The position numbers and the translations under genes were made by a program. A stretch of DNA of 64,000 bases from IMG/VR virus record IMGVR_UViG_3300012953_000016, positions 59,516 through 123,515 of that record. One strand, written 5' to 3'. The number at the start of each line of letters is the position of its first letter. The stretch's first letter is position 1. The stretch is from a virus. Shown here piece after piece: positions 1 to 64,000 of the stretch. The notes beneath the pieces were generated by a model. That model had not been told where the DNA came from, searched no databases, and was given only the letters and a program-made list of their open reading frames with translations.

Positions 1-160
1 CCTGCGTCTTTGAATGAACGATGTCGCCACCAACAAAAATAGCATCTGGATTCAGGCTTTTTGCTTTCTCAAAAAAAGCTTGAAATGATTCGCGGTATTC
101 ATCATGGCGAGTTAAGCCCCTAAAATGAATATCTGATATATGTACACACTTAAAACTCAT
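1..160 (-). CDS. Mre11/SbcD/T4 gp47-like metallophosphoesterase nuclease, 5' part (runs off the window edge)
   Basis: Not in the ORF track. Manual translation from the ATG at 160 gives MSFKCVHISDIHFRGLTRHDEY...DAIFVGGDIVHSK, with the calcineurin-like DxH and GD motifs. It lies directly downstream of the primase. Confidence 0.85.
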   Translation of the reverse strand, partial: MSFKCVHISDIHFRGLTRHDEYRESFQAFFEKAKSLNPDAIFVGGDIVHSKTQ

Positions 161-172
161 TCAAATCCCAAC

Positions 173-1147
173 TTATAATAGTGAACCACTTTTTATCGAA
201 CCGATTAAATGATATAAACGGTCTGTCGATCTCCATGGCTTAGCAGTCTTTTTAGCATGTAAGAAATCGATTTTACTCATTTCGCCGACATCGCTAAACT
301 GTCCAAGGTCTAAAACTCTAACCTGAATTCCATATGAAGATAACAATTTACAATACTTTTGTGTCTTATCATTCATATCAGAATCTAGGGCTAATAAGAC
401 TGGAGTCTTATTTTTTATAATCTTCCGGAATACTGCATACTCTTCAGAGAAATGTGAACCCAGAAGGCATGTTGAGTTGCTATCACATTTCGTAAGATCC
501 ATAGGGCCTTCGACAAGTGTTAGCTCTTTAGACCAATCGATGTTTATCTCATTAAAGATAACATTTTTCTTTGAAACCTTAGCATTCAAATACTTCATCT
601 TATTCTCGTCTTTATCAATTGTTCGGGCCACGAAGTAATTTAGATCACCGACGTCATTAAACGATGGCATAATAAGTCGTCTTCTAAACTTTCCTTTAGT
701 ACATGTACCAAGTTTAAAGTACCAAAAGTCACGGTTCGTCAAATTTCTAGATCTTGCATACCTAATTGTCTCTTGAACATCAGGATCTCTCAAAGAAACG
801 CTAGTAGCTAAAAGCTTAAACCCATCCGGAGGTATTACTACTTCTTCTTCCTGAGTGTCTGTCGCAACAAATTTCTTTTTACCAGCAAATTTATTTTCAT
901 ACTCATGCAGATGACCAGGAAAATATTTCCTCAACATACCATGAAGTGTTCGACCTCTTAAATCACAAACCCAACAATGAAACTGGTCACTGTCTATTTT
1001 GATAATTAGTTTTTTCTTTGAAGAAACGCCATATGATCCACATCTAGGGTTGGGGCAACACACAGCAACGTTAAGGCCATCAGTGCCAACGACACATGTG
1101 CCAAACATCTTGTTCAAAAACCTAATTTTATCGCTCACAGTAGACAT
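173..1147 (-). CDS. DNA primase (zinc finger + TOPRIM, DnaG/T4 gp61-like)
   Basis: N-terminal CPNPRC...FHCWVC zinc ribbon, RLIMP..YFVAR, KYLN, and TOPRIM motifs VEGPMD and ALDSD..DVGEM. Confidence 0.9.
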   Translation of the reverse strand: MSTVSDKIRFLNKMFGTCVVGTDGLNVAVCCPNPRCGSYGVSSKKKLIIKIDSDQFHCWVCDLRGRTLHGMLRKYFPGHLHEYENKFAGKKKFVATDTQEEEVVIPPDGFKLLATSVSLRDPDVQETIRYARSRNLTNRDFWYFKLGTCTKGKFRRRLIMPSFNDVGDLNYFVARTIDKDENKMKYLNAKVSKKNVIFNEINIDWSKELTLVEGPMDLTKCDSNSTCLLGSHFSEEYAVFRKIIKNKTPVLLALDSDMNDKTQKYCKLLSSYGIQVRVLDLGQFSDVGEMSKIDFLHAKKTAKPWRSTDRLYHLIGSIKSGSLL

Positions 1148-1155
1148 CTTAATTT

Positions 1156-1185
1156 AATATACCCAAGGAACGTATAAGTGTTCAT
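1156..1185 (-). promoter_or_regulatory. sigma70-like promoter, ATGAAC-N18-TATATT, upstream of the primase
   Basis: Same TG(A/T)AC-N17/18-TAnnnT pattern as three other sites. The ATG lies 8 nt after the -10 box with no Shine-Dalgarno sequence. Confidence 0.5.
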
Positions 1186-1220
1186 TGTAACAAGAAAAAT
1201 ATTGAATTTTTATTTTACAA

Positions 1221-1784
1221 CTAGTTTCTGTCTTGACTAGCTATTTTTGACCCTGCCATGGCGATGACATATGCATCTGCGGAGTCGAAACAACCAGGAT
1301 CTAAAATCTTTGTATCTTTTCGAGGGCCGCTCTTTAAAGTCTTGAGGGGCCAGCGGTATGTAACCTTATTGTCTACCCAGTCGAAAACCTGCTCTTTAGT
1401 AGGCTTTCCACCTTTTTTCTTCGAGATTATCTTAAGCCCAACTGCTTTCCTAGCTACATTTACATTAATATATTCAGGGGGGCAGGTAAACTCTTGTTGG
1501 GCAAGATAACTTATAATACCATTAAACCTCGCTAAGGTAAGAAGTGTTTTTGCAGACGAGAAACCCGGTCGGAATGCTTGAAGATTTTCTTCTATGTACA
1601 CACTAGTTATTCTATATTGGGTATGTAATGAAGACAGCCTCTCTAGGACTACCTGGGCCTTGTGGTAGGATGATAACTTATTACTAAGGGGAATATATCC
1701 CATATCAACAAATGACCCCTCAGAGGTTACTATACACCAACCGGTACAACTAGTCGAAATATCTAATCCTAAACTATAATTCAC
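1221..1784 (-). CDS. RuvC-like Holliday junction resolvase
   Basis: RNase H-fold acidic motifs LGLDISTSCTGW, VYIEE and DSADAYVIA. The GTG start overlaps the upstream TAG. Confidence 0.85.
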   Translation of the reverse strand: MNYSLGLDISTSCTGWCIVTSEGSFVDMGYIPLSNKLSSYHKAQVVLERLSSLHTQYRITSVYIEENLQAFRPGFSSAKTLLTLARFNGIISYLAQQEFTCPPEYINVNVARKAVGLKIISKKKGGKPTKEQVFDWVDNKVTYRWPLKTLKSGPRKDTKILDPGCFDSADAYVIAMAGSKIASQDRN

Positions 1785-4700
1785 TAAAAATCTACCTTAA
1801 CCCTAAATGTCAAATTGTCAGCATCACGTTTCATGATTGGCTGAGCTAAATTAGTCCTTGCTACAATATTAAGGTTCTCGTCATGAAAGTTCAACCCAGT
1901 AACATAAACAAATTCAGTGTTCTCTTCGCTAGCAAATGTCGAGGCTTGGAGAGATTCATATCTTGGATTAGAACTTGAATTAATTTGGCCGGCTTGACAT
2001 GGTACCATGACTTCCATTATGTGGATATTATGATGACCTTCTAGATTAACTTCAAACTGCTCTTTGCCAAAATATGGAATGCAAGGATTATGCACTATTG
2101 CAATGCCTTCTTCATATATTATATTCCCCACGCTTGACCATGTAGGATGAGGAGACTCGGCATCAGCCCTATATAAGCAACCATGGCCGTTGTCTCTTAG
2201 CGTAACCTTTACCTTACCACCAGAGCCGGTTAAGTCATGATCAATTAATTCGAATGTCTTCCCGGTTATCTTTTTTCCATAAAATAAATTAGATACATCA
2301 AAAAATACAACTTCATTTGATGAAGTATCCCTAGTCCTCTGTAGTATTGCTAATACTGAGCCAGGTGCAACACCTGGATTTTCAGGTGTGGAACCAGCAA
2401 CGGTTGCAAATATAGAATCACTACTAGTATCATCATCCCCAGACGAATCAACTGCAATCAGTCCTGGGTACATCATTTCTTCAGGAACCATATTACGTAA
2501 AGACACAAGACCATAATCAATTGAACCATAATCATTAATGAATTTTGAGGTTTCATGAGTAGAATCTGGCTTAGACTCATAACTTCCTGATGCTAGAATC
2601 GTAAAGTCCGGTATAAACTTGCCGTTGTCACAAGGAAGTATAGAAAGATTCCTTTTCCTGATTGAAGAATCTTCATTCAAGAATTCATTTGCCTCTTTTT
2701 CTTCCTGTGTAGTAGTATCAATGGTAGAACCGGTTAGGTTCATTAGGAGCGGGTACTCACCTTTTACAAATTCTCTAGAGAAATTCTCCAAATTCAGTAG
2801 GTGGCCGCCGACGCCAAACGACATTGCCACGTTAAATGGATCGTCTGTTGTTGATTTCATAGTCTGGAATGGCGTCAACATCACTTCCCTTTCACGGGTT
2901 TCTTTAACGAAAAATGGAGGGAGATAAAATAACAGAAATTCCTCTAGTTCTTCAATCCCGTCCTTTTGGGTCGACCAGATCTGAGGCAGGGTTCTGTATT
3001 CATTCCATATTTTGACTTCATGGATTTCTGCGTTCAGTGGATGACGTAATTGATACTGGTTCGGCTCTAATGGATCCGGATCTTCAGCTGTCCACCCAGA
3101 CTCAGAGTCAACGTCGTCTAAGCGGCCCCATGTAACACCATGCTTCTCTGCAGCTTCATAGCTAAAGAACCCTTGAACATATTGAGTATTGTTTGAATCT
3201 AGAGTTAAAACCTGATTGTACACATAAGTTGCATCATGCTCTGCGCATGCAGCACCTAAGTTTGCATGCAGTGATTGTGATAAAACCGGAGTATACTCAA
3301 GGTCAGGTATTGTGTAATTCGTTAGCGCGTCAAAATATGTTTCTCTAAGCTCAGAGTCAGTGACTGCTGGATCACCTAATGCAACAGGTATATCTTCGGC
3401 AAATACTTCAATACCAGAGCTGTTTGTCCATATACCGACCTGAGGTGTACCGGGAGCAGCGGACGGGTGATCACCTTTTTCCTGAATATACCATGCATAT
3501 TCTTCTGATACGTGATCTCCTTCTATGGTTGGATTACCATCAGCGTCTAAATAAGACGTAAGCTGACTGTATGACGCTCCATTTTTTCCTTCAAAGTAAT
3601 TTCCTACAAACAATGCTGCAGGATCTGCCTCAATATCTGTGTCGCTATTAGAAGTACCGGGAACAACACCTTCTGGTGTAAAGTCATCATATGCCCATGG
3701 CTCAACATCACCAAACTCTTGAGGTATGCTTAAGTCTAGAATGCCTAAACCATCGTCGTCTGGCAGATTAAACTCAGAGTCAATTTTCCCATCTATTATA
3801 ATTTGAGCCTTGCCATCGTCAATTAGCTCTGTACCATACCGAATAACGACATGATACCAGTGGTTCCTCAATAGTGAATTATCTGTAGAGAGATATACCT
3901 TGTTTGAAGATTCGACCTGTTCGAGTGTTGCATCAATGATGCCATCGTCATCAGGATCTGAGTTTTCCCAAGTTTCAGTACTATAATCATAATACTTGGT
4001 ATATCCATACTCTCCATTTTCTAGATATGGAATATGGGAGGGGGGAATATCTGCGGACGAGCTTAACTGTAGCATTATACGGAATGCATCTGGATGACCA
4101 GCGGGGTCGATATGGCTACCGGTGACCAAGCTTATCGCATAGCTAGATGACATATGAAGAATTGTTCCCGCGTTAAACTGGTGTGAGTGATCTCTATCAA
4201 CAACAACATGATCTCGGCCCCCGTCTAAATCAAGTTCAGATATATCAGTAGAATATACTGTTGGGCTTCCTACGGAGTTCCATGAAAAAGTATTAGCATT
4301 TGTATTTGCAAATGCATCACGTGCATCTTCATCGACTTCAGTTGCTAGCTCATACTTCTTTACCCACTCCCATGTTGTCAATACTGTAATACCATCTACG
4401 TCTAAAGACTCAACAAATGGTGGCGCAGCGTCAACAGTCGTTGACCAAGTCATTTCATCCCAAGCGCCGTACACAAGAGGATCATCAACAATACCGTTGC
4501 CATCCGGATCAGCATCAAGTGGATCTGCATTGGTATTATCTGCTAACCTATAAAACCCAGTGTACCCAAACGATGCTGCACTGCCTAAATTACCAGAACC
4601 GTCGTCCCACTCAGTAACCTCTTCCCAAGCCCACCAAGAAAAATATTCTTGCTGTGTTGTCTCAATTTGAATTGTTCCTGGATTGCCTTCCCAGCCCGGG

Positions 4701-7240
4701 ATTAGCGTCTGAACCCATACTTGGCCATAAACCTTAGTTGGCTCATATGTCATGACTGCTTCATAGCCCTGGCCTGATGCCCATGATATTTGTTCTATTA
4801 TCGTCGGGCTTGAAGCATCAATAGCATAATCAATAAGTAGAGGAGAATGACCTCGGGTGACATGTGTCATCCAGCCAAGTTCATCAGGAACCAAAAGTGT
4901 GTATGGGTCTAGAGGATCTATATCTTCATACCCTGCACCATACTCTCGATATGAGGCCCAAGCAGCTTCTGACCACGTGGCAGCTGAACTAGCACCCGGG
5001 TATGTTCTTAAATTTGATGTGCCGGCGTCAATGTCATCCAGAATTTCATCATCATTAGTATATGGTAACATTGTGTCCGGATCGGTCCACCCCGTTGCAA
5101 TCCTATAGTCTGTTACATCAACTGATGGGTCGTACCAGTACTGATTTCCATTAACATCGACAGTGCCATCGACATCTTCACCAGTTTCGTTATTATAATA
5201 ACCAGTATAGCCATGGGCTTCAGCTGTGTCAAATGTTAGTCCGGAATCGACCGACCACCCCTGTATTTCGCCATAACCAACTGATTGTGCAGTTATTCCT
5301 GGGGCTGCGTCCCAAAGCAATGTGCCAGCGGATGTGGCTTGATAACTATTTATTGTTGCTGAAGGGTCATCTGGAAAGTCTTTTATAACAGATTCAAAAA
5401 CATTGTATTCGTTCAAGCCATTGTCATCTGTCCATAAGTACTCTTCTGCTTCATTAACTTTCTGCTGACCGTCATTGTCAATAATCTCAATTCTCTCGGC
5501 CCAGCTCTTAAAATACTCATTTCCGTCGATGGTTTTTGCAATATTTACTGCGGTTGCATAATTGTCAAAGTCACCAACATCATCCTTCCCCACTGTCCAA
5601 TCTGTCGCATTTTTAATATTACCTGGTGCTGTGAATGAAAACACCTGGTCGCCAGAAGAAACATGATCATTGCAGATGATACTACAATTCTTTATAATCG
5701 GGTTTCCGGACCTGAAATCGTAATCCGGAGCCTCATCACCCTTATCGGAAACCAAATTTTCAGGTTGTGTATAACTACCATCTGCAATTATTGCAGCATC
5801 GTTTGCGAACCCCCACCCGACTGCAGTATACCATACTTCTGGATCACCGGCGGTCTCATACCATAAATTATCACCTAGCTCGTCTGTTGCAAAGTCAGTA
5901 TACCACGTGCTTTCGTGAGCGCCGCGGCCTCCCCCGTGGAAGTCAATGAATAATTGTTCCCAGTCTTTAACCACAAAGGAGCCTGAGGCATACGAATCCT
6001 CTTCATCAATAGTATACCTGGGGTTAATATAGAACTCAAAGGTGAATGAACCAGAGGGGCTGTAAGGTATTACACTTGGTTGTACTGTCTCATCTGTTAT
6101 TGATGGATAGATGAATGCAGAATCAGGGGGTACTAGAGAAGACGTAAAGAAATTAATAGTGTTATAGTTAGTATATGCCCAGTGTAAACTTGGATGCTTT
6201 GTCCGATAATATGGGAATAGAACATCTTTAATAACATTCTTTCTTAATGTGTCACTAGTTACCTTAAATGATGGCTCAAACCTTGTAATTGAAACTGCAG
6301 TTTGCTTTCTAGATGAAACCTCTGAATCGTTTACTAGTCCCATATATCTGTCTAACATCACGTTTATTGATGTAGCAGAACCAGATGTCGCGACCTCTAT
6401 ATCAAAAACGTTATATGGAAATGTAGGCAGATCCTGATCACCTATCCCGTCAGCATCTAAATCTAGATCTAATAAAGTCGCACCGGTGAATGGGTTTGTT
6501 ATGACCCCTGAAACAGGGGGTTCGCATATACCATATTGGGTATTTGTTACGGTTACGATCGAGTCGTTAGCAGATGATTCATATACAGCATTAAATGATG
6601 AGACGCTATTAATAGCTTCACATGTAGCAGATGCAACCATGTCCAGCGCAGACTCAACATTATATACGTCCGGAGGTAATGTCGGGTCACCAAGACCTTC
6701 AAGGTTATGAAGATCAACCATATGTAGGGTACCGTTTATCGGCAAGTCAGGCTTCTGCTTTGTATTTCCCCAATTGCTATTATAAAAATAGAATCTGCGG
6801 ATTGTACCGTATGCTTCAGCTAAATCAAAATAAGCGTCTTGGATATATTTGTATGAAGAATGACCTAATAGATCCCTGTAATCAAATGAACCGGCGGTAC
6901 CAGATGCACCATAAAATGTAGCATCAGTGTCTTCGGTTTGAAACTTAAGTTCAGTAACTTGCTGGATCTGAACAGGGTCTGATAATGATGCAGAAGCTAT
7001 CATGGCATTTCGAAATGCCTCTACTGAATCATCACCAAAGACATCTTCGCCAGAATCGCTAAATGCTTGTAGGGGCTGGGCTTCTTTTTCAAACTTTGAG
7101 CGCTCTGCAAAAACATGAACAGAGCCAGTTACACCCGTTTCTAGCCTGCTTCCTGAGGATGCAGACGAATAATGGCGCTTAGGACGAGTCTCTAATGTTA
7201 AGTTCTCAAACCATTCACTGCTTAAACCGAATATCGCCAT
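1784..7240 (-). CDS. Giant acidic virion/baseplate-associated protein with a split LamG (concanavalin-like) domain
   Basis: LamG motifs SFTFEFYINP, NHWYHVVIRY..IIDGK and AEIHEVKIWN. DxDxDG motifs are present. The C-terminal VTGLNFHDENLNIVARTNLAQPIMK..FRVKVDF is shared with the adjacent gene. Confidence 0.7.
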   Translation of the reverse strand: MAIFGLSSEWFENLTLETRPKRHYSSASSGSRLETGVTGSVHVFAERSKFEKEAQPLQAFSDSGEDVFGDDSVEAFRNAMIASASLSDPVQIQQVTELKFQTEDTDATFYGASGTAGSFDYRDLLGHSSYKYIQDAYFDLAEAYGTIRRFYFYNSNWGNTKQKPDLPINGTLHMVDLHNLEGLGDPTLPPDVYNVESALDMVASATCEAINSVSSFNAVYESSANDSIVTVTNTQYGICEPPVSGVITNPFTGATLLDLDLDADGIGDQDLPTFPYNVFDIEVATSGSATSINVMLDRYMGLVNDSEVSSRKQTAVSITRFEPSFKVTSDTLRKNVIKDVLFPYYRTKHPSLHWAYTNYNTINFFTSSLVPPDSAFIYPSITDETVQPSVIPYSPSGSFTFEFYINPRYTIDEEDSYASGSFVVKDWEQLFIDFHGGGRGAHESTWYTDFATDELGDNLWYETAGDPEVWYTAVGWGFANDAAIIADGSYTQPENLVSDKGDEAPDYDFRSGNPIIKNCSIICNDHVSSGDQVFSFTAPGNIKNATDWTVGKDDVGDFDNYATAVNIAKTIDGNEYFKSWAERIEIIDNDGQQKVNEAEEYLWTDDNGLNEYNVFESVIKDFPDDPSATINSYQATSAGTLLWDAAPGITAQSVGYGEIQGWSVDSGLTFDTAEAHGYTGYYNNETGEDVDGTVDVNGNQYWYDPSVDVTDYRIATGWTDPDTMLPYTNDDEILDDIDAGTSNLRTYPGASSAATWSEAAWASYREYGAGYEDIDPLDPYTLLVPDELGWMTHVTRGHSPLLIDYAIDASSPTIIEQISWASGQGYEAVMTYEPTKVYGQVWVQTLIPGWEGNPGTIQIETTQQEYFSWWAWEEVTEWDDGSGNLGSAASFGYTGFYRLADNTNADPLDADPDGNGIVDDPLVYGAWDEMTWSTTVDAAPPFVESLDVDGITVLTTWEWVKKYELATEVDEDARDAFANTNANTFSWNSVGSPTVYSTDISELDLDGGRDHVVVDRDHSHQFNAGTILHMSSSYAISLVTGSHIDPAGHPDAFRIMLQLSSSADIPPSHIPYLENGEYGYTKYYDYSTETWENSDPDDDGIIDATLEQVESSNKVYLSTDNSLLRNHWYHVVIRYGTELIDDGKAQIIIDGKIDSEFNLPDDDGLGILDLSIPQEFGDVEPWAYDDFTPEGVVPGTSNSDTDIEADPAALFVGNYFEGKNGASYSQLTSYLDADGNPTIEGDHVSEEYAWYIQEKGDHPSAAPGTPQVGIWTNSSGIEVFAEDIPVALGDPAVTDSELRETYFDALTNYTIPDLEYTPVLSQSLHANLGAACAEHDATYVYNQVLTLDSNNTQYVQGFFSYEAAEKHGVTWGRLDDVDSESGWTAEDPDPLEPNQYQLRHPLNAEIHEVKIWNEYRTLPQIWSTQKDGIEELEEFLLFYLPPFFVKETREREVMLTPFQTMKSTTDDPFNVAMSFGVGGHLLNLENFSREFVKGEYPLLMNLTGSTIDTTTQEEKEANEFLNEDSSIRKRNLSILPCDNGKFIPDFTILASGSYESKPDSTHETSKFINDYGSIDYGLVSLRNMVPEEMMYPGLIAVDSSGDDDTSSDSIFATVAGSTPENPGVAPGSVLAILQRTRDTSSNEVVFFDVSNLFYGKKITGKTFELIDHDLTGSGGKVKVTLRDNGHGCLYRADAESPHPTWSSVGNIIYEEGIAIVHNPCIPYFGKEQFEVNLEGHHNIHIMEVMVPCQAGQINSSSNPRYESLQASTFASEENTEFVYVTGLNFHDENLNIVARTNLAQPIMKRDADNLTFRVKVDF

Positions 7241-7353
7241 CTGACCACACCTGAGCTATCTTTATATGTCCCAACTGGAACAGATGCTTCCGTATTAACG
7301 TTGATTGCTGGAGCTATCGAAATATAGGACAAAAATAACATTACCACCTCGCC

Positions 7354-8943
7354 TTAGAAGTCTAATCTAACACGAATCGTAACATCCTTCTCATCATTCT
7401 TTTCGATTGGTCTAGACAACTTGGCGACTGCTAACAGATTATCATTAGCATCATACATTCCTACTGTCGTTGGGAATGTAAACGATCGCTGTGTATCTTC
7501 TTGGCCTTCGTCAATTACTACAATTCTATTCTCTTCGTCGACATATGTTGGGTTAGCAGAGTAATTAAATTCATCTGCAGTCGCACGACAAAAGATCAAC
7601 GTAGAATTAATCGTAGTTACATTCTGAAATGTTATCGCGGTTAATGAGCCAGATTGAAATCTACATGTTGAAAAGTGATCAACAATATTATCAATAGAAC
7701 CAGAGACTAAAAAGTCAGGAACAAACCTAGCATAGGGATTACCAGAGCCATAATCATCTCCTGTACCATCCATATATCCAGGGTTGACATCATCATCATC
7801 GCCAGAATCAAGCGCTGCGTTTGAATATTCTGAAAGTGTACCGGTAACAGGGTGGCCCAACCACCCATATCCTATACCAACTTGACCATTGGAAACTTGT
7901 ACATCATAATTTGCCGATGTATCTCCTTCTGGGGCTGCCATAAGAGTTTCAACAATGTCTGAAGAATCTATTGCATTTCCGTCTGGTTCTGAAGCACCAC
8001 CGTGGCTAATCCATGCGCTATTACATTTTATTGATGTAACAGACTCAGCACTCATACCATCAATAACGCCCATAACAGCCTGATCAGGATCAATTGCTCT
8101 ATTGACATTAAAGACAGCAACGCCTGCATCATAAAATAAAAGGCCTACTTTTCTAGAAGTATCTGAGGAGTCTACAATGTCTGCAACCTCACCACCAAAT
8201 GTAGATCTCTTACTAGTTGCTGCGCCTATGTCTGTAAAAATAGCTACAGAGCCTGTCGACGTCGTATTGAGGTTCGGGGTAATACCATCCGCCCAATAAG
8301 GAGGCGGATCAATTATATGTTCACCATCTGAATCTAATTCAAGTTCTGGATTCCCAACTGGGATCAAGTCCCTGTCAGTTAAGTCTTGCTCTCTCCAACA
8401 CCGGTATGAGTTACCTGCTAGGGATGCAGACTGATAAAACCTCATGGCAAAAGTTTCTCTCTTAATCTTATCTCTAGCGAATAATCTTTTAAAGCATATA
8501 AAGAATGCATTATCTACACGGTCGCCTTCTTCCTCTGAACCAAATGGCGTAGAGAAATAAGCATCCGAGTCGCCCATTAATGATGCTGCAAACTGCTTGT
8601 AGATATCGACTTTTTCTCTCATCATCATTGATTCAGATGGAAATAATAGCTTTCCGGAGGCGTCCTCTGAGATTAAGGTATCTTGTACTGTTGAGCCACT
8701 AAAATACAAACCAACGGTCATATCCATGACAGCATTAGCACTTTGTAACGTGTGATCTTGATCATACACCGTCTGGAATAATGATGATGTTACGCCTTGG
8801 CCAATACCTCCTGTTACAAATACTTGAAATTCTCTTCGTGTATCAGAACCTGAGATGTCCTCTTGTATAATATCAACTAATTGATTTAGTGCCGAGCGGC
8901 TTGTCTTGATGTCTGCCGCTGAAATTTCTTTAAATGTTGCCAT
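7354..8943 (-). CDS. Putative virion structural protein (baseplate/tail fibre attachment type)
   Basis: C-terminal TTVGMYDANDNLLAVAKLSRPIEK..RVRLDF, paralogous to 1784-7240 and reminiscent of tail-collar/fibre-attachment domains. Located in the structural operon. Confidence 0.6.
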   Translation of the reverse strand: MATFKEISAADIKTSRSALNQLVDIIQEDISGSDTRREFQVFVTGGIGQGVTSSLFQTVYDQDHTLQSANAVMDMTVGLYFSGSTVQDTLISEDASGKLLFPSESMMMREKVDIYKQFAASLMGDSDAYFSTPFGSEEEGDRVDNAFFICFKRLFARDKIKRETFAMRFYQSASLAGNSYRCWREQDLTDRDLIPVGNPELELDSDGEHIIDPPPYWADGITPNLNTTSTGSVAIFTDIGAATSKRSTFGGEVADIVDSSDTSRKVGLLFYDAGVAVFNVNRAIDPDQAVMGVIDGMSAESVTSIKCNSAWISHGGASEPDGNAIDSSDIVETLMAAPEGDTSANYDVQVSNGQVGIGYGWLGHPVTGTLSEYSNAALDSGDDDDVNPGYMDGTGDDYGSGNPYARFVPDFLVSGSIDNIVDHFSTCRFQSGSLTAITFQNVTTINSTLIFCRATADEFNYSANPTYVDEENRIVVIDEGQEDTQRSFTFPTTVGMYDANDNLLAVAKLSRPIEKNDEKDVTIRVRLDF

Positions 8944-8961
8944 GACTTTCTATAACCCTCT

Positions 8962-9675
8962 TTAATTCTTAGAGATTTGAACTTCAAACTCTTTTACAGC
9001 ACCTGACTGAATACCTACGATACTGATGACAGAAGAAATGACATTCTTGTCGCTAGCATTACCGTAAATAAGAAACTGCGAATCTGTCACTGATTTCGTT
9101 TCAACTGGTACCGTAACCCGGGAACCGCCGACTGAAGTTGTTGTCGGGTCACGGGTAACAATATACGTTGCAATATTGTCTGCATCAACATTATCAGGCG
9201 TCATACCACGCAGCTGTAAAAACCTGCTAGGTACCTTAATAATAAATGCTTGATCCCTAAGTTCAACATCAATTGTACTCTCGTTCTGAATTTCTTGAGT
9301 AACAGTCAGCGTCACGCTAGATCCGGATCCGGATCGTGACATTGATAACGTCGTTCCAGTTGAATCTAACCCATCGCCGGCTAATGCCAAACTTGGAAGT
9401 CTGATTAAGTTAGGATTTGAAACACTAACTAACTTATGTTTTAGTGCTAAGTTCCCGCTTGTTTGCGCCTCAAAAATCGGGGTATTTTTTTCTATTTTTT
9501 ATTTCCCGACCGTTCGGCCAAATTTTTCAATTATTGTGTAATCAACCTCATCATCGCCTAACGCAAATTTTACAATAGAAAAAGAACCGTCATTTCTAGC
9601 TAAAAATGCTCGGCCTGTATCAGTTAAAACTGCATCTACTATGATGTTATTTGTTGAGTGATCTAAAAAACCCAT
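8962..9675 (-). pseudogene. Conserved structural protein gene interrupted by a single in-frame TAA at 9499-9501 (error, nonsense allele or readthrough)
   Basis: GAGGAG RBS then ATG at 9675: MGFLDHSTNNIIVDAVLTDTGRAFLARNDGSFSIVKFALGDDEVDY..GRTVGK*KIEKNTPIFEA. This continues in frame into the 8962-9390 ORF, for 237 codons in total. Confidence 0.8.
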
Positions 9676-9702
9676 CTACATGCTCCTCAGATAAATATAT
9701 CG

Positions 9703-11547
9703 TTACTTGTTAGTCCGTAAATCATCTATTTCAATATCAACGACTTGGCTCTTCTGCCGGTCGGTGTTTATAATCTGTAATTTGTATGATCCACCTTCTT
9801 CTCTTGTTGTCCATAAATCTAGATCTTCATCGTCTTCGCCTTTGATAGATAAGTATTCCGGATCAAAGAATATCTTACAAGAAGTATGGCCACTATCTTT
9901 AATACAATCGCTCGTGAGGTTTATTTCACCGTTTGCAGGATCGACACCTTCGCTTAAATAAAAGTTGGGATACGGCTTTGGTGCACCAGAAGGAGAAATC
10001 ATTTTTTTCATTAACTTATTTTTGGATTCATCAAACCAAACCAGAAACTGTGCAGAATAATTTGAACTAAAATCATGTGCATCAACACTACATAATGAAT
10101 ATATAGCATATGTCTCTTTAGTAAACTCTTCATCCCAATAAGTTGTCAAGGGATCTTGCATTTCAATGACACGGGACTTCCGAGGCATCTCGCTGCGGGG
10201 ATCAGGTATCTCACTATCGTCAAAGTCATACTCTACTTGTAGCTCAAATGGATCATATACAGATTTTCTCTTAAAAACCTGAAATCTTTTTATATCTCTT
10301 TGAGGAACAACCGGAAAACTCCACATGACCATTAGTTTCTTGTCTTCATAATCCCATACAAAATCTAAATCGGCAGGTGGTGGGGGTGGCCTATATTCTC
10401 TACAACGTACTCTACTTTTTTTCGAAGATCTTGAAGAAATTAATCCAGAAATTGCATAAACTTGTGCTGTTTCCTCATCAACTGCTTGAAATTGACACAT
10501 TGCAATTGCACGAATTGAGTATGAATAATATGAACCATATGTTATCTTAGTATCAACGGCAACACCGCTAGCGGAACCGGCAACGATTATTGGCTCACAC
10601 TTCTTATACCGCCTATTTGGCTGCAGCTCCCACTTGTCGATTACGTAACCGATTATCTTTACTGCACTCTTAAACTCTCCAGGATTTACCCTGTCGATGG
10701 ATATAGGAATGATATTAGGTGCATACTCATAATCTGAAATCATCCCAGGATTCCCATCTTTTCTAGCCTGTGCCTGGATATTAGCTGCATCTTTTATCTT
10801 ATAAGATAGCTCATTCATAAAAGGTGATGTCGGATCCGCTACAGATTTTACCAGAATATCATGCAAAAACTTATCATTAATCTGGCTGTATTGTTTTATT
10901 GCCCTGAAGGTTTTTAGCCAACGAGGCCTGTAGTATCTTCTCCTACCAGAGCGGGTCCTATAATAATATACTGATCTGTACCTTAACCTACCCATCGCTT
11001 TGACGATCCATTTTCCTGCAACATAATCTCCGGTCATCTCATTTAACAGCTTTGCTGTATTAGCCCTAGTGTACTGCCAGCCTTTTTTCTTATGCCAATA
11101 TGTCTTATCATACCCTAAGGACCGACCGCGGATTCTCATTGATAGACGTAACAACTTATGTGCCTTATAACCAATTGATCTATCTTGCAAGTTTAATGTA
11201 GAATATCCTTTACTAGCAACATCAATCTCTTTCTGGATCTTGTCTAAATTATCCTTTATTATTTTTTCTACATTCCCGGGGCGAGACAACTCTGCGACAA
11301 ACTCATTATCAACACTCGAGTTTGTTCGGACATCTGCCGGATCAAATGAAAATTCTATCCAACGAGGTATTCTTTTTCTTAACGAATACTTTAAATCATT
11401 AGTTGAAACGCCATGGAGCCTGGCGTCACCACTATCATCTATTTTTTCGTCAGGAACAAAAAAGTTATATTTGAAGCGGGCTCTAAACCTCCATACCTCA
11501 GGAACGTCTAGGACTGTCAGTACTTTTGATGGGTATGAAATTGCCAT
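9703..11547 (-). CDS. Putative structural protein with FN3/Ig-like beta domains and an Arg/Tyr-rich segment
   Basis: FN3-like signatures GYVIDK, VDTKITYGSYYSYSIRA and PPPPADLDF..MWSFP..FQVFKR. Operon context is structural. Confidence 0.55.
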   Translation of the reverse strand: MAISYPSKVLTVLDVPEVWRFRARFKYNFFVPDEKIDDSGDARLHGVSTNDLKYSLRKRIPRWIEFSFDPADVRTNSSVDNEFVAELSRPGNVEKIIKDNLDKIQKEIDVASKGYSTLNLQDRSIGYKAHKLLRLSMRIRGRSLGYDKTYWHKKKGWQYTRANTAKLLNEMTGDYVAGKWIVKAMGRLRYRSVYYYRTRSGRRRYYRPRWLKTFRAIKQYSQINDKFLHDILVKSVADPTSPFMNELSYKIKDAANIQAQARKDGNPGMISDYEYAPNIIPISIDRVNPGEFKSAVKIIGYVIDKWELQPNRRYKKCEPIIVAGSASGVAVDTKITYGSYYSYSIRAIAMCQFQAVDEETAQVYAISGLISSRSSKKSRVRCREYRPPPPPADLDFVWDYEDKKLMVMWSFPVVPQRDIKRFQVFKRKSVYDPFELQVEYDFDDSEIPDPRSEMPRKSRVIEMQDPLTTYWDEEFTKETYAIYSLCSVDAHDFSSNYSAQFLVWFDESKNKLMKKMISPSGAPKPYPNFYLSEGVDPANGEINLTSDCIKDSGHTSCKIFFDPEYLSIKGEDDEDLDLWTTREEGGSYKLQIINTDRQKSQVVDIEIDDLRTNK

Positions 11548-14500
11548 TATGAATTATCATCCTCTGTCGTTAGTGTAGAAATAGTAATAAAGAAATCGTT
11601 AAATGAGCTATAGTTCTCAGACCTGCGACGTGGCTTAAGCTTTCGAATAGTATGGCCTGAGGCATCTTTTGTTTCTTCAGTCATGTCTATAAACTCTTTT
11701 CTTTCGGCTGCCGTTCTTCCCGCTAGCACTTCTGTTGTTGCAATCATATCAATCTCGAAATCATCAGGATCAACTGGAATCATTAGTACTCTATCAAATG
11801 TACGCGGGGCAAGAATTTGGTTAATCATCGCACAAGGCCCCAGAATTCTAGAAGCACATATCATTCTAAAATGCTGCATATGATATGATGACAAGCGAGG
11901 CTTTTTGCGAAAAAATCTTCTCCTTAGAAACCTAAACTTCTGATTTTGATACTTTTGCAGCTTCCAATTGTGTTTTCTTCTTTTCCGGTTTTCCTTGTTT
12001 ATCCACTTATTTCGCTTCTTAACAACCTTGTTCCAAGCAGACCGGTATTTAGCTACCGTCTTTGTACGATATGGCGGTGGCGGTGGAGGAGCACTTTTGG
12101 AGCCCGGCGGGGGTGGCGGGTTGGCTCTATTACCTGATTTATGATATGTACCATGGCCGGCTAAATATCTTTGCCTTAGCACCAAAGATTGTTTATGTTG
12201 TATAGCTCTTGCATAGCGAGCTTTTCGGGCATTCCATAATCTGGTGTTTGCCTGGCCATGGGTTAAATATTTGTGTCTTCTATAATAACCCTTCTTTGTT
12301 CCTTTCTCTGCTATTCTTAGGTCTCTTGCTAGCCTAGATAACTGGGCCATGGTGGGACGTGTCCATATTTCTGAGTCTTTGAACGTTGCAACACGGGTTC
12401 GGGGATTATTCTGAATCTTTGTATTTAGCAACAAATTACCTGCTGGGATCGTTCCGGAGTATATCCACCACTTTGTTTTTTCATGAGCTTGTGCTAGCTG
12501 TAACATTTTTGCAGCATCTGCATCAACTAAAAGCTGGCCCCATTCCTCATGTTTTAAGAATGTATTTTCATCTAAAGTTAATCCATTGAGTAACCGATAA
12601 TACAGATGAAGAAGCCTGTTGGTGATATGATTTTGAATCATATCAATACGTTTTTTATCTGGAATACCCCTGTATCTCCAATGCTTATACAGTTGCATAG
12701 CGGTCTTTTCGTAAAGACCATGCTCATTTGCCATCGTAAATTCAGTTGACTTAACCATGGCATCAAAATTCCATGTCCTGACCTTTCGCCGGCGACCGAC
12801 GCGGGTAGCAGGTGCAATCTTCTTGAATGCTTCAGGCATTAAAAATACTGATCTATCATAAACAAATTTCTTTGGCCTGAAAACTATGTCTTCATATTCT
12901 AGATCGCGCTTGTGTACATGAACTTCAAAAACATCCTTAGCTTTGCTTAGCTCAGTATTATTCTTTTTACCCATTGTGTAGGGTGGGTTCTGGACTATAT
13001 CAATTGTGTCCATAGGTATTCCAACCGTCATGACACGAATGTTTCCCCCAACCACACCTCGCATCTCTGGTGCATTAAGGAATGACTTAAGCGCAGCCAT
13101 CTCTTCGGCCTCAATTATCATGTCTGCCGGAAGATAAGACGCATCGTTATCTTTTCTAGAGAGCTTCTTAGATGCAACCCGCTGGAGTGCTAACTGGTGA
13201 GGTGTTAATGACTTAAGTACATCTTGTCCAAACTGAGTTTTTGTTTTCCATGCCATGTACCTTCTAATCCTAGATGATTCTATGAACCTTCCGGATTGTT
13301 TATATTTCTTAGTTGCATTTAGCCCGAAATCTTCTTCTGCCGTATTAAAGAATGTCTTTACATTCGTAGCTGATGTACCTAACGAATTGCCTATTGATTG
13401 GAGGTGGCTTATTAATAGGTTCTTAAATTCTAGTTCATCTTCAAACGAATTTATGAATGACTGCATATCTGCAAAGACTGCTTCAGATGATGACGTATTA
13501 GATGCTGACTGTAGCGCATCTAACACTGAAAGTTTTCCTTCCATCATGTCACGTGACAAAACAACCTCCTCCGGTTGTTCGGCTGCATCTTCCCTTTCTT
13601 TTATCTGTTTAGCCCTTGATTGGGGATCTTGATTCATGGAAATAGAAAGTACGTCATTAAATGCCTTATATGACCTCTCGTTCGACTCTGCATTATACTT
13701 TACATAAATCATATTATTGTGGCGAACTAGTTCCGAATCTACGAACCTGGTATATAAAAGAGTGAATATCTCAAAAATTGCAGTTATTAGAGCATTTTCA
13801 TCCCAATTATTATATTTTGTCAAGCGGTTGCTGTCCATGTATACACCACCGGCATCATCACGATCAGCTAGCTCTACGGCATCCTCCTGGATTTCTCTAG
13901 CAATCTTTATGATATGCGAAAATGGAGTATAGTATGATGAATATCCTTCAGCAGATTTCCTAAGCGCTGAGATCATTCCTGATGTTCTTAATTTTATTAT
14001 TGATCTTGTATTTGTCTCAGCAGGTGGCCGTCTCTGATCATCCATTATTTTTCTAGCAGTTATTGCAGTCCACAGAGACGTCTTTTGCCACTTGCTAGCC
14101 ATGCGATAGTATTCTTTTTTTCTCTCGGCCTCTTCCTCTTTGGCTGCTTTCTTTGCTTGTTTAAACAGCTTTCCAAATGATGATGTATTTTGTACCAGAT
14201 TTATAGCAGTATTGGCCGATATATTATACGTCTTCTGGATCCATTCAGCAGTAGCTGGACCATGGGCACGGAAACCTCCAATATTGCGTAACTGCATCGA
14301 TGGGTTGGGCGGCCGAGGTAATGGATCGTCAGCATCAGGCTCTAAAAAAGTCTCAGCGCCTGTGTCAATGACCAGCTGATCACGTGCATCGCGGACTTCA
14401 AGGGTAAACCTCAATAGCTTATGTCTCAGCCTAGGGTTCTCCCTAGACAGGTTCATTAGTGCAGCGACTATTAATTGCTGTTCATTTTTATGAGTAGGTG

Positions 14501-16187
14501 AGCAGGTTCCACGTGTGCAGTGAATGAATGCTTTAACAATTTTAAGGAAGATCGTACGAGCATGTAGGCGTTGGTCTGGATCCTGCATATTAAGTAATAG
14601 CTTTAAATATTCTGAAACATCATCCGTCGTAGCTTTTAATTCCGAACCAAATTCGAAAAATGGCTCAAAATCTAGGCCATCGTATAGGTTACCAAACCTC
14701 ATTATGCCATCGACTAGGGCGGTTGAGCCTGACGTTGCAGTCATACCGTCTTTCGTTGAAAAATCGCGGGTTTCAAATGGTAAAATTAAACGATTCCTAG
14801 AATCATTTAATAAAACAAATGATGCTAAACTCCCACGCGGCCAGCCATCAGTTAAAATGTCTTTTCTAACCCTACCTAAAGCCCACCAATATGGATTATG
14901 CAAATCAACATTGAACCTCTTTCCGATACTAGTCCCAGTAAGGTAACCTATACCGGCGGATGTACACATTTCATTTGCAACCGTTGTCGTTAATACCCTT
15001 AATTTATCAGCATCATCAACAGGTAAAGATGCAATAAAACGTGAGTAATTGTTATATTGCGTTGCATCAAATTTATAAGACTTGCCGCGGCCGCCGCGGG
15101 ACTTATATTCTCTGTTCCCTAATTTTTGAATTCTGAACTTATAGTATTTTGACTTCGGTATAATCCTGGTATTAATTGAAGTTGAGCTTTCATCTTCGGC
15201 TCGTTCAGTCTCCTTATCCGTTACTAGTCCAGGAGAATGATACCTACAAGCATAATACAGATCATAGATTATTTGCCCATAAACTTTACTATTACTAAAC
15301 TTTTTATAACCCTCTTCAGAGAATCCTAGTTCATTAATAAACAAATCCTGTAGAGAAACGTTTTTTCCGGATGAAGTACCCAGCTCTGATTTCTTCGCAT
15401 ATAGTCTTGCGGTCGAGCCTCTCAATGATAGTGCATTATCTTTTATGTCTAAAGACTTCTTAGCACCTGAAAGTACTTGAAGAATTTTTTCTCTCCACTC
15501 AAGCCACATCTCTTCTTTCTCAGAGTAGTAGCCATATTTTTGCTCAAGGCGTGTATATACACCCCCAATGTCGGCAGATTTAAGGGCTTTTATTACCTCT
15601 TCAACATTCTCAATTTGAAGCTGGCGCATTGCCCACCTGAACTCTAACATTGATTCAATGTACCCTTTTCTACCAGACGTAGATCTTGCAGGCATCCAGT
15701 CAAATGATGCTATAAGCTCAGGGCGTAAACTTGAAATAGAGTGCTCTAATAAATAACTGTCCATTCCGGCCATGGAACCGATAGGAATGTTGCTCTTTGA
15801 AGACTTTGAATCGACATCTTCAGTAATTTTTTTCCTTGGCGGGTTATATAAGCGTACTGAGCTAAGATCACGAATTGAAAGAGACGCAGAGATGCCTGAC
15901 TGTAGAGTTCGTGAAACAGAGCTTGACGGAATTCTCCTGTATACTGAATAATCGTTGGTTGATTGCTTTCTTCTGGTCTTCATCCTGCGGCTAACGTTGG
16001 CAAATGATACCTTGTTGTTATCAGCTAATGTGTCACCAGAAGATGATGAATCGCTAGCATCAGTAAACGATACTGATACCTTTTCAGTCCCAGTGGGCTG
16101 GGGTGCTGACAGTAAGTCATTCCCATTGTCTACAGGATCTGACTGAATATTCAATGTTGTATATCTTCGTTTATTCTTTATTGCCAT
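11547..16187 (-). CDS. Large hypothetical protein (1546 aa), probably helical, with a very basic Pro-rich C-terminal region
   Basis: Long ORF translationally coupled to its neighbours. No recognisable catalytic motif. Confidence 0.6.
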   Translation of the reverse strand: MAIKNKRRYTTLNIQSDPVDNGNDLLSAPQPTGTEKVSVSFTDASDSSSSGDTLADNNKVSFANVSRRMKTRRKQSTNDYSVYRRIPSSSVSRTLQSGISASLSIRDLSSVRLYNPPRKKITEDVDSKSSKSNIPIGSMAGMDSYLLEHSISSLRPELIASFDWMPARSTSGRKGYIESMLEFRWAMRQLQIENVEEVIKALKSADIGGVYTRLEQKYGYYSEKEEMWLEWREKILQVLSGAKKSLDIKDNALSLRGSTARLYAKKSELGTSSGKNVSLQDLFINELGFSEEGYKKFSNSKVYGQIIYDLYYACRYHSPGLVTDKETERAEDESSTSINTRIIPKSKYYKFRIQKLGNREYKSRGGRGKSYKFDATQYNNYSRFIASLPVDDADKLRVLTTTVANEMCTSAGIGYLTGTSIGKRFNVDLHNPYWWALGRVRKDILTDGWPRGSLASFVLLNDSRNRLILPFETRDFSTKDGMTATSGSTALVDGIMRFGNLYDGLDFEPFFEFGSELKATTDDVSEYLKLLLNMQDPDQRLHARTIFLKIVKAFIHCTRGTCSPTHKNEQQLIVAALMNLSRENPRLRHKLLRFTLEVRDARDQLVIDTGAETFLEPDADDPLPRPPNPSMQLRNIGGFRAHGPATAEWIQKTYNISANTAINLVQNTSSFGKLFKQAKKAAKEEEAERKKEYYRMASKWQKTSLWTAITARKIMDDQRRPPAETNTRSIIKLRTSGMISALRKSAEGYSSYYTPFSHIIKIAREIQEDAVELADRDDAGGVYMDSNRLTKYNNWDENALITAIFEIFTLLYTRFVDSELVRHNNMIYVKYNAESNERSYKAFNDVLSISMNQDPQSRAKQIKEREDAAEQPEEVVLSRDMMEGKLSVLDALQSASNTSSSEAVFADMQSFINSFEDELEFKNLLISHLQSIGNSLGTSATNVKTFFNTAEEDFGLNATKKYKQSGRFIESSRIRRYMAWKTKTQFGQDVLKSLTPHQLALQRVASKKLSRKDNDASYLPADMIIEAEEMAALKSFLNAPEMRGVVGGNIRVMTVGIPMDTIDIVQNPPYTMGKKNNTELSKAKDVFEVHVHKRDLEYEDIVFRPKKFVYDRSVFLMPEAFKKIAPATRVGRRRKVRTWNFDAMVKSTEFTMANEHGLYEKTAMQLYKHWRYRGIPDKKRIDMIQNHITNRLLHLYYRLLNGLTLDENTFLKHEEWGQLLVDADAAKMLQLAQAHEKTKWWIYSGTIPAGNLLLNTKIQNNPRTRVATFKDSEIWTRPTMAQLSRLARDLRIAEKGTKKGYYRRHKYLTHGQANTRLWNARKARYARAIQHKQSLVLRQRYLAGHGTYHKSGNRANPPPPPGSKSAPPPPPPYRTKTVAKYRSAWNKVVKKRNKWINKENRKRRKHNWKLQKYQNQKFRFLRRRFFRKKPRLSSYHMQHFRMICASRILGPCAMINQILAPRTFDRVLMIPVDPDDFEIDMIATTEVLAGRTAAERKEFIDMTEETKDASGHTIRKLKPRRRSENYSSFNDFFITISTLTTEDDNS

Positions 16188-16188
16188 T

Positions 16189-18804
16189 TTATGTTCCTAC
16201 CACAAACGATGGTTCTGATGTTTCTAACGTTATGTCTTCCGCAGTCACCTCAGTGCCGTATGTATAATCAGCTAGGACAGGTATAATACTGTATTCTATC
16301 GTTCCAGGTTCACCTGATAGTTCTTTATCCCAAAAATAATACCTTCCGGAATATGATAAGTTATGTGTTGTTCCTACTGTCGACTTTACACCCTGGAACC
16401 TTGCCATCACAATAAAATGGTCAATGTCATCCTGGTCGCCAGTAATCGACCACATTAATAAAGTCTTATTTGTTCCAAGCCTACGTGCGTTGACCTTGTC
16501 AATCTCTGGCTTAAAATCTGGGATCGACGCATCGATTGCTGATTCTATACCTGTCCTACCTTCTATAAATTTATCTTGAGATTTCATTCTAGAGCGAGGG
16601 TTCACACCAAATGACTGGCCAGTTGACGGTAGCGTACCATTTCGTAAAGTTGAAGGGTTCATGAACTTTGATATTTTCTTTTGATATCTTTTTGCTGTCG
16701 TAACATCAATATCATCGCTTAGGGCCGTGTCAAATAACGTTTCTGCACTTCGCATTAATACCCTAACAATATATCTATAAGTCCTTCCTGCCTGCAAGGA
16801 AGAAACTCCTGTATACCTTCTTGAGGTTACATCATCTGCAAATTCCCCAGTACTAAGCACCCCGAATGTTTCTGTTTCTCCGGAAACACTGTCTTGACGC
16901 TGTACTAAGAAAGCAACAAGGTTATTAAGTTTCTCGCGATCAGACTGCACTTCGCTTATAAAACTTTTTTCTGCGCCGGCTGACTCTAAGGCCCCTATGA
17001 TCGTTTCCATTCCTGTATCTGTAAATGAGGGCTCTATATTAAATGATACTGAAGCGTTACCAGTATCATCAGCCTGAATTGTTAGACCGGTTAGATTAAC
17101 AACTATCCTTTCCTCTTCTGAAACTTCTTTATAGAACTCATGAATTTCAGTAATTTTTGACTGAACTTCGTTTCCATTTGGATATACCATAACGCATCTA
17201 TATTCATATATGTGACCATGGCGGACTGAGGTGTCCTCGAATTCCAGGTCGACTGTATCAGAGTTTATAACCTGCGTTTGGTCCTCAGGTTCAGAGCCAA
17301 CTATCCTTGATGAATCATCAAATCTTCTGGTTGTCGGCTTCGAGCTTAAGTCATCCGCCCTTATGTATAGTGCTATAGGGCCTTCGGGAATATTTGAAAC
17401 TCTAACTATTACTTTATCACCTTGCGTTTGTGCAAATATTGAAACATGTGTTAATTCTTCAACTGATTTTTTCCCTAGGGACCTGTGTCTTCTTGGTTTT
17501 GCAACCGCATTCCGGAAAGCACTTGAGACCCTTTTCCTGGGCCCAACTGGAATAGCCCTGTAGATACAGGGTGAAGAGTTATTAATCCAGTCAACAACCC
17601 TCTTTGATCTGTCCTTCTTCGTTAGCCTTATCTTTCTTATAAGTTCATACTTTCTTGCATAGTTTGGTGAGTCTGGATTTAGATACTTTCTATATAACCA
17701 TACCTCTGTGGCGACCCTATCAACTTGCCTAAGGTATACTACATTTTTTCCTACGCTTGATGAACGTGCTATCATTCTAGGTGCATAATCCGGAGTTAAG
17801 AATTCTTCTATCTCTGCATCATGATTAACAATCCTATGTTTAACATCAAGTACATCACCCTCAGAATTATATAGCTCTATTAAAAAATGGAGATTCTTTA
17901 AGCCCTTAATAGACTTACTTGGTAGCCTAATCTCCTCTGTTATTTCTGCCCAACGCTTTGATACTAACCTTGTTGTAACTTGTGTCTTACTAGGTAGTAA
18001 TGATATTGAAGGTGCACGTTTATAGGACTTTTTCCTTAGGCTCCTGCGTAGGTAACTTCCCCACATGTTAGACTTAATTGACTTGTTACCATGAGATTGA
18101 ATCATGAACCGGCGATTACCCCTGACCCACCCCTTAAGTGTGCGTTTTCGGCGGTTATTTCTCATATGGCGGCGGTGGGTGTATTTTCTGTTTGTCCCTT
18201 GAAGCGATGACATTAACGAATTAATCGGAAATGAAGCTTCCCCAACAGCCGATGGACATGTTGCATTCGAAAGAATAGACTTTAAAGCTGCTCTGCGCAT
18301 TGTTCTGTCGCCACGAGTAGGTGGTTCAACCTTTGATACGCTTAGGTTTGCTTGAGAATCCAGGCTTCCTTTCTCAAGGTTAGCGGACGGTACCGCTAAT
18401 ATTTGTCTTTGTAGGCCTAAATACTTTTCTGCATTATCTGGATCTTTCTTGATCTTTTTTGCAATCTCATTATTAATATTGCTGCTAATGTCTGAGAATT
18501 TTACAGCTATTGGCTTTGATCTTGCTGTACGAATTCTATTTTTAAGTGTGGTGTCATACTCTTTTAAGCTTTTGACAGCCTCTGCTGCAGTAGTTACATT
18601 TTCAAATATATTTGAGCTAATGATAGGGTTGCTATCATAAACTGAAATTTTTACTAGTATTGCAGAATTTTTTATTGCCCTGGGAATGTTTGCCCAATAG
18701 CTAACGTCATATACGTACCTACCATATCGGTCAATACCATCGATGTCTGTAAAATCAGACCTAAGGTAGACTATATTTCGAACCTTTTCACTATTGAACT
18801 TCAT
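16189..18804 (-). CDS. Putative structural protein with FN3-like repeats and an Arg-rich segment
   Basis: FEDTSVRHGHIYEYRC, LQAGRTYRYIV, LMWSITG and IEYSIIPV are FN3-like strand patterns. Confidence 0.55.
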   Translation of the reverse strand: MKFNSEKVRNIVYLRSDFTDIDGIDRYGRYVYDVSYWANIPRAIKNSAILVKISVYDSNPIISSNIFENVTTAAEAVKSLKEYDTTLKNRIRTARSKPIAVKFSDISSNINNEIAKKIKKDPDNAEKYLGLQRQILAVPSANLEKGSLDSQANLSVSKVEPPTRGDRTMRRAALKSILSNATCPSAVGEASFPINSLMSSLQGTNRKYTHRRHMRNNRRKRTLKGWVRGNRRFMIQSHGNKSIKSNMWGSYLRRSLRKKSYKRAPSISLLPSKTQVTTRLVSKRWAEITEEIRLPSKSIKGLKNLHFLIELYNSEGDVLDVKHRIVNHDAEIEEFLTPDYAPRMIARSSSVGKNVVYLRQVDRVATEVWLYRKYLNPDSPNYARKYELIRKIRLTKKDRSKRVVDWINNSSPCIYRAIPVGPRKRVSSAFRNAVAKPRRHRSLGKKSVEELTHVSIFAQTQGDKVIVRVSNIPEGPIALYIRADDLSSKPTTRRFDDSSRIVGSEPEDQTQVINSDTVDLEFEDTSVRHGHIYEYRCVMVYPNGNEVQSKITEIHEFYKEVSEEERIVVNLTGLTIQADDTGNASVSFNIEPSFTDTGMETIIGALESAGAEKSFISEVQSDREKLNNLVAFLVQRQDSVSGETETFGVLSTGEFADDVTSRRYTGVSSLQAGRTYRYIVRVLMRSAETLFDTALSDDIDVTTAKRYQKKISKFMNPSTLRNGTLPSTGQSFGVNPRSRMKSQDKFIEGRTGIESAIDASIPDFKPEIDKVNARRLGTNKTLLMWSITGDQDDIDHFIVMARFQGVKSTVGTTHNLSYSGRYYFWDKELSGEPGTIEYSIIPVLADYTYGTEVTAEDITLETSEPSFVVGT

Positions 18805-18810
18805 AAAACA

Positions 18811-19740
18811 TTACTCAAAAACTATCGTAAACATATTAACGTACGTTTGCATCCCATTGCCATCTTCAAATATCTTACCTGCAAAATATACATGTCTCCC
18901 AGCTGAGTTTGGATCTGTCTCAGACGGGAATTCCCCAAAATCTATTAATGCTAGCTTCTCAACATTATCCGGCTTGGTCTCTAAGAACTGCATTACTAGA
19001 TTATTTTCTCTTGACGTATCTAGGTACTTTAGATCAACATATTCTTTGCCCGCTAATTGTTGCAATAACTCATCATATGTCATGATAGAATCTTGGTTCA
19101 AGCGGGCATAGTATCCAAGGGGTTCACCTTCTGCATACCCTGGCTTCGGCTTATTAACTGGAGGCATGTACCTATAAAATGGTAAATGCTGTAATCGCTG
19201 ATCTTGGTGTAATGACTCAACCTTCTCTATCTCAATATCAGATATCTCATTGTCTTTAAAGGGTGCTTCATCTGTTATTGCAAACGTTACCCCGGCCGGG
19301 AAAACCTCGAAGCCGCTAGTGTCACTAAAAATGTCTTTAGTACCTATCACCTGTAGATCTTTAAAGTTATTAGCTGATGATTCGAGTAGTTCATATATTG
19401 CTTCAGGTACATTTGAACCAGTTATTTGCTGGTGTGCACGACCTGAAGCTCTGTATAGTTTACCTCTTCGAATTTTTATATCTGCCCCTTCAAATGGAAG
19501 AAACCTTCCCTCATCATCAGTTTCAAAAATTATCTGATCTTGAGGGCGATGGAAAGACTCTAGAAATATTCTATTGTCTGCATCATCTGCAGCATCATCA
19601 TCATCTTGGCGATAGAATGTGTGCCTATCTGTGAATGTGACAAATTTAATCTTTAGATCGCCGGCGACAATTTGGCGTCGCCCTTCGCGGGTGATTTGAG
19701 TGTCCATCATTCTGGTTTTGCTGTTTAGTATACCGGCCAT
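18811..19740 (-). CDS. Conserved hypothetical structural protein, N-terminus paralogous to 8962-9675
   Basis: MAGILNSKTRMMDTQITREGRRQIVAGDLKIKFVTFTD aligns by eye with MGFLDHSTNNIIVDAVLTDTGRAFLARNDGSFSIVKFALGD. Confidence 0.6.
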   Translation of the reverse strand: MAGILNSKTRMMDTQITREGRRQIVAGDLKIKFVTFTDRHTFYRQDDDDAADDADNRIFLESFHRPQDQIIFETDDEGRFLPFEGADIKIRRGKLYRASGRAHQQITGSNVPEAIYELLESSANNFKDLQVIGTKDIFSDTSGFEVFPAGVTFAITDEAPFKDNEISDIEIEKVESLHQDQRLQHLPFYRYMPPVNKPKPGYAEGEPLGYYARLNQDSIMTYDELLQQLAGKEYVDLKYLDTSRENNLVMQFLETKPDNVEKLALIDFGEFPSETDPNSAGRHVYFAGKIFEDGNGMQTYVNMFTIVFE

Positions 19741-19826
19741 GCTTTATAACTATCCTCTTCCCAAAGTTTCTGAGCATGAAAGACATGCACTATAAGCGAT
19801 TATGTTATAGTAAATCTAACACAAAA

Positions 19827-20951
19827 CTATAGAACGGTATATCTAACTTTTATACGAGCAGAATAAACGGTAACAGTTATTTCTTCGTTTACGCCTCCAG
19901 CACCATCGGTATCAATACCTGTCATTTCACATAACAACCTAATTAATATTGCTGGATCACCAGAAGAGGGATAAGGAGATAGCCCTGCGTCAAAAGATAG
20001 CCCTGCATGTGTCTCTTCAATTACAGTTGTTGTTGCTGTGGTTGGTGCACCTGGAGGTTCGCTTGCCGAAAAATCAGTCCACGTTGTCCCATCTAAATAC
20101 TGCAACTTAAATGTATATTCCCATGAATCTGATGCATCATCGGAATCGACGCTAATCTCTGCTACTAAGTCCCATGTTGTTGTGGATGTTGTAGAAGCTA
20201 TATTATAATCATTCCATGGTTCCCATAGAGTACGCGCGAATTCGAGTGCATATGGACCGGGTGAAGATCCTATAGCAATCGTCTCAGTTACCTTAGATGA
20301 AAGTAAAGAAGTACTGAAAGAAAATGTATCTAGCGGCTGGAACCCTACACCTGAAGATCCTGTGGCACCGGCCGGTGGGGTTGGTATACCAAAATCAAAC
20401 TGGGCTGCTGAGACTGTTCCTACATTTGTTACCGTAGGAGTAGATCCTTCTGGCAACATTGTCACGCTGCCAGCAGACAATGTTGCTGATGGCGTGTTTA
20501 TTATCGATGTTTCACCGTCTGCAAATCCCAAAGTTACTGTACCGTCTCCGTTGTCAGTAATACTGGTTATCCCTGATCCTTGTGCACCTGTTAATCCTAT
20601 AGGTCCTTGATCACCAGCCGGTCCAGTTGGGCCAGTTGCGCCTGTTGGGCCGCGGGTAGCTGATGATGTAGAAGAGAATGAAGCTATTTTCTTTATATCA
20701 TCCTTAATTGAATCTAGATCTACCGAAACTGTTATTTGTCCCGGGCCTGGGTAACCGACATTTGAGCCTGACTGAATTAGTGTACCATATCCGGCAACGA
20801 TGTAGGGCTTCCCTTCATTCGTTCTTAAGATACTGCCCCTTATTTCTCCGCCATTTTTACCAGAAGATTGAGTTACGATAATATTCCCACTCGAATCTTT
20901 TTTAACTGTGAAGAGTGACTTGTCTTGATCTCTTTTTGTAATTATCGGCAT
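19827..20951 (-). CDS. Collagen-like (Gly-X-Y) fibre/whisker protein
   Basis: GPTGATGPTGPAGDQGPIGLTGAQG repeat, plus the LSAGSVTMLPEGSTPTVTNVGT..FDFGIP motif typical of phage collagen-like fibres. Confidence 0.7.
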   Translation of the reverse strand: MPIITKRDQDKSLFTVKKDSSGNIIVTQSSGKNGGEIRGSILRTNEGKPYIVAGYGTLIQSGSNVGYPGPGQITVSVDLDSIKDDIKKIASFSSTSSATRGPTGATGPTGPAGDQGPIGLTGAQGSGITSITDNGDGTVTLGFADGETSIINTPSATLSAGSVTMLPEGSTPTVTNVGTVSAAQFDFGIPTPPAGATGSSGVGFQPLDTFSFSTSLLSSKVTETIAIGSSPGPYALEFARTLWEPWNDYNIASTTSTTTWDLVAEISVDSDDASDSWEYTFKLQYLDGTTWTDFSASEPPGAPTTATTTVIEETHAGLSFDAGLSPYPSSGDPAILIRLLCEMTGIDTDGAGGVNEEITVTVYSARIKVRYTVL

Positions 20952-20952
20952 C

Positions 20953-23900
20953 TTAACCCTTAATAGTTGTGAACACTGTATTTAGTTCATCTTCATTTAT
21001 AGGGTATTCTCTATTCCTTGGCCTACCGTCATCAAAGTAAGGAAGCGAAGAAGTACAAAATCTACTTAAATTCTGAGACCATGTTTTTTCTGGTGTTGTT
21101 AACACACCATCCTCTGAAACGAATCGGCACCTTACCGGGGCTGACGTTACTAGACTTCTTCCGGCCCATGGGCCTCTGGAAAACTTTCTATAAAATCTAG
21201 AATCTTTTCTTTGCTCTAGAAGATCCCTAAATTGACCGTATGAGTTATGGCTATAAACTGCATTTGTGTTTTCTGGTAATGCAGATCTTAATCCATACTT
21301 CCAGCCTCTAATCTTTGGTATCGCGCTAGGCCAATCATACCCATCTGAATATATTGTCACAATCTCGATGCTAGGGTTCTTTTGCCAGTTGTCTCCTGTT
21401 CCAAAATAAAATTTAAGGAAGTTCTCGCTAGTTTTAGCTGATATGTCATACCGGCTACCTATAGGTTGAGGAGAACCATCCCCAATTACTGTCAGCACAG
21501 GATATGAACTCCCTGTACTTAGTAGCGCACCATTTTCATCAACCGCTTCAAGCGTTGGATCATTTATTATGCTAGGCATATTAGAACCGGTTATTATGAT
21601 TGAGCTAAACCCAGTTTGCTCAGTCGTCGTCTCAACAAACTCGCCGGTTTCATCATCCCACTCCGTAACATTCCATGATGTATTATCCTTGTTTGTTCTA
21701 CCACGCTTGAGTGAAGAATACTTAGGTTCAAATGGGTATGAGCCCAACCAGTATGCATCGATTGTACTGTTTGTGTTTACATGGTATGGATCCACACCCT
21801 CCTGTATTGGGTCGCCATGCCAGTATTCTTCACCAGCAGGATCCTCAGGCGTCTTTCCGACCGCATAGGATTCAGTGTCTACTGCTTGTGCGGCGAAGGA
21901 AAAGAACCCTATGCCACCAGTCCAGCTCCAACGTATTGTTTGGTTATCATACTCTGCACCGGACTCATCAGTTAGATAAAACCCCGTTGTAGTTGGCAGC
22001 CCCATGATTGTAGAGTCTGCATCTTTTGTACTTCCATCCTGCGTATTTAAGACGGTAAAATAATCATCTCCATCATTATAGAATAACTCGAACTTATCGC
22101 TGTGTGATCCGCTGAGTGCTAGCATTGTTTCTCTAGCAATCGTCGACGCAGGAGCACCGGGAGGAACAGTATCAATAGTTACTAGTATTCCTGATGTCGT
22201 TGGTGGGGCGGGGGCCTGCCCGTTGTCATCGTCTAATTTATACCATATATTATAAGCGTTGTCTTTTGCATCATGAATTTGCATAAAACAACCATCGAGG
22301 GTATAGTCAGAGATTCTCTCAAACCCATCCTTTTCTTCTATAACAGGTAATTGCCGGCGGAATTGGTCGGGATTATTAGGCCTGAGATTCTGAATATACT
22401 CGCTTACGCCCGTTACTGATGATGATAATCCTATGTCGCCAGCTATAGCGCCTATATCATATCCATCACCCTCTGAGCTAGTGTCAACGGTAGTCGTTGC
22501 TAGTGTGCCAGCATCCGGAGTGCCCGAATCCGTGAAGGTTATTCTATCATTACTTATCTCTTGTACCATGCCCCAATTGTTATATGCTAATGGACCTTCT
22601 TCTCTAAGATCAGGTGCTAAATATTTACATGAAACAATTGCAGCGCTGTTTGTGCTAATATATCGATAATAATTTCTATACAGGGTTGATGAATCAATTT
22701 CGGGAGAATGATAATGTATACCTGGTATACCACCACCTTCAGTAGAATTACTAGTACCAGAAGGATCAGCTGCAGTCAGGCCACCTGAGATTGTTCGTAC
22801 ATATATGCTATATGTTGAATATCCTACCTTATACTCGGCATCTTCAAACGCATACACCCCAGGAGATGACTCAACCTCGAGTACTTCAAACATCGAGCTA
22901 GAATTAATTGCTGCACCCACGCGGTTTGCTAGCGCGTCTGCCGGCATGTACATATCGCCTGAAGGGTGTAAATCATCTTCATTTAATTTTATAGCATTTA
23001 AGTCAGAGGCACTACTGGAGCTCCAGCCGGTGATGTCGTCATTGTATTGTTTTTGAATTAGATCAAGAGAATCGTTAGCTGAGCCACCGGTACCATCTAG
23101 ATCTACGTTATATTCTGATAATAGTGATGAAGGTATGCCGGGACTCCACCCGTTATCGCCTGTGTCCCACCCTTCGAGGCTTACTGTGATCACATTGTTT
23201 GAGGCCTCGGGTGATGCTACATCACCCCAGTCTAAGTGTACTACATGTAGATCACCATTAGCATCATAAATTGAGAAATATGTCTCTCGTAAATGGTTAT
23301 CCTTATCAATCTCAGAAATAGTTTCTTTTGATGTTGTAAACATATAGTTTTGGCCGGCTGCATATGGTTTATATTCATATCTAGTGCCATCAACGGTCTG
23401 TGCTGGATCATAGCTTGAAGTTATATCTGCTAACTGATAAAACCATTTGCCCGGGCTAGTACCATTATTATGTGCTGCGTAAAGAAAGTCAGTCTTGACC
23501 TCGGTGGATATATACCATGGTACGGAGTGCAATTTAGCGTATGCTACTGTCTTATCACCACTAGTATTTGAATCAGGGGCATGTTCATAATATGGCAAGC
23601 TGTAGTTTCCATAAAGATAATCGGCAGTCCATAATCTAGAGAATGTTAGTTTTATAACGCCTTGAGGCAGATCCTCGTACCATCCCTCTTCACGGCACCT
23701 TATTATTGTCTTTTCAGGTACAACAACTTTCATATCACTTGGGCGAGGCTCGCCGAAACATAAAGATCTCTGTTTTGTGCCACCATTAAACCATGGGCTG
23801 CTCCACTCTAAAATACCATTTCCATTAAACCCGTGGTATGCTGCTGGAGATGCGACGACTGTGTCGTAGTACCGCTCGAAGGAATCGATAACTCTAACAC

Positions 23901-26900
23901 CTCTGAGCATTGATCCACGAGATCCTTGTGAGTGCTCTGCTACAGAAGCTATTTTTCTGCGTGCTATATTTGAACCATAATCTACTCGGCGGCGTCCATT
24001 TTCCCTAGTAATAGAAAGTGTTTTTCTCCCATACCTTTCATTAATAGACATTGAGCCAGAAACAACATCATCGGTATATGCACCTGCATTATACCCTATA
24101 TCTTCGAGTTCGAACTTGTCGTGGACAGGTGTCTCAAACTGGAGTGCTTCATGGATTGCATCTGATGTAAGGTTCTGGTTTAGATCGCCTTGTTTCTCTT
24201 TGCCGTCCTGGATGTAGGATCCAAAAAGTGTTATCTTCATCCTCGTCTGCCTAAACCCATGCCATTCATGCCAATCTTCTGCAGGCCACTCTATAGACCC
24301 GGGTGTACCTATCGGGACATCCAGTTTGTTGACACTGTTATCATGTGCGCCTGTATATTTGACTTCGGAGCCATCCCTAGTTGAGTACCTTAGATTTGAA
24401 CCTAAGGTCATATGTGGGCCTGTTCCTTTAGTTGTTGCCCAACGATTATAAAATACCTCCGCAGACTGCCAGCCGAATACTAATTTATCATTCGGCATCA
24501 GGATGTACGGGCTATCTTGATTTTCTAGCTCAAATATATTCAGGTTAGAGTGATCATATCTTTTATGCTCATACCCAAAATCATAATATCTGTCAATTAT
24601 ATCCTTACCTGGGACTGCGTTGAATAATGCACGGGCTGATGCAATATCATTTTCCTGACCTGTTCTTGTTCCGTTATGGGACGTCTTATAGTAAGACATG
24701 TACCCATTGGTACCACCTCTTGTGCCAACAACATATGATAATCCATCATTATGTTTAATCGGTCGTTTTACTGTACCTTCCATAACATATGTACCTGAAA
24801 CGAATAAATTAGTACTTGGTGATCCATCAAAGTCTAAAAACTCGTACCTGGGTGGCGTATATGATGTGCCATCAATTGGCTTTAAGACCTCTGACTTATA
24901 AGTAGCAAAAGTATTTACTTCACGTGACAAACCAGCCTCTAAAACATCATTTATGTCAATAGGCGATTCATTAACAGAACCATGAATCGTCCACTGGCCG
25001 TATGTAACCATGGTTCTTGCAGTATGTTTTCTTGGTACTTCATTACCAGAAGAGTCATAATCAATATTAAACCATTTGTCACCTTCAGATGAACCAAACC
25101 TAGCATTATATAGTTGCCCTATATCACCGTCAGTTAAACGAGAGTTCCACAATGAAACATCTGCCATTTTTCCATCAAACAACTGGCTCGGCCGGCGGTA
25201 CCTAAAGGTCCTGTATGTCCTGGCGCCACGGCGGGTTGTCTTAAATCGGCGGAGCATCCTTGAATCATATTCTTGGCCGATTGAAACTCTGTCCATTTCA
25301 TCAAACTCAAGACTATGTTCGCCATGTAGAGGAGAGTATACACCACCAACAGCGGAAAAATCGATACCAGGGACAGATGATACATCATCCAACTTTTGAA
25401 ACCTCATCCAGTATACTGATGATCCTGAGTTTGTCGCTAAGCCGGTTTGAGCATCAGGGGTTCTCCACCCTGCTCCTCTCCATGGAGCCCAAATCCTAGA
25501 ATCATATCCTGCTGCAGTAGCAGCTACACCCGGGCCTCCGGAGGCTGCATCACTGTCAAAGGCATATCTCCATATATCATTTTGGGATCCTGGCAATGCG
25601 TGATATGTTGCGAGGTGGCAACTCATCTTTTGGCCGTTGACATATATATTCCACACAGACCCATGGGCTGGATCTATATGGTGTGTAAACCCAACATGAT
25701 GCCATTGATTATCATTAATCTCTGTAGAACCATTGTCACGTACGGTATCAGTTATAACCTTATACCATCCCCTAGTTGTTACATCATCAGCATCGATTGA
25801 GATTCCAGGAAGTGTACCAGGCGAAGCTGATGCACTAGTACGACATTTAAGTTTTAGCTCAGAAGTTGTGATTGTGTCATTTGCATCTGCCTGGACGTGG
25901 AGCTGTAACCTATACCCATCCGGCGTCACTCCTTTCATGCGAGCCTTGTCGGCTGTATCGATCATAAAGATTAACCGGTTATTTCCCAATTTTGTATTAA
26001 TAGAGAAAATAACAGGATCATTAGACTCTATATCACCATCAACCTTTACCCATGTAAAAAATGAAAAGTCAGGATATGTAGAGTGATTTGCATTATGCCA
26101 AGATTCTATATCGGAAGGTACTGTCGGCCAGTACTCATTCGCACGTGGGAGTCTAGCATAAAATCTACTAGCACCAAAGTTCATACCATATCGATACTTA
26201 TCAGGTGTTCTAGAGATTGTTTTATCATACTCCCATGGGCCATCGTCACACCACTCTGCACTACCTTGGATATATGCCGGTGCATTAACAGGGCCGGTTA
26301 CCAACAGATTATTAAAATTGTTAGGATCAACTAAGTAGCGAGCAAGCAATTTACTTGATAGTTCATAATTCCCCTTGCTGTCTCTTATCTCAAAATCCTT
26401 CTCTAAAGGACAGTCAAAGAAATAAGGATTGTTACCATTAAGGGACACATCAACATTCTTACCGGCCTTGTATACACCACTATCCATGTGGTATATTGCC
26501 TTGGCATCAATACCATCTAGTGCTGTGGACCAGACTGCAAAATCAGAAAAGCTACCAGTGTAGAGATTATCGTATGATAATTCGCCGAGATCGACGTCAT
26601 TGTCGTCATCCGCATCCTCCCAATCAACATCAGCTCCTAAAATAACGTAATCTGAGGATTCAAAATACCATGGGTAGGCAGGATTATATCCTATTGCAGA
26701 CATTAGTTCTTCAGGCGTTAATGTAACACTTACCCCACCTATGACCTTTGACTCAAGGCCGACAAATGAGTATTGTAATGAAGCAGCTCGGGCCTGCCTG
26801 CTTGTCCAGGTATGTCCTGCGCCAGTACATGTTGCACTGTCATTTTCATGCGCAGGGTCACTAGCAGAACATGTTCCGTTAATTGTATCCCAATCAAATG

Positions 26901-29900
26901 ACTCAGTCGCTGTATTCCATTTCCCATAATACGATTCATTTAAGGAGAGTGAACTAATACCGGCCTGCAATATATCCTCTACAGATATATTTGCTTCACC
27001 GATTGTTACAGCTTCAGCGGCCTCGGTCGAGTCGCCCTTACGCCAAAGTAATTCACCATCATCATTTGTAAGCTGAGGTAAATTATATTCTCCTATAAAC
27101 TCACCATCAAGCCACAACTTAAATGATTGAGTCTCGCTTGAAAATGAAAAGACAGTGTGATGCCACAGACCGTCTGTTACTGCATCAGCACTTTTTGCTC
27201 TTGTGTAAACTCTCCCAAGACCATTATCAACTAGGAACCTTAATGTGCCGTCCTTATATATTGACAACCATATTTTATTGGGTGCGCCTTTGTTAGAAGC
27301 GATTGTTAACAAGTTTGAATATTTTGCACCCGGATTTGTCGTCTTAAACCACAGGCTCTTAGAAAAACTTGAAAATGAACCAGCAGACATATCAGTTATC
27401 ATCCATGCATCTGGCCAACCTGAGGTGCCTGGTTGTACCCAACGGACAAACCATGGGGTGTTCCCACTTGAGTCAGCATTAAAATTATATGTGCTTGGAT
27501 CTATAGTTGATGCATGATCTTGCCATATACCTTGCATTGAATAATCCGGATCATGCTCAATTATATTAACCCAGTCATCCGGATCTACGTATTCTGGTGA
27601 TGAGATTGAATAACCATACTCATCGACAGCTGAGGCAACCTGAAATATTAATCCTTCATGGGCATATGTGTTGTTGTTATAGCTTTTGCCTTCCATACCA
27701 ACATCAGGGGGCTCGTTAAGATTGACGTATTGATTTGCTACTGCCTGAATCAGCTTGTACCGCACAGTCGTGACACCATACAATTTATCGCCAAAATAAA
27801 CCCTAACATTCTTTGTTATATCTTCAGACTGCCATGTCCCCGGTGCTGTCGGATCATTTGCAAAAGCAAAACCATAACCCCACGTTCCTGGCTGGTTATT
27901 GCTTGTAAAAGTCTCTAACTGTACAGGTGTACCGTCTGTGGGCCCAGAGTCTGAGTTCCAAAACCAGTCGCTTCCCGTTCCAGATGCATCTTGTGCTATA
28001 GTACTGGGTATACTTTCAAATGGATCTTTTCCTGCTAAGTCTCCAAGGCTGGAAAACATGTATGTCGTCGACTGCGACATTTTTGCTGATTTTGTATAAT
28101 CACCATGAGGAGATGCTACTGGGAACGTATCCCATACAGTCGGTGCACCGGGAGGGAATTCCCATGGAGAATCTTCTGCTAACTCAATGCTTGACGCATT
28201 AATTATCTTTAACTCTGCTAGGTCGTCGGTATCACCATACCCAGAAGATGAGGCGTCATCGACCCCATCCATATTAAGATCTGCTTTTACGCATGAATTG
28301 AACCAGTAATTGCCGGTGCCATCGGTCTCTTTGGTATCAAACCTAAACCATGCAGTTAATGCGGATGATTCATCATAATCATAGCTCGATCCATCCCACA
28401 TATACATGTTTTTTGACGGAACACTAGAGTTTTGTACAACATTCCTATCATATCTAGGTGGATACCACCTGCGGGAAGGTTCTGAGTTTGAGTTATACTC
28501 ATAGTTCCCTATCCAGTCACGTTGATTTAATATAAAGAAACTATTGATGGCTGCTTTATTATTAAATTTCTCATCTTCATTGTACCGTCTAATCTTTCCG
28601 TCTGGGCCGACATCAAACATTATCGATCGACCTGAGTAGTCTGAGCCTTCGGACCAGTCGGCTTCAAATTCCAGCACAAACTTCTCTAATATAAAAGGTT
28701 TATCGATATAATTCGACATGTCTAACAATTGGCCTGGTGAGGCGTGAAACTTCGGGTGCATTGGAAAACCAAAATTACTAATTGGTAATGCTGCAGTCAT
28801 AGAAGCAGATTGTATTATCTCTGTGCCCCTTGAAAAGCCTATGCATGCATTTTCGAAATATGTTTGCTGGAACTCAGCGTCTTTAAGTGTACCCCATGAA
28901 CCTGCAAGGCCTGCATCGTATAATGAGTTTTCATTTACAAATTTGTCCCACTGATCCTTGGTTACATAGCCAGCAGCTAATGCCTGATCCCATGAAAGTG
29001 GTTGCCTTAATTCTTTTATGTGTCGGCCTGGGCCTATCTTTTCCCACTCTTTTGTCTCAAAGTTATAATAGACCATGGAATTATATTTTTGAGAGCCATA
29101 AGGTACCCCTTCATTCGTTGCATCGTAACCGAAGCTAGTGGGAGTGTCGGTTGGCAGCTCAATCGTGAATTGCATTTTACTACGGAGGGGGGAAGAAAAA
29201 CCTTCAAATACATCAGGCGAAATTCCTTGTTCAAAAAACTCATTATCAATGTCTATATCAATTTGATCATCAATAAATGGGCCTTTCTTAAATACCGTTT
29301 GATCCTCTGTAAATCTTAAACCGGCGTCAGCAATTCCCTTCCTTGTTGCACCAATAGTTACTAGTCCTGATTCTATTAACGTTCTTTCATAGTCATCAGA
29401 ATATACATTTGGTGTCATGACATTCGAGTTTAGCCATGGAGATTCAATATATGCAGGGAATACAAAGTTATGCTCGCTGTATTCTCTCCATGTTTGCTCA
29501 TTCCATTCCGGGAGCGTACCGACTATTGGCAACCACCCAGTTCCCGGGTCTGCCATAAACTCGTCTTCCGTACGCCAACCCAATGATATATCAAATCTTT
29601 TTACCTCTGAGGTTGATTCATCAAACCAATATTCTCCATCATTGTATGTTGAACCATTTGTAGGGTCAGGTATACCATCATTATCATAATCTGGTAAGTA
29701 GTTCTCAGGATCCCAACCTGCAAGAAATGATGTAGTTATCTCATTAGAAGAGTTTCTATATAGTTTATTGTTGTTAATGTCTAGAGACAAATTTATGTCT
29801 GTCGTGGCAATAACGTTGTACCCGTCAGAAGAAAAATCATCATCCGGCCGGTTTGCCCAAAAAATGACATTCTCTACCGACTTTTGTGAACGAGCAGGAA

Positions 29901-32883
29901 GAGTCGTAGGGTATGAAACTAGGTGCCCATCCCCGCCTGAAAATGAACCTGTGACTTCGCCTTTTCCGCCCGGCGTGTACTTAGCTGAATTTGAAATATG
30001 AACCTTTGCCTGATTGTCGGCATGAATTTCAAGGTTCCCAACCTTACCAGGAATCGTTTGCCTTAATAGTACTCTATCTCCATCATGATGAGCTTCGATT
30101 TGTAGGCCGGAATTATTTACTGCCTTTGCAAATAATCCATTTATCTGGTTCCGGCTGCGTATTCTTCTACCGGATCTAACCTCAGTGTTTGCAGGGTTTG
30201 TTATTTTCCCCCTATTAAACTCAAAAGTTTCGCTAGTGGTGTCTTCAACATTTACTGTCCAACGATCACCGGTTGAGTGACCAGAAAATGATCCCCACTT
30301 CAACCTTATATTATTACCTGATGCATCTTCATTATCAATATCATCAAAATACCAAAATAGCCCTGTATAATTTATAACAAATTTTACCTGGCACTTACCC
30401 CATGAAACTGCAGAACCAGGTTTTATCTTAAACTGGATTGACTCTGTTGTGACGTTTATATCAGTTGTAGACAAGTGGGGTTCATTAGCCATATATTCAT
30501 ACTTGTTCCCGGGAACCTCTTCAGCAACGTGTTTTAATTCTTTCTCTGTAAATTTATGGCCATCTGCAAACGGTGCATAGGACATAACGCCATTCCACCG
30601 CCCATACGTCGCATCATATTCATACGTACCTGAATCTGATTCGCTGGCTCTATACCTCTGCGACGGCATCAACTCAAAAATAGTGTTTGAAACAGTCTCA
30701 GCGCTGCTTGAGGGATCTAAACCGTCGAATCTAACCCATGTAGGGGAAGAATCGCTGGGGTTGAGTGAATAATATATCGCATAATATTCGTCACTAGCAT
30801 TAGGGTCTGCACCTACCCTAGATACATCGCCTCTTGCGTATACATCAATATCAAATTTTAAGGGTAGGGCGGAAGATGTAGTATCAATCTCATTTAGATC
30901 AATCACCTCCGTATATATAAATCCATCATCTTCTATATTCCCATATTTCGCGTTGGTAATCGTATAACTTTTCTTCGCATTACCGGTGCCAATATACATG
31001 TCAGGTGACCAGTCAGTCCAGTTATTCCTATACCGGTAATCTTCTAAATTTGCCTTACGCCACTTAAACTTATCAGGCTTAGGTAAACCGGTTAGGACCC
31101 ACTGCCCTGTATTTACGGTCGTATTTTGATCATATACTAACTCCCCAGTCGTACCGTCTTCAGTCCCAGAGTCACTGTTCCATGGATTAGGCCAGGTGAT
31201 CTTTATACCTTCAAGTTTTTTCTCTACGCTCTCTGTCATAGTACCTGCAACTAAATTGCAACCAGTAATAAACTCTGCGTCTGAAGTTATTGGCATTTCA
31301 AATTCTAGGGATGATACATCTGGGTCCGCTACATATCCGGTGCCTGGATCAACCTCAAGTAGTACACTAAATGTGCCCAGCGATGGATCAGCACCGCCTA
31401 TTGCACTGGCAGGTTCATCAGAGCCGATTGCAGTAGAATGAGGAATTCCAATAGTACCAATAGATATTGTTAGCCTATAATCATACTCTGTAGAAAAACT
31501 ATCAATCCCTGTATATGTAGGGTCACTCCACGAAATACCGGTCCATTGTCCGGACACTTCTGGATTGTCTGTGTCTTCAAAGGTACCTGAAAATGTGGGT
31601 GTAGGCCAAGTAGAAGATTCTACTATCTCGATTTCGTAAACTTGTTCTCTGATCAGCTCCGAATTTGATTCAACAACTAAATCATCAGTAACAGTACTTT
31701 TACCAGCTGTTGCAGGAAGCAAATCTATTGACCCTGCAGAGTCAAACAGTGTTATAGTACTAGCATCACGGGGGCGGGCATAGAAATATAACCATGCTGT
31801 TGCATATGCAGAGTCAAATATAATTGTTTTCGAGTCATCAAACGGGACGGCTGGTTCATTACCTGATATGCCACCTGGTCCGGAGCGGGATATTGATGGG
31901 TATGATAAGGGTTCACAATCATACTCATGTTGAATGACTCTGACCGGTTTATTCAGGAACCCGGAGGTCATTCCGAGACTAGGGTATACCTTATTATGAT
32001 ATACTGCCCTAACCGATTCTTCTGTTAATACATCATTCCAGACAACAAACTCATGAATTTCTCCATCTAGCAATCTAGATAGTGATGTGTCATCGGGTGC
32101 TGCATTACCAATTATACATGATGACTGGTACCCTCCGGATACTCCTAAGAATGCTCCAAGTGCCGGATTCGAATTTGAAGGGTGTTTCTCTGATAATTGA
32201 CATTCTGATCCATTAATATAAATCTTTGCAGAATTATCACATGATGATGCGTCATGCACAGCCGCTATATGGAACCATACATTCGGCTCAAATATATTGC
32301 TGCTAGTTGTTGCAACATAGTCATTATCAGCATAATCGACGCGGTAGCCTATAGAATTTGTTCTATAACCCTCAGCATCATTTAACATACCTGTGTATGT
32401 AAATAATCTAATCCCATGACTACCGTATGTTGGATCCTGGCCTCCGAATTGTACTATCGTGCCACGATCACCTTCACCAGCTGAAACTATTTTTACCCAA
32501 GCAGCAAAAGAAAATCTAGATGTACCGGTGGTGCCTATTATATTATCCCACACAGTGCTATACCCAATATCAATATAAGGTATTTCAGATGAGCTATATG
32601 TTTGCAAAAACTCTACTGATGTATGTACAGTACCTGGGCCGTCGTCCGTTATTCTTCTCTTGATGTTTCCGTAATATGTACCGTCATATGAGCTATCTAA
32701 AGATGCATCAGCGACAGTAGTACCCGGGCTTATGCTGGATCCTTTGCTTTCAGAAAACTTATACCATGCGACTAGTGAACTAGCATCGCCGTCAGTATAG
32801 TGCAGGTCTCCAATCTCTGGAGAAGATACTTTATATGATTCTGTTAGTTCATAGCTTTCTAATCTACGAGGTATTTTGGGCAT
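20953..32883 (-). CDS. Giant (3976 aa) multi-LamG virion adhesin/baseplate appendage protein
   Basis: Three LamG-type domains (FSFAAWVK..WFHIAAV..IYING..GEIHEFVVWN; SLWFKT..LWHHTVFSF..FSDFAVWS; FFTWVKV..QWHHVGFT..MADVSLWN). Acidic and Ser/Thr-rich. Confidence 0.75.
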   Translation of the reverse strand: MPKIPRRLESYELTESYKVSSPEIGDLHYTDGDASSLVAWYKFSESKGSSISPGTTVADASLDSSYDGTYYGNIKRRITDDGPGTVHTSVEFLQTYSSSEIPYIDIGYSTVWDNIIGTTGTSRFSFAAWVKIVSAGEGDRGTIVQFGGQDPTYGSHGIRLFTYTGMLNDAEGYRTNSIGYRVDYADNDYVATTSSNIFEPNVWFHIAAVHDASSCDNSAKIYINGSECQLSEKHPSNSNPALGAFLGVSGGYQSSCIIGNAAPDDTSLSRLLDGEIHEFVVWNDVLTEESVRAVYHNKVYPSLGMTSGFLNKPVRVIQHEYDCEPLSYPSISRSGPGGISGNEPAVPFDDSKTIIFDSAYATAWLYFYARPRDASTITLFDSAGSIDLLPATAGKSTVTDDLVVESNSELIREQVYEIEIVESSTWPTPTFSGTFEDTDNPEVSGQWTGISWSDPTYTGIDSFSTEYDYRLTISIGTIGIPHSTAIGSDEPASAIGGADPSLGTFSVLLEVDPGTGYVADPDVSSLEFEMPITSDAEFITGCNLVAGTMTESVEKKLEGIKITWPNPWNSDSGTEDGTTGELVYDQNTTVNTGQWVLTGLPKPDKFKWRKANLEDYRYRNNWTDWSPDMYIGTGNAKKSYTITNAKYGNIEDDGFIYTEVIDLNEIDTTSSALPLKFDIDVYARGDVSRVGADPNASDEYYAIYYSLNPSDSSPTWVRFDGLDPSSSAETVSNTIFELMPSQRYRASESDSGTYEYDATYGRWNGVMSYAPFADGHKFTEKELKHVAEEVPGNKYEYMANEPHLSTTDINVTTESIQFKIKPGSAVSWGKCQVKFVINYTGLFWYFDDIDNEDASGNNIRLKWGSFSGHSTGDRWTVNVEDTTSETFEFNRGKITNPANTEVRSGRRIRSRNQINGLFAKAVNNSGLQIEAHHDGDRVLLRQTIPGKVGNLEIHADNQAKVHISNSAKYTPGGKGEVTGSFSGGDGHLVSYPTTLPARSQKSVENVIFWANRPDDDFSSDGYNVIATTDINLSLDINNNKLYRNSSNEITTSFLAGWDPENYLPDYDNDGIPDPTNGSTYNDGEYWFDESTSEVKRFDISLGWRTEDEFMADPGTGWLPIVGTLPEWNEQTWREYSEHNFVFPAYIESPWLNSNVMTPNVYSDDYERTLIESGLVTIGATRKGIADAGLRFTEDQTVFKKGPFIDDQIDIDIDNEFFEQGISPDVFEGFSSPLRSKMQFTIELPTDTPTSFGYDATNEGVPYGSQKYNSMVYYNFETKEWEKIGPGRHIKELRQPLSWDQALAAGYVTKDQWDKFVNENSLYDAGLAGSWGTLKDAEFQQTYFENACIGFSRGTEIIQSASMTAALPISNFGFPMHPKFHASPGQLLDMSNYIDKPFILEKFVLEFEADWSEGSDYSGRSIMFDVGPDGKIRRYNEDEKFNNKAAINSFFILNQRDWIGNYEYNSNSEPSRRWYPPRYDRNVVQNSSVPSKNMYMWDGSSYDYDESSALTAWFRFDTKETDGTGNYWFNSCVKADLNMDGVDDASSSGYGDTDDLAELKIINASSIELAEDSPWEFPPGAPTVWDTFPVASPHGDYTKSAKMSQSTTYMFSSLGDLAGKDPFESIPSTIAQDASGTGSDWFWNSDSGPTDGTPVQLETFTSNNQPGTWGYGFAFANDPTAPGTWQSEDITKNVRVYFGDKLYGVTTVRYKLIQAVANQYVNLNEPPDVGMEGKSYNNNTYAHEGLIFQVASAVDEYGYSISSPEYVDPDDWVNIIEHDPDYSMQGIWQDHASTIDPSTYNFNADSSGNTPWFVRWVQPGTSGWPDAWMITDMSAGSFSSFSKSLWFKTTNPGAKYSNLLTIASNKGAPNKIWLSIYKDGTLRFLVDNGLGRVYTRAKSADAVTDGLWHHTVFSFSSETQSFKLWLDGEFIGEYNLPQLTNDDGELLWRKGDSTEAAEAVTIGEANISVEDILQAGISSLSLNESYYGKWNTATESFDWDTINGTCSASDPAHENDSATCTGAGHTWTSRQARAASLQYSFVGLESKVIGGVSVTLTPEELMSAIGYNPAYPWYFESSDYVILGADVDWEDADDDNDVDLGELSYDNLYTGSFSDFAVWSTALDGIDAKAIYHMDSGVYKAGKNVDVSLNGNNPYFFDCPLEKDFEIRDSKGNYELSSKLLARYLVDPNNFNNLLVTGPVNAPAYIQGSAEWCDDGPWEYDKTISRTPDKYRYGMNFGASRFYARLPRANEYWPTVPSDIESWHNANHSTYPDFSFFTWVKVDGDIESNDPVIFSINTKLGNNRLIFMIDTADKARMKGVTPDGYRLQLHVQADANDTITTSELKLKCRTSASASPGTLPGISIDADDVTTRGWYKVITDTVRDNGSTEINDNQWHHVGFTHHIDPAHGSVWNIYVNGQKMSCHLATYHALPGSQNDIWRYAFDSDAASGGPGVAATAAGYDSRIWAPWRGAGWRTPDAQTGLATNSGSSVYWMRFQKLDDVSSVPGIDFSAVGGVYSPLHGEHSLEFDEMDRVSIGQEYDSRMLRRFKTTRRGARTYRTFRYRRPSQLFDGKMADVSLWNSRLTDGDIGQLYNARFGSSEGDKWFNIDYDSSGNEVPRKHTARTMVTYGQWTIHGSVNESPIDINDVLEAGLSREVNTFATYKSEVLKPIDGTSYTPPRYEFLDFDGSPSTNLFVSGTYVMEGTVKRPIKHNDGLSYVVGTRGGTNGYMSYYKTSHNGTRTGQENDIASARALFNAVPGKDIIDRYYDFGYEHKRYDHSNLNIFELENQDSPYILMPNDKLVFGWQSAEVFYNRWATTKGTGPHMTLGSNLRYSTRDGSEVKYTGAHDNSVNKLDVPIGTPGSIEWPAEDWHEWHGFRQTRMKITLFGSYIQDGKEKQGDLNQNLTSDAIHEALQFETPVHDKFELEDIGYNAGAYTDDVVSGSMSINERYGRKTLSITRENGRRRVDYGSNIARRKIASVAEHSQGSRGSMLRGVRVIDSFERYYDTVVASPAAYHGFNGNGILEWSSPWFNGGTKQRSLCFGEPRPSDMKVVVPEKTIIRCREEGWYEDLPQGVIKLTFSRLWTADYLYGNYSLPYYEHAPDSNTSGDKTVAYAKLHSVPWYISTEVKTDFLYAAHNNGTSPGKWFYQLADITSSYDPAQTVDGTRYEYKPYAAGQNYMFTTSKETISEIDKDNHLRETYFSIYDANGDLHVVHLDWGDVASPEASNNVITVSLEGWDTGDNGWSPGIPSSLLSEYNVDLDGTGGSANDSLDLIQKQYNDDITGWSSSSASDLNAIKLNEDDLHPSGDMYMPADALANRVGAAINSSSMFEVLEVESSPGVYAFEDAEYKVGYSTYSIYVRTISGGLTAADPSGTSNSTEGGGIPGIHYHSPEIDSSTLYRNYYRYISTNSAAIVSCKYLAPDLREEGPLAYNNWGMVQEISNDRITFTDSGTPDAGTLATTTVDTSSEGDGYDIGAIAGDIGLSSSVTGVSEYIQNLRPNNPDQFRRQLPVIEEKDGFERISDYTLDGCFMQIHDAKDNAYNIWYKLDDDNGQAPAPPTTSGILVTIDTVPPGAPASTIARETMLALSGSHSDKFELFYNDGDDYFTVLNTQDGSTKDADSTIMGLPTTTGFYLTDESGAEYDNQTIRWSWTGGIGFFSFAAQAVDTESYAVGKTPEDPAGEEYWHGDPIQEGVDPYHVNTNSTIDAYWLGSYPFEPKYSSLKRGRTNKDNTSWNVTEWDDETGEFVETTTEQTGFSSIIITGSNMPSIINDPTLEAVDENGALLSTGSSYPVLTVIGDGSPQPIGSRYDISAKTSENFLKFYFGTGDNWQKNPSIEIVTIYSDGYDWPSAIPKIRGWKYGLRSALPENTNAVYSHNSYGQFRDLLEQRKDSRFYRKFSRGPWAGRSLVTSAPVRCRFVSEDGVLTTPEKTWSQNLSRFCTSSLPYFDDGRPRNREYPINEDELNTVFTTIKG

Positions 32884-33037
32884 CTCTTTTGTCCTATCTC
32901 ACGAGGCTATCAATATTATAATCTAAATTTAGCTATTGTTATCTGATTAATCATAACGTCGCTTGGTGTACATAATTTTACTTTCATACACAAATAATTA
33001 GGACTTTCGATAGAAAGTAGGCTTGTATTTACAAGAC

Positions 33038-33065
33038 AAAAAAAAGACCCCGCCGGAGCGGGGCC
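33038..33065 (-). terminator. Rho-independent terminator
   Basis: The minus strand reads GGCCCCGC-TCCG-GCGGGGTC followed by T8. Confidence 0.9.
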
Positions 33066-33518
33066 TGACGTTTTACCGCCTGTTAACTTATTTTCCTCGG
33101 GGCTTACGCCCTTTCCTTGCTATCTCCCCCGCCTCTCGACAGGTTCGGTAATTGTTTAAGTCAACTCCTATTCCCATAGGGATTGGGTTGATGTAATTTT
33201 CCTGGATGAAAAATTAAAATATTGTCTCCAATATCCCAAACAGCAGGGTCTCTTGTTCTTGTACTTAATTTCTTGACCTGATGATTAAAAGTTTTAATAG
33301 AGCCTATTAAGCTCGCTGTAGAATTTTGAATTTGTAACTTATCACGAAGAAAATTTTATTCGTCACCGAACACAACCAACCGTAATTGAGTAATTCTATC
33401 CACAATTTCATTTATTCTTCATTCCCTTACTCTCGTTCCTCCTCCTAGCCCTGCTGCCGCTCCTAAACAAATGCGACAGCGCAAATAATCCCATGGTGTT
33501 CAACCAGTTGCCCAATTG
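33038..33518 (-). ncRNA. Candidate large structured non-coding RNA (~480 nt), family not recognised
   Basis: No credible ORF. At least 9 hairpins, four with GNRA loops on the minus strand, G-U pairs favouring that strand, two crossing long-range helices and a terminator at the 3' end. Confidence 0.6.
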
Positions 33519-33617
33519 TACATAGTTATCATAAGACAGTCTATCTTAATAAGAAAGCTATTGGAATCTTTACCTCCTCAGATTGCTAATGACCTGATCA
33601 TATATATTGCACCGGAG

Positions 33618-36600
33618 TTATTTTTTCCAACCGCCAAACGTAATACTATCAGTTCCAGATGGCATATCGTTATATATCATTCCAGCAGCAGACGAAATGT
33701 GATCATGAGGACGCAATTCGCTAGTAGACATATTCATTGATGATACAACATCATTGACATGAGGGCCAGAAGAATATCCTCCACTAAAATTATTCCCTAA
33801 TACGTTACCCTTAACATCTTCATTGTAGTGATGGAATGTTACGTCTGTATTTCCAGTGGGGCCTGGGCTACCTTGTATCAATCTTATACCACATAATTTG
33901 TCATGATAAAAATATGTGTTACGTTCCTCAAGTGTGGGGCTGAGTATGAACGTATTCAAAAACACATCACTGCTAGAGAATTTTACATATGGCATCCCGG
34001 TGTTCACAGTTGTTTTTATAAGGCCTGTTTCAAGCGTTGAAGTCGGGTCTTGGTACAAATTATTCCCTGCGCTATCTGTTGCATGTTGAGTTATATTATC
34101 ATAAAGCATAGTGGCCGTTATATCAAGCGACGAATTGTTTATTTTCTCTGTCGTTGCCTGTAAAAGCTGTTTAAACGTTTTATGTCCACCGATGTCAACA
34201 TTTTCATCCTGATCCATGGAAAACGTGCGAATGTCTGAGACGTCCGTTGGGACGCTTGAATAACCTGGTTCATGGATAGAAGGTATTACGTCCCGGTTGA
34301 CTTTGTGATAGCCTAAGTTTCTGGAAGTTATCTTTAATGTGAAATGACCCCTAGACCAACCATTTTGAAGTGCTTCCTCAATAGGTGGTGAATCAGGATC
34401 ATATGCATATTGGTTAAACCAGTCAGGCGTTATCTTTACAAGTCTCTCAGAATCATAATCTGCTGTAAACCATGTACCGGCAACAGGTTCGCCAGCTGGC
34501 CAGCCGTCGTCGGGAACACCTGCCGGTAAATCGATATCAATCAAGTCCCACATATCTTCATATGCAGGAGGCTTTATGTATTCACATATAAATACCTTTG
34601 ATTGGTTCGGGTTTCTAAATTTCCTGACTGCACGAAGGGTTTTTGACATCAGCCTCTTGATAGAATCAGTATTATTGACTACAACCTCAATTAATTGTGG
34701 GTTTAGTTTCTCATAATTTTCCCAACCCTCAAAGGCATGCCACTGAAATTCATTTAGGTTTGCTTGCTCATAGCCGCCTGCAATAATCCATTCATCAAAA
34801 TCTGAAATCCCATCGCCACTAGTATCTGCCGGATGAGGCAAACCCGTATATGCGGCTATCGTCTCGCCGGCGTCAGAGGTATATAATCCCTGGCCAAGGG
34901 TATCGATACTCATTGTTTGGGTATCCGGATCTGGATCCCAACCGGTACCTTTATCAAAATCGTCTGGTGGAATATCACCATCAGAGTCGTACTTGGGGCG
35001 GGCACACTGGATTGTTAACCCTGAATCATTGGACCACCGGGGTGGCTTTACAACTCGAGTTACATATATTTCCTCAGCAATCGCCCATTCACTCTCAGAT
35101 GATGTACCAGGGTACCCTAGCTCAATAGCAGTCTTATAGCCAGATGTTACTTCATCATAATATAAAATTGTCTCTGAATCTATGTAGGCATCAAATTCAG
35201 GTGCGGTGCTACCCGGAATAGGTGTAGGGTCACCATCAGCGTTTAATTCTAGGGGATCAACAACGTTGAACCATACTGCATATCTTCCTCCGGAAACTGT
35301 ATTAAGAACATGGTCTGTGCTTTCGTCTATTGCATCAGTTATAACAAAGTGTTTTCCTGCGTAATCCTCTACACTAGGGACAGATGTTGTTATATCGGAA
35401 GGTTCAACTAGATCAGGAACAAACTCATAATATAGTGCCCACTCTTCCTCGGTAAGATCTACAAACATTATATCATCTTTGTCGACATAAGGTGCAAAAT
35501 CTGAGGCAGGTGTCGGCGCCGTTGAGTATGCCGCGAAACTGTTTGTGCCGTCCGTCCATAGCTTGTTTCCTAGCGTGTCTCTTTTTTGAAATGTATTATC
35601 AACATCAGGAAATCTTATGTAGTAAGTTTCAGGGCGTAGGATTGAGATTAGCTCTTCCCCATCATTCTCTAATATACCATCATTATCAAATTCAAAGCGC
35701 TTTTTACTGCCGGAAGAATCTTCTAATGTAAATGCCTGCCCATTTAATGTTCGGAGGTATTCTATTTCCCAATTAGGTGATGGCGTCCAGGTGTGGGCAG
35801 CACCCTCACATGCTGCTTGATCTGTATTATGTGCTGTAACCCCACTTGAACAAGATCCATACGTTTCATCTATTACCTGACCTGAATAGTTGAATACTAA
35901 AGAACCGGAAGCATATAGGCTACTATCGTCTAGATCTTTTAAGTTGTTAGTAACATGCTCTTTGTATGTTGTTTCTACAAACGGACTAATCTTAGATTCT
36001 TGCCAGGTTAGGTAACCAGGGAGGGGAGCACAGCCGACTGAATCTTCGTGGGTTTTAGCTATAGCCTCGAATTGCCATACATCACCTGAATTGTGGCCCT
36101 GGTTATTGTCAAAAACTGCATATAATCCATGATCTAGATCAAGCCTGCCCGCGCGTCGCGCGAAGAGAAACGACAATTTCACCGCATTAATCAGTCCGAT
36201 ATCAGCGGTGACCGCGGGGGAGGACCACACACGAAACTTAATCGTGGAGGCTGTAAAGAACGGTATTATGGGTGATGGGGTCGTGGGTGTAGATGAATAA
36301 GTCCAGTGGGGAGTCTGTGTGTATTCATGAGTTGCATCTTCGCCTGCAGGGTGCGAGTCATTATTCAATTGAATTATTCCACCATCATCAATATCTATCC
36401 ATGCAGAGCCGTCATGAAACTGAATTTTATAATACTCGGTAGGGTCATTAATGTCGCCGCGGCCAAAGGCTTTAAGCGTAACAGCAGTGGTACCACCTGG
36501 AATTTCTAGAAATTGATATCCTGATACTGTCGTAGAGCCCAAGTTGGAGAATGTTAAAACAATCTCAGTCTCAGATGTTGATGTGTTTGATAACTCTATA

Positions 36601-39600
36601 GAGTCAGACCACACGCCGTCAGATTTCGACCATTGGAACTTGTCGTACGTAGATGATGATGATACCGGATATGCGGCAGCACAGCGAATAAAATATGTCT
36701 CAGCACCAGCACCAGCAGCAATAACGTAATCACCCAATATTGTCAAGTCATTTATCCCCGCACCATCAAATAACGGTGTACGTGTAAATCCTTCAACAGA
36801 AGGACTTGATTCCATATGTTCTACACCATCTTCATAAGGCTCAAAGTATGTCCTGTCGTTGTCAATGAATTGAGTTATAGGATTTGATCTTCTACGAGAA
36901 TCTTCCGCTACGTCGGATTGTAGTATCCCCTTTATATCATGAGCAATAAAATATGCATCCGGTGAATTACGGGATGCTCTGCTCCTAATCTCTAGGGGTT
37001 CTAACACTCCATCATATTGATCCGGATCTTTCATGCTTACATTTGACATAATGACCGGGTATATGAGCGACCCAACATCATCCTGAATGTAAGCAACAGG
37101 GCCAGCTAAGCACTGTTCTATGCCATCATCATTCGTTTGCCGGTATCCCCTGCTAAGACTTTGCATGTCTTCATAAGGCAGAAATGCACTTACGACTTTT
37201 GTGATACCAGGTTGGGTTGGTGTATATGGTTCCTCAGAAACACTTACATTTAATGATGTATCAGCATCTGGGTGCGTTACATCTTGAACTGGAGGTAATA
37301 CTGTACCTGCTATCGTATTTGTGATGTCAACATAAAAGTCAGTATCACCATCATCAACTAGCGAAATAGTAAATGCATCTTCTGAAGATGTAGTAGGTAA
37401 ACTTATGTTGTCATTTTCGTCAAATACGTCGGTATTGATAATACCATGCGCGAGGCACGTAATACGAACAACAGACGAATCTTCATCTGAAATTTCTGCT
37501 ACAAAATAATCATTTATATTTCCTGCTACAATTGCCTGATAAACAGGGTTTCCAGCATTATCGGTGTTTACCTGTACGTACTTTTTACCAGAATCATATT
37601 TGCTGCTGTTAATTCTATCAACCAACCTCTGGGCAACAATGCCAGCAGTATCGTAGCTATCAATAGAAACCCGTATAGAACCACCATTATAAGAAACGTC
37701 AGGATTATTATCGGCATCCACAGCAAAGACTGGGTCTAGTAGTCCATCATCACCAGGATCAGCAGAAAGTTGTGCTGTGTCGAACCAAACATAAAAGTTT
37801 TTATTTGGGTGAGGCAAATAGAAATATGCTGCTTGTGCTATTTTATGAGTGAATGACTTAACAGCTATATAGCCTTCATTACCCATCCATTCTAGCTCTG
37901 TTATATCTTCCCAACCAGGAGAATCATAATTAAACCATAAGGCCGGGTCCATTTCATCATCTTCTTTCCCTTCAGCCCGGGACGTCGTTATTATAGTCCT
38001 CCCGGCAACTGTAACATCATTAGCCCATAGTGTGTGATTATCTGAATCGTAGTTGTTATTTGTTGGAGAAAGAACATCAAACCCTACTAAATCAGCAGAA
38101 AATTCCTCAACTGATGATTCTAGTCTTTTCCATATTAATTTTCCATCCACTTCCTTCTGCGGGATGTTTGTAAATAGTTCGGTAATGTTCGGTTCATAAT
38201 TAGATACATCTACGCTTCCACCTTTTACTCTCCACGTAGCGCCGGGGGCATCTAAATCATAGTCTAGCCATGTCTGCTCAGTATAATCGAATAGCTTCCC
38301 TGTTTTCTCTTCAGCAACACAATTAATATCATATGTACCGTAATTATAGACAATTCTTTTCTCTGCAGTGAATCTTTGGCTAATCAATGCGCTGTCGGAA
38401 ACAGCAAAGACTAAAGAGTCGCATGTATAGTCTCTATCCCTATCCGGTAAATCGATCCCGGGGCGCAAGAGTTCAACATCAACCGGTGCGTTGCCTTTGT
38501 GGGGTGAAACATTATCTAAATCTGTGGTCTCTGGCAAAACTGGCGGAGGCGTTATTATTGGGCCGTAATCTCGCTGCATAACACGAATTATATTTTGGTT
38601 TGCAGGGGTTGATGTCATAAATGGAACTATAAACTGTTCGCTATTATGAATCTCTTGATTGGTAAGATATGCCATTGTACGGTCAATGGATTGCGGGTAG
38701 CATTTTACCTCTAATGTATGTCCATATGTTGTAGCAGTCTCAAGATGCGCGGCATAACCCTCCGGTAATGAATAGGACCATAGGTCATAAAACTTTGTTG
38801 TTGCTGTTGAGGTAGGCATTGTAGGTATCTTTGTAATGCCGGCAACATTATACCATATTAAGTGAGGCGAATTTGCGTCAACGCCGACATACGGCTTATA
38901 GTTGTCATTCCACTCAGAGACTACGATGCCTTCATCATCTACCTGCCCTATCTCATAAACTGTTAGCCCTTCGTCATTAGACCATAGCTGGTTACTAGCA
39001 TCGATAGTGAACCCAAGATCTGCATGTGTGAAGGGATCTTCTAGGATTACTGCTGGATACCAGTATCTAGTAGGATTAAATAGAAATATAAAGTTGCCAA
39101 CATAATGTGATGTTATATTATCATCGTCAAGAACACGTTGACAGTAACCTAGACTTCCATGGGTCCTTAACCAGCATTGAAAATCTGTTGGTAGGTCGCC
39201 ACTATCCTCTGAAACCTGTACCTTTCCTGGCTTTTGCAGGTTAACTTGAACTATAAAGTTATCGTTATCATCAAGTACTGCAGTGACATCATCATCAACT
39301 TTTGCACCCTGGTAGAATGGATGAGCTGGATTTAATAGGGCAGCTGGAATATTGCGGTTTAGCCTCTCAATAATCTTAAGCGTAACATCTTTTGCCTTAT
39401 CATACCGATTAATGTGTACAAATACAAGATCAGGAGTTTGCCGGGCCTTTAGATCACCGGTATCAACATCAGTTGGTATGGGTGAAATTGCTGCCGGCAG
39501 AGAGCTATTAAAGGGTGTAGCACCTAAGACATCAGTGACATTAAATTTGATACAAAAGCATCGGAAATCAAAATCATATATAGTAAACCATCTATTGTGA

Positions 39601-41708
39601 AGGGCATCCTCATATGGTGTATATCCTTCCCTCAGCAACCATGTTATTTCGTCTATTGCAGCTAACTCGTAGCCATGCCATGTCATCCAGCCTGATACTT
39701 CTAGAGGTGTCGGGACAGACGTGATTGGGTCAACTAATATATTACCGTTGATATCTGTTGACATCCTAGATGGCAACACATCCGGAATTTCATCCTCATC
39801 AATGTCTGGTGACCAGCCAACATTCTCAGGTACCGTATAAGATCCAGAACCAGAACCAATTAGGGACCATAATGTGCTGCCTGAACTGTTGACAGAAGTG
39901 GGCCAGACAACGGCACCACCATCAGGATGTACATCTGTTGCTGCAACCATTGTTATACCATTATCATTCGACCAGTAAGATTCTCCTGTGGAAGGGGTCT
40001 CTATTACTGACATTGCATCAACGTTATAAATTTCATACAATGCTTTCTGTGTTTCAACATCATTTCCAGAAAGTTCAAGCTTTGATAGTTCTCTAGCAGA
40101 GACGTCTATCCCTAGCCCAGATGATAGTGCTGGACGTGGATCTTTATCATCATACTTTTTGATGTCATTTGTTTGGGTGTTACCAAAATTAAACCAAAAA
40201 TGATTTTTCCGATCTTTCATTTCTTTTTCATGAAGATCATATATCGTAAAGTAAGGGCCTACAGATCCGTCATCTGATATCGTTGAGGGTTTCCAACCTC
40301 GCTCAATGGGATCAGGCGTTTGTGATATATCTAGGCCGTTTTTTGCGTCTAATGTGTCTGCTTGGGCCCATGAATAATTTTTCTTATTCTCTAAAATACT
40401 ATCATACAGCTGGGTATTATACTTCTCAGTCCTTGGCTTCACCGATGAAGTAGCCGTCCAGGGTTCTTTCCCAGGTTCAAGATTATATTGTTCCCCGATA
40501 TAGGGCCCATCTGGACTTTGTAGCGGAACTATCTCAACTGTAGCAACTTGCTGCTGCCATTGGGTCATGACATCAAAGTCATTATGAAACTTTGGTTGAC
40601 CGAAATCTCTTTGTTCTACGCGGTGGTCAGGATATATTTGTATTTTACCCGCAGCTTCCTGCATAGCAGTTATTGCAGCTTCTGGCTTTAGAGACCTAAC
40701 CTTAAATTCCCATATGGGTGCCTCAACATTAGGATCTGTACCGTCTGAGTACCCTGTTTGAGCAGGTAGCTTAATATATACACCATCTGCTAACGGTTGA
40801 TATGTCGTTTGAATTATCCCGGTGGGTGCACCTATATTTCTTTCTGTGCCCTCTATAGGGACCAACGTAATCCCATTAGAGTCGTCGAAGTCACCCTGTG
40901 ACCAGCGAATCTGCTGAGTACCTGCGACTATAGTCCATGAATCTCCGATAGTGTGCTTCTGTTCTGCGCCATAATATACATCTTCAAATCCATCATAATC
41001 AAAACGTATAACAATTCTGTTGTCACCATCTTCAAGGACGTTACCATCATTTGACAAAATAACATCACCATCTGCTGATGTTGTTATTAACTCATCATTC
41101 TTATACCACTTTATTGTATCAGCAGATCCTTCACTTGCGGTTGCTATCTCAACCTTATAGATTGCTATTCCTTGTGAGCTATCATAGGAACCACTAGCTA
41201 CTATTATATTTTCTTCACCTTCGGATGTCGTTTCTGTTATGTTCTCAAGTACTACATTTAAGTCATTTAATCCTGAGGAACCTGAGACTGGCATGAAGAT
41301 TGGGTGGGAAATTGTAAAAACGTCATCATCATCCGGATCGGCAACCTGAACTCTGAATGTTGCATCAAATTCGCCTTCATACGATCCTGATACTTCTAAT
41401 TTCATTATCCCGGGATCTTGGATGTCAAATAACTCTACAAACTTATCAAAGTCATGATCATAAGAAAAAACAGGAAATATTGCTGCCGGCACAGGGACTA
41501 TTGAACCGGGCCCAAGCCCCATCATGGAATCATCAAAATAAACGTCTGAATCCGGGGCGTTGCCATCAACTACAATTCTAGATCTAGTACCAGCAGAAAA
41601 CTTTGGAAGCATTCCTGTTAGCTGATCTTTAATTGTAACTACGCTTACACCTTGTCGAAAAGCAATTGACTCGTCAACAGAGCCAGATGGGGGTGTTGCT
41701 GTTGTCAT
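33618..41708 (-). CDS. Giant (2696 aa) acidic mosaic virion protein
   Basis: Long D/E/P/W/Y-rich ORF sharing repeat modules with the neighbouring giant proteins. Located in the baseplate operon. Confidence 0.65.
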   Translation of the reverse strand: MTTATPPSGSVDESIAFRQGVSVVTIKDQLTGMLPKFSAGTRSRIVVDGNAPDSDVYFDDSMMGLGPGSIVPVPAAIFPVFSYDHDFDKFVELFDIQDPGIMKLEVSGSYEGEFDATFRVQVADPDDDDVFTISHPIFMPVSGSSGLNDLNVVLENITETTSEGEENIIVASGSYDSSQGIAIYKVEIATASEGSADTIKWYKNDELITTSADGDVILSNDGNVLEDGDNRIVIRFDYDGFEDVYYGAEQKHTIGDSWTIVAGTQQIRWSQGDFDDSNGITLVPIEGTERNIGAPTGIIQTTYQPLADGVYIKLPAQTGYSDGTDPNVEAPIWEFKVRSLKPEAAITAMQEAAGKIQIYPDHRVEQRDFGQPKFHNDFDVMTQWQQQVATVEIVPLQSPDGPYIGEQYNLEPGKEPWTATSSVKPRTEKYNTQLYDSILENKKNYSWAQADTLDAKNGLDISQTPDPIERGWKPSTISDDGSVGPYFTIYDLHEKEMKDRKNHFWFNFGNTQTNDIKKYDDKDPRPALSSGLGIDVSARELSKLELSGNDVETQKALYEIYNVDAMSVIETPSTGESYWSNDNGITMVAATDVHPDGGAVVWPTSVNSSGSTLWSLIGSGSGSYTVPENVGWSPDIDEDEIPDVLPSRMSTDINGNILVDPITSVPTPLEVSGWMTWHGYELAAIDEITWLLREGYTPYEDALHNRWFTIYDFDFRCFCIKFNVTDVLGATPFNSSLPAAISPIPTDVDTGDLKARQTPDLVFVHINRYDKAKDVTLKIIERLNRNIPAALLNPAHPFYQGAKVDDDVTAVLDDNDNFIVQVNLQKPGKVQVSEDSGDLPTDFQCWLRTHGSLGYCQRVLDDDNITSHYVGNFIFLFNPTRYWYPAVILEDPFTHADLGFTIDASNQLWSNDEGLTVYEIGQVDDEGIVVSEWNDNYKPYVGVDANSPHLIWYNVAGITKIPTMPTSTATTKFYDLWSYSLPEGYAAHLETATTYGHTLEVKCYPQSIDRTMAYLTNQEIHNSEQFIVPFMTSTPANQNIIRVMQRDYGPIITPPPVLPETTDLDNVSPHKGNAPVDVELLRPGIDLPDRDRDYTCDSLVFAVSDSALISQRFTAEKRIVYNYGTYDINCVAEEKTGKLFDYTEQTWLDYDLDAPGATWRVKGGSVDVSNYEPNITELFTNIPQKEVDGKLIWKRLESSVEEFSADLVGFDVLSPTNNNYDSDNHTLWANDVTVAGRTIITTSRAEGKEDDEMDPALWFNYDSPGWEDITELEWMGNEGYIAVKSFTHKIAQAAYFYLPHPNKNFYVWFDTAQLSADPGDDGLLDPVFAVDADNNPDVSYNGGSIRVSIDSYDTAGIVAQRLVDRINSSKYDSGKKYVQVNTDNAGNPVYQAIVAGNINDYFVAEISDEDSSVVRITCLAHGIINTDVFDENDNISLPTTSSEDAFTISLVDDGDTDFYVDITNTIAGTVLPPVQDVTHPDADTSLNVSVSEEPYTPTQPGITKVVSAFLPYEDMQSLSRGYRQTNDDGIEQCLAGPVAYIQDDVGSLIYPVIMSNVSMKDPDQYDGVLEPLEIRSRASRNSPDAYFIAHDIKGILQSDVAEDSRRRSNPITQFIDNDRTYFEPYEDGVEHMESSPSVEGFTRTPLFDGAGINDLTILGDYVIAAGAGAETYFIRCAAAYPVSSSSTYDKFQWSKSDGVWSDSIELSNTSTSETEIVLTFSNLGSTTVSGYQFLEIPGGTTAVTLKAFGRGDINDPTEYYKIQFHDGSAWIDIDDGGIIQLNNDSHPAGEDATHEYTQTPHWTYSSTPTTPSPIIPFFTASTIKFRVWSSPAVTADIGLINAVKLSFLFARRAGRLDLDHGLYAVFDNNQGHNSGDVWQFEAIAKTHEDSVGCAPLPGYLTWQESKISPFVETTYKEHVTNNLKDLDDSSLYASGSLVFNYSGQVIDETYGSCSSGVTAHNTDQAACEGAAHTWTPSPNWEIEYLRTLNGQAFTLEDSSGSKKRFEFDNDGILENDGEELISILRPETYYIRFPDVDNTFQKRDTLGNKLWTDGTNSFAAYSTAPTPASDFAPYVDKDDIMFVDLTEEEWALYYEFVPDLVEPSDITTSVPSVEDYAGKHFVITDAIDESTDHVLNTVSGGRYAVWFNVVDPLELNADGDPTPIPGSTAPEFDAYIDSETILYYDEVTSGYKTAIELGYPGTSSESEWAIAEEIYVTRVVKPPRWSNDSGLTIQCARPKYDSDGDIPPDDFDKGTGWDPDPDTQTMSIDTLGQGLYTSDAGETIAAYTGLPHPADTSGDGISDFDEWIIAGGYEQANLNEFQWHAFEGWENYEKLNPQLIEVVVNNTDSIKRLMSKTLRAVRKFRNPNQSKVFICEYIKPPAYEDMWDLIDIDLPAGVPDDGWPAGEPVAGTWFTADYDSERLVKITPDWFNQYAYDPDSPPIEEALQNGWSRGHFTLKITSRNLGYHKVNRDVIPSIHEPGYSSVPTDVSDIRTFSMDQDENVDIGGHKTFKQLLQATTEKINNSSLDITATMLYDNITQHATDSAGNNLYQDPTSTLETGLIKTTVNTGMPYVKFSSSDVFLNTFILSPTLEERNTYFYHDKLCGIRLIQGSPGPTGNTDVTFHHYNEDVKGNVLGNNFSGGYSSGPHVNDVVSSMNMSTSELRPHDHISSAAGMIYNDMPSGTDSITFGGWKK

Positions 41709-41710
41709 AA

Positions 41711-44700
41711 TTAAAACCTCTTAACCTTACCTACAAACTGTTGTAACGTCATGGTACCTTTAAGCCCATGGCGGTTCTTATCACCAAGGTATACATCACT
41801 ATAGTTATACGACATCTTTGCTCTCTCTAACATGTGCGACTCAATAACGAAGTTAACTCCCATAAAATGAGTTTTTCTGGGTATTAATTTTCTTAACAAA
41901 AGTCCTATAGCATTATCAAACCACTTAAAGAACTCAAAGAAAGATCTGATATTTACTTTTCCAGTTAACCTATTGAAATATACTTCTCTTAAGAATTCTA
42001 AGTCAGGATAACTTTGGGTAAACACATTCTCTGGTGCACCGAGCACATTATCTAACGAATCAAGTGTTGCAAATATCTTAATAATATCATCATTTAGCGC
42101 TTGGTACGATGATATATCGATACTAAACCTAGTATCATCTGATGGTGTTTCACTGGGTTGGATGCTATGAACCGGAGCAACATCAGTTTGGAATTCTTCT
42201 ATATTATGTGTATACTCAAACCCACGAACCCTAACCTTGTTATCAACTGCTTGTTCATCAAACTTTGCATCAATTGTGCCATAATCAAATCTTTCTGGTT
42301 TTATATTTGAAATCTCTGACTCGAAGCCGTAGCCCATCATGTGAAAACTCATTTCATCTTCCACAGATGAATCTCTCCATAATGCACCCCGAGAGCCGGA
42401 GACGGTACTTTGTGAGAAATCGAACATCTCCATCCACCCCAATGCTGTCATTGAAGCTGCATTGTATGCTTTATCAGCAGCCTCATCTTCAATTGAGGCA
42501 GTTACTTGCTGGTCAAAGGATATGTCAATTCTCAGTCTTTCCCATGAACCTGAAGGTACTGTTGCAAAGTTGAAGTTCTTAGAAGGATCTTCTACACCAA
42601 CAGAAAATGGATTTCTTACATGCTCTTTAAACTCAGCTGTTGTTAACGCCTTTGACCAAAATCTAAACTGTGCAATTTCACCAGAAAAATTTGTTACCGT
42701 AGGATCTGAAGCTTCATCTGCAGTATTTAGTCCTAATAAGCCAACATCTGCAGATGAAGGCAATGATTGTGAGCCTATCGCAATAAATGGCCCCCATGTA
42801 TTTTTACTAACGTCCGTATCTGACCAGAACGTTTTGTTATCTTCATGTAAGGTCTCTTGAAAATACGCTCTATCTTCATGGTACTCTCTAACCTCACCCC
42901 TAAAATTTCTAGAAACTCTAAGAAAGTATGATGATGATACCTCTGACTGGATCTGGTCAGCACGTTCCCGGCCATATGCAATGTTCCACTGTTGCCCGTT
43001 AAATAGATTACAGCCAGTTACTTCTAGGACCATTTGTTTTGCTGGAGTGCCGGCACTTAACTCGGGACGGACTGTCCACCTGACTGTTCCGTCATCAACA
43101 ATTATCTCTTCTCCAGTTTCTTCATCCCATGCTGGTTCTCTCATTGCAACTAGGTTCGATAGAACAACATGGCTGTCATCAGGGCCGAATGTCGACTGGA
43201 TCCTCATTAAGCTTTGTGTCACAGGGTAGAATGTTAATGTCGGGCGGTCGTACTTATAAATAGCCTCGACTGTAAACGAGCCTGATGTGAATAGTCCGTC
43301 ATCCGGAGTGTAGTCAAATCCGTGGAAAGAGCCATTTTCTTTAACAAAAAGTGACTCTTCGGCAGAAAGATCCGGGTGGTGGTGATTTATGACACCTAAC
43401 TCTCCGCCTGAAAAATTGGGAGCTGAAAAGTATGGTTTGTCATAATACACAGGTACATACCCATGAATTGCTGCATACCCTGCTTCTGTTTGATCAATCG
43501 TCACAGCTTCATATGGCGCGCCCATGTCTGGATCCCCGAAAACGCCCCCGGGAACTCCATAACTTGGGTGATCTTCATAAGTAATGTAAACACCGGTAAT
43601 AAGGTGTTTCCATACGCCAATTTCAGCGGTACCGTCATTGTTCCACGTCATCATTTGAGGATTAGATGAATAGCCAAGATCACTTAGTGGTGCTTGGTAT
43701 ATTTCATCCGGGCCTACCCAAAGTGGGTTGCCATCGATATCCGTTAATTGCGCTCTTGATCCATCATTATTATCTTTTCGTTTCCAAAGCTTAGCACCAA
43801 ACTCGTCGACAGCCTGTATAAGGCCATTCCATGGCATGAGGTCATCTCCGTCGTACTGTAATAGTTCTACCGGATAATTTCCTGCCCTGCCCCCACGAGG
43901 TTGATAGAGCCTCACGATACCATCTCCATCCTCAGAGACATTATATGCCTTGAATCCTGAGCTAGTTGATATCGTCTCCGTTATTTTTTGAGCTATATCA
44001 ATCCTGTCTAATATCCCTACGATATTTATCTCTACATAAGAATCATCATCAATAGAACTATCATTAGTTGTAATAAACTGGTAGTACGTAATTGTTTCAT
44101 CAATATCTTTTAGCTTTAATATCTTTCTATCTAACAATGAAGAATCAGAAAGATAATCAAATGACTCTGTGTTAATAGGGCCGCCTAGCTCGGTGTCACC
44201 CAGGGTTATATTACCAGGTAAACTGTAGTCTAATGAAATGATTGTTTCGGCGACCGGAATATTCGTGTCGGGAGGGCACGGGCCGACCTCTACCCTTGAT
44301 CCTGACAAAAAGGGTGACATAATAAATGGTGTAATAAATGGGGACTTAAGATAATCAGTTGCCGTAGTTCCCAAACTATCTATTACAGGATCAGCATCCC
44401 ATGGGTTTATATTTGTGGGGGCACCGCCAGAATCAAATGGCGCATCTAGATATGAAAATGAATTACCGATACCCGGGGCTGGGCGGTGTTCGTTAACCCC
44501 CGCCATTGTACCAGAAAAATCTAGCATAGCTGCAACCTCTACACGGTTACGTCGGACATCATTAAGTGTCTTTGTTCTTGATCCACCATACTCTCTAAAC
44601 CTGAATAGTTTGTCTGGCGAAATTCCCATTGAAAGCATTAACGCTCTGATTCCATGTTTAGTTCCTTTGGACTGCAAGATTTCATTTACGTTAACTAGAA

Positions 44701-46945
44701 CTCTTCTCCAAATTTGATTCTGTACAAACTGTAGGCCCATGTCAGACAAACCCTGATCAGGGGTAAGGTTTTCCCCATCCTTATATTGTTCTAAAGAGGC
44801 GTCAGAAAAACACCTTGGTAACTCGAACCCATATTGGTTTGCTAGATATGGAAGAAATGCATCGGCGATTGTGTCTTCAGAATCATAGTCTACATGCATT
44901 AAATTTGAAAAGTTGTCCAAAAACATTTTCATTTCATCAAAATACCTAGCCCAAGTATACAGCATTGATGATATTATCTGTGGTTGTCCTAGTTGGCCAA
45001 GCCCGGGCATTGCTCTTCCTTGGGTATATGTGTATTCATCCCTGAGGTATGCTTCTATATTTTCAAACCCTTCTTGAGATTGTGCTTCCATTAAATAATG
45101 TTGTGGTATTAACTTTGTAATCATGTTCGGATTATTTACGTCATACCAATTCGCGTCATCTAACATTTCACAGTTTAGAGCCTTTACGTCTTCTTGGCTT
45201 GGAAACAATACAGGGTTCAGCTCTTTTTTCTCTAGGGTCATTGGGCTGGCAACGGTATCATCCGGATCACCCGCGGTAGCATCTGCGGGGTTCTTATTAA
45301 TCTCGTTGTCTCTACATTCTAATTGAAAATTCTTAATCCTAGAATGTAACCCGGAACCAGAAGAATCTAACACTAGATCATTTGATTCATATTCTCCCCA
45401 TGGTTCATTAAAACGAAAACATAGTTTAAGATCTCCGGGGGTATCTGAAAATACGTTACGTGGGGTTAGATCTTTTAATATCGACTCAGATCTTGTGCTG
45501 TGCCAGATACGAAATTCATCTAATGATCCGGAAAACGTCTGCGTAGGGATAAAACATCCACGAAGCTTTGCAGAGAGTCGGTTGTCAAGTGCCTCTGATG
45601 GTATTACAGCTGGTATACCGGTGGCTGGGTCGTATCTGTCGGGTGCCAAAGAATAATCAGTACCTGGTAACCAAAGAGTCTCATCAATTGTTTCCCATCC
45701 GCCCTGAAAGTGTGTTGCACCGGATCCTATTAATAATGGTGATACATGAAAAGAGTGTGGTGTTAATGAAGTATTAACGTCAGCTTCGTCAATTGCCGTT
45801 GAAAATGTTGCCATATTATAACTACGTTCTGAAGTTGTGGCTAGCTTTCCGTCTAGATACATCTTGATATTGTTTTGACCATACGTCCTATCATATGTTG
45901 CACAAACATGAGCCCAACGGCCCTTAGGTATCTCCATTGATGCGCTTAAATGATTACTTCCAGAAGATGATATGAACACCATGTCACACACTTCTAACCC
46001 TCGAGGGTCTTCTTCTAAGACAGCATCATAACCACGCCACTCAGCCCAGCGCTCTTCGCCCCACTGTGAAGCATTTGGGTCGTTTGCTGCGCAGTCCGGA
46101 CGGGGGTCAGTCCATGTCTCTCCAGCTGTGAAACATGAGGCCTCACTAGTGAAAGCTCCATCGGAACACGTTCCTGTACTATTGTCATAGAATCCAGTGA
46201 AACCTAGTGCTTCGGCCGAGTCAATAGTTGCTCCGGTATCCCATTGTAATGCGCCGGATGAATCTACGGTTTGAATTTCGCGGTTCTTCAGTCTTGAGTC
46301 TAGTAAACCTAATGTAAAACCGGTAGTACCGAACACGTCAAGCTTCTGGCATATTACTTGGTTCTCATTATACTCATCTGGAAAGTCTGCAATTCCATCT
46401 TCATCATAGTCGCGGCCTTTTCCAATAGGAATAAATATCTGTGTTTCAAAAGATATAGATTCTTCACCTGGATCAAGTATGACATTACCACGTTTTTGTG
46501 TTAGGCTAGGAAACATCGCGCCGGCGCGGTCATTTATTGCAATATGTGTACCTTCCGCAACTGCGCCGAAAAAGTTTAAGGCACCTATGTTCTTTGGGAA
46601 TAAATCAAAAACGTAACGTTCAAAACCTGTAAGCCTATCAAAAAACTTCTCTAACTCTTCTTTTGTTCCGTCAAACGGGTATGCATTAATAATAGAATCA
46701 AATGCAACGTTGACCTTTGCTTCTGCTGAATTGAAAAATGTATGATTTTCAAATTTTGTCCAGTCAATATTCAGTTGCTGGGTCGACTTAAGTCCCGTGC
46801 CGGGATTATCAAACTTAAATGATCTATGATCAATTACGCTACCAGACATGTCTGACATTGTTTGATTTTCAATCCTGCCGGCTCCACCTATTATTCTGCG
46901 CACAACCGCAGGAGTGAATATTCTCGACTTACTAGTAATAGCCAT
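41711..46945 (-). CDS. Baseplate wedge protein (gp7/P2 gpI-like core) with LamG domains
   Basis: FLPYLANQYGFEL..IWRRVLVNVNEILQSKGTKHGIRALM is a gpI-like motif. LamG motifs RWAHVCATYD..MYLDGK, FSGSLDEFRIWH and FSGEIAQFRFWS are present. Confidence 0.7.
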   Translation of the reverse strand: MAITSKSRIFTPAVVRRIIGGAGRIENQTMSDMSGSVIDHRSFKFDNPGTGLKSTQQLNIDWTKFENHTFFNSAEAKVNVAFDSIINAYPFDGTKEELEKFFDRLTGFERYVFDLFPKNIGALNFFGAVAEGTHIAINDRAGAMFPSLTQKRGNVILDPGEESISFETQIFIPIGKGRDYDEDGIADFPDEYNENQVICQKLDVFGTTGFTLGLLDSRLKNREIQTVDSSGALQWDTGATIDSAEALGFTGFYDNSTGTCSDGAFTSEASCFTAGETWTDPRPDCAANDPNASQWGEERWAEWRGYDAVLEEDPRGLEVCDMVFISSSGSNHLSASMEIPKGRWAHVCATYDRTYGQNNIKMYLDGKLATTSERSYNMATFSTAIDEADVNTSLTPHSFHVSPLLIGSGATHFQGGWETIDETLWLPGTDYSLAPDRYDPATGIPAVIPSEALDNRLSAKLRGCFIPTQTFSGSLDEFRIWHSTRSESILKDLTPRNVFSDTPGDLKLCFRFNEPWGEYESNDLVLDSSGSGLHSRIKNFQLECRDNEINKNPADATAGDPDDTVASPMTLEKKELNPVLFPSQEDVKALNCEMLDDANWYDVNNPNMITKLIPQHYLMEAQSQEGFENIEAYLRDEYTYTQGRAMPGLGQLGQPQIISSMLYTWARYFDEMKMFLDNFSNLMHVDYDSEDTIADAFLPYLANQYGFELPRCFSDASLEQYKDGENLTPDQGLSDMGLQFVQNQIWRRVLVNVNEILQSKGTKHGIRALMLSMGISPDKLFRFREYGGSRTKTLNDVRRNRVEVAAMLDFSGTMAGVNEHRPAPGIGNSFSYLDAPFDSGGAPTNINPWDADPVIDSLGTTATDYLKSPFITPFIMSPFLSGSRVEVGPCPPDTNIPVAETIISLDYSLPGNITLGDTELGGPINTESFDYLSDSSLLDRKILKLKDIDETITYYQFITTNDSSIDDDSYVEINIVGILDRIDIAQKITETISTSSGFKAYNVSEDGDGIVRLYQPRGGRAGNYPVELLQYDGDDLMPWNGLIQAVDEFGAKLWKRKDNNDGSRAQLTDIDGNPLWVGPDEIYQAPLSDLGYSSNPQMMTWNNDGTAEIGVWKHLITGVYITYEDHPSYGVPGGVFGDPDMGAPYEAVTIDQTEAGYAAIHGYVPVYYDKPYFSAPNFSGGELGVINHHHPDLSAEESLFVKENGSFHGFDYTPDDGLFTSGSFTVEAIYKYDRPTLTFYPVTQSLMRIQSTFGPDDSHVVLSNLVAMREPAWDEETGEEIIVDDGTVRWTVRPELSAGTPAKQMVLEVTGCNLFNGQQWNIAYGRERADQIQSEVSSSYFLRVSRNFRGEVREYHEDRAYFQETLHEDNKTFWSDTDVSKNTWGPFIAIGSQSLPSSADVGLLGLNTADEASDPTVTNFSGEIAQFRFWSKALTTAEFKEHVRNPFSVGVEDPSKNFNFATVPSGSWERLRIDISFDQQVTASIEDEAADKAYNAASMTALGWMEMFDFSQSTVSGSRGALWRDSSVEDEMSFHMMGYGFESEISNIKPERFDYGTIDAKFDEQAVDNKVRVRGFEYTHNIEEFQTDVAPVHSIQPSETPSDDTRFSIDISSYQALNDDIIKIFATLDSLDNVLGAPENVFTQSYPDLEFLREVYFNRLTGKVNIRSFFEFFKWFDNAIGLLLRKLIPRKTHFMGVNFVIESHMLERAKMSYNYSDVYLGDKNRHGLKGTMTLQQFVGKVKRF

Positions 46946-49296
46946 TATAGATCAACCCTAAATCTTGTACCTTTGCACTCATAAACAATCTCATTACCAT
47001 CAGTAACAATTAGCAAGTCAATTGTGTAAGAGCGGCCAGGGAATAAAGAACTCATCATAACCTCAAAATACATACCGGCTGAATCCGTTGAGACGCGGGT
47101 TCCATTTTTGTCGTTCTCAAATGGAATGATGAGGTCACCGGAAATCGTGTCTCTAATCCTATAATACATCTCATCAAATATAATGCTTTCAGCCTCTAAT
47201 GCAATTTTGGATGAACCAAGGTTTTGGTTATGATCCTTAGCAAAGACCCGGAACTTTGCTCGTTCTGTCGTTTTATATGCCGGTTTTGTATTTAATAAAG
47301 AGAAAGTTAGATTTCTCGACGTTGCGTTATATGCTGACCTCGTTGAGGTATTCATTTCCAACGTCCCTGTAAGAAGTGTAATATCAGTACCAGAACCATC
47401 AGACTCTGTATTTCCTGACCATGTGGTAGCAAAAGTAATAGAGCCACTAGCGATTATATGATCTTGTAAAGTTGTAGAGTTTCCTTCTTGGTATCTAGAT
47501 ATATCAAAATCGGAGTCTGTCACAGTCCCGGCGTCAGGTTCAGATGATGGCTCACCGCTAGTGTCTAATGTTACATGTACAACACCCAAGCTAAAAACTG
47601 CGGCTGAAAATCCTGCAACATCATTTATTGCTGTTGCTGTTGCAGTCGCGATGTCTGTGGATATATCACCAGACACTATTGTTATCTGTATAGGGTTTGC
47701 TAGCCCAACAGGCGCTACATCTGCATCTTCACCAAACCAAAAATTATATGTTGTACCCGGGGCTGCTTCGTTGTCAGTAATTGAAAAATAAAGACCCAAT
47801 AGATTATTGCTGTCTTCATCATGATCTACTAGCTCTACCCTAATTATCTCTGCTTGTGATGATACTTCTCGGGTCCCGTCAATAACCGGTATCGTAAATG
47901 ATGCTTCATACCTACCGGCTTGTTCAACATCTTCTGTACCCCATGCTGTGAGCCGAGGGGCATCAACTGTCGCAGAGTATGATCCAGTAGAGTATGTAAG
48001 CTCGAGCTTGTCGGGGGGCCCTGACAGTTCGTAGTCTTCGGCAAACGCCAATGTACCCCTAACTGTATTTTGAAACTGTAGCTTCGTCGGAGCATCAAAT
48101 ATTGCATTCTTACTATTATCTCGAAAAGAATCATTCCATGAAATTGTTAAACGTGGCCGAAGATACTGGTTTAAGGCATGCCGAGATGCAAACCTCTTGA
48201 GAAAATATGTCTTTCCATCTTGTTCTTCTAACTCAGAAAACGATATTCTGAACCCATTTGAATCTATTGTTGGACTATCACCTATCATTTCTTTTATGAT
48301 GCTTGTAACATCAAAAGTAAATGGCTCAGTACCCTCTATAAACTCCTTTGAAACATACATTTCAGCAGAAGCATCAGATGAGCTACAGTACACATCTAAA
48401 TTAGCTATACCTATATTGCCTTTTGCATCAGCCCCGGGAGAGTTCCACAATATTGGTTCCCCAGAATATGAAGCGGTCACAAAGTTACAAATGTCTAGAT
48501 CACTAAATGCGCCGGTGTCTCTACCTCCACCCTCCGTAAATGATTGTGCTAATGGAAATACTTCAACATTAAAATTGGTAGGTGCCATCTGGCCGTCGAG
48601 AATATCATAAAGATAAAGTGTTGCCGTAAAATCACTGTGAGATGAATCTAGCGTTGCCATTTCATCTAAGATATCCAGATCAAAATCAATAAAGATCCTA
48701 GAAAGCTCAACTGCAGTGTCAGGAATAAGATCATTATCTGTATCTAGATTGAATGTACCGGCTTTGTTTCCTTGTTGGGTTACTGTGACTGTAAAGTCTG
48801 AATCTGCAACAGTACCTGAAGAAGCGTTTTTGACTATGCCTGTGGGATCTATAGTTAATTCAACTTCACCTAAGTCTTTGTCTATTGCAGTAAAAGCCCC
48901 AACTGCGTCGAGTGCTACCTGTGCTGTGGCTGCTATGGTTTCCTTTGAATCGCCAGATGTGACTGTTATTTCAATAGGTGTGGCCGAGTCAACCGCCGGA
49001 TCATTCCCGGCTGCACCTACATTAAACCATGCATAGTATTTCGTGTCTGACTGATCATATAATATAAAGTAAAGACCATCAAGGTTTTCTTCACTAATAT
49101 CATGGTCACAAAATACTATTGACAGGACTTCACTTTGGTTGACTGCCTCTATAGCAGGAAGGGATGACTCTCCATATAATTTGAATAAATCTAGTGTACC
49201 TGCGGTGCCGACATTAGCGTCAGAGGTTCTAAATCGGTTACTCAGAATCTTGTTCTGGATGTAGGTGTCTTTGCTTGCTGTTATATTCAGATACAT
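46945..49296 (-). CDS. Putative structural protein with a DNRLRE-like beta-sandwich and a duplicated internal module
   Basis: TASKDTYI..SRIFIDFDL..ATLYL..FDVTSII..RPRLTISW pattern, plus two copies of a ~125-aa insert. Confidence 0.6.
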   Translation of the reverse strand: MYLNITASKDTYIQNKILSNRFRTSDANVGTAGTLDLFKLYGESSLPAIEAVNQSEVLSIVFCDHDISEENLDGLYFILYDQSDTKYYAWFNVGAAGNDPAVDSATPIEITVTSGDSKETIAATAQVALDAVGAFTAIDKDLGEVELTIDPTGIVKNASSGTVADSDFTVTVTQQGNKAGTFNLDTDNDLIPDTAVELSRIFIDFDLDILDEMATLDSSHSDFTATLYLYDILDGQMAPTNFNVEVFPLAQSFTEGGGRDTGAFSDLDICNFVTASYSGEPILWNSPGADAKGNIGIANLDVYCSSSDASAEMYVSKEFIEGTEPFTFDVTSIIKEMIGDSPTIDSNGFRISFSELEEQDGKTYFLKRFASRHALNQYLRPRLTISWNDSFRDNSKNAIFDAPTKLQFQNTVRGTLAFAEDYELSGPPDKLELTYSTGSYSATVDAPRLTAWGTEDVEQAGRYEASFTIPVIDGTREVSSQAEIIRVELVDHDEDSNNLLGLYFSITDNEAAPGTTYNFWFGEDADVAPVGLANPIQITIVSGDISTDIATATATAINDVAGFSAAVFSLGVVHVTLDTSGEPSSEPDAGTVTDSDFDISRYQEGNSTTLQDHIIASGSITFATTWSGNTESDGSGTDITLLTGTLEMNTSTRSAYNATSRNLTFSLLNTKPAYKTTERAKFRVFAKDHNQNLGSSKIALEAESIIFDEMYYRIRDTISGDLIIPFENDKNGTRVSTDSAGMYFEVMMSSLFPGRSYTIDLLIVTDGNEIVYECKGTRFRVDL

Positions 49297-49310
49297 TCTT
49301 TTTTAGCTCC

Positions 49311-51176
49311 TTAAGATGCATTTCCAATGATGTCATATTTAGGGTATCTCATCTCAAAAATTGAACCAGGAGGCCCGACAATAAGTCCTTTTGCAGTGTT
49401 TGAATCAACATCAAAGCTCATGCCGCTATATAACCTATCTTCAACAACACCCCGAAGTGTTGTAACGTTAATGCTGGTCATTGTTAGGACTCCATCTGTA
49501 TTAATAATAAGGTTCATCAAATCAACCAGGATGATTGGTTGATCTATTTGAAACATCTTTATATCTAATGCTGATTTCAATTTTGCAATAATTTGTTGAA
49601 CTACCATTATCTTATTATACTTCGGATTAACGACTACATCAAAATCTACCCTGAAGTTTATTATTTGTGCATCTAATATTTCTATGGCATCTGAAATTAG
49701 CCTGAATTCATTCAAATAAGTTCTAAGGTTTTTCTTTAGTGTATCAGGTGCAGTACAAAGATTTCTTTTCTTATCCCTGCAGACCACATATAGCTCAGCT
49801 GCAAGAGGGTTATTTGGGTTCTGGTGTATTCCTGCCCTGAAGACTCTTCCAAATTTTGATGGAAGTGTGTAAATTCTTGCTAATAGGTCTTCTTTACTCA
49901 CAACTCTAGACTGCATAGATTTTACTGCAGGTATTTGAGCTCGTAGTTCTTCAATATCAGGAGCGGGTGCACCACCGGCACCTGGATTTACATTGGTAAC
50001 CCTTAACTTTGTCTTCATTAGGTTCATCTCAACAATTTCTTCAGGTGATGGGCTTTCTAGCATGGGCCACTTTACATGTAATGTTGGAATTGATCTTATT
50101 CTACCAGGCATGACATTATGATTAATGCCTCCGCCGTACCGATATCTGATCGTAAGTGTTGTATTTTTGGGTGCCATGCCTAATGTTTGCGTTTCAAGCA
50201 TCGAGCTTGGATCAATCGAAAATCTAGAAAACATTGTTTTCCCATAAAGGGGTAATGATAAATCGCTAGGATCAGGAATTATATCATCATCCAATGAGTC
50301 TGCGTCGCCTCCCCCAAACTGTAACTTTGTTGTCTTTGTAGCAACATTCGGAACAACTATGAACCGATATGGCGCTGGTACAATTTCTAGATTTTTCTCA
50401 ACTAGCTCATAATCATCATCTAAATTTACTATACCTCTAAAAACTGTGTCTTGAGATAATGATTCTACTTCATAGTACTCGTTTCCGTCAGAATCAGTAA
50501 CTTGCAAAATTTCAGTTATGCTTTGTCTAGCAAGAGAAATTCGCCTGAATGGTTTGTGAGGGCCCGTTATATTAAATGACTCTGTTGCTTCTTTCCCGGA
50601 TATACAAACAACTTCCCTCTCAACTTCGAATATCAGTGGGTTTCCATTCTCATCTGACTCTGATACTGCTGAGCTAGCTATTAAGCTACCGTTACGGTCT
50701 TTTTCCCACATGTATAAATCTTCTACAGTCACGAACGTTACACCACCTCCCCCAACAATTGTACCTTCACCGATGGTCGGCAACAATCCTTGGTGCGGGA
50801 CATACTCACCATCTTCAAGATTTGAAGGAACAAAGGCAGTGAACTTGACACTAACAACTGCTGGACTAACACCATATTGTTTCACACCGGCAGCGCGCAG
50901 GTGACGTTGAATATTTTTCGTCTCAACTGCGGTTTCCCAGTTCAATTCGTTGAATTGGTGATCCAAATAGAAAGACATTGTGTCTCCCACCATCGCAGCC
51001 ATATCTAAAAATAGGCCACCAACTGATGCTTCACTGAAATCTCTTATCCGGTCGCCGAAATATGATTTAGCATAATCATATAGCTCAGCTCTAAATGAAT
51101 CAAAATCCCGCGCAACGTAGGATCTATTTCTATTCTTCTTTATTTGATTATTAATTTTTTGTTTAACACGGCTCAT
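49311..51176 (-). CDS. Baseplate wedge subunit (T4 gp6/baseplate J-like)
   Basis: SYVARDFDSFRAELYDYAKSYF..DFSEASVGGLFLDM, LQFGGG, YRYGGG, GGAPAPDIEELR..QSRVVSKEDL. Confidence 0.85.
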   Translation of the reverse strand: MSRVKQKINNQIKKNRNRSYVARDFDSFRAELYDYAKSYFGDRIRDFSEASVGGLFLDMAAMVGDTMSFYLDHQFNELNWETAVETKNIQRHLRAAGVKQYGVSPAVVSVKFTAFVPSNLEDGEYVPHQGLLPTIGEGTIVGGGGVTFVTVEDLYMWEKDRNGSLIASSAVSESDENGNPLIFEVEREVVCISGKEATESFNITGPHKPFRRISLARQSITEILQVTDSDGNEYYEVESLSQDTVFRGIVNLDDDYELVEKNLEIVPAPYRFIVVPNVATKTTKLQFGGGDADSLDDDIIPDPSDLSLPLYGKTMFSRFSIDPSSMLETQTLGMAPKNTTLTIRYRYGGGINHNVMPGRIRSIPTLHVKWPMLESPSPEEIVEMNLMKTKLRVTNVNPGAGGAPAPDIEELRAQIPAVKSMQSRVVSKEDLLARIYTLPSKFGRVFRAGIHQNPNNPLAAELYVVCRDKKRNLCTAPDTLKKNLRTYLNEFRLISDAIEILDAQIINFRVDFDVVVNPKYNKIMVVQQIIAKLKSALDIKMFQIDQPIILVDLMNLIINTDGVLTMTSINVTTLRGVVEDRLYSGMSFDVDSNTAKGLIVGPPGSIFEMRYPKYDIIGNAS

Positions 51177-51182
51177 TTATTA

Positions 51183-51698
51183 TCATCCTGTCGAGTATAA
51201 TAGTACTTCAATTGCTTTGTCGACAACGCCAAGTTTCGGGATATCATATATGACCCTAACCCCCAACTTGCCTGTGTGTTCATTATCATGGTGGTCCGTA
51301 AATGTCTCAAATGTCTTAAGCGCAATAAACGGAATGTATTTTCTGGTAGCTATTGATATTCTGCGGATTGCTTCACGGTCACCATTCTCAGAGCCAATCT
51401 CGTGAGTAAGCTCACTGAGGTTTGCACCGAAGTCATAAAACCCAAGCCTGTCGCCATGATTGGTCAGAATAAGATTTCTAAAATTATCATGGATTTGGTC
51501 TGCTAAATTTTTATGCATCTTTAAAAGACCATCATCACCAGGACCTATCTCTAAAGGGGTCTTTATACCAATTGGTATGAGGTTATCATCCCACCTGGTT
51601 CTATTCTCTTTATAAAATTCGTCCTTAACACCTACTGAACGAAAGTCATAAACTCTAGAACTTTGGTTTTGGACATTACAACTATCGTTACCTGACAT
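51183..51698 (-). CDS. Baseplate wedge/sheath initiator (gp25/GPW-like)
   Basis: QIHDNFRNLILTNHGDRLGFYDFGANL matches the gp25 family motif. It sits between the gp5-like and gp6-like genes. Confidence 0.85.
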   Translation of the reverse strand: MSGNDSCNVQNQSSRVYDFRSVGVKDEFYKENRTRWDDNLIPIGIKTPLEIGPGDDGLLKMHKNLADQIHDNFRNLILTNHGDRLGFYDFGANLSELTHEIGSENGDREAIRRISIATRKYIPFIALKTFETFTDHHDNEHTGKLGVRVIYDIPKLGVVDKAIEVLLYSTG

Positions 51699-51760
51699 GT
51701 GTCTACCTTTTAAGTTACCTACTAACTAATTATCATCTTGGGGAGAATATGAGTTAATTC

Positions 51761-52606
51761 TTAGCCATAGAAATCGTCCCCTCGACCAGGTTTCCATCCA
51801 GATCTTTTTAAGCCAGCAGAAGCTTCTGCATCTGCTGCTGCTTGTCGAGCAGCTCTTTCTGCTGCAGCTTCTTTAGCAGCCAAACGATTTAGGGCTTCCT
51901 CTCCTTTGGCTCGTTTCTCTTCGTCAGACATCATTTCTGTAGCTACTGCATCTTTTCCGGCAGTGTCTAATATTCCGTCTACGTCAGGAACGTCGTGACC
52001 AGCAGCCTCTAGAGCAGATAAGATAGGTCCCATGGCACCTAGTATCAACATAATAGGTAATACTAGCAAACCAATGAAACAAATTGCTAAATCAAGCAAC
52101 CCTAATGTTGGGATCATTAATGCAGGAATATCCAGTGCTGCGCCAATTGCAGGCAAAACTAAATCAAGTAGCCCATCAAAAGAAAGATCTGGAATATCAA
52201 ATTTTAGAAGACCTACGGCAAAATCTATGGGCAAGGTTAACAACCCAAAAACTAATGCACCTAATGCAGGTAGCTCAGGCATATCCAGATCACCTATTAT
52301 CCCTATATCAGGAATTGGAATCGGGGGCATACCCGGTGCTATTAACTTGAAAGGTAATGCAGGTAGCTCAGCAGCTAAACCTGGTAGCTCTAAAAACCCA
52401 GGGATATCTACATCTAAAACGATATTTAACATAGGGAGAAAGGGTGCTATTGAACCTAAAGCAAGCTTAAGCATTAAGTTGCATATACCAAATGGTTCAT
52501 AACCCTCTCCATCTGGTGGGGGCTCTGGGCACTCTAAGGGCATGCATGCCGCGGCGGCACCGACGGCAGCATCAAATGGTTCGGCAACTGCTCCTGGTAC
52601 TGACAT
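51761..52606 (-). CDS. Hydrophobic Pro/Leu/Ile-rich protein, putatively membrane-interacting
   Basis: Long apolar segments (LAICFIGLLVLPIMLILGAMG), repeated LP/IP, and a charged Ala-rich C-terminal helix. Confidence 0.6.
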   Translation of the reverse strand: MSVPGAVAEPFDAAVGAAAACMPLECPEPPPDGEGYEPFGICNLMLKLALGSIAPFLPMLNIVLDVDIPGFLELPGLAAELPALPFKLIAPGMPPIPIPDIGIIGDLDMPELPALGALVFGLLTLPIDFAVGLLKFDIPDLSFDGLLDLVLPAIGAALDIPALMIPTLGLLDLAICFIGLLVLPIMLILGAMGPILSALEAAGHDVPDVDGILDTAGKDAVATEMMSDEEKRAKGEEALNRLAAKEAAAERAARQAAADAEASAGLKRSGWKPGRGDDFYG

Positions 52607-52615
52607 CTTTACTCC

Positions 52616-54295
52616 TTACAGCAATTTCGCGACTTTTGAACGTGCGTCGTCCATATCGGCCTTCAACTCAGCTACATGTGCTGCTAGTTGAGGCATTATG
52701 ACTGGTGCACCAAGATTGGATATAGAAGAGCCCACATCTGCCAGAAGTGCATTAGCAAACTTATCAATAGCTGCAATAAATAAGTCTCCTAAAAGCATTG
52801 GCTCAGTCGCACCAACGCCTAAAGCAACCTGATTGCCGGCACCAAAGTCTTTTTCAATACCGGAACCAATTACAACCTTAGGCCCGTCGATCATAATAAC
52901 ACCATCGGGCCTGATCGTAATTATTCCCCTACCTTCGCCGGCCTCGTCATCTTTCTTGCCTTCTTTAACAATTGTTATTGATCCTTGAATCGGGGGATCC
53001 TGGTCCATATCTTGGCGGGCAATAAGACGAATCTCATCTGACTTTGCAATAATAGCAGCCTGGCCAATGCCATCAGCAAACTCTTTCAAGAAAACATTGG
53101 GTGCTGTAGCTGCACTATTGCTAAGAGGATTTCCTACATTCTTATCATCCAAAGCCTTAGGCATATCTGGGTACTCTATACTAAAATTAAAGTCCGGAAG
53201 TGTATTCATGGACACATAGATTCTAGATGCGTCATTAAAGAAATCCGGGTCACCTTCAGCAGGGTTAGATAATCTATTCTCTGTATTGTCAGAGTCATTG
53301 CCAGCACCAATCGGATTTTTGTCAACTTCATCATAGTTTCTGACGTTTGTTATAACTCTTGGTGCTGTTAACTCAGCATCGGCGTCCGGGTCGGCTAAGT
53401 ATCTCCCTCTGCCGGCGATGATATCGATAGTTCCAGAAAATGTTCTTTCATTTTTGTCAGCCGGACCTTCATCTTCCGGAGGAGAGTCATATTCTGCTTG
53501 AGCAAGAGAAGGACCTGTAGAAGTTGCCGAAGACCATTCTGCTTTTGCGGCGTCTGGAATGGTGTCCTTCGTGAAGCCGCGATCTTCACCTAAAGAGATC
53601 AATGTATTATTTGAACCCTGGATTACTAAATCCCCGGGGCGCTTTGTCCAGCGGGGAACGGGCTCAAGTGTAACTGACTGCATACCCATTGAACCTGAAT
53701 ATATTTGTTCAAACTTTCCTTCCGTACGAAATCTTGTTTTTCCCGGGACACCGGCGCCGTCTGGAAAACCTACACCACGGTCGTCCTCATCCGGAGGATC
53801 AACTTCTCTCTCATCAGGATTTGAAGTGAGTGCGCCATATGCCCTGTCCGAATGTGTATAGTTTAGATCATCAATAAAGTCTGGCTCGGATATTCTGCAT
53901 ATCCAATAACCAATAGAAGATGCAGCACCTTTGGGATCCTCTACGAAAACCCAAACGTGTTCTCCTGGTTTAACAGGCATTCCAAGATACGGCGGAAAGA
54001 ATGGAAAGCATACCATATGAGAATCATCTTCCTTTGATCCTTGGCCGGCATGAACAATTTGTACAATACATGTGTTTCTAGGGGCTACGTCGAGAAGCGA
54101 TTCATCTTTAAGAATGCTAGCAAGATCTGACATTTGGTCTTCATCAAAAATTGAAGGATCATGAATAACATCAATGACCACACCTCTATATAGGGATGGA
54201 AGCCCCGGGGCATCTGCATTTTGTTTCGCAATTATGGCACCGGCAGAGGCAACACTCTCTCCGGACAATCGGCCGATTGCATCATCTTGTGACAT
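52616..54295 (-). CDS. Baseplate hub/central spike (gp5/VgrG-like OB-fold N-terminus)
   Basis: CFPFFPPYLGMPVKPGEHVWVF..YWI OB-fold-type motif, PGDLVIQGSNN, and C-terminal beta-repeat ITIRPDGVIMIDG..EPMLLGD. Lies upstream of the gp25-like gene. Confidence 0.65.
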   Translation of the reverse strand: MSQDDAIGRLSGESVASAGAIIAKQNADAPGLPSLYRGVVIDVIHDPSIFDEDQMSDLASILKDESLLDVAPRNTCIVQIVHAGQGSKEDDSHMVCFPFFPPYLGMPVKPGEHVWVFVEDPKGAASSIGYWICRISEPDFIDDLNYTHSDRAYGALTSNPDEREVDPPDEDDRGVGFPDGAGVPGKTRFRTEGKFEQIYSGSMGMQSVTLEPVPRWTKRPGDLVIQGSNNTLISLGEDRGFTKDTIPDAAKAEWSSATSTGPSLAQAEYDSPPEDEGPADKNERTFSGTIDIIAGRGRYLADPDADAELTAPRVITNVRNYDEVDKNPIGAGNDSDNTENRLSNPAEGDPDFFNDASRIYVSMNTLPDFNFSIEYPDMPKALDDKNVGNPLSNSAATAPNVFLKEFADGIGQAAIIAKSDEIRLIARQDMDQDPPIQGSITIVKEGKKDDEAGEGRGIITIRPDGVIMIDGPKVVIGSGIEKDFGAGNQVALGVGATEPMLLGDLFIAAIDKFANALLADVGSSISNLGAPVIMPQLAAHVAELKADMDDARSKVAKLL

Positions 54296-54297
54296 GA

Positions 54298-54660
54298 TTA
54301 ACCCTCATTAATTTGAGAAAATAGATCATCCGGGTCTATTTTCTCAGACCTTTCTTCTGCCTTGCTTATAAGCTCAGCTAGTTTCAAAATCTGTTCATTT
54401 GATTTGCTCATTCTCTCTAAGTATTTCGAGAGCGTAGGGCCCATGGTTGAATGTTCATATGCACCACCCATCATCTCTGATTTTGCTTCGTCTAATAATA
54501 GCTGGGCTTGTTCTCTATCTGATAACGCATTTTCATAAATCTCTTTCCAGAGAAGCTTCTTCTTATCATCTGATTTTTCAATCGAGTTAAGTAGATCGGA
54601 AAACTGTCTTATCTTATCTTCTGACTTCGAGACCTTTTCTAACATTTTGTCTTCACTCAT
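54298..54660 (-). CDS. Hypothetical helical protein (120 aa)
   Basis: Compact ORF with a GGAG RBS and coiled-coil-like composition. Confidence 0.7.
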   Translation of the reverse strand: MSEDKMLEKVSKSEDKIRQFSDLLNSIEKSDDKKKLLWKEIYENALSDREQAQLLLDEAKSEMMGGAYEHSTMGPTLSKYLERMSKSNEQILKLAELISKAEERSEKIDPDDLFSQINEG

Positions 54661-54668
54661 TATAGCTC

Positions 54669-55406
54669 CTAAAATATATCAAACTTCTTATCTGGGCCCC
54701 TGACTAATGACCGATAATGTTTTCTGATTATTGACATTGCTACGGAGAGTTGCTTGGGCGTTAAACCAGATATATCCCTTACATACACAAAAATTGCACG
54801 CTTATTTAAGAAATCTAATTGATCAACCGTCTCAAAAACAGTTATAACTGCATCAATACACTTCTTTTCATTCTCGCCAGAAACACGGGTTTGAATTTCT
54901 TTAAGCACTTCCATTATTTCATTTTTGAAATTTTGCTTTATCATCTCCTCATCAGGAGGCAATATAATATCATGAGATGCATATGTTTGTTTATCGCGTC
55001 TAGACATACCTTCTTGGTGGTCAACGCTAACATGCCGGCGTTCACTCTTAATTCTTCTTCTAGAATTAATGATTAGCCAGTTCTTTGCAACAACATTAAA
55101 ATATGAAAATGCTTTTGTACCCTTATCTGGGTTCCATTTGTGTATTGTTTCAAACAGAAAAGAAACACAGTCATTCTTAAGATGCTCATATGGCTCACCT
55201 GGAGAAATAAAGCCATATATGAAAATTAAATTCTGAGCTAGCTTTTCAAATGCTGGAAGAATTTTTTCAAGATAAAGCTTGTTTTTTTCTTCTAAGCTGT
55301 CTGAGTTTTGGTATTGTATTATTGCGTCTTGGGTTTCTAAATTGAAATAATTTTTACTACCTGACTTTCGACGCCGAATAATTCTTTTTGGTTTTGGTTT
55401 GGTCAA
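54669..55406 (-). CDS. Phage late-transcription sigma factor (T4 gp55-like, region 2)
   Basis: NYF at the N-terminus and DCVSFLFETIHKWNPDKGTKAFSYFNVVAKN, which resembles sigma region 2 and the gp55 AFxYF motif. Confidence 0.7.
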   Translation of the reverse strand: MTKPKPKRIIRRRKSGSKNYFNLETQDAIIQYQNSDSLEEKNKLYLEKILPAFEKLAQNLIFIYGFISPGEPYEHLKNDCVSFLFETIHKWNPDKGTKAFSYFNVVAKNWLIINSRRRIKSERRHVSVDHQEGMSRRDKQTYASHDIILPPDEEMIKQNFKNEIMEVLKEIQTRVSGENEKKCIDAVITVFETVDQLDFLNKRAIFVYVRDISGLTPKQLSVAMSIIRKHYRSLVRGPDKKFDIF

Positions 55407-55411
55407 CTTCT

Positions 55412-55735
55412 TTATCCTTCTTCTGCATCGTCAGCCCCTATATCAGAATATCGAACGTTAACTGAATCCACCAATGTATTTGCAACATCTAGTATTGCTG
55501 CCCTAGACCTCTTAATGTCATGATGTACGCGACGTATCTCTGCACTATCATGAAATAAAGGTATGTCTAAAATCTTATTCACGGACTCTTCCCTCTCATC
55601 TAATATATCCAACGCTTCTTCTATAGAATCTTGCATATTTAGTATTTTAATGCCAAATTTTATATTGTAATATATTGATGCAATTAGCATTGCCGTTTGA
55701 ACGGCTGCTATCGTCCCTAAGATCCAAACTATCAT
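55412..55735 (-). CDS. Small membrane-anchored hypothetical protein
   Basis: N-terminal hydrophobic helix MIVWILGTIAAVQTAMLIASIYY followed by an acidic coiled coil. Confidence 0.65.
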   Translation of the reverse strand: MIVWILGTIAAVQTAMLIASIYYNIKFGIKILNMQDSIEEALDILDEREESVNKILDIPLFHDSAEIRRVHHDIKRSRAAILDVANTLVDSVNVRYSDIGADDAEEG

Positions 55736-55737
55736 AA

Positions 55738-56889
55738 CTAAATTAATCCATCAAATACTTCGTTATACCTTCTACAAATTTGCTTATGAGAAAACTCTTC
55801 CAGTAGTACAGCGCTTAAATCGGTTGCCCACTCTTGCGGAAGAGAATTTGATTCATAAAACTTTCTAAGACGCTGTTTTGCATCTTTTTCAACTGGCTCA
55901 GCCCATTTCATTCCTGGCAAAAATATTCTACCATCTACTCTAGATTTGTGAATTTCCTGTAGGCTGTAGCCCACCTTAATGAATTTACCTCTATTTAGAA
56001 AATCTAAATGGCCTGACCAGTTTGTAGCTATCACAGGGAGACCGGATGCTGCAGCCTCCAAAAGTGGGAGGCCATACCCTTCTCCGCGCGTGAATGAAAC
56101 TAATGCCTTGACCTTTTGATTCCTGTACAAAGACGCAACTTCTTCTTGTGTAAATGTACCATGTACAAAATGAATTTTGGGATATTGCCCTGTCCTAACC
56201 TCATTTATAAGTGACGTCAAAAGTTTCTCAGTTACGACTTTGTCAATTTTAGTATTTTTTCCAGAATTTGTCTTTATTATAATACCAACGTCTTTGTCAT
56301 CCTTAAATTCTTCGCATAACCATTTGATGCTATTAAACATATTCTTTCTATCATTATGCGGATTATTTCCTGTCAACTGCCCGAATAAAAGAAAGTTAAA
56401 ACTAGTATCAATTGGCAAATCTAATGGTACAGGATCTTTAGAAATAGCATCATAATAAGATTCATGAACGACATGCAGGGGGACACTTAAGCTTCCTGTA
56501 TTTTTAATACAAGTTCTTACATGTTCAGAAGGAACAATCACCATATCCATCTGGTTTGAATTCATAATCCAATGAGGGTTGCATTGATCGGTTTCGACAA
56601 ATGCTGAAACACCAACGTTCTTTTTTGCTAGTGAAGGATCCCACTCATTAGGTAATTGGACCTGGATTGAAACATCAGGCTTGGCTGTTGTTGCCACTGA
56701 TCTTTTCATTATCTCCCCGACTAAGCCACCCTCATCATCTTGGTTAATCATCCAACTAGTCATACCCCATGGCACTACCTGCGTTACCACATTTACGTTC
56801 TGCGTTAATAACCATTTGAATATTTGCCTGGAATGTGTTCCATAACCAGAATAACTTAATAAAGGAGCTCTAATTACTACTGTCTTCAT
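55738..56889 (-). CDS. Glycosyltransferase, GT-B fold (GT4-like)
   Basis: SGYG at the N-terminus and RGEGYGLPLLEAAASGLPVIATNWSG (EX7E motif). Confidence 0.9.
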   Translation of the reverse strand: MKTVVIRAPLLSYSGYGTHSRQIFKWLLTQNVNVVTQVVPWGMTSWMINQDDEGGLVGEIMKRSVATTAKPDVSIQVQLPNEWDPSLAKKNVGVSAFVETDQCNPHWIMNSNQMDMVIVPSEHVRTCIKNTGSLSVPLHVVHESYYDAISKDPVPLDLPIDTSFNFLLFGQLTGNNPHNDRKNMFNSIKWLCEEFKDDKDVGIIIKTNSGKNTKIDKVVTEKLLTSLINEVRTGQYPKIHFVHGTFTQEEVASLYRNQKVKALVSFTRGEGYGLPLLEAAASGLPVIATNWSGHLDFLNRGKFIKVGYSLQEIHKSRVDGRIFLPGMKWAEPVEKDAKQRLRKFYESNSLPQEWATDLSAVLLEEFSHKQICRRYNEVFDGLI

Positions 56890-56897
56890 TTATACCC

Positions 56898-58142
56898 CTA
56901 TAACGTCTTGCATGACCATGGTTGATACCGGTCTTTCCAGTTTGATATTGTATCATTCATTGTATCGTGCCATAAATCAACTGTTGTTTGATAATTGAAT
57001 TCTGAGTCGACATAGCGGAATGCTTTTTGCCCTAATTCTTTTCTTTTCTCAGGCCCGAGTAGGTACATTTTTTCAATAGCATCTGCTATGGATGTATGTG
57101 AAACTAAATCTTCATATATGTACGGCACTTGTTGTGATCCAACTAAAGTCTTAAGTTCAACATCAATCGCAACTCCATTCTCAGAACCATCGCGGTGGTC
57201 AACAACTTGCCGAGTTAAACCCCCCGTTTTGACTGCGATTATTGGTTTACCTACCTGCATAGCCTCAAGTGTTGCTAGGCCGAAGCCCTCAGCATAACTG
57301 ACATTAATACATGTATCTGATATGTTATGCAAGACATTAATTTGCTCAAAATCTAATCTGTCTTTTGAGAAAACAACACTATCTCTTATTCCTAGCATGT
57401 CTGCTACTTCATATAGATTTTGACCTTCACGGTCTGTTGGATCTGTGTGTAAAAGTAGTGATGCCTTATTTGTGCCATGATTTTTTTCAAGGCGGTCCAT
57501 AAACTCTTTCCATGCCCATAATAAATCGCCGGCGCGTTTTCGGCGTGCATTACGATTAATCCAAAAGACAACAAAGTGATCTAAACGTTTTTCGCCCAAC
57601 ACTTGTTTCTTAAATTTTGATACCTCTAAGGGTGGTAGGGAACGATATATATCGCCTGGTAATGCATGAGGAATAAAGTTTACACGATCAGGAACAATCT
57701 CTTTGCACACCTCATATGTAAGGTGAGAATGACAATTTAGCAAATCCGTTGATTCATATAATACGCTGTTGAACTTTGGGGTTGGGCGATTATCCCATAC
57801 ATGCCAGTAAGCTATAGGGCAGACTTGGTGTATTTCATCTTCCATTTCCCAAGCCCAGATAAAGAAACGAGGATCAGTAAATAATAAAAGTAGATCAGGT
57901 TTTTCAGTTGCTAAAGTAACACGTAATAATTCAGGAGTACCAAAACCATCAATAGGGCGGATAATAAAATCATCATTAACATGTACAGTGTCATAGTTAT
58001 CATGCTTCATTGCTGCACCGAATTGACGAAAGGTCCACTCATTTTTTTTGAGCAGACCATTTATCAGGTGACGGGTTTGAACACCTACACCACTAGTGCT
58101 TAAAGCATGATCAGATAATACTAATACTTTCTTTTTCTTCAA
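56898..58142 (-). CDS. Glycosyltransferase, GT-B fold (GT4-like)
   Basis: SGVG, NRNARRK and AEGFGLATLEAMQVGKPII (EX7E motif). Confidence 0.9.
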   Translation of the reverse strand: MKKKKVLVLSDHALSTSGVGVQTRHLINGLLKKNEWTFRQFGAAMKHDNYDTVHVNDDFIIRPIDGFGTPELLRVTLATEKPDLLLLFTDPRFFIWAWEMEDEIHQVCPIAYWHVWDNRPTPKFNSVLYESTDLLNCHSHLTYEVCKEIVPDRVNFIPHALPGDIYRSLPPLEVSKFKKQVLGEKRLDHFVVFWINRNARRKRAGDLLWAWKEFMDRLEKNHGTNKASLLLHTDPTDREGQNLYEVADMLGIRDSVVFSKDRLDFEQINVLHNISDTCINVSYAEGFGLATLEAMQVGKPIIAVKTGGLTRQVVDHRDGSENGVAIDVELKTLVGSQQVPYIYEDLVSHTSIADAIEKMYLLGPEKRKELGQKAFRYVDSEFNYQTTVDLWHDTMNDTISNWKDRYQPWSCKTL

Positions 58143-58195
58143 GATACACTCTCACATTCTTATTGGAATTGTATACCGCCGGCTCATGACATAAA

Positions 58196-59059
58196 CTAGT
58201 CATCAACAACTGCTCTACCAATCATATTCTCCCAATCTCTCTCTGCTTGAGGTCGAACATCTAGATTCTTTTCCCAAACTGCTGTCAGGACGTTGGGGTT
58301 TATATTCAGGTCTTGTGCAACAAACCTAATTGCGTTTAGATCCTTAGGAAAGCAATGGCCACCAAAGCCCAAGCTTCCGTCAGGACCAGGAACTGAAAGA
58401 TGGGATTTACCAATACGATTGTCATATAATGCATATTCAACTACCTTGTCAAAATCAATATCCATGCCGTCACAGACCTGTTTCATTTCATTTGCAAATG
58501 ATACCTTCGTTGCAAGAAAACAATTAATGAAATACTTTACTGTCTCTGCGACATTCGCGCCGGTCTTAATAATAGGAACATCAGGGAACGCTCGGCGGTA
58601 CATTGTCTTTACTTTGGTTGAAGCCGGTCTAGGCCCCCCGATAATAATTCTATTCTGGTTCTTAAAGTCATCAAAGCTGTTAGCTTCAGTTAAAAACTCA
58701 GGATTAAAAATGATAGTAACATTTGAATACCGATCATTAAGACGGTCTGTCGTGCCTGGTTCAATTGTAGATTTAATTACAGCAATCACCTTCTTGTTAA
58801 GGCGGCGGTTTGCATCATTAATCTCTGAAATTGCATCTTCTACAATCCTAGTATCACACCGCCCAGACTGTTTCATAGGAGTAGGCAAGCAAACAAAGAC
58901 AACTTCATCTACACGATCAACTAGCTCTGAGATGGTTTCACATGTTGAATTCTTGGATGGATCAATATCACATGTTTCGACATTAAATGCATGATTCATA
59001 CCTTCTCTAATAGCAGAGCCAACGAAGCCTTGCCCAATAATACCAATAGTTTTTTTCAT
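58196..59059 (-). CDS. UDP-glucose/GDP-mannose dehydrogenase family protein, lacking the C-terminal UDP-binding domain
   Basis: GIIGQGFVG, VCLPTP, IKSTIEPGTT, NPEFL, KVSFANE and catalytic GFGGHCFPKD. Only 287 aa long. Confidence 0.9.
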   Translation of the reverse strand: MKKTIGIIGQGFVGSAIREGMNHAFNVETCDIDPSKNSTCETISELVDRVDEVVFVCLPTPMKQSGRCDTRIVEDAISEINDANRRLNKKVIAVIKSTIEPGTTDRLNDRYSNVTIIFNPEFLTEANSFDDFKNQNRIIIGGPRPASTKVKTMYRRAFPDVPIIKTGANVAETVKYFINCFLATKVSFANEMKQVCDGMDIDFDKVVEYALYDNRIGKSHLSVPGPDGSLGFGGHCFPKDLNAIRFVAQDLNINPNVLTAVWEKNLDVRPQAERDWENMIGRAVVDD

Positions 59060-59068
59060 TTTTTCCTC

Positions 59069-59932
59069 TTAAAGTTCGTCGCCAGGACAATGTGGCGTGT
59101 TTTTGAAGTCACAAAATTTACATGCATTCCCGCGATTTTTGGGGAAAAACCCCCGCCTAACCGTCGAAATCATGCTAGATACAAGCTTATCAGCTTTTTC
59201 CTGAGTCTTAGGGCCTACGGAGACTTTTATAAATTCACATGTGCGCCCTGGCTTGGCACCACGTTTTAATAAAACAAACCCGCAGTATACATCCTTGGGA
59301 TCAACATTCAACTTACGGCTCCAATAATTCTTATATAGAGCAATTTGTGCCTGTGTTAAAAAGCTTCGCTTTTTATCAGAGTTCCACCCTCTAGCATTCG
59401 CGGTTTTCCAGTCAATTATATAACACTTAAGGTTACCCTTTTTATCCCTACACTTAATGATTGCATCGATATAACCCTTATATGTCATAGAGTCATCGCG
59501 GTAAACGGACTCCATTAGTGGATACTCAGCAGCTACTGTTTCCCATCCAGGAAACTCTTTTTCCATAAAATCGGGTAAGTCTGTAATACAATTCTTCGCC
59601 CAATCAACCCAGTCGTCAATCTTATTATGCCGGTATTTCCAGCCTTGTGCGGATGAGCGGGCAGTCATCCCGTCAATAAATTCTTTTGAATCGAAACCCT
59701 TTTCTTCCCAAGCAGCCCTTAAGGCAACCTCAGTTTCATCTAAAATAAGTTCGCGGGTTTTTAAGAAATGTTCACAAGCTTCATGAACGATCGTTCCGTA
59801 ATCTAAATACGGAGACTCGTCAAACGTTTGTAACTTATCGATATACAAGAGCTTATGACGGAAAGGGCACTCTTTCCAGTTCCGGACTTCAGAATAGGAA
59901 ACGTGCCCTTTATTTGTTGGAAAATTCGTCAT
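59069..59932 (-). CDS. PD-(D/E)XK exonuclease, Cas4/AddB-like with a predicted 4Fe-4S cluster
   Basis: SYSE..ECP, YGTIVH, KGYIDAI, IIDWKT, QIALY and CKFC..HC (1+3 Cys arrangement). The start at 59932 is preferred over 59956 because a promoter overlaps the latter. Confidence 0.85.
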   Translation of the reverse strand: MTNFPTNKGHVSYSEVRNWKECPFRHKLLYIDKLQTFDESPYLDYGTIVHEACEHFLKTRELILDETEVALRAAWEEKGFDSKEFIDGMTARSSAQGWKYRHNKIDDWVDWAKNCITDLPDFMEKEFPGWETVAAEYPLMESVYRDDSMTYKGYIDAIIKCRDKKGNLKCYIIDWKTANARGWNSDKKRSFLTQAQIALYKNYWSRKLNVDPKDVYCGFVLLKRGAKPGRTCEFIKVSVGPKTQEKADKLVSSMISTVRRGFFPKNRGNACKFCDFKNTPHCPGDEL

Positions 59933-59937
59933 ATTAT

Positions 59938-59966
59938 AGTATAACGCTCCAGTCATAAATGTTCAG
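59938..59966 (-). promoter_or_regulatory. sigma70-like promoter CTGAAC-N17-TATACT
   Basis: Matches the recurring motif. The ATG at 59932 lies at about the expected transcription start. Confidence 0.55.
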
Positions 59967-60962
59967 TTATTTCTTCCAAAAACTATAAAGATTTTTTTCA
60001 ACCTCATATTCAAAATACTCAACGTTACGATTGGGCTGTGTTTGTGCCCAAGCATACATTTCCCTAACTGTAGCTTCAAGGTCTGTATTATCAACAAACC
60101 CTAATCCTTCTTGGGCTTTTGTATGATCTGAATATGCTGTATGTACTTCATTTCGTTTTTCGAGATGTACCAAATCGACATTATTCCCAAACTCAGCAGC
60201 TACCTTTTGTACAGTAAGAGCTGCATCATTAATTGTCCAGTACTTATCTGCACCGATATTAAAGGTCTCGCCATGGAAGTCGTCCATTAGTAATTCGAAT
60301 GGCTTCATGTAAAAGCTAATATCAGAAAATGCCCGAACCTGAGTGCCGTCGCCAAAAATCGTAAGGGATTCATTATTCATCGACTGACGAATCCAGATAC
60401 CAATTACATTTCGATATCGGTCCCAGATATTTTGGTATACACCAACTACATTATGAGGGCGTACAATGGAGTAATTAAGCCCGAAGTGATCCTTAGCTAA
60501 TGCAAGATCCATCTCTACAGCATATTTTGCAATGCCATACGGATCTTCAGGGGTCTGTGGTTGCGTCTCTACAAAGGGAGGCGTACCTTCACCATAAACT
60601 GCCATTGATGAAGTAAAGATAATCTTTTCAACTTCATTATTGATACATGCATTAATAACATTCGAAGAACAAACAACGTTGTTCGTATAGTTAAAGCTTC
60701 GAATATATGGGCTTAAACCTTCAGCAGCATAAGCAGCAAAATGATATACATAATCTGGTTTATGATCTGCAAAAATCTTATTAACAGCAGGAGCATCATT
60801 CAAATCAGCTTCATAAAAAACTGAATCTGGATCGACACTGGACTCATAACCTCCAAATAGATTATCAATACCTACAACAGTATATCCTTTACCGGTTAAA
60901 TAGCGTGAAAAATTAGCACCCAAAAGCCCGGCTGCACCGGTAATTAAAACTGTTTTACTCAT
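59967..60962 (-). CDS. NAD-dependent nucleotide-sugar epimerase/dehydratase (extended SDR, GalE-like)
   Basis: ITGAAGLLG, HFAA, FTSSMAVYG, YGIAK (YxxxK) and IFGDGTQVRAF. Confidence 0.9.
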   Translation of the reverse strand: MSKTVLITGAAGLLGANFSRYLTGKGYTVVGIDNLFGGYESSVDPDSVFYEADLNDAPAVNKIFADHKPDYVYHFAAYAAEGLSPYIRSFNYTNNVVCSSNVINACINNEVEKIIFTSSMAVYGEGTPPFVETQPQTPEDPYGIAKYAVEMDLALAKDHFGLNYSIVRPHNVVGVYQNIWDRYRNVIGIWIRQSMNNESLTIFGDGTQVRAFSDISFYMKPFELLMDDFHGETFNIGADKYWTINDAALTVQKVAAEFGNNVDLVHLEKRNEVHTAYSDHTKAQEGLGFVDNTDLEATVREMYAWAQTQPNRNVEYFEYEVEKNLYSFWKK

Positions 60963-60991
60963 CTAAAGTTCTCCTAAGTAGATTCAATTGA

Positions 60992-61020
60992 ATTATACAA
61001 CATTAATATTAGAAGTTCAA
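60992..61020 (-). promoter_or_regulatory. sigma70-like promoter TTGAAC-N17-TATAAT
   Basis: Near-consensus -35/-10 boxes with a 17-nt spacer, followed by the AGGAG RBS of the epimerase. Confidence 0.7.
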
Positions 61021-61766
61021 CCTACAAATCCACGATTTCTCAAAAATAATGATTCAGTTTGTTGTTGCATGGAGTCAGGAGAAAGCATGTCTACGTCAGG
61101 ACTTATATTGTAGTGATAAGCACATATCGGTAAGTAAGATCTCCCGAGCTCTAATTGTCGACATTGATGAAGTATCGGAAGATAAATTGCTTGATCTGCA
61201 ACTCGCTTAAAATATTCACCCTGAGCATTGTAGAAGTTTTCCATATCGATATCATTTATTAGATATTTTCGGAACGTCTTAAGGTGAGAACTTACCCACT
61301 CTGTCTCATATACATCAACATCTTTTGCTATGGGCTTTGAACCGCCCGAGATTGTAAAACCCCAACGTTGATTTGTCCATACCGCACCAATGGGTTTCTC
61401 TGGATGGTTATATTGTTCATTAATAAGGGTAAATGCATCCATATCGCATAACCAGTCATCACCATCAACATGACATATAATATCATTATCGTCTGCCATA
61501 CTAATTCCCGTTAGTATATTAGGAAGAGCATGATATTGATTATCATTTTCAATTACGGTCACTTTATCTTTTGCGTTGGCAAACTTTTCTAGAAAACGAT
61601 GTATCTCAGAAACAGTACCGTCAGTAGAATTATCATCAATTATAACTACTGACCAATTGGTATGGGTTTGGGCCCATATTGAATATAGACAACGTGCAAC
61701 ATACTCTTCTGCATTCCTCACAGGAATGACTACCTTAAAATGATTATTCAATCTCATCACCTTCAA
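61017..61766 (-). CDS. Glycosyltransferase family 2 (GT-A)
   Basis: VVIPVRNAEEYV..IIDDNSTDGT..HVDGDDWL. The true start may be a few codons downstream. Confidence 0.9.
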   Translation of the reverse strand: MKVMRLNNHFKVVIPVRNAEEYVARCLYSIWAQTHTNWSVVIIDDNSTDGTVSEIHRFLEKFANAKDKVTVIENDNQYHALPNILTGISMADDNDIICHVDGDDWLCDMDAFTLINEQYNHPEKPIGAVWTNQRWGFTISGGSKPIAKDVDVYETEWVSSHLKTFRKYLINDIDMENFYNAQGEYFKRVADQAIYLPILHQCRQLELGRSYLPICAYHYNISPDVDMLSPDSMQQQTESLFLRNRGFVG

Positions 61767-63666
61767 TCATAAGAGTCGGATGGGATATATCAAGGCCTAA
61801 GTCAGGGGTTGGCTTCTTGAAGTCGACCTTTTCATGAAAAACCCAACCCCCCATCTTTTCGCCAAGTTGAGCTGCGAGGCGGGTAATATCTTTATTTGTA
61901 ACCTTGGACCATGACTTATCAAAAAACATGTTATTTTCTGGCGTGTCTTCCTGGGGAATATTATAAAGGCTCTGCCAATGTTGCGACCAGTAATCACGAT
62001 ATGTTTTAATTTTTCTTTCTAGATTATACCACGAATAATGATAAGAAACAGGCAGCATTTCAATATTTTTTTGAAACCACTGCTTATATTTTTCATGGGC
62101 GTCTGCATTGTTTCCTAATGCTGCAACTCTAAGATTATGAGCTTCTTCAATATAGAAAGATGCATGTGGAATTAACTCGTTAGTATCCTTATGAATATAG
62201 TCACAACCATCAGTTCCAGGAAGGGCATGTAAATATCCATGTTCATCATGTGTTTGCAGCGGCTTTGGAATTCCATGGGTGATCTCTGGTTTGTTTCTAG
62301 AAACCCTCCATTTCCATGGTGTTACATCCATACGCGTCTTTCCTTTATCACCCCAAAATTCCACGACCGGGAGGGAAATTAGATCAACCTCTTGAGGAAA
62401 CACAGTTAAGAGCCGTCGGATTTTCTCATAATCATTTTCATGGATCACTTCATCTGCATCTTGCTGCCAGCAATATTTCATTGTACATGTACTTCGTGCT
62501 TTGGCTTTTTGAGCCCCATCAAAGACAGCAAATCGTGGGTGATCCCAATCTCTTTTAACTAAACTAACCTTAAGTCGCGGTTCATTTTTTGCCATGGATA
62601 GTAATTGTTCATACGTACCGTCATCTGAACCTCCATCAACAACCACCACTTCATCACAGAAGCCTAACATTGATTTAATTGATTGGACCCATGGATAACC
62701 ACCGGTGATGCAATTAAGGGTGGTTGTGTAGCCGCTCAAGGTAGGATTATAGTTCATTGCATACTTGATACCATTCCAGAATCTTTCCCGGGCTCCAAAT
62801 AGGTATGCCTGAGTGTCAAACGTATCTTCAGTATCAAACCAGATTTCATCCTTATGTTGCACATTGTCATTAAGCACCAGCTTACAACCGAGTAGTTTGG
62901 CCTCAATCACAATCCGCGGACATGTATCTGCACCAGCAGGTAAGAATACTAAACCCTCTGCTTTCGAAAGCTTTTCAAGGACGTCGCCATATTCTAGGTT
63001 TTGTATTAACTCATACTCTAGATCATTATCGATGCAATGTTGAATTGCTGCATCTGTACCTTTAACCCATGAAGTACTTCCTAGTACTAACCACCCGCTG
63101 CGATCTGATTCTTTATTCTGTTCAGAGAGGTAATTAACTGCAGTAAAAAATTTCTCTGAGAATACTGAGCTAAGTACTGTGTTGTCTTTTTCTGAAAGGA
63201 ATGGAAAATGATCTAGATATATACCTTGCTGCGCTTCTGACATCCACCATATACTTTTAGCACCACACATGAAGGCTGATATCATCTTTCCATGGATATC
63301 ATTATGACAGTCGCATGAACCGGTCTCATTAATATGTTTCTGAGGTGATCTAAATTTACAGTATTTATAGTCATACTCTAGAATAGAGTAACTGAGATTA
63401 GCAACAATGGAAGGGATCAAACTGAGATCCATATGCGCATAATTTCCAAATACCCAGTGTTTATCCATACCTTGCTGAAGTACTTCAGGGGTAATCTGGT
63501 TAGAATGTAATTTATAAACAGAAAATGGAGAAGATTCAATCAAAGCCTCAGAGGTAAGTTCAGCACCCCCTTGAAGATCTTCTACAAAAAAATCTGAGAC
63601 AAAAACTATGTCTGAATCTGGGGTTAAATCGGTATTCCCATCTTCAGTAAATGGACTGTTAAACAT
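61744..63666 (-). CDS. Two-domain glycosyltransferase (GT-B-like N-terminus + GT2 C-terminus)
   Basis: N-terminal GGAELT..WVKG..DTCPRIVIEAKLLGC and C-terminal VVVVDGGSDDGT..QQDADEV. Confidence 0.8.
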   Translation of the reverse strand: MFNSPFTEDGNTDLTPDSDIVFVSDFFVEDLQGGAELTSEALIESSPFSVYKLHSNQITPEVLQQGMDKHWVFGNYAHMDLSLIPSIVANLSYSILEYDYKYCKFRSPQKHINETGSCDCHNDIHGKMISAFMCGAKSIWWMSEAQQGIYLDHFPFLSEKDNTVLSSVFSEKFFTAVNYLSEQNKESDRSGWLVLGSTSWVKGTDAAIQHCIDNDLEYELIQNLEYGDVLEKLSKAEGLVFLPAGADTCPRIVIEAKLLGCKLVLNDNVQHKDEIWFDTEDTFDTQAYLFGARERFWNGIKYAMNYNPTLSGYTTTLNCITGGYPWVQSIKSMLGFCDEVVVVDGGSDDGTYEQLLSMAKNEPRLKVSLVKRDWDHPRFAVFDGAQKAKARSTCTMKYCWQQDADEVIHENDYEKIRRLLTVFPQEVDLISLPVVEFWGDKGKTRMDVTPWKWRVSRNKPEITHGIPKPLQTHDEHGYLHALPGTDGCDYIHKDTNELIPHASFYIEEAHNLRVAALGNNADAHEKYKQWFQKNIEMLPVSYHYSWYNLERKIKTYRDYWSQHWQSLYNIPQEDTPENNMFFDKSWSKVTNKDITRLAAQLGEKMGGWVFHEKVDFKKPTPDLGLDISHPTLMIEGDEIE

Positions 63667-63707
63667 GTACTATTCTCCTACCCGGTAACAATGATCAGCT
63701 TATGAAG

Positions 63708-63736
63708 AAGGTACAGTGAAAAAAAAAGATGTACAA
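63708..63736 (-). promoter_or_regulatory. sigma70-like promoter TTGTAC-N17-TACCTT
   Basis: 17-nt spacer upstream of the AGGAG RBS of the first glycosyltransferase gene. Confidence 0.45.
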
Positions 63737-63778
63737 TTGCTTATACAAATTTCCTTTACAGCCCTATTATAAATAACT

Positions 63779-63900
63779 GGATCTGAATCTGAATCAGTAC
63801 TGAATCTGAATAACTGTTAATCAGTATTCTATTAATATTAGATCAGCTTACTTTATTAATAGATCTATAGATCAGTATTGAATCAGTATATTAACTAGCT
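63779..63900. repeat. AT-rich intergenic tract of short degenerate repeats (ATCTGA, ATCAGTA, GATC)
   Basis: ATCTGAATCTGAATCAGTACTGAATCTGAA... with four ATCAGTA copies and palindromic elements. Confidence 0.7.
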
Positions 63901-63999
63901 TTAAGGGAGTCCGGGTAAGTTAAGTTGGATTCCATTCCCGTCTTGTACGTTCGCAGCGTTAATGGCATTTACTTTAACTGCCACAGCTGCATCAGCCTT
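63901..63999 (-). CDS. 3' end of an unknown CDS entering from beyond the window
   Basis: Open frame ..KADAAVAVKVNAINAANVQDGNGIQLNLPGLP* ending at the TAA at 63901-63903. Confidence 0.6.
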   Translation of the reverse strand, partial: KADAAVAVKVNAINAANVQDGNGIQLNLPGLP

Positions 64000-64000
64000 C

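What the first reader, a model, noticed from the sequence alone, without database searches (positions are those of the whole stretch)
33038..33518. Candidate novel ~480-nt pseudoknotted ncRNA embedded in the tail/baseplate operon
Seen on the minus strand, in the largest non-coding gap of the window. Four GNRA hairpins: CAAUUGG-GCAA-CUGGUUG (33501-33518), GAUAUUG-GAGA-CAAUAUU (33218-33235), CCUGUC-GAGA-GGCGGG (33128-33143) and GGGC-GUAA-GCCC (33100-33111). Further stems lie at 33453-33480, 33294-33310, 33194-33216 and 33161-33191. Two long-range helices, CAGCAGGG/CCCUGCUG (33449-33456 with 33241-33248) and GUUCGGUGA/UUACCGAAC (33363-33371 with 33143-33151), cross each other in pseudoknot order. 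Linkers are purine-rich. The first hairpin begins a few nt after a late-promoter-like motif and the element ends in a strong terminator. Established: phages encode large structured RNAs such as GOLLD, ROOL, RNase P RNA, tmRNA and phi29 pRNA. I could not find tmRNA, RNase P or group I/II hallmark sequences here. Inference: an independently transcribed late RNA, possibly a structural or assembly RNA or an anti-defence decoy.
Basis: partly seen in the sequence, partly recalled or inferred. Interest (0 to 1): 0.85.

Follow-up and report, generated by a model that had tools for sequence, protein, structure and literature searches.

The report
Abundant structured RNA of marine phage
A half-kilobase stretch between two giant tail-fibre-like genes of an uncultivated marine jumbo phage is found in seawater RNA libraries as a discrete, abundant, hairpin-rich RNA with no credible reading frame and no match to any known RNA family, so it is a good candidate for a new phage RNA whose job is still unknown.

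Summary
The core observation holds. The 734-nt gap 32884-33617 is the largest in the whole 123.5-kb contig. Its minus strand carries six GNRA-capped hairpins. Shuffles give 0.55 on average; 0 of 200 shuffles and 0 of 256 genome windows reach six. A strong terminator follows.

New evidence comes from marine metatranscriptomes of two studies. Each holds one contig over just this stretch: 33107-33595, identical to the window, depth 29, nothing on the flanks; and 33077-33582, depth 393 against 2-5.5 on the flanks, with sequencing adapter joined at 33582. DNA runs cover RNA and flanks evenly.

A natural variant differs at 4.2% of letters (flanking gene pieces 7.6-11.7%). It keeps the hairpins and carries 1- and 2-nt deletions that break two of the three candidate reading frames.

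No Rfam family, Pfam or PHROG family, or homologue was found. Two related phages lack the insert.

The "pseudoknot" helices are at chance level, and one conflicts with the variant. Folding energy is unremarkable against genome background, and covariation is only suggestive.

Verdict: a real, lineage-specific, roughly 0.5-kb non-coding RNA. Its function is unknown; a protein- or ribosome-binding decoy or scaffold is my guess.

The parts
33038..33595 (-). Largest extent of the RNA (about 558 nt): from the upstream end of the longest RNA-library contig to the end of the terminator's U run
   Evidence: X3 contig 33107-33595 (489 nt, no differences, depth 29.1). X12 contig 33077-33582 (depth 392.7). 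The 3' end at the terminator is inferred; the contigs stop 39-69 nt short of it.
33599..33608 (-). AT-rich box AATATATATG directly after the stop codon of the upstream gene; candidate -10-like promoter element for the RNA (inference)
   Evidence: Sequence. It lies 4-9 nt upstream of the X3 contig end. A like box follows the same stop codon in relative L006. It resembles, but does not equal, TATATTTA, whose 3 of 3 minus-strand copies lie in the 4% non-coding DNA.
33581..33582 (-). Physical end of cDNA molecules in run X12 (5' end of the minus-strand RNA, primary or processed)
   Evidence: table 7: the letters GATCGGAAGAGCACACGT are joined directly behind 33582 in the depth-393 contig. That these letters are Illumina adapter is my recall.
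33501..33518 (-). Hairpin H1, 7 pairs, GCAA loop
   Evidence: P 0.97. In the variants two U.G pairs become U-A and C-G.
33453..33480 (-). Hairpin of 8 pairs with a 12-nt loop ending in AGGA; invariant in the variants
   Evidence: P 0.78; no difference listed.
33398..33452 (-). Purine-rich tract (UAGGAGGAGGAACGAGAGUAAGGGAAUGAAG...), mostly unpaired or only weakly paired in the fold; part of the invariant block 33398-33503
   Evidence: X12 and X7 show no difference at 33398-33503.
33337..33391 (-). Three-tier extended hairpin capped by the GUGA hairpin 33372-33357
   Evidence: P 0.82-0.95. In the variant a 2-nt deletion plus substitutions give a 4-pair GAAA hairpin, and U-A becomes U.G at 33374/33355.
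33300..33314 (-). Hairpin of 6 pairs, 3-nt loop, invariant
   Evidence: P 0.91.
33161..33239 (-). Three adjacent hairpins: 33239-33214 (GAGA loop), 33216-33194, and 33191-33161 (inner GGGA-capped stem). The block 33167-33281 is invariant in the variants.
   Evidence: (P 0.86-0.95).
33128..33143 (-). Hairpin H7, 6 pairs, GAGA loop. It is rebuilt in the variant lineage as a 5-pair stem with a CCCG loop.
   Evidence: one G-C to A-U double change, two U.G to C-G changes, and the loop-closing pair lost.
33100..33111 (-). Hairpin H8, GGGC-GUAA-GCCC. In the variant the stem is kept and all four loop letters change (to CCCG).
33038..33080 (-). Small hairpin 33080-33067, then the intrinsic terminator 33066-33045 (9 pairs, 7 G-C) and its U run to 33038
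   Evidence: In DNA variants G.U becomes A-U at 33064, and the loop changes from UCCG to UUCG at 33056.
32884..33037 (-). Not part of the RNA: the downstream giant gene's own promoter and leader region (ATAACA-16-TATAAT at 32942-32915), conserved at the DNA level in relative L006

Best explanation
The stretch from about 33595/33582 down to about 33038 on the minus strand is a gene for a non-coding RNA of roughly 0.5 kb. Compared with two relatives it is an accessory, moron-like insert. The insert comprises an AT-rich box right after the stop of the upstream giant gene, about twelve local hairpins (six with GNRA caps) joined by purine-rich single strands, and a strong intrinsic terminator. The downstream giant gene then uses its own conserved promoter region. 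The RNA accumulates far above the neighbouring mRNAs. SHOWN: a discrete product in RNA libraries, its hairpin-rich anatomy, sequence constraint, indels that break two of the three candidate reading frames, and absence of the insert from relatives. INFERRED: that it is a primary transcript, and that it is made late. My committed guess for mechanism, at about 0.25 on its own: it acts in trans as a stable decoy or scaffold. The GNRA-capped hairpins would give nuclease resistance and present exposed AGGAG/GGA tracts that bind a host RNA-binding partner, either the 30S anti-Shine-Dalgarno site or a CsrA-like regulator. The confidence given below is for 'real, discrete, structured non-coding RNA gene product', not for this mechanism.
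For: RNA product. Run X3 (study P3) has one 489-nt contig, 33107-33595, with 0 differences, depth 29.1, and nothing else on the 2501 bases laid. Run X12 (study P6) has one 519-nt contig, 33077-33582, at depth 392.7, against 2.0-5.5 for its four flank contigs; adapter is joined at 33582. DNA runs X7 and X2 cover RNA and flanks at similar low depth (about 3-6), and their contigs cross both RNA boundaries.
Structure. Six GNRA hairpins against 0.55 expected; 0 of 200 shuffles and 0 of 256 genome windows reach six. They are minus-strand only. Local helices have P 0.78-0.98.
Constraint. The X12 variant has 21 substitutions in 506 nt (4.2%) against 65 in 712 (9.1%) in its flank contigs (Fisher p = 0.0009). 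Blocks 33398-33503, 33167-33281 and 33515-33582 are invariant.
Pair changes, counted by hand: 6 one-sided compatible changes (5 of them G.U to Watson-Crick, which only make sense on the minus strand), 1 double compensatory, 1 broken terminal pair, and 2 loop-closing pairs lost with a tetraloop re-formed (GUGA to GAAA in one).
Not coding. No ORF of 60 aa or more. Six frames read with X at stops gave no significant match to Pfam or PHROGs; the best E-values were 0.15 and 0.41. Deletions of 2 nt (33365-6) and 1 nt (33324) in the abundant variant break the 34-aa ORF and the 64-codon open frame. The 35-aa ORF has no Shine-Dalgarno motif, whereas 48 of 67 long ORFs have one, and it has no tblastn match in phages.
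Insert. In relative L002 the stop of gene A overlaps the start of gene B. In L006 the gap is 176 nt and matches only the two ends of the window's gap.
Motifs. AGGAG occurs 5 times against 1.2 in shuffles (1 of 500 reach it; 12 motifs were tried).
Against: All RNA evidence comes from assembled contigs. These cannot show strand, true ends or level, and the tool itself rates coinciding contig ends as a weak hint. The contigs stop 39-69 nt before the terminator's U run.
Folding energy is ordinary for this genome: z = -0.68, and 54 of 256 windows fold as well.
Covariation is thin. It rests on one main variant lineage. The variant's whole-molecule MFE is no better than random letters at the same places (92 of 150 as stable). 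Per-hairpin tests are weak: for H7, 139 of 729 combinations are as stable; H2 18 of 27; H8 71 of 81. Transitions on G.U pairs are compatible by default.
The leader and 5' end of gene B (32729-33037) are even less diverged than the RNA, at about 1.6-1.9% in X7 (5 listed differences, perhaps one more, in 309 nt), so low divergence is not unique to the RNA.
GGA is not enriched over dinucleotide content: 16 against 14.5.
No homologue outside this phage lineage was found, so no family-level covariation is possible.
No partner, host or timing is known.
Confidence: 0.72

Rival explanations
1. It is a processed, unusually stable 3'-untranslated tail of the upstream giant gene's mRNA. Its hairpins and terminator only end and protect the upstream operon and insulate the downstream gene. 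It has no promoter of its own and no function in trans.
For: It begins only 23-36 nt after the stop codon of gene A and is on the same strand. The two RNA contigs end at different upstream places (33595 and 33582), as processing could give. The AT-rich box is only a partial match to the TATATTTA motif. This phage also caps other terminators with GNRA loops. Contigs cannot tell a primary 5' end from a processed one.
Against: Depth is 393 against 5.5 for the nearest gene-A contig in X12, with nothing laid at 33583-33870. In X3 gene A is absent altogether. Two relatives do without any such tail: A and B abut in one and are 176 nt apart in the other. Five hundred conserved nucleotides with invariant blocks of more than 100 nt is much more than a terminator needs.
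Confidence: 0.13
2. It is an mRNA for a very small protein: the 28-35-codon frame 33515/33494-33408, which lies almost entirely inside the invariant block 33398-33503 (its TTG-start form overruns it by 12 nt). The hairpins would serve as stabilisers.
For: From its ATG (about 33494) the frame lies inside the invariant block 33398-33503. Its stop overlaps the ATG of the next small frame (ATGA). Purine-rich Shine-Dalgarno-like motifs are present in the RNA.
Against: Neither possible start has a Shine-Dalgarno motif upstream, whereas 48 of 67 long ORFs have one. There are no changes at all, so no synonymous pattern, although the flanking genes differ by 7.6-11.7%. The next frame is broken by indels in the abundant variant. 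No Pfam or PHROG hit and no tblastn hit in phages. About 90 coding nt would not explain about 450 further conserved, hairpin-rich nt.
Confidence: 0.05
3. It is the decaying remnant of an inserted protein gene (a moron or free-standing homing endonuclease) that is still transcribed but has no function.
For: It is an insert relative to two relatives, placed between conserved genes, with promoter-like and terminator signals. A 64-codon stop-free frame without a start exists at 33355-33164.
Against: The six frames gave no Pfam match, and the two weak PHROG matches (E 0.15 and 0.41) are not significant. By my own estimate, about one stop-free frame of 64 codons is expected by chance in this much AT-rich sequence. 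The GNRA hairpin excess, the lower divergence than the coding flanks, and the hairpin-preserving changes all argue for present selection at the RNA level.
Confidence: 0.05
4. It is a new ornate RNA that works as RNA alone, folding and perhaps self-assembling through its GNRA loops in the manner of ROOL or GOLLD, or serving as a structural or assembly RNA for the giant fibre proteins.
For: Its size (about 0.5 kb), phage origin, abundance and six GNRA loops. ROOL and GOLLD are phage or prophage RNAs of unknown function that form cages (PMC12286853, passages read).
Against: No match to the ROOL or GOLLD models even at E up to 10. No supported long-range helix or pseudoknot. In the variant two of the GNRA loops are replaced by CCCG, which is hard to square with essential tetraloop docking. 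It is not near tRNA genes.
Confidence: 0.08

Closest known systems
ROOL and GOLLD RNAs (large ornate phage and prophage RNAs; Rfam families; PMC12286853, passages read)
   Same: Encoded by phages. Several hundred nucleotides long, non-coding, of unknown function, with many structured elements. GOLLD expression rises during phage lysis, according to that paper.
   Different: No match to either covariance model. Not next to tRNA genes. No supported pseudoknots or long-range helices. Known so far from one phage lineage only. Oligomerisation was not tested.
ncRNA001-004 of Pseudomonas jumbo phage PA5oct (PMC7318152, passages read)
   Same: Transcribed ORF-less regions of 236-619 nt in a jumbo phage. 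Two of them are highly expressed (up to about 5% of phage reads). They resemble nothing known, and their function is unknown.
   Different: No sequence relation was found: blastn of the gap against the phage collection gave no match. The two highly expressed PA5oct RNAs lie in the terminal-repeat region, not in the tail module. No structure or conservation analysis is available for comparison.
CsrB/RsmY/RsmZ-type protein-sponge RNAs
   Same: A chain of hairpins with GGA-containing loops and single strands, ended by an intrinsic terminator, and highly abundant. There is a weak RsmY model match at the 3' end, 33044-33118 (20.8 bits, E 0.01).
   Different: The score is far below the gathering score of 57. 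GGA density is 16 in 558 nt, not above dinucleotide expectation. From recall, CsrB has about one GGA per 17 nt. Most loops here are GNRA rather than ANGGA. The host, and whether it has CsrA, are unknown.
3'-UTR-derived stable bacterial sRNAs (class recalled from knowledge, not read here)
   Same: Starts just after a stop codon, shares the gene's strand, ends at the operon's terminator, and can far exceed the parent mRNA in level.
   Different: It is about 0.5 kb long rather than 50-150 nt. It is an insert absent from relatives. A promoter-like box sits at the right distance.

Membership tests
Any Rfam 15 family | Covariance-model score at or above the family's gathering score | tested here: not met
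   0 matches in the whole window. (901 bases, E up to 10): 13 weak matches. The best is STnc100 at 24.1 bits against a gathering score of 47. Those with E below 1 all overlap the terminator-proximal 3' end.
ROOL / GOLLD | Match to the family covariance model | tested here: not met
   Neither family appears, even at E up to 10.
ROOL / GOLLD | Usual placement near tRNA islands in phages or prophages | tested here: not met
   the only tRNA call in 64 kb is a doubtful tRNA-Asn(att) on the other strand at 14436-14526, about 18.5 kb away. The phage origin itself is met.
ROOL / GOLLD | Homo-oligomeric cage formation | not testable with these tools
   Needs native gels, SEC-MALS or cryo-EM of the transcript.
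CsrB/RsmY/RsmZ sponge RNAs | Match to a family model | tested here: not met
   RsmY: 20.8 bits against a gathering score of 57.
CsrB/RsmY/RsmZ sponge RNAs | Many GGA motifs, above background, mainly in hairpin loops | tested here: inconclusive
   16 GGA in 558 nt. Dinucleotide shuffles give a mean of 14.5, and 35% of them reach 16. Genome windows have a mean of 7.7 and a maximum of 15. Several lie in loops or linkers, but the loops are mostly GNRA.
CsrB/RsmY/RsmZ sponge RNAs | Binding of a CsrA/RsmA protein of the host | not testable with these tools
   The host is unknown.
tmRNA / tRNA-like | ARAGORN or Rfam detection | tested here: not met
Group I / group II introns, RNase P RNA, phi29 pRNA | Match to the Rfam models; for introns, interruption of a gene | tested here: not met
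   No such match. Both flanking genes are complete and separate in the window and in two relatives.
Phage moron (accessory cassette) | Present between genes that are adjacent in related phages | tested here: met
   In L002 genes A and B abut. In L006 the gap is 176 nt and matches only the two ends of the window's gap.
Phage moron (accessory cassette) | Own terminator | tested here: met
   9-pair stem with 7 G-C pairs, followed by a run of T.
Phage moron (accessory cassette) | Own promoter | tested here: inconclusive
   The box AATATATATG lies 4-9 nt upstream of the X3 contig end. It only resembles the TATATTTA motif. No transcription-start mapping was possible.
Repeat-based RNAs (CRISPR array, ToxI-like antitoxin repeats) | Tandem or spaced direct repeats | tested here: not met
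   no tandem repeat; only 11-18-nt two- or three-copy words.

The most novel reading that the evidence does not exclude
This is the first member of a new class of large phage RNAs. It would be made in great excess late in infection of a marine bacterium by a jumbo phage, and would work as RNA. One possibility is an RNA-only or RNA-protein assembly tied to the giant fibre proteins it sits between, possibly carried in the virion. Another is a ribosome or regulator decoy that takes over host translation.
Probability: 0.12. Interest if true: 0.9.

Novelty: new variant of a known kind. Interest (0 to 1): 0.68.

Why it matters
Non-coding RNAs of 0.5 kb with unknown function are rare in bacteria and phages. 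The few known classes (OLE, GOLLD, ROOL) proved structurally remarkable. Here the sequence signal, a strand-specific excess of GNRA hairpins, coincides with an RNA-library product found in two independent ocean studies, and it occurs in an uncultivated jumbo phage with a very tightly packed genome. The RNA is short enough to synthesise and test directly for fold, oligomer state, and binding to ribosomes or regulators. It is an accessory insert in a spot where related phages have nothing, which points to an adaptive, lineage-specific role in infection. It also shows that public metatranscriptome assemblies can validate candidate phage RNAs that have too few relatives for classical covariation analysis.

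Tried and rejected
Homology searches that found nothing:
- blastn ('distant' mode) of the 734-nt gap against 50,697 phage records.
- blastn against the 69.5-kb record of relative L002; best E 0.54.
- An exact 20-mer from the invariant block in IMG/VR: 0 hits.
- An exact 20-mer from hairpin 33237-33218 in 185,579 species genomes: 3 hits (L007-L009). blastn showed that only the 20-mer itself matches, so these are chance hits.
- This scan's notes by sequence returned only my own stretch.

Relatives found through gene A's C-terminus: 1 distinct record in viral contigs and 2 in metagenome contigs, one of which is the same record. Neither distinct relative carries the insert. Gene B's first 400 aa found no relative in viral contigs.

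Protein searches: gene B's first 80 aa found nothing. Gene A's last 100 aa found one 74-aa protein, P0001, at 72% identity; its DNA could not be fetched.

Relative G001, 69.5 kb: at most 3 GNRA hairpins in any 500 nt. A 582-nt 'gap' from my crude gene caller reads as an open frame from an ATG, so I judged it an artefact. It has z = -0.87 and no Rfam match.

Tests that did not discriminate:
- Whole-molecule MFE of the variant against random letters at the same places (92 of 150 as stable) or at random places (28 of 150).
- Per-hairpin enumeration for H2, H7, H8 and the terminator.
- GGA enrichment against dinucleotide shuffles.
- Complementarity of the RNA to the phage's own minus-strand transcripts: no match of 13 nt or more, and six 12-mers against 4.1 expected.

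Rejected readings:
- The pseudoknot.
- The promoter-like site 33543-33515 as the RNA's promoter, because it lies inside the RNA.
- The terminator-proximal 'switch' of note e1-6136729. Its CCUGU/ACAGG half is lost in the variant while the local hairpin is rebuilt. One X7 difference is unlisted, so this rejection is not airtight.

I laid 4 (X3, X12, X7, X2). The shares of the 18 others are not evidence. X4-X6 are the same sample as X3.

Literature: three full-text searches turned up no description of this RNA. That covers only the held library and those terms. Supplementary files were not opened.
Full report
WHERE IT LIES.
The window is bases 59516-123515 of a 123,515-base IMG/VR virus record that CheckV rates 36% complete. 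By my arithmetic that suggests a genome of about 340 kb. Nearly all ORFs are on the minus strand (75 of 79 in my crude gene call).

The neighbourhood is a tail, baseplate and fibre module:
- PHROG baseplate-wedge and tail-fibre hits.
- LamG domains in the 3976-aa protein.
- The baseplate wedge protein has only 31-33% identical relatives, in Flavobacterium and Microcystis myoviruses and in a 484-kb uncultured phage.

The finding lies in the 734-nt gap 32884-33617. This gap separates gene A (33618-41708, 2696 aa) from gene B (20953-32883, 3976 aa). It is by far the largest gap of the whole contig; the next is 320 nt.

CHECK OF THE OBSERVATION.
The four GNRA hairpins are at the stated coordinates. 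A mechanical scan for GNRA loops closed by 4 or more pairs (G.U allowed) finds six in 33038-33518 on the minus strand. Dinucleotide shuffles give 0.55 on average (0 of 200 reach six). Same-strand genome windows of 481 nt give 0.37 on average (0 of 256 reach six). Over the whole contig there are 36 minus-strand GNRA hairpins with stems of 5 or more pairs, and five of them sit within 391 nt here. None of the 18 plus-strand ones does. This strand-specific excess is the strongest purely sequence-based signal.

The terminator (9 pairs, 7 of them G-C, then a run of T) is real.

- The long-range helices are what chance gives: one perfect helix of 8 or more pairs against 1.5 in shuffles. The long-range pairs also change when the folded length changes.
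- Folding energy is z = -2.4 against shuffles on the minus strand and -0.5 on the plus strand. Against GC-adjusted windows of the same genome strand it is only z = -0.68, and 54 of 256 windows fold as well.

IS IT AN RNA?
One search of public runs listed 22 runs. Of these, 19 hold part of window:32400-34100, and 9 are on record as RNA. I laid four on 32000-34500.
- X3, a metatranscriptome of study P3, gave a single contig. It is 489 nt long, spans 33107-33595, is identical to the window, has depth 29.1, and nothing else was laid on the flanks.
- X12, a metatranscriptome of another study (P6), gave a 519-nt contig over 33077-33582 at depth 392.7. Its four contigs on the flanking genes have depths of 2.0-5.5.
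- Directly behind 33582 the X12 contig continues into GATCGGAAGAGCACACGT. I recognise this from recall as Illumina adapter. It means cDNA molecules physically end there, which is the 5' end of a minus-strand RNA.
- DNA runs X7 and X2 cover RNA and flanks at similar low depth (about 3-6). Their contigs cross both boundaries (X7 32729-33299 and 33484-33762; X2 33451-33784).

So the excess in RNA libraries is not DNA carry-over. Nor is it a more abundant organism sharing the stretch at 85% likeness or more.

Caveats, as the tool itself states: contigs give one depth figure each, show no strand, and prove no ends. The contigs also stop 39-69 nt short of the terminator's U run.

The minus strand is inferred from three things: the GNRA excess, the terminator, and the nature of the variant changes described below.

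NATURAL VARIANTS.
The X12 contig differs from the window by 21 substitutions and 5 deleted letters in 506 nt, and all of them are listed. That is 4.2%, against 65 of 712 (9.1%; single contigs 7.6-11.7%) for the same run's flank contigs (Fisher p = 0.0009). X7 DNA contigs carry the same variant states.

The changes cluster in four hairpins. The blocks 33398-33503, 33167-33281 and 33515-33582 have no changes at all.

I mapped the changes on the local helices (and by hand):
- H1 (33518-33501): two U.G pairs become U-A and C-G.
- H7 (33143-33128): CCUGUC-GAGA-GGCGGG becomes CCCAC-CCCG-GUGGG. That is one G-C to A-U double change, two U.G to C-G changes, and loss of the loop-closing pair.
- H2 (33372-33357): UGUUCG-GUGA-CGAAUA becomes a 4-pair GAAA hairpin through a 2-nt deletion and substitutions. 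Its outermost U-A pair is broken.
- The tier below H2: U-A becomes U.G.
- H8 (33111-33100): the stem is kept while all four loop letters change.
- Terminator: G.U becomes A-U, and the loop changes from UCCG to UUCG.

The tally is 6 one-sided compatible changes, 1 double compensatory change, 1 broken terminal pair, and 2 loop-closing pairs lost with a tetraloop re-formed. Five of the six one-sided changes turn G.U into a Watson-Crick pair. On the plus strand those positions would be A.C mismatches, which supports the minus strand.

This evidence is suggestive, not decisive.
- It comes from essentially one variant lineage.
- Transitions on G.U pairs are always compatible.
- The whole-molecule MFE of the variant is no better than random letters at the same places (92 of 150 as stable).
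- Exhaustive letter replacement shows many equally stable alternatives for H7 (139 of 729), H2 (18 of 27) and H8 (71 of 81). Only for H1 is the observed variant the single best of 9.
- The leader and first codons of gene B (32729-33037) are even less diverged in X7 (about 1.6-1.9%), so low divergence alone is not specific to the RNA.

NOT CODING.
- There is no ORF of 60 aa or more in the gap.
- All six frames, read with X at stops, gave no Pfam family and only two non-significant PHROG matches (E 0.15 and 0.41).
- The 34-aa ORF (33411-33307) and the start-less 64-codon frame (33355-33164) are both broken in the abundant variant, by the 2-nt deletion at 33365-6 and the 1-nt deletion at 33324.
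- The remaining 28-35-codon frame (33515/33494-33408) lies, from its ATG, inside the invariant block, so the variants say nothing about it. It has no Shine-Dalgarno motif before either possible start, whereas 48 of 67 long ORFs have one. It also has no tblastn match in the phage collection.

AN INSERT RELATIVE TO KIN.
Searches with gene A's C-terminus found two distinct related records.
- In L002 (the last 450 residues of A are 60% identical in the alignment; tblastn best segment 47-48%; B is 51% identical), the stop of A overlaps the start of B.
- In L006 (43% identical) the gap is 176 nt. Its first roughly 20 nt resemble the window's first roughly 20 nt after the stop codon, including the AT-rich box. 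Its last roughly 140 nt match window 33025-32884, which is the promoter and leader region of B and includes an identical 23-mer.

The roughly 555 nt in between are therefore an insertion in the window's lineage, or a clean loss in the relatives. The insert consists of box, RNA and terminator, which is the layout of a phage moron. The relative G001 has no comparable non-coding gap or hairpin cluster in its 69.5 kb.

WHAT IT IS NOT.
- No Rfam family reaches its gathering score anywhere in the window.
- A permissive scan of 901 bases lists 13 weak matches. The matches with E below 1 all overlap the terminator-proximal 3' end, for example STnc100 at 24.1 bits against 47 and RsmY at 20.8 against 57. 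ROOL, GOLLD, introns, RNase P, 6S and tmRNA do not appear.
- ARAGORN finds nothing here.
- There are no tandem or spaced repeats.
- There is no extended complementarity to the phage's own transcripts.
- No homologue turned up in phage records, IMG/VR or species genomes.

PROMOTER QUESTION.
The box AATATATATG (33608-33599) ends 4 nt upstream of the X3 contig's end at 33595. That is about the distance from a -10-type element to a transcription start (established knowledge, recalled). In this contig TATATTTA occurs three times on the minus strand, and all three copies lie in the 4% of DNA that is non-coding. I read it as a candidate late promoter; the comparison with T4's TATAAATA is from recall. 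The RNA's box only resembles it.

The second 5' end at 33582, in a different variant, could be a processing site. X7 shows small insertions at 33588-33589, so this leader is variable. Whether the RNA is a primary transcript therefore stays open.

HOW IT MOST LIKELY WORKS.
Shown: a discrete, abundant, conserved, hairpin-rich, ORF-poor product.

Inferred: it acts as RNA in trans. Its anatomy is a string of about twelve short, stable, mostly GNRA-capped hairpins separated by purine-rich single strands.
- AGGAG occurs five times against 1.2 in shuffles (1 of 500 reach it; 12 motifs were tried).
- GGA occurs 16 times, more than any of the 221 genome windows but not more than the dinucleotide content predicts.

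This anatomy is that of a decoy or scaffold presenting short single-stranded motifs, as CsrB/Rsm-type sponges do, or of an anti-Shine-Dalgarno binder. I give this mechanism about 0.25.

A role as a self-assembling or virion-associated RNA in the manner of ROOL and GOLLD is possible but less likely (PMC12286853, passages read). No long-range structure is supported, and two GNRA loops are replaced by CCCG in the variant.

COMPARISON AND NOVELTY.
Jumbo phages are known to make ORF-less transcripts of this size with unknown function. PA5oct has four, of 236-619 nt, and two of them are highly expressed (PMC7318152, passages read). Phages also carry the large ornate RNAs ROOL and GOLLD. This RNA fails the membership tests for every curated family tried. 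It is thus a new family within a known kind (phage-encoded large non-coding RNAs), known so far from one marine phage lineage.

Three full-text searches found no description of it. Supplementary files were not opened.

EARLIER NOTES OF THIS SCAN.
- The same stretch was noted in another window as about 550 nt (33038-33600).
- A proposed switch helix near the terminator is not kept in the variant.

No look-alike on other DNA was on record.

VERDICT.
The finding is real and worth following up. The pseudoknot and the exact boundaries are wrong. Energy and covariation are weaker than hoped. The hairpin excess, the RNA-library product seen in two studies, the sequence constraint and the frame-breaking indels together make a structured non-coding RNA the best reading (about 0.72). 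Its function is open.

Noticed in passing
window 32988-33010 (minus strand), and L006 about 4402-4433: A 23-nt word upstream of giant gene B (TCGAAAGTCCTAATTATTTGTGT) is identical in relative L006, although the flanking proteins are only 43-51% identical. About 140 nt of B's leader align at the DNA level. The word occurs once in the contig. It may be a conserved regulatory site or leader structure for the giant fibre gene.
   Followed up: partly
window 9699 (minus strand); G000:C1 about 47346 and 41770: TATATTTA occurs 3 times on the minus strand of the 123.5-kb contig, and all 3 copies lie in the 4% of DNA that is non-coding; by the script two of them lie within 80 nt upstream of an ORF start. 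It is a candidate late-promoter motif for this phage.
   Followed up: partly
G000:C1:41881-41904 and G000:C1:10878-10901 (outside the window): Two other intergenic terminator-like hairpins, each with a 10-pair stem, are capped by GNRA loops (GCAA, GGAA) and followed by runs of T. This phage seems to favour GNRA-capped terminators.
   Followed up: no
window 31960-32883 (minus strand), compared with L006 4548 onward and L002 5341 onward: Gene B's N-terminal part of about 260-300 aa, which includes a LamG domain, has no counterpart in L006. In L006, B runs from MPKI... almost directly into the conserved GFLN-PVRV block. In L002 this part is not alignable. The A/B junction looks like a hot spot for module gain, since the RNA insert lies next to it.
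   Followed up: partly
window 14436-14526 (+): ARAGORN calls a tRNA-Asn with anticodon att on the strand opposite to the genes, inside the 1546-aa ORF (11547-16187). It is probably a false call.
   Followed up: no
L012 16834-17430 (G001:C1 about 56834-57430): A 582-nt 'gap' from my crude gene caller in the relative is really an open frame starting at an ATG. It has no Rfam match and z = -0.87. This is a warning about the caller, not a feature of the DNA.
   Followed up: yes
window 33100-33143 in the variant lineage (runs X12, X7): Both 3'-domain hairpins changed their GNRA loops (GAGA and GUAA) to the same four letters, CCCG, in the same lineage. A coordinated loop swap in two hairpins 17 nt apart has no explanation yet.
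   Followed up: partly
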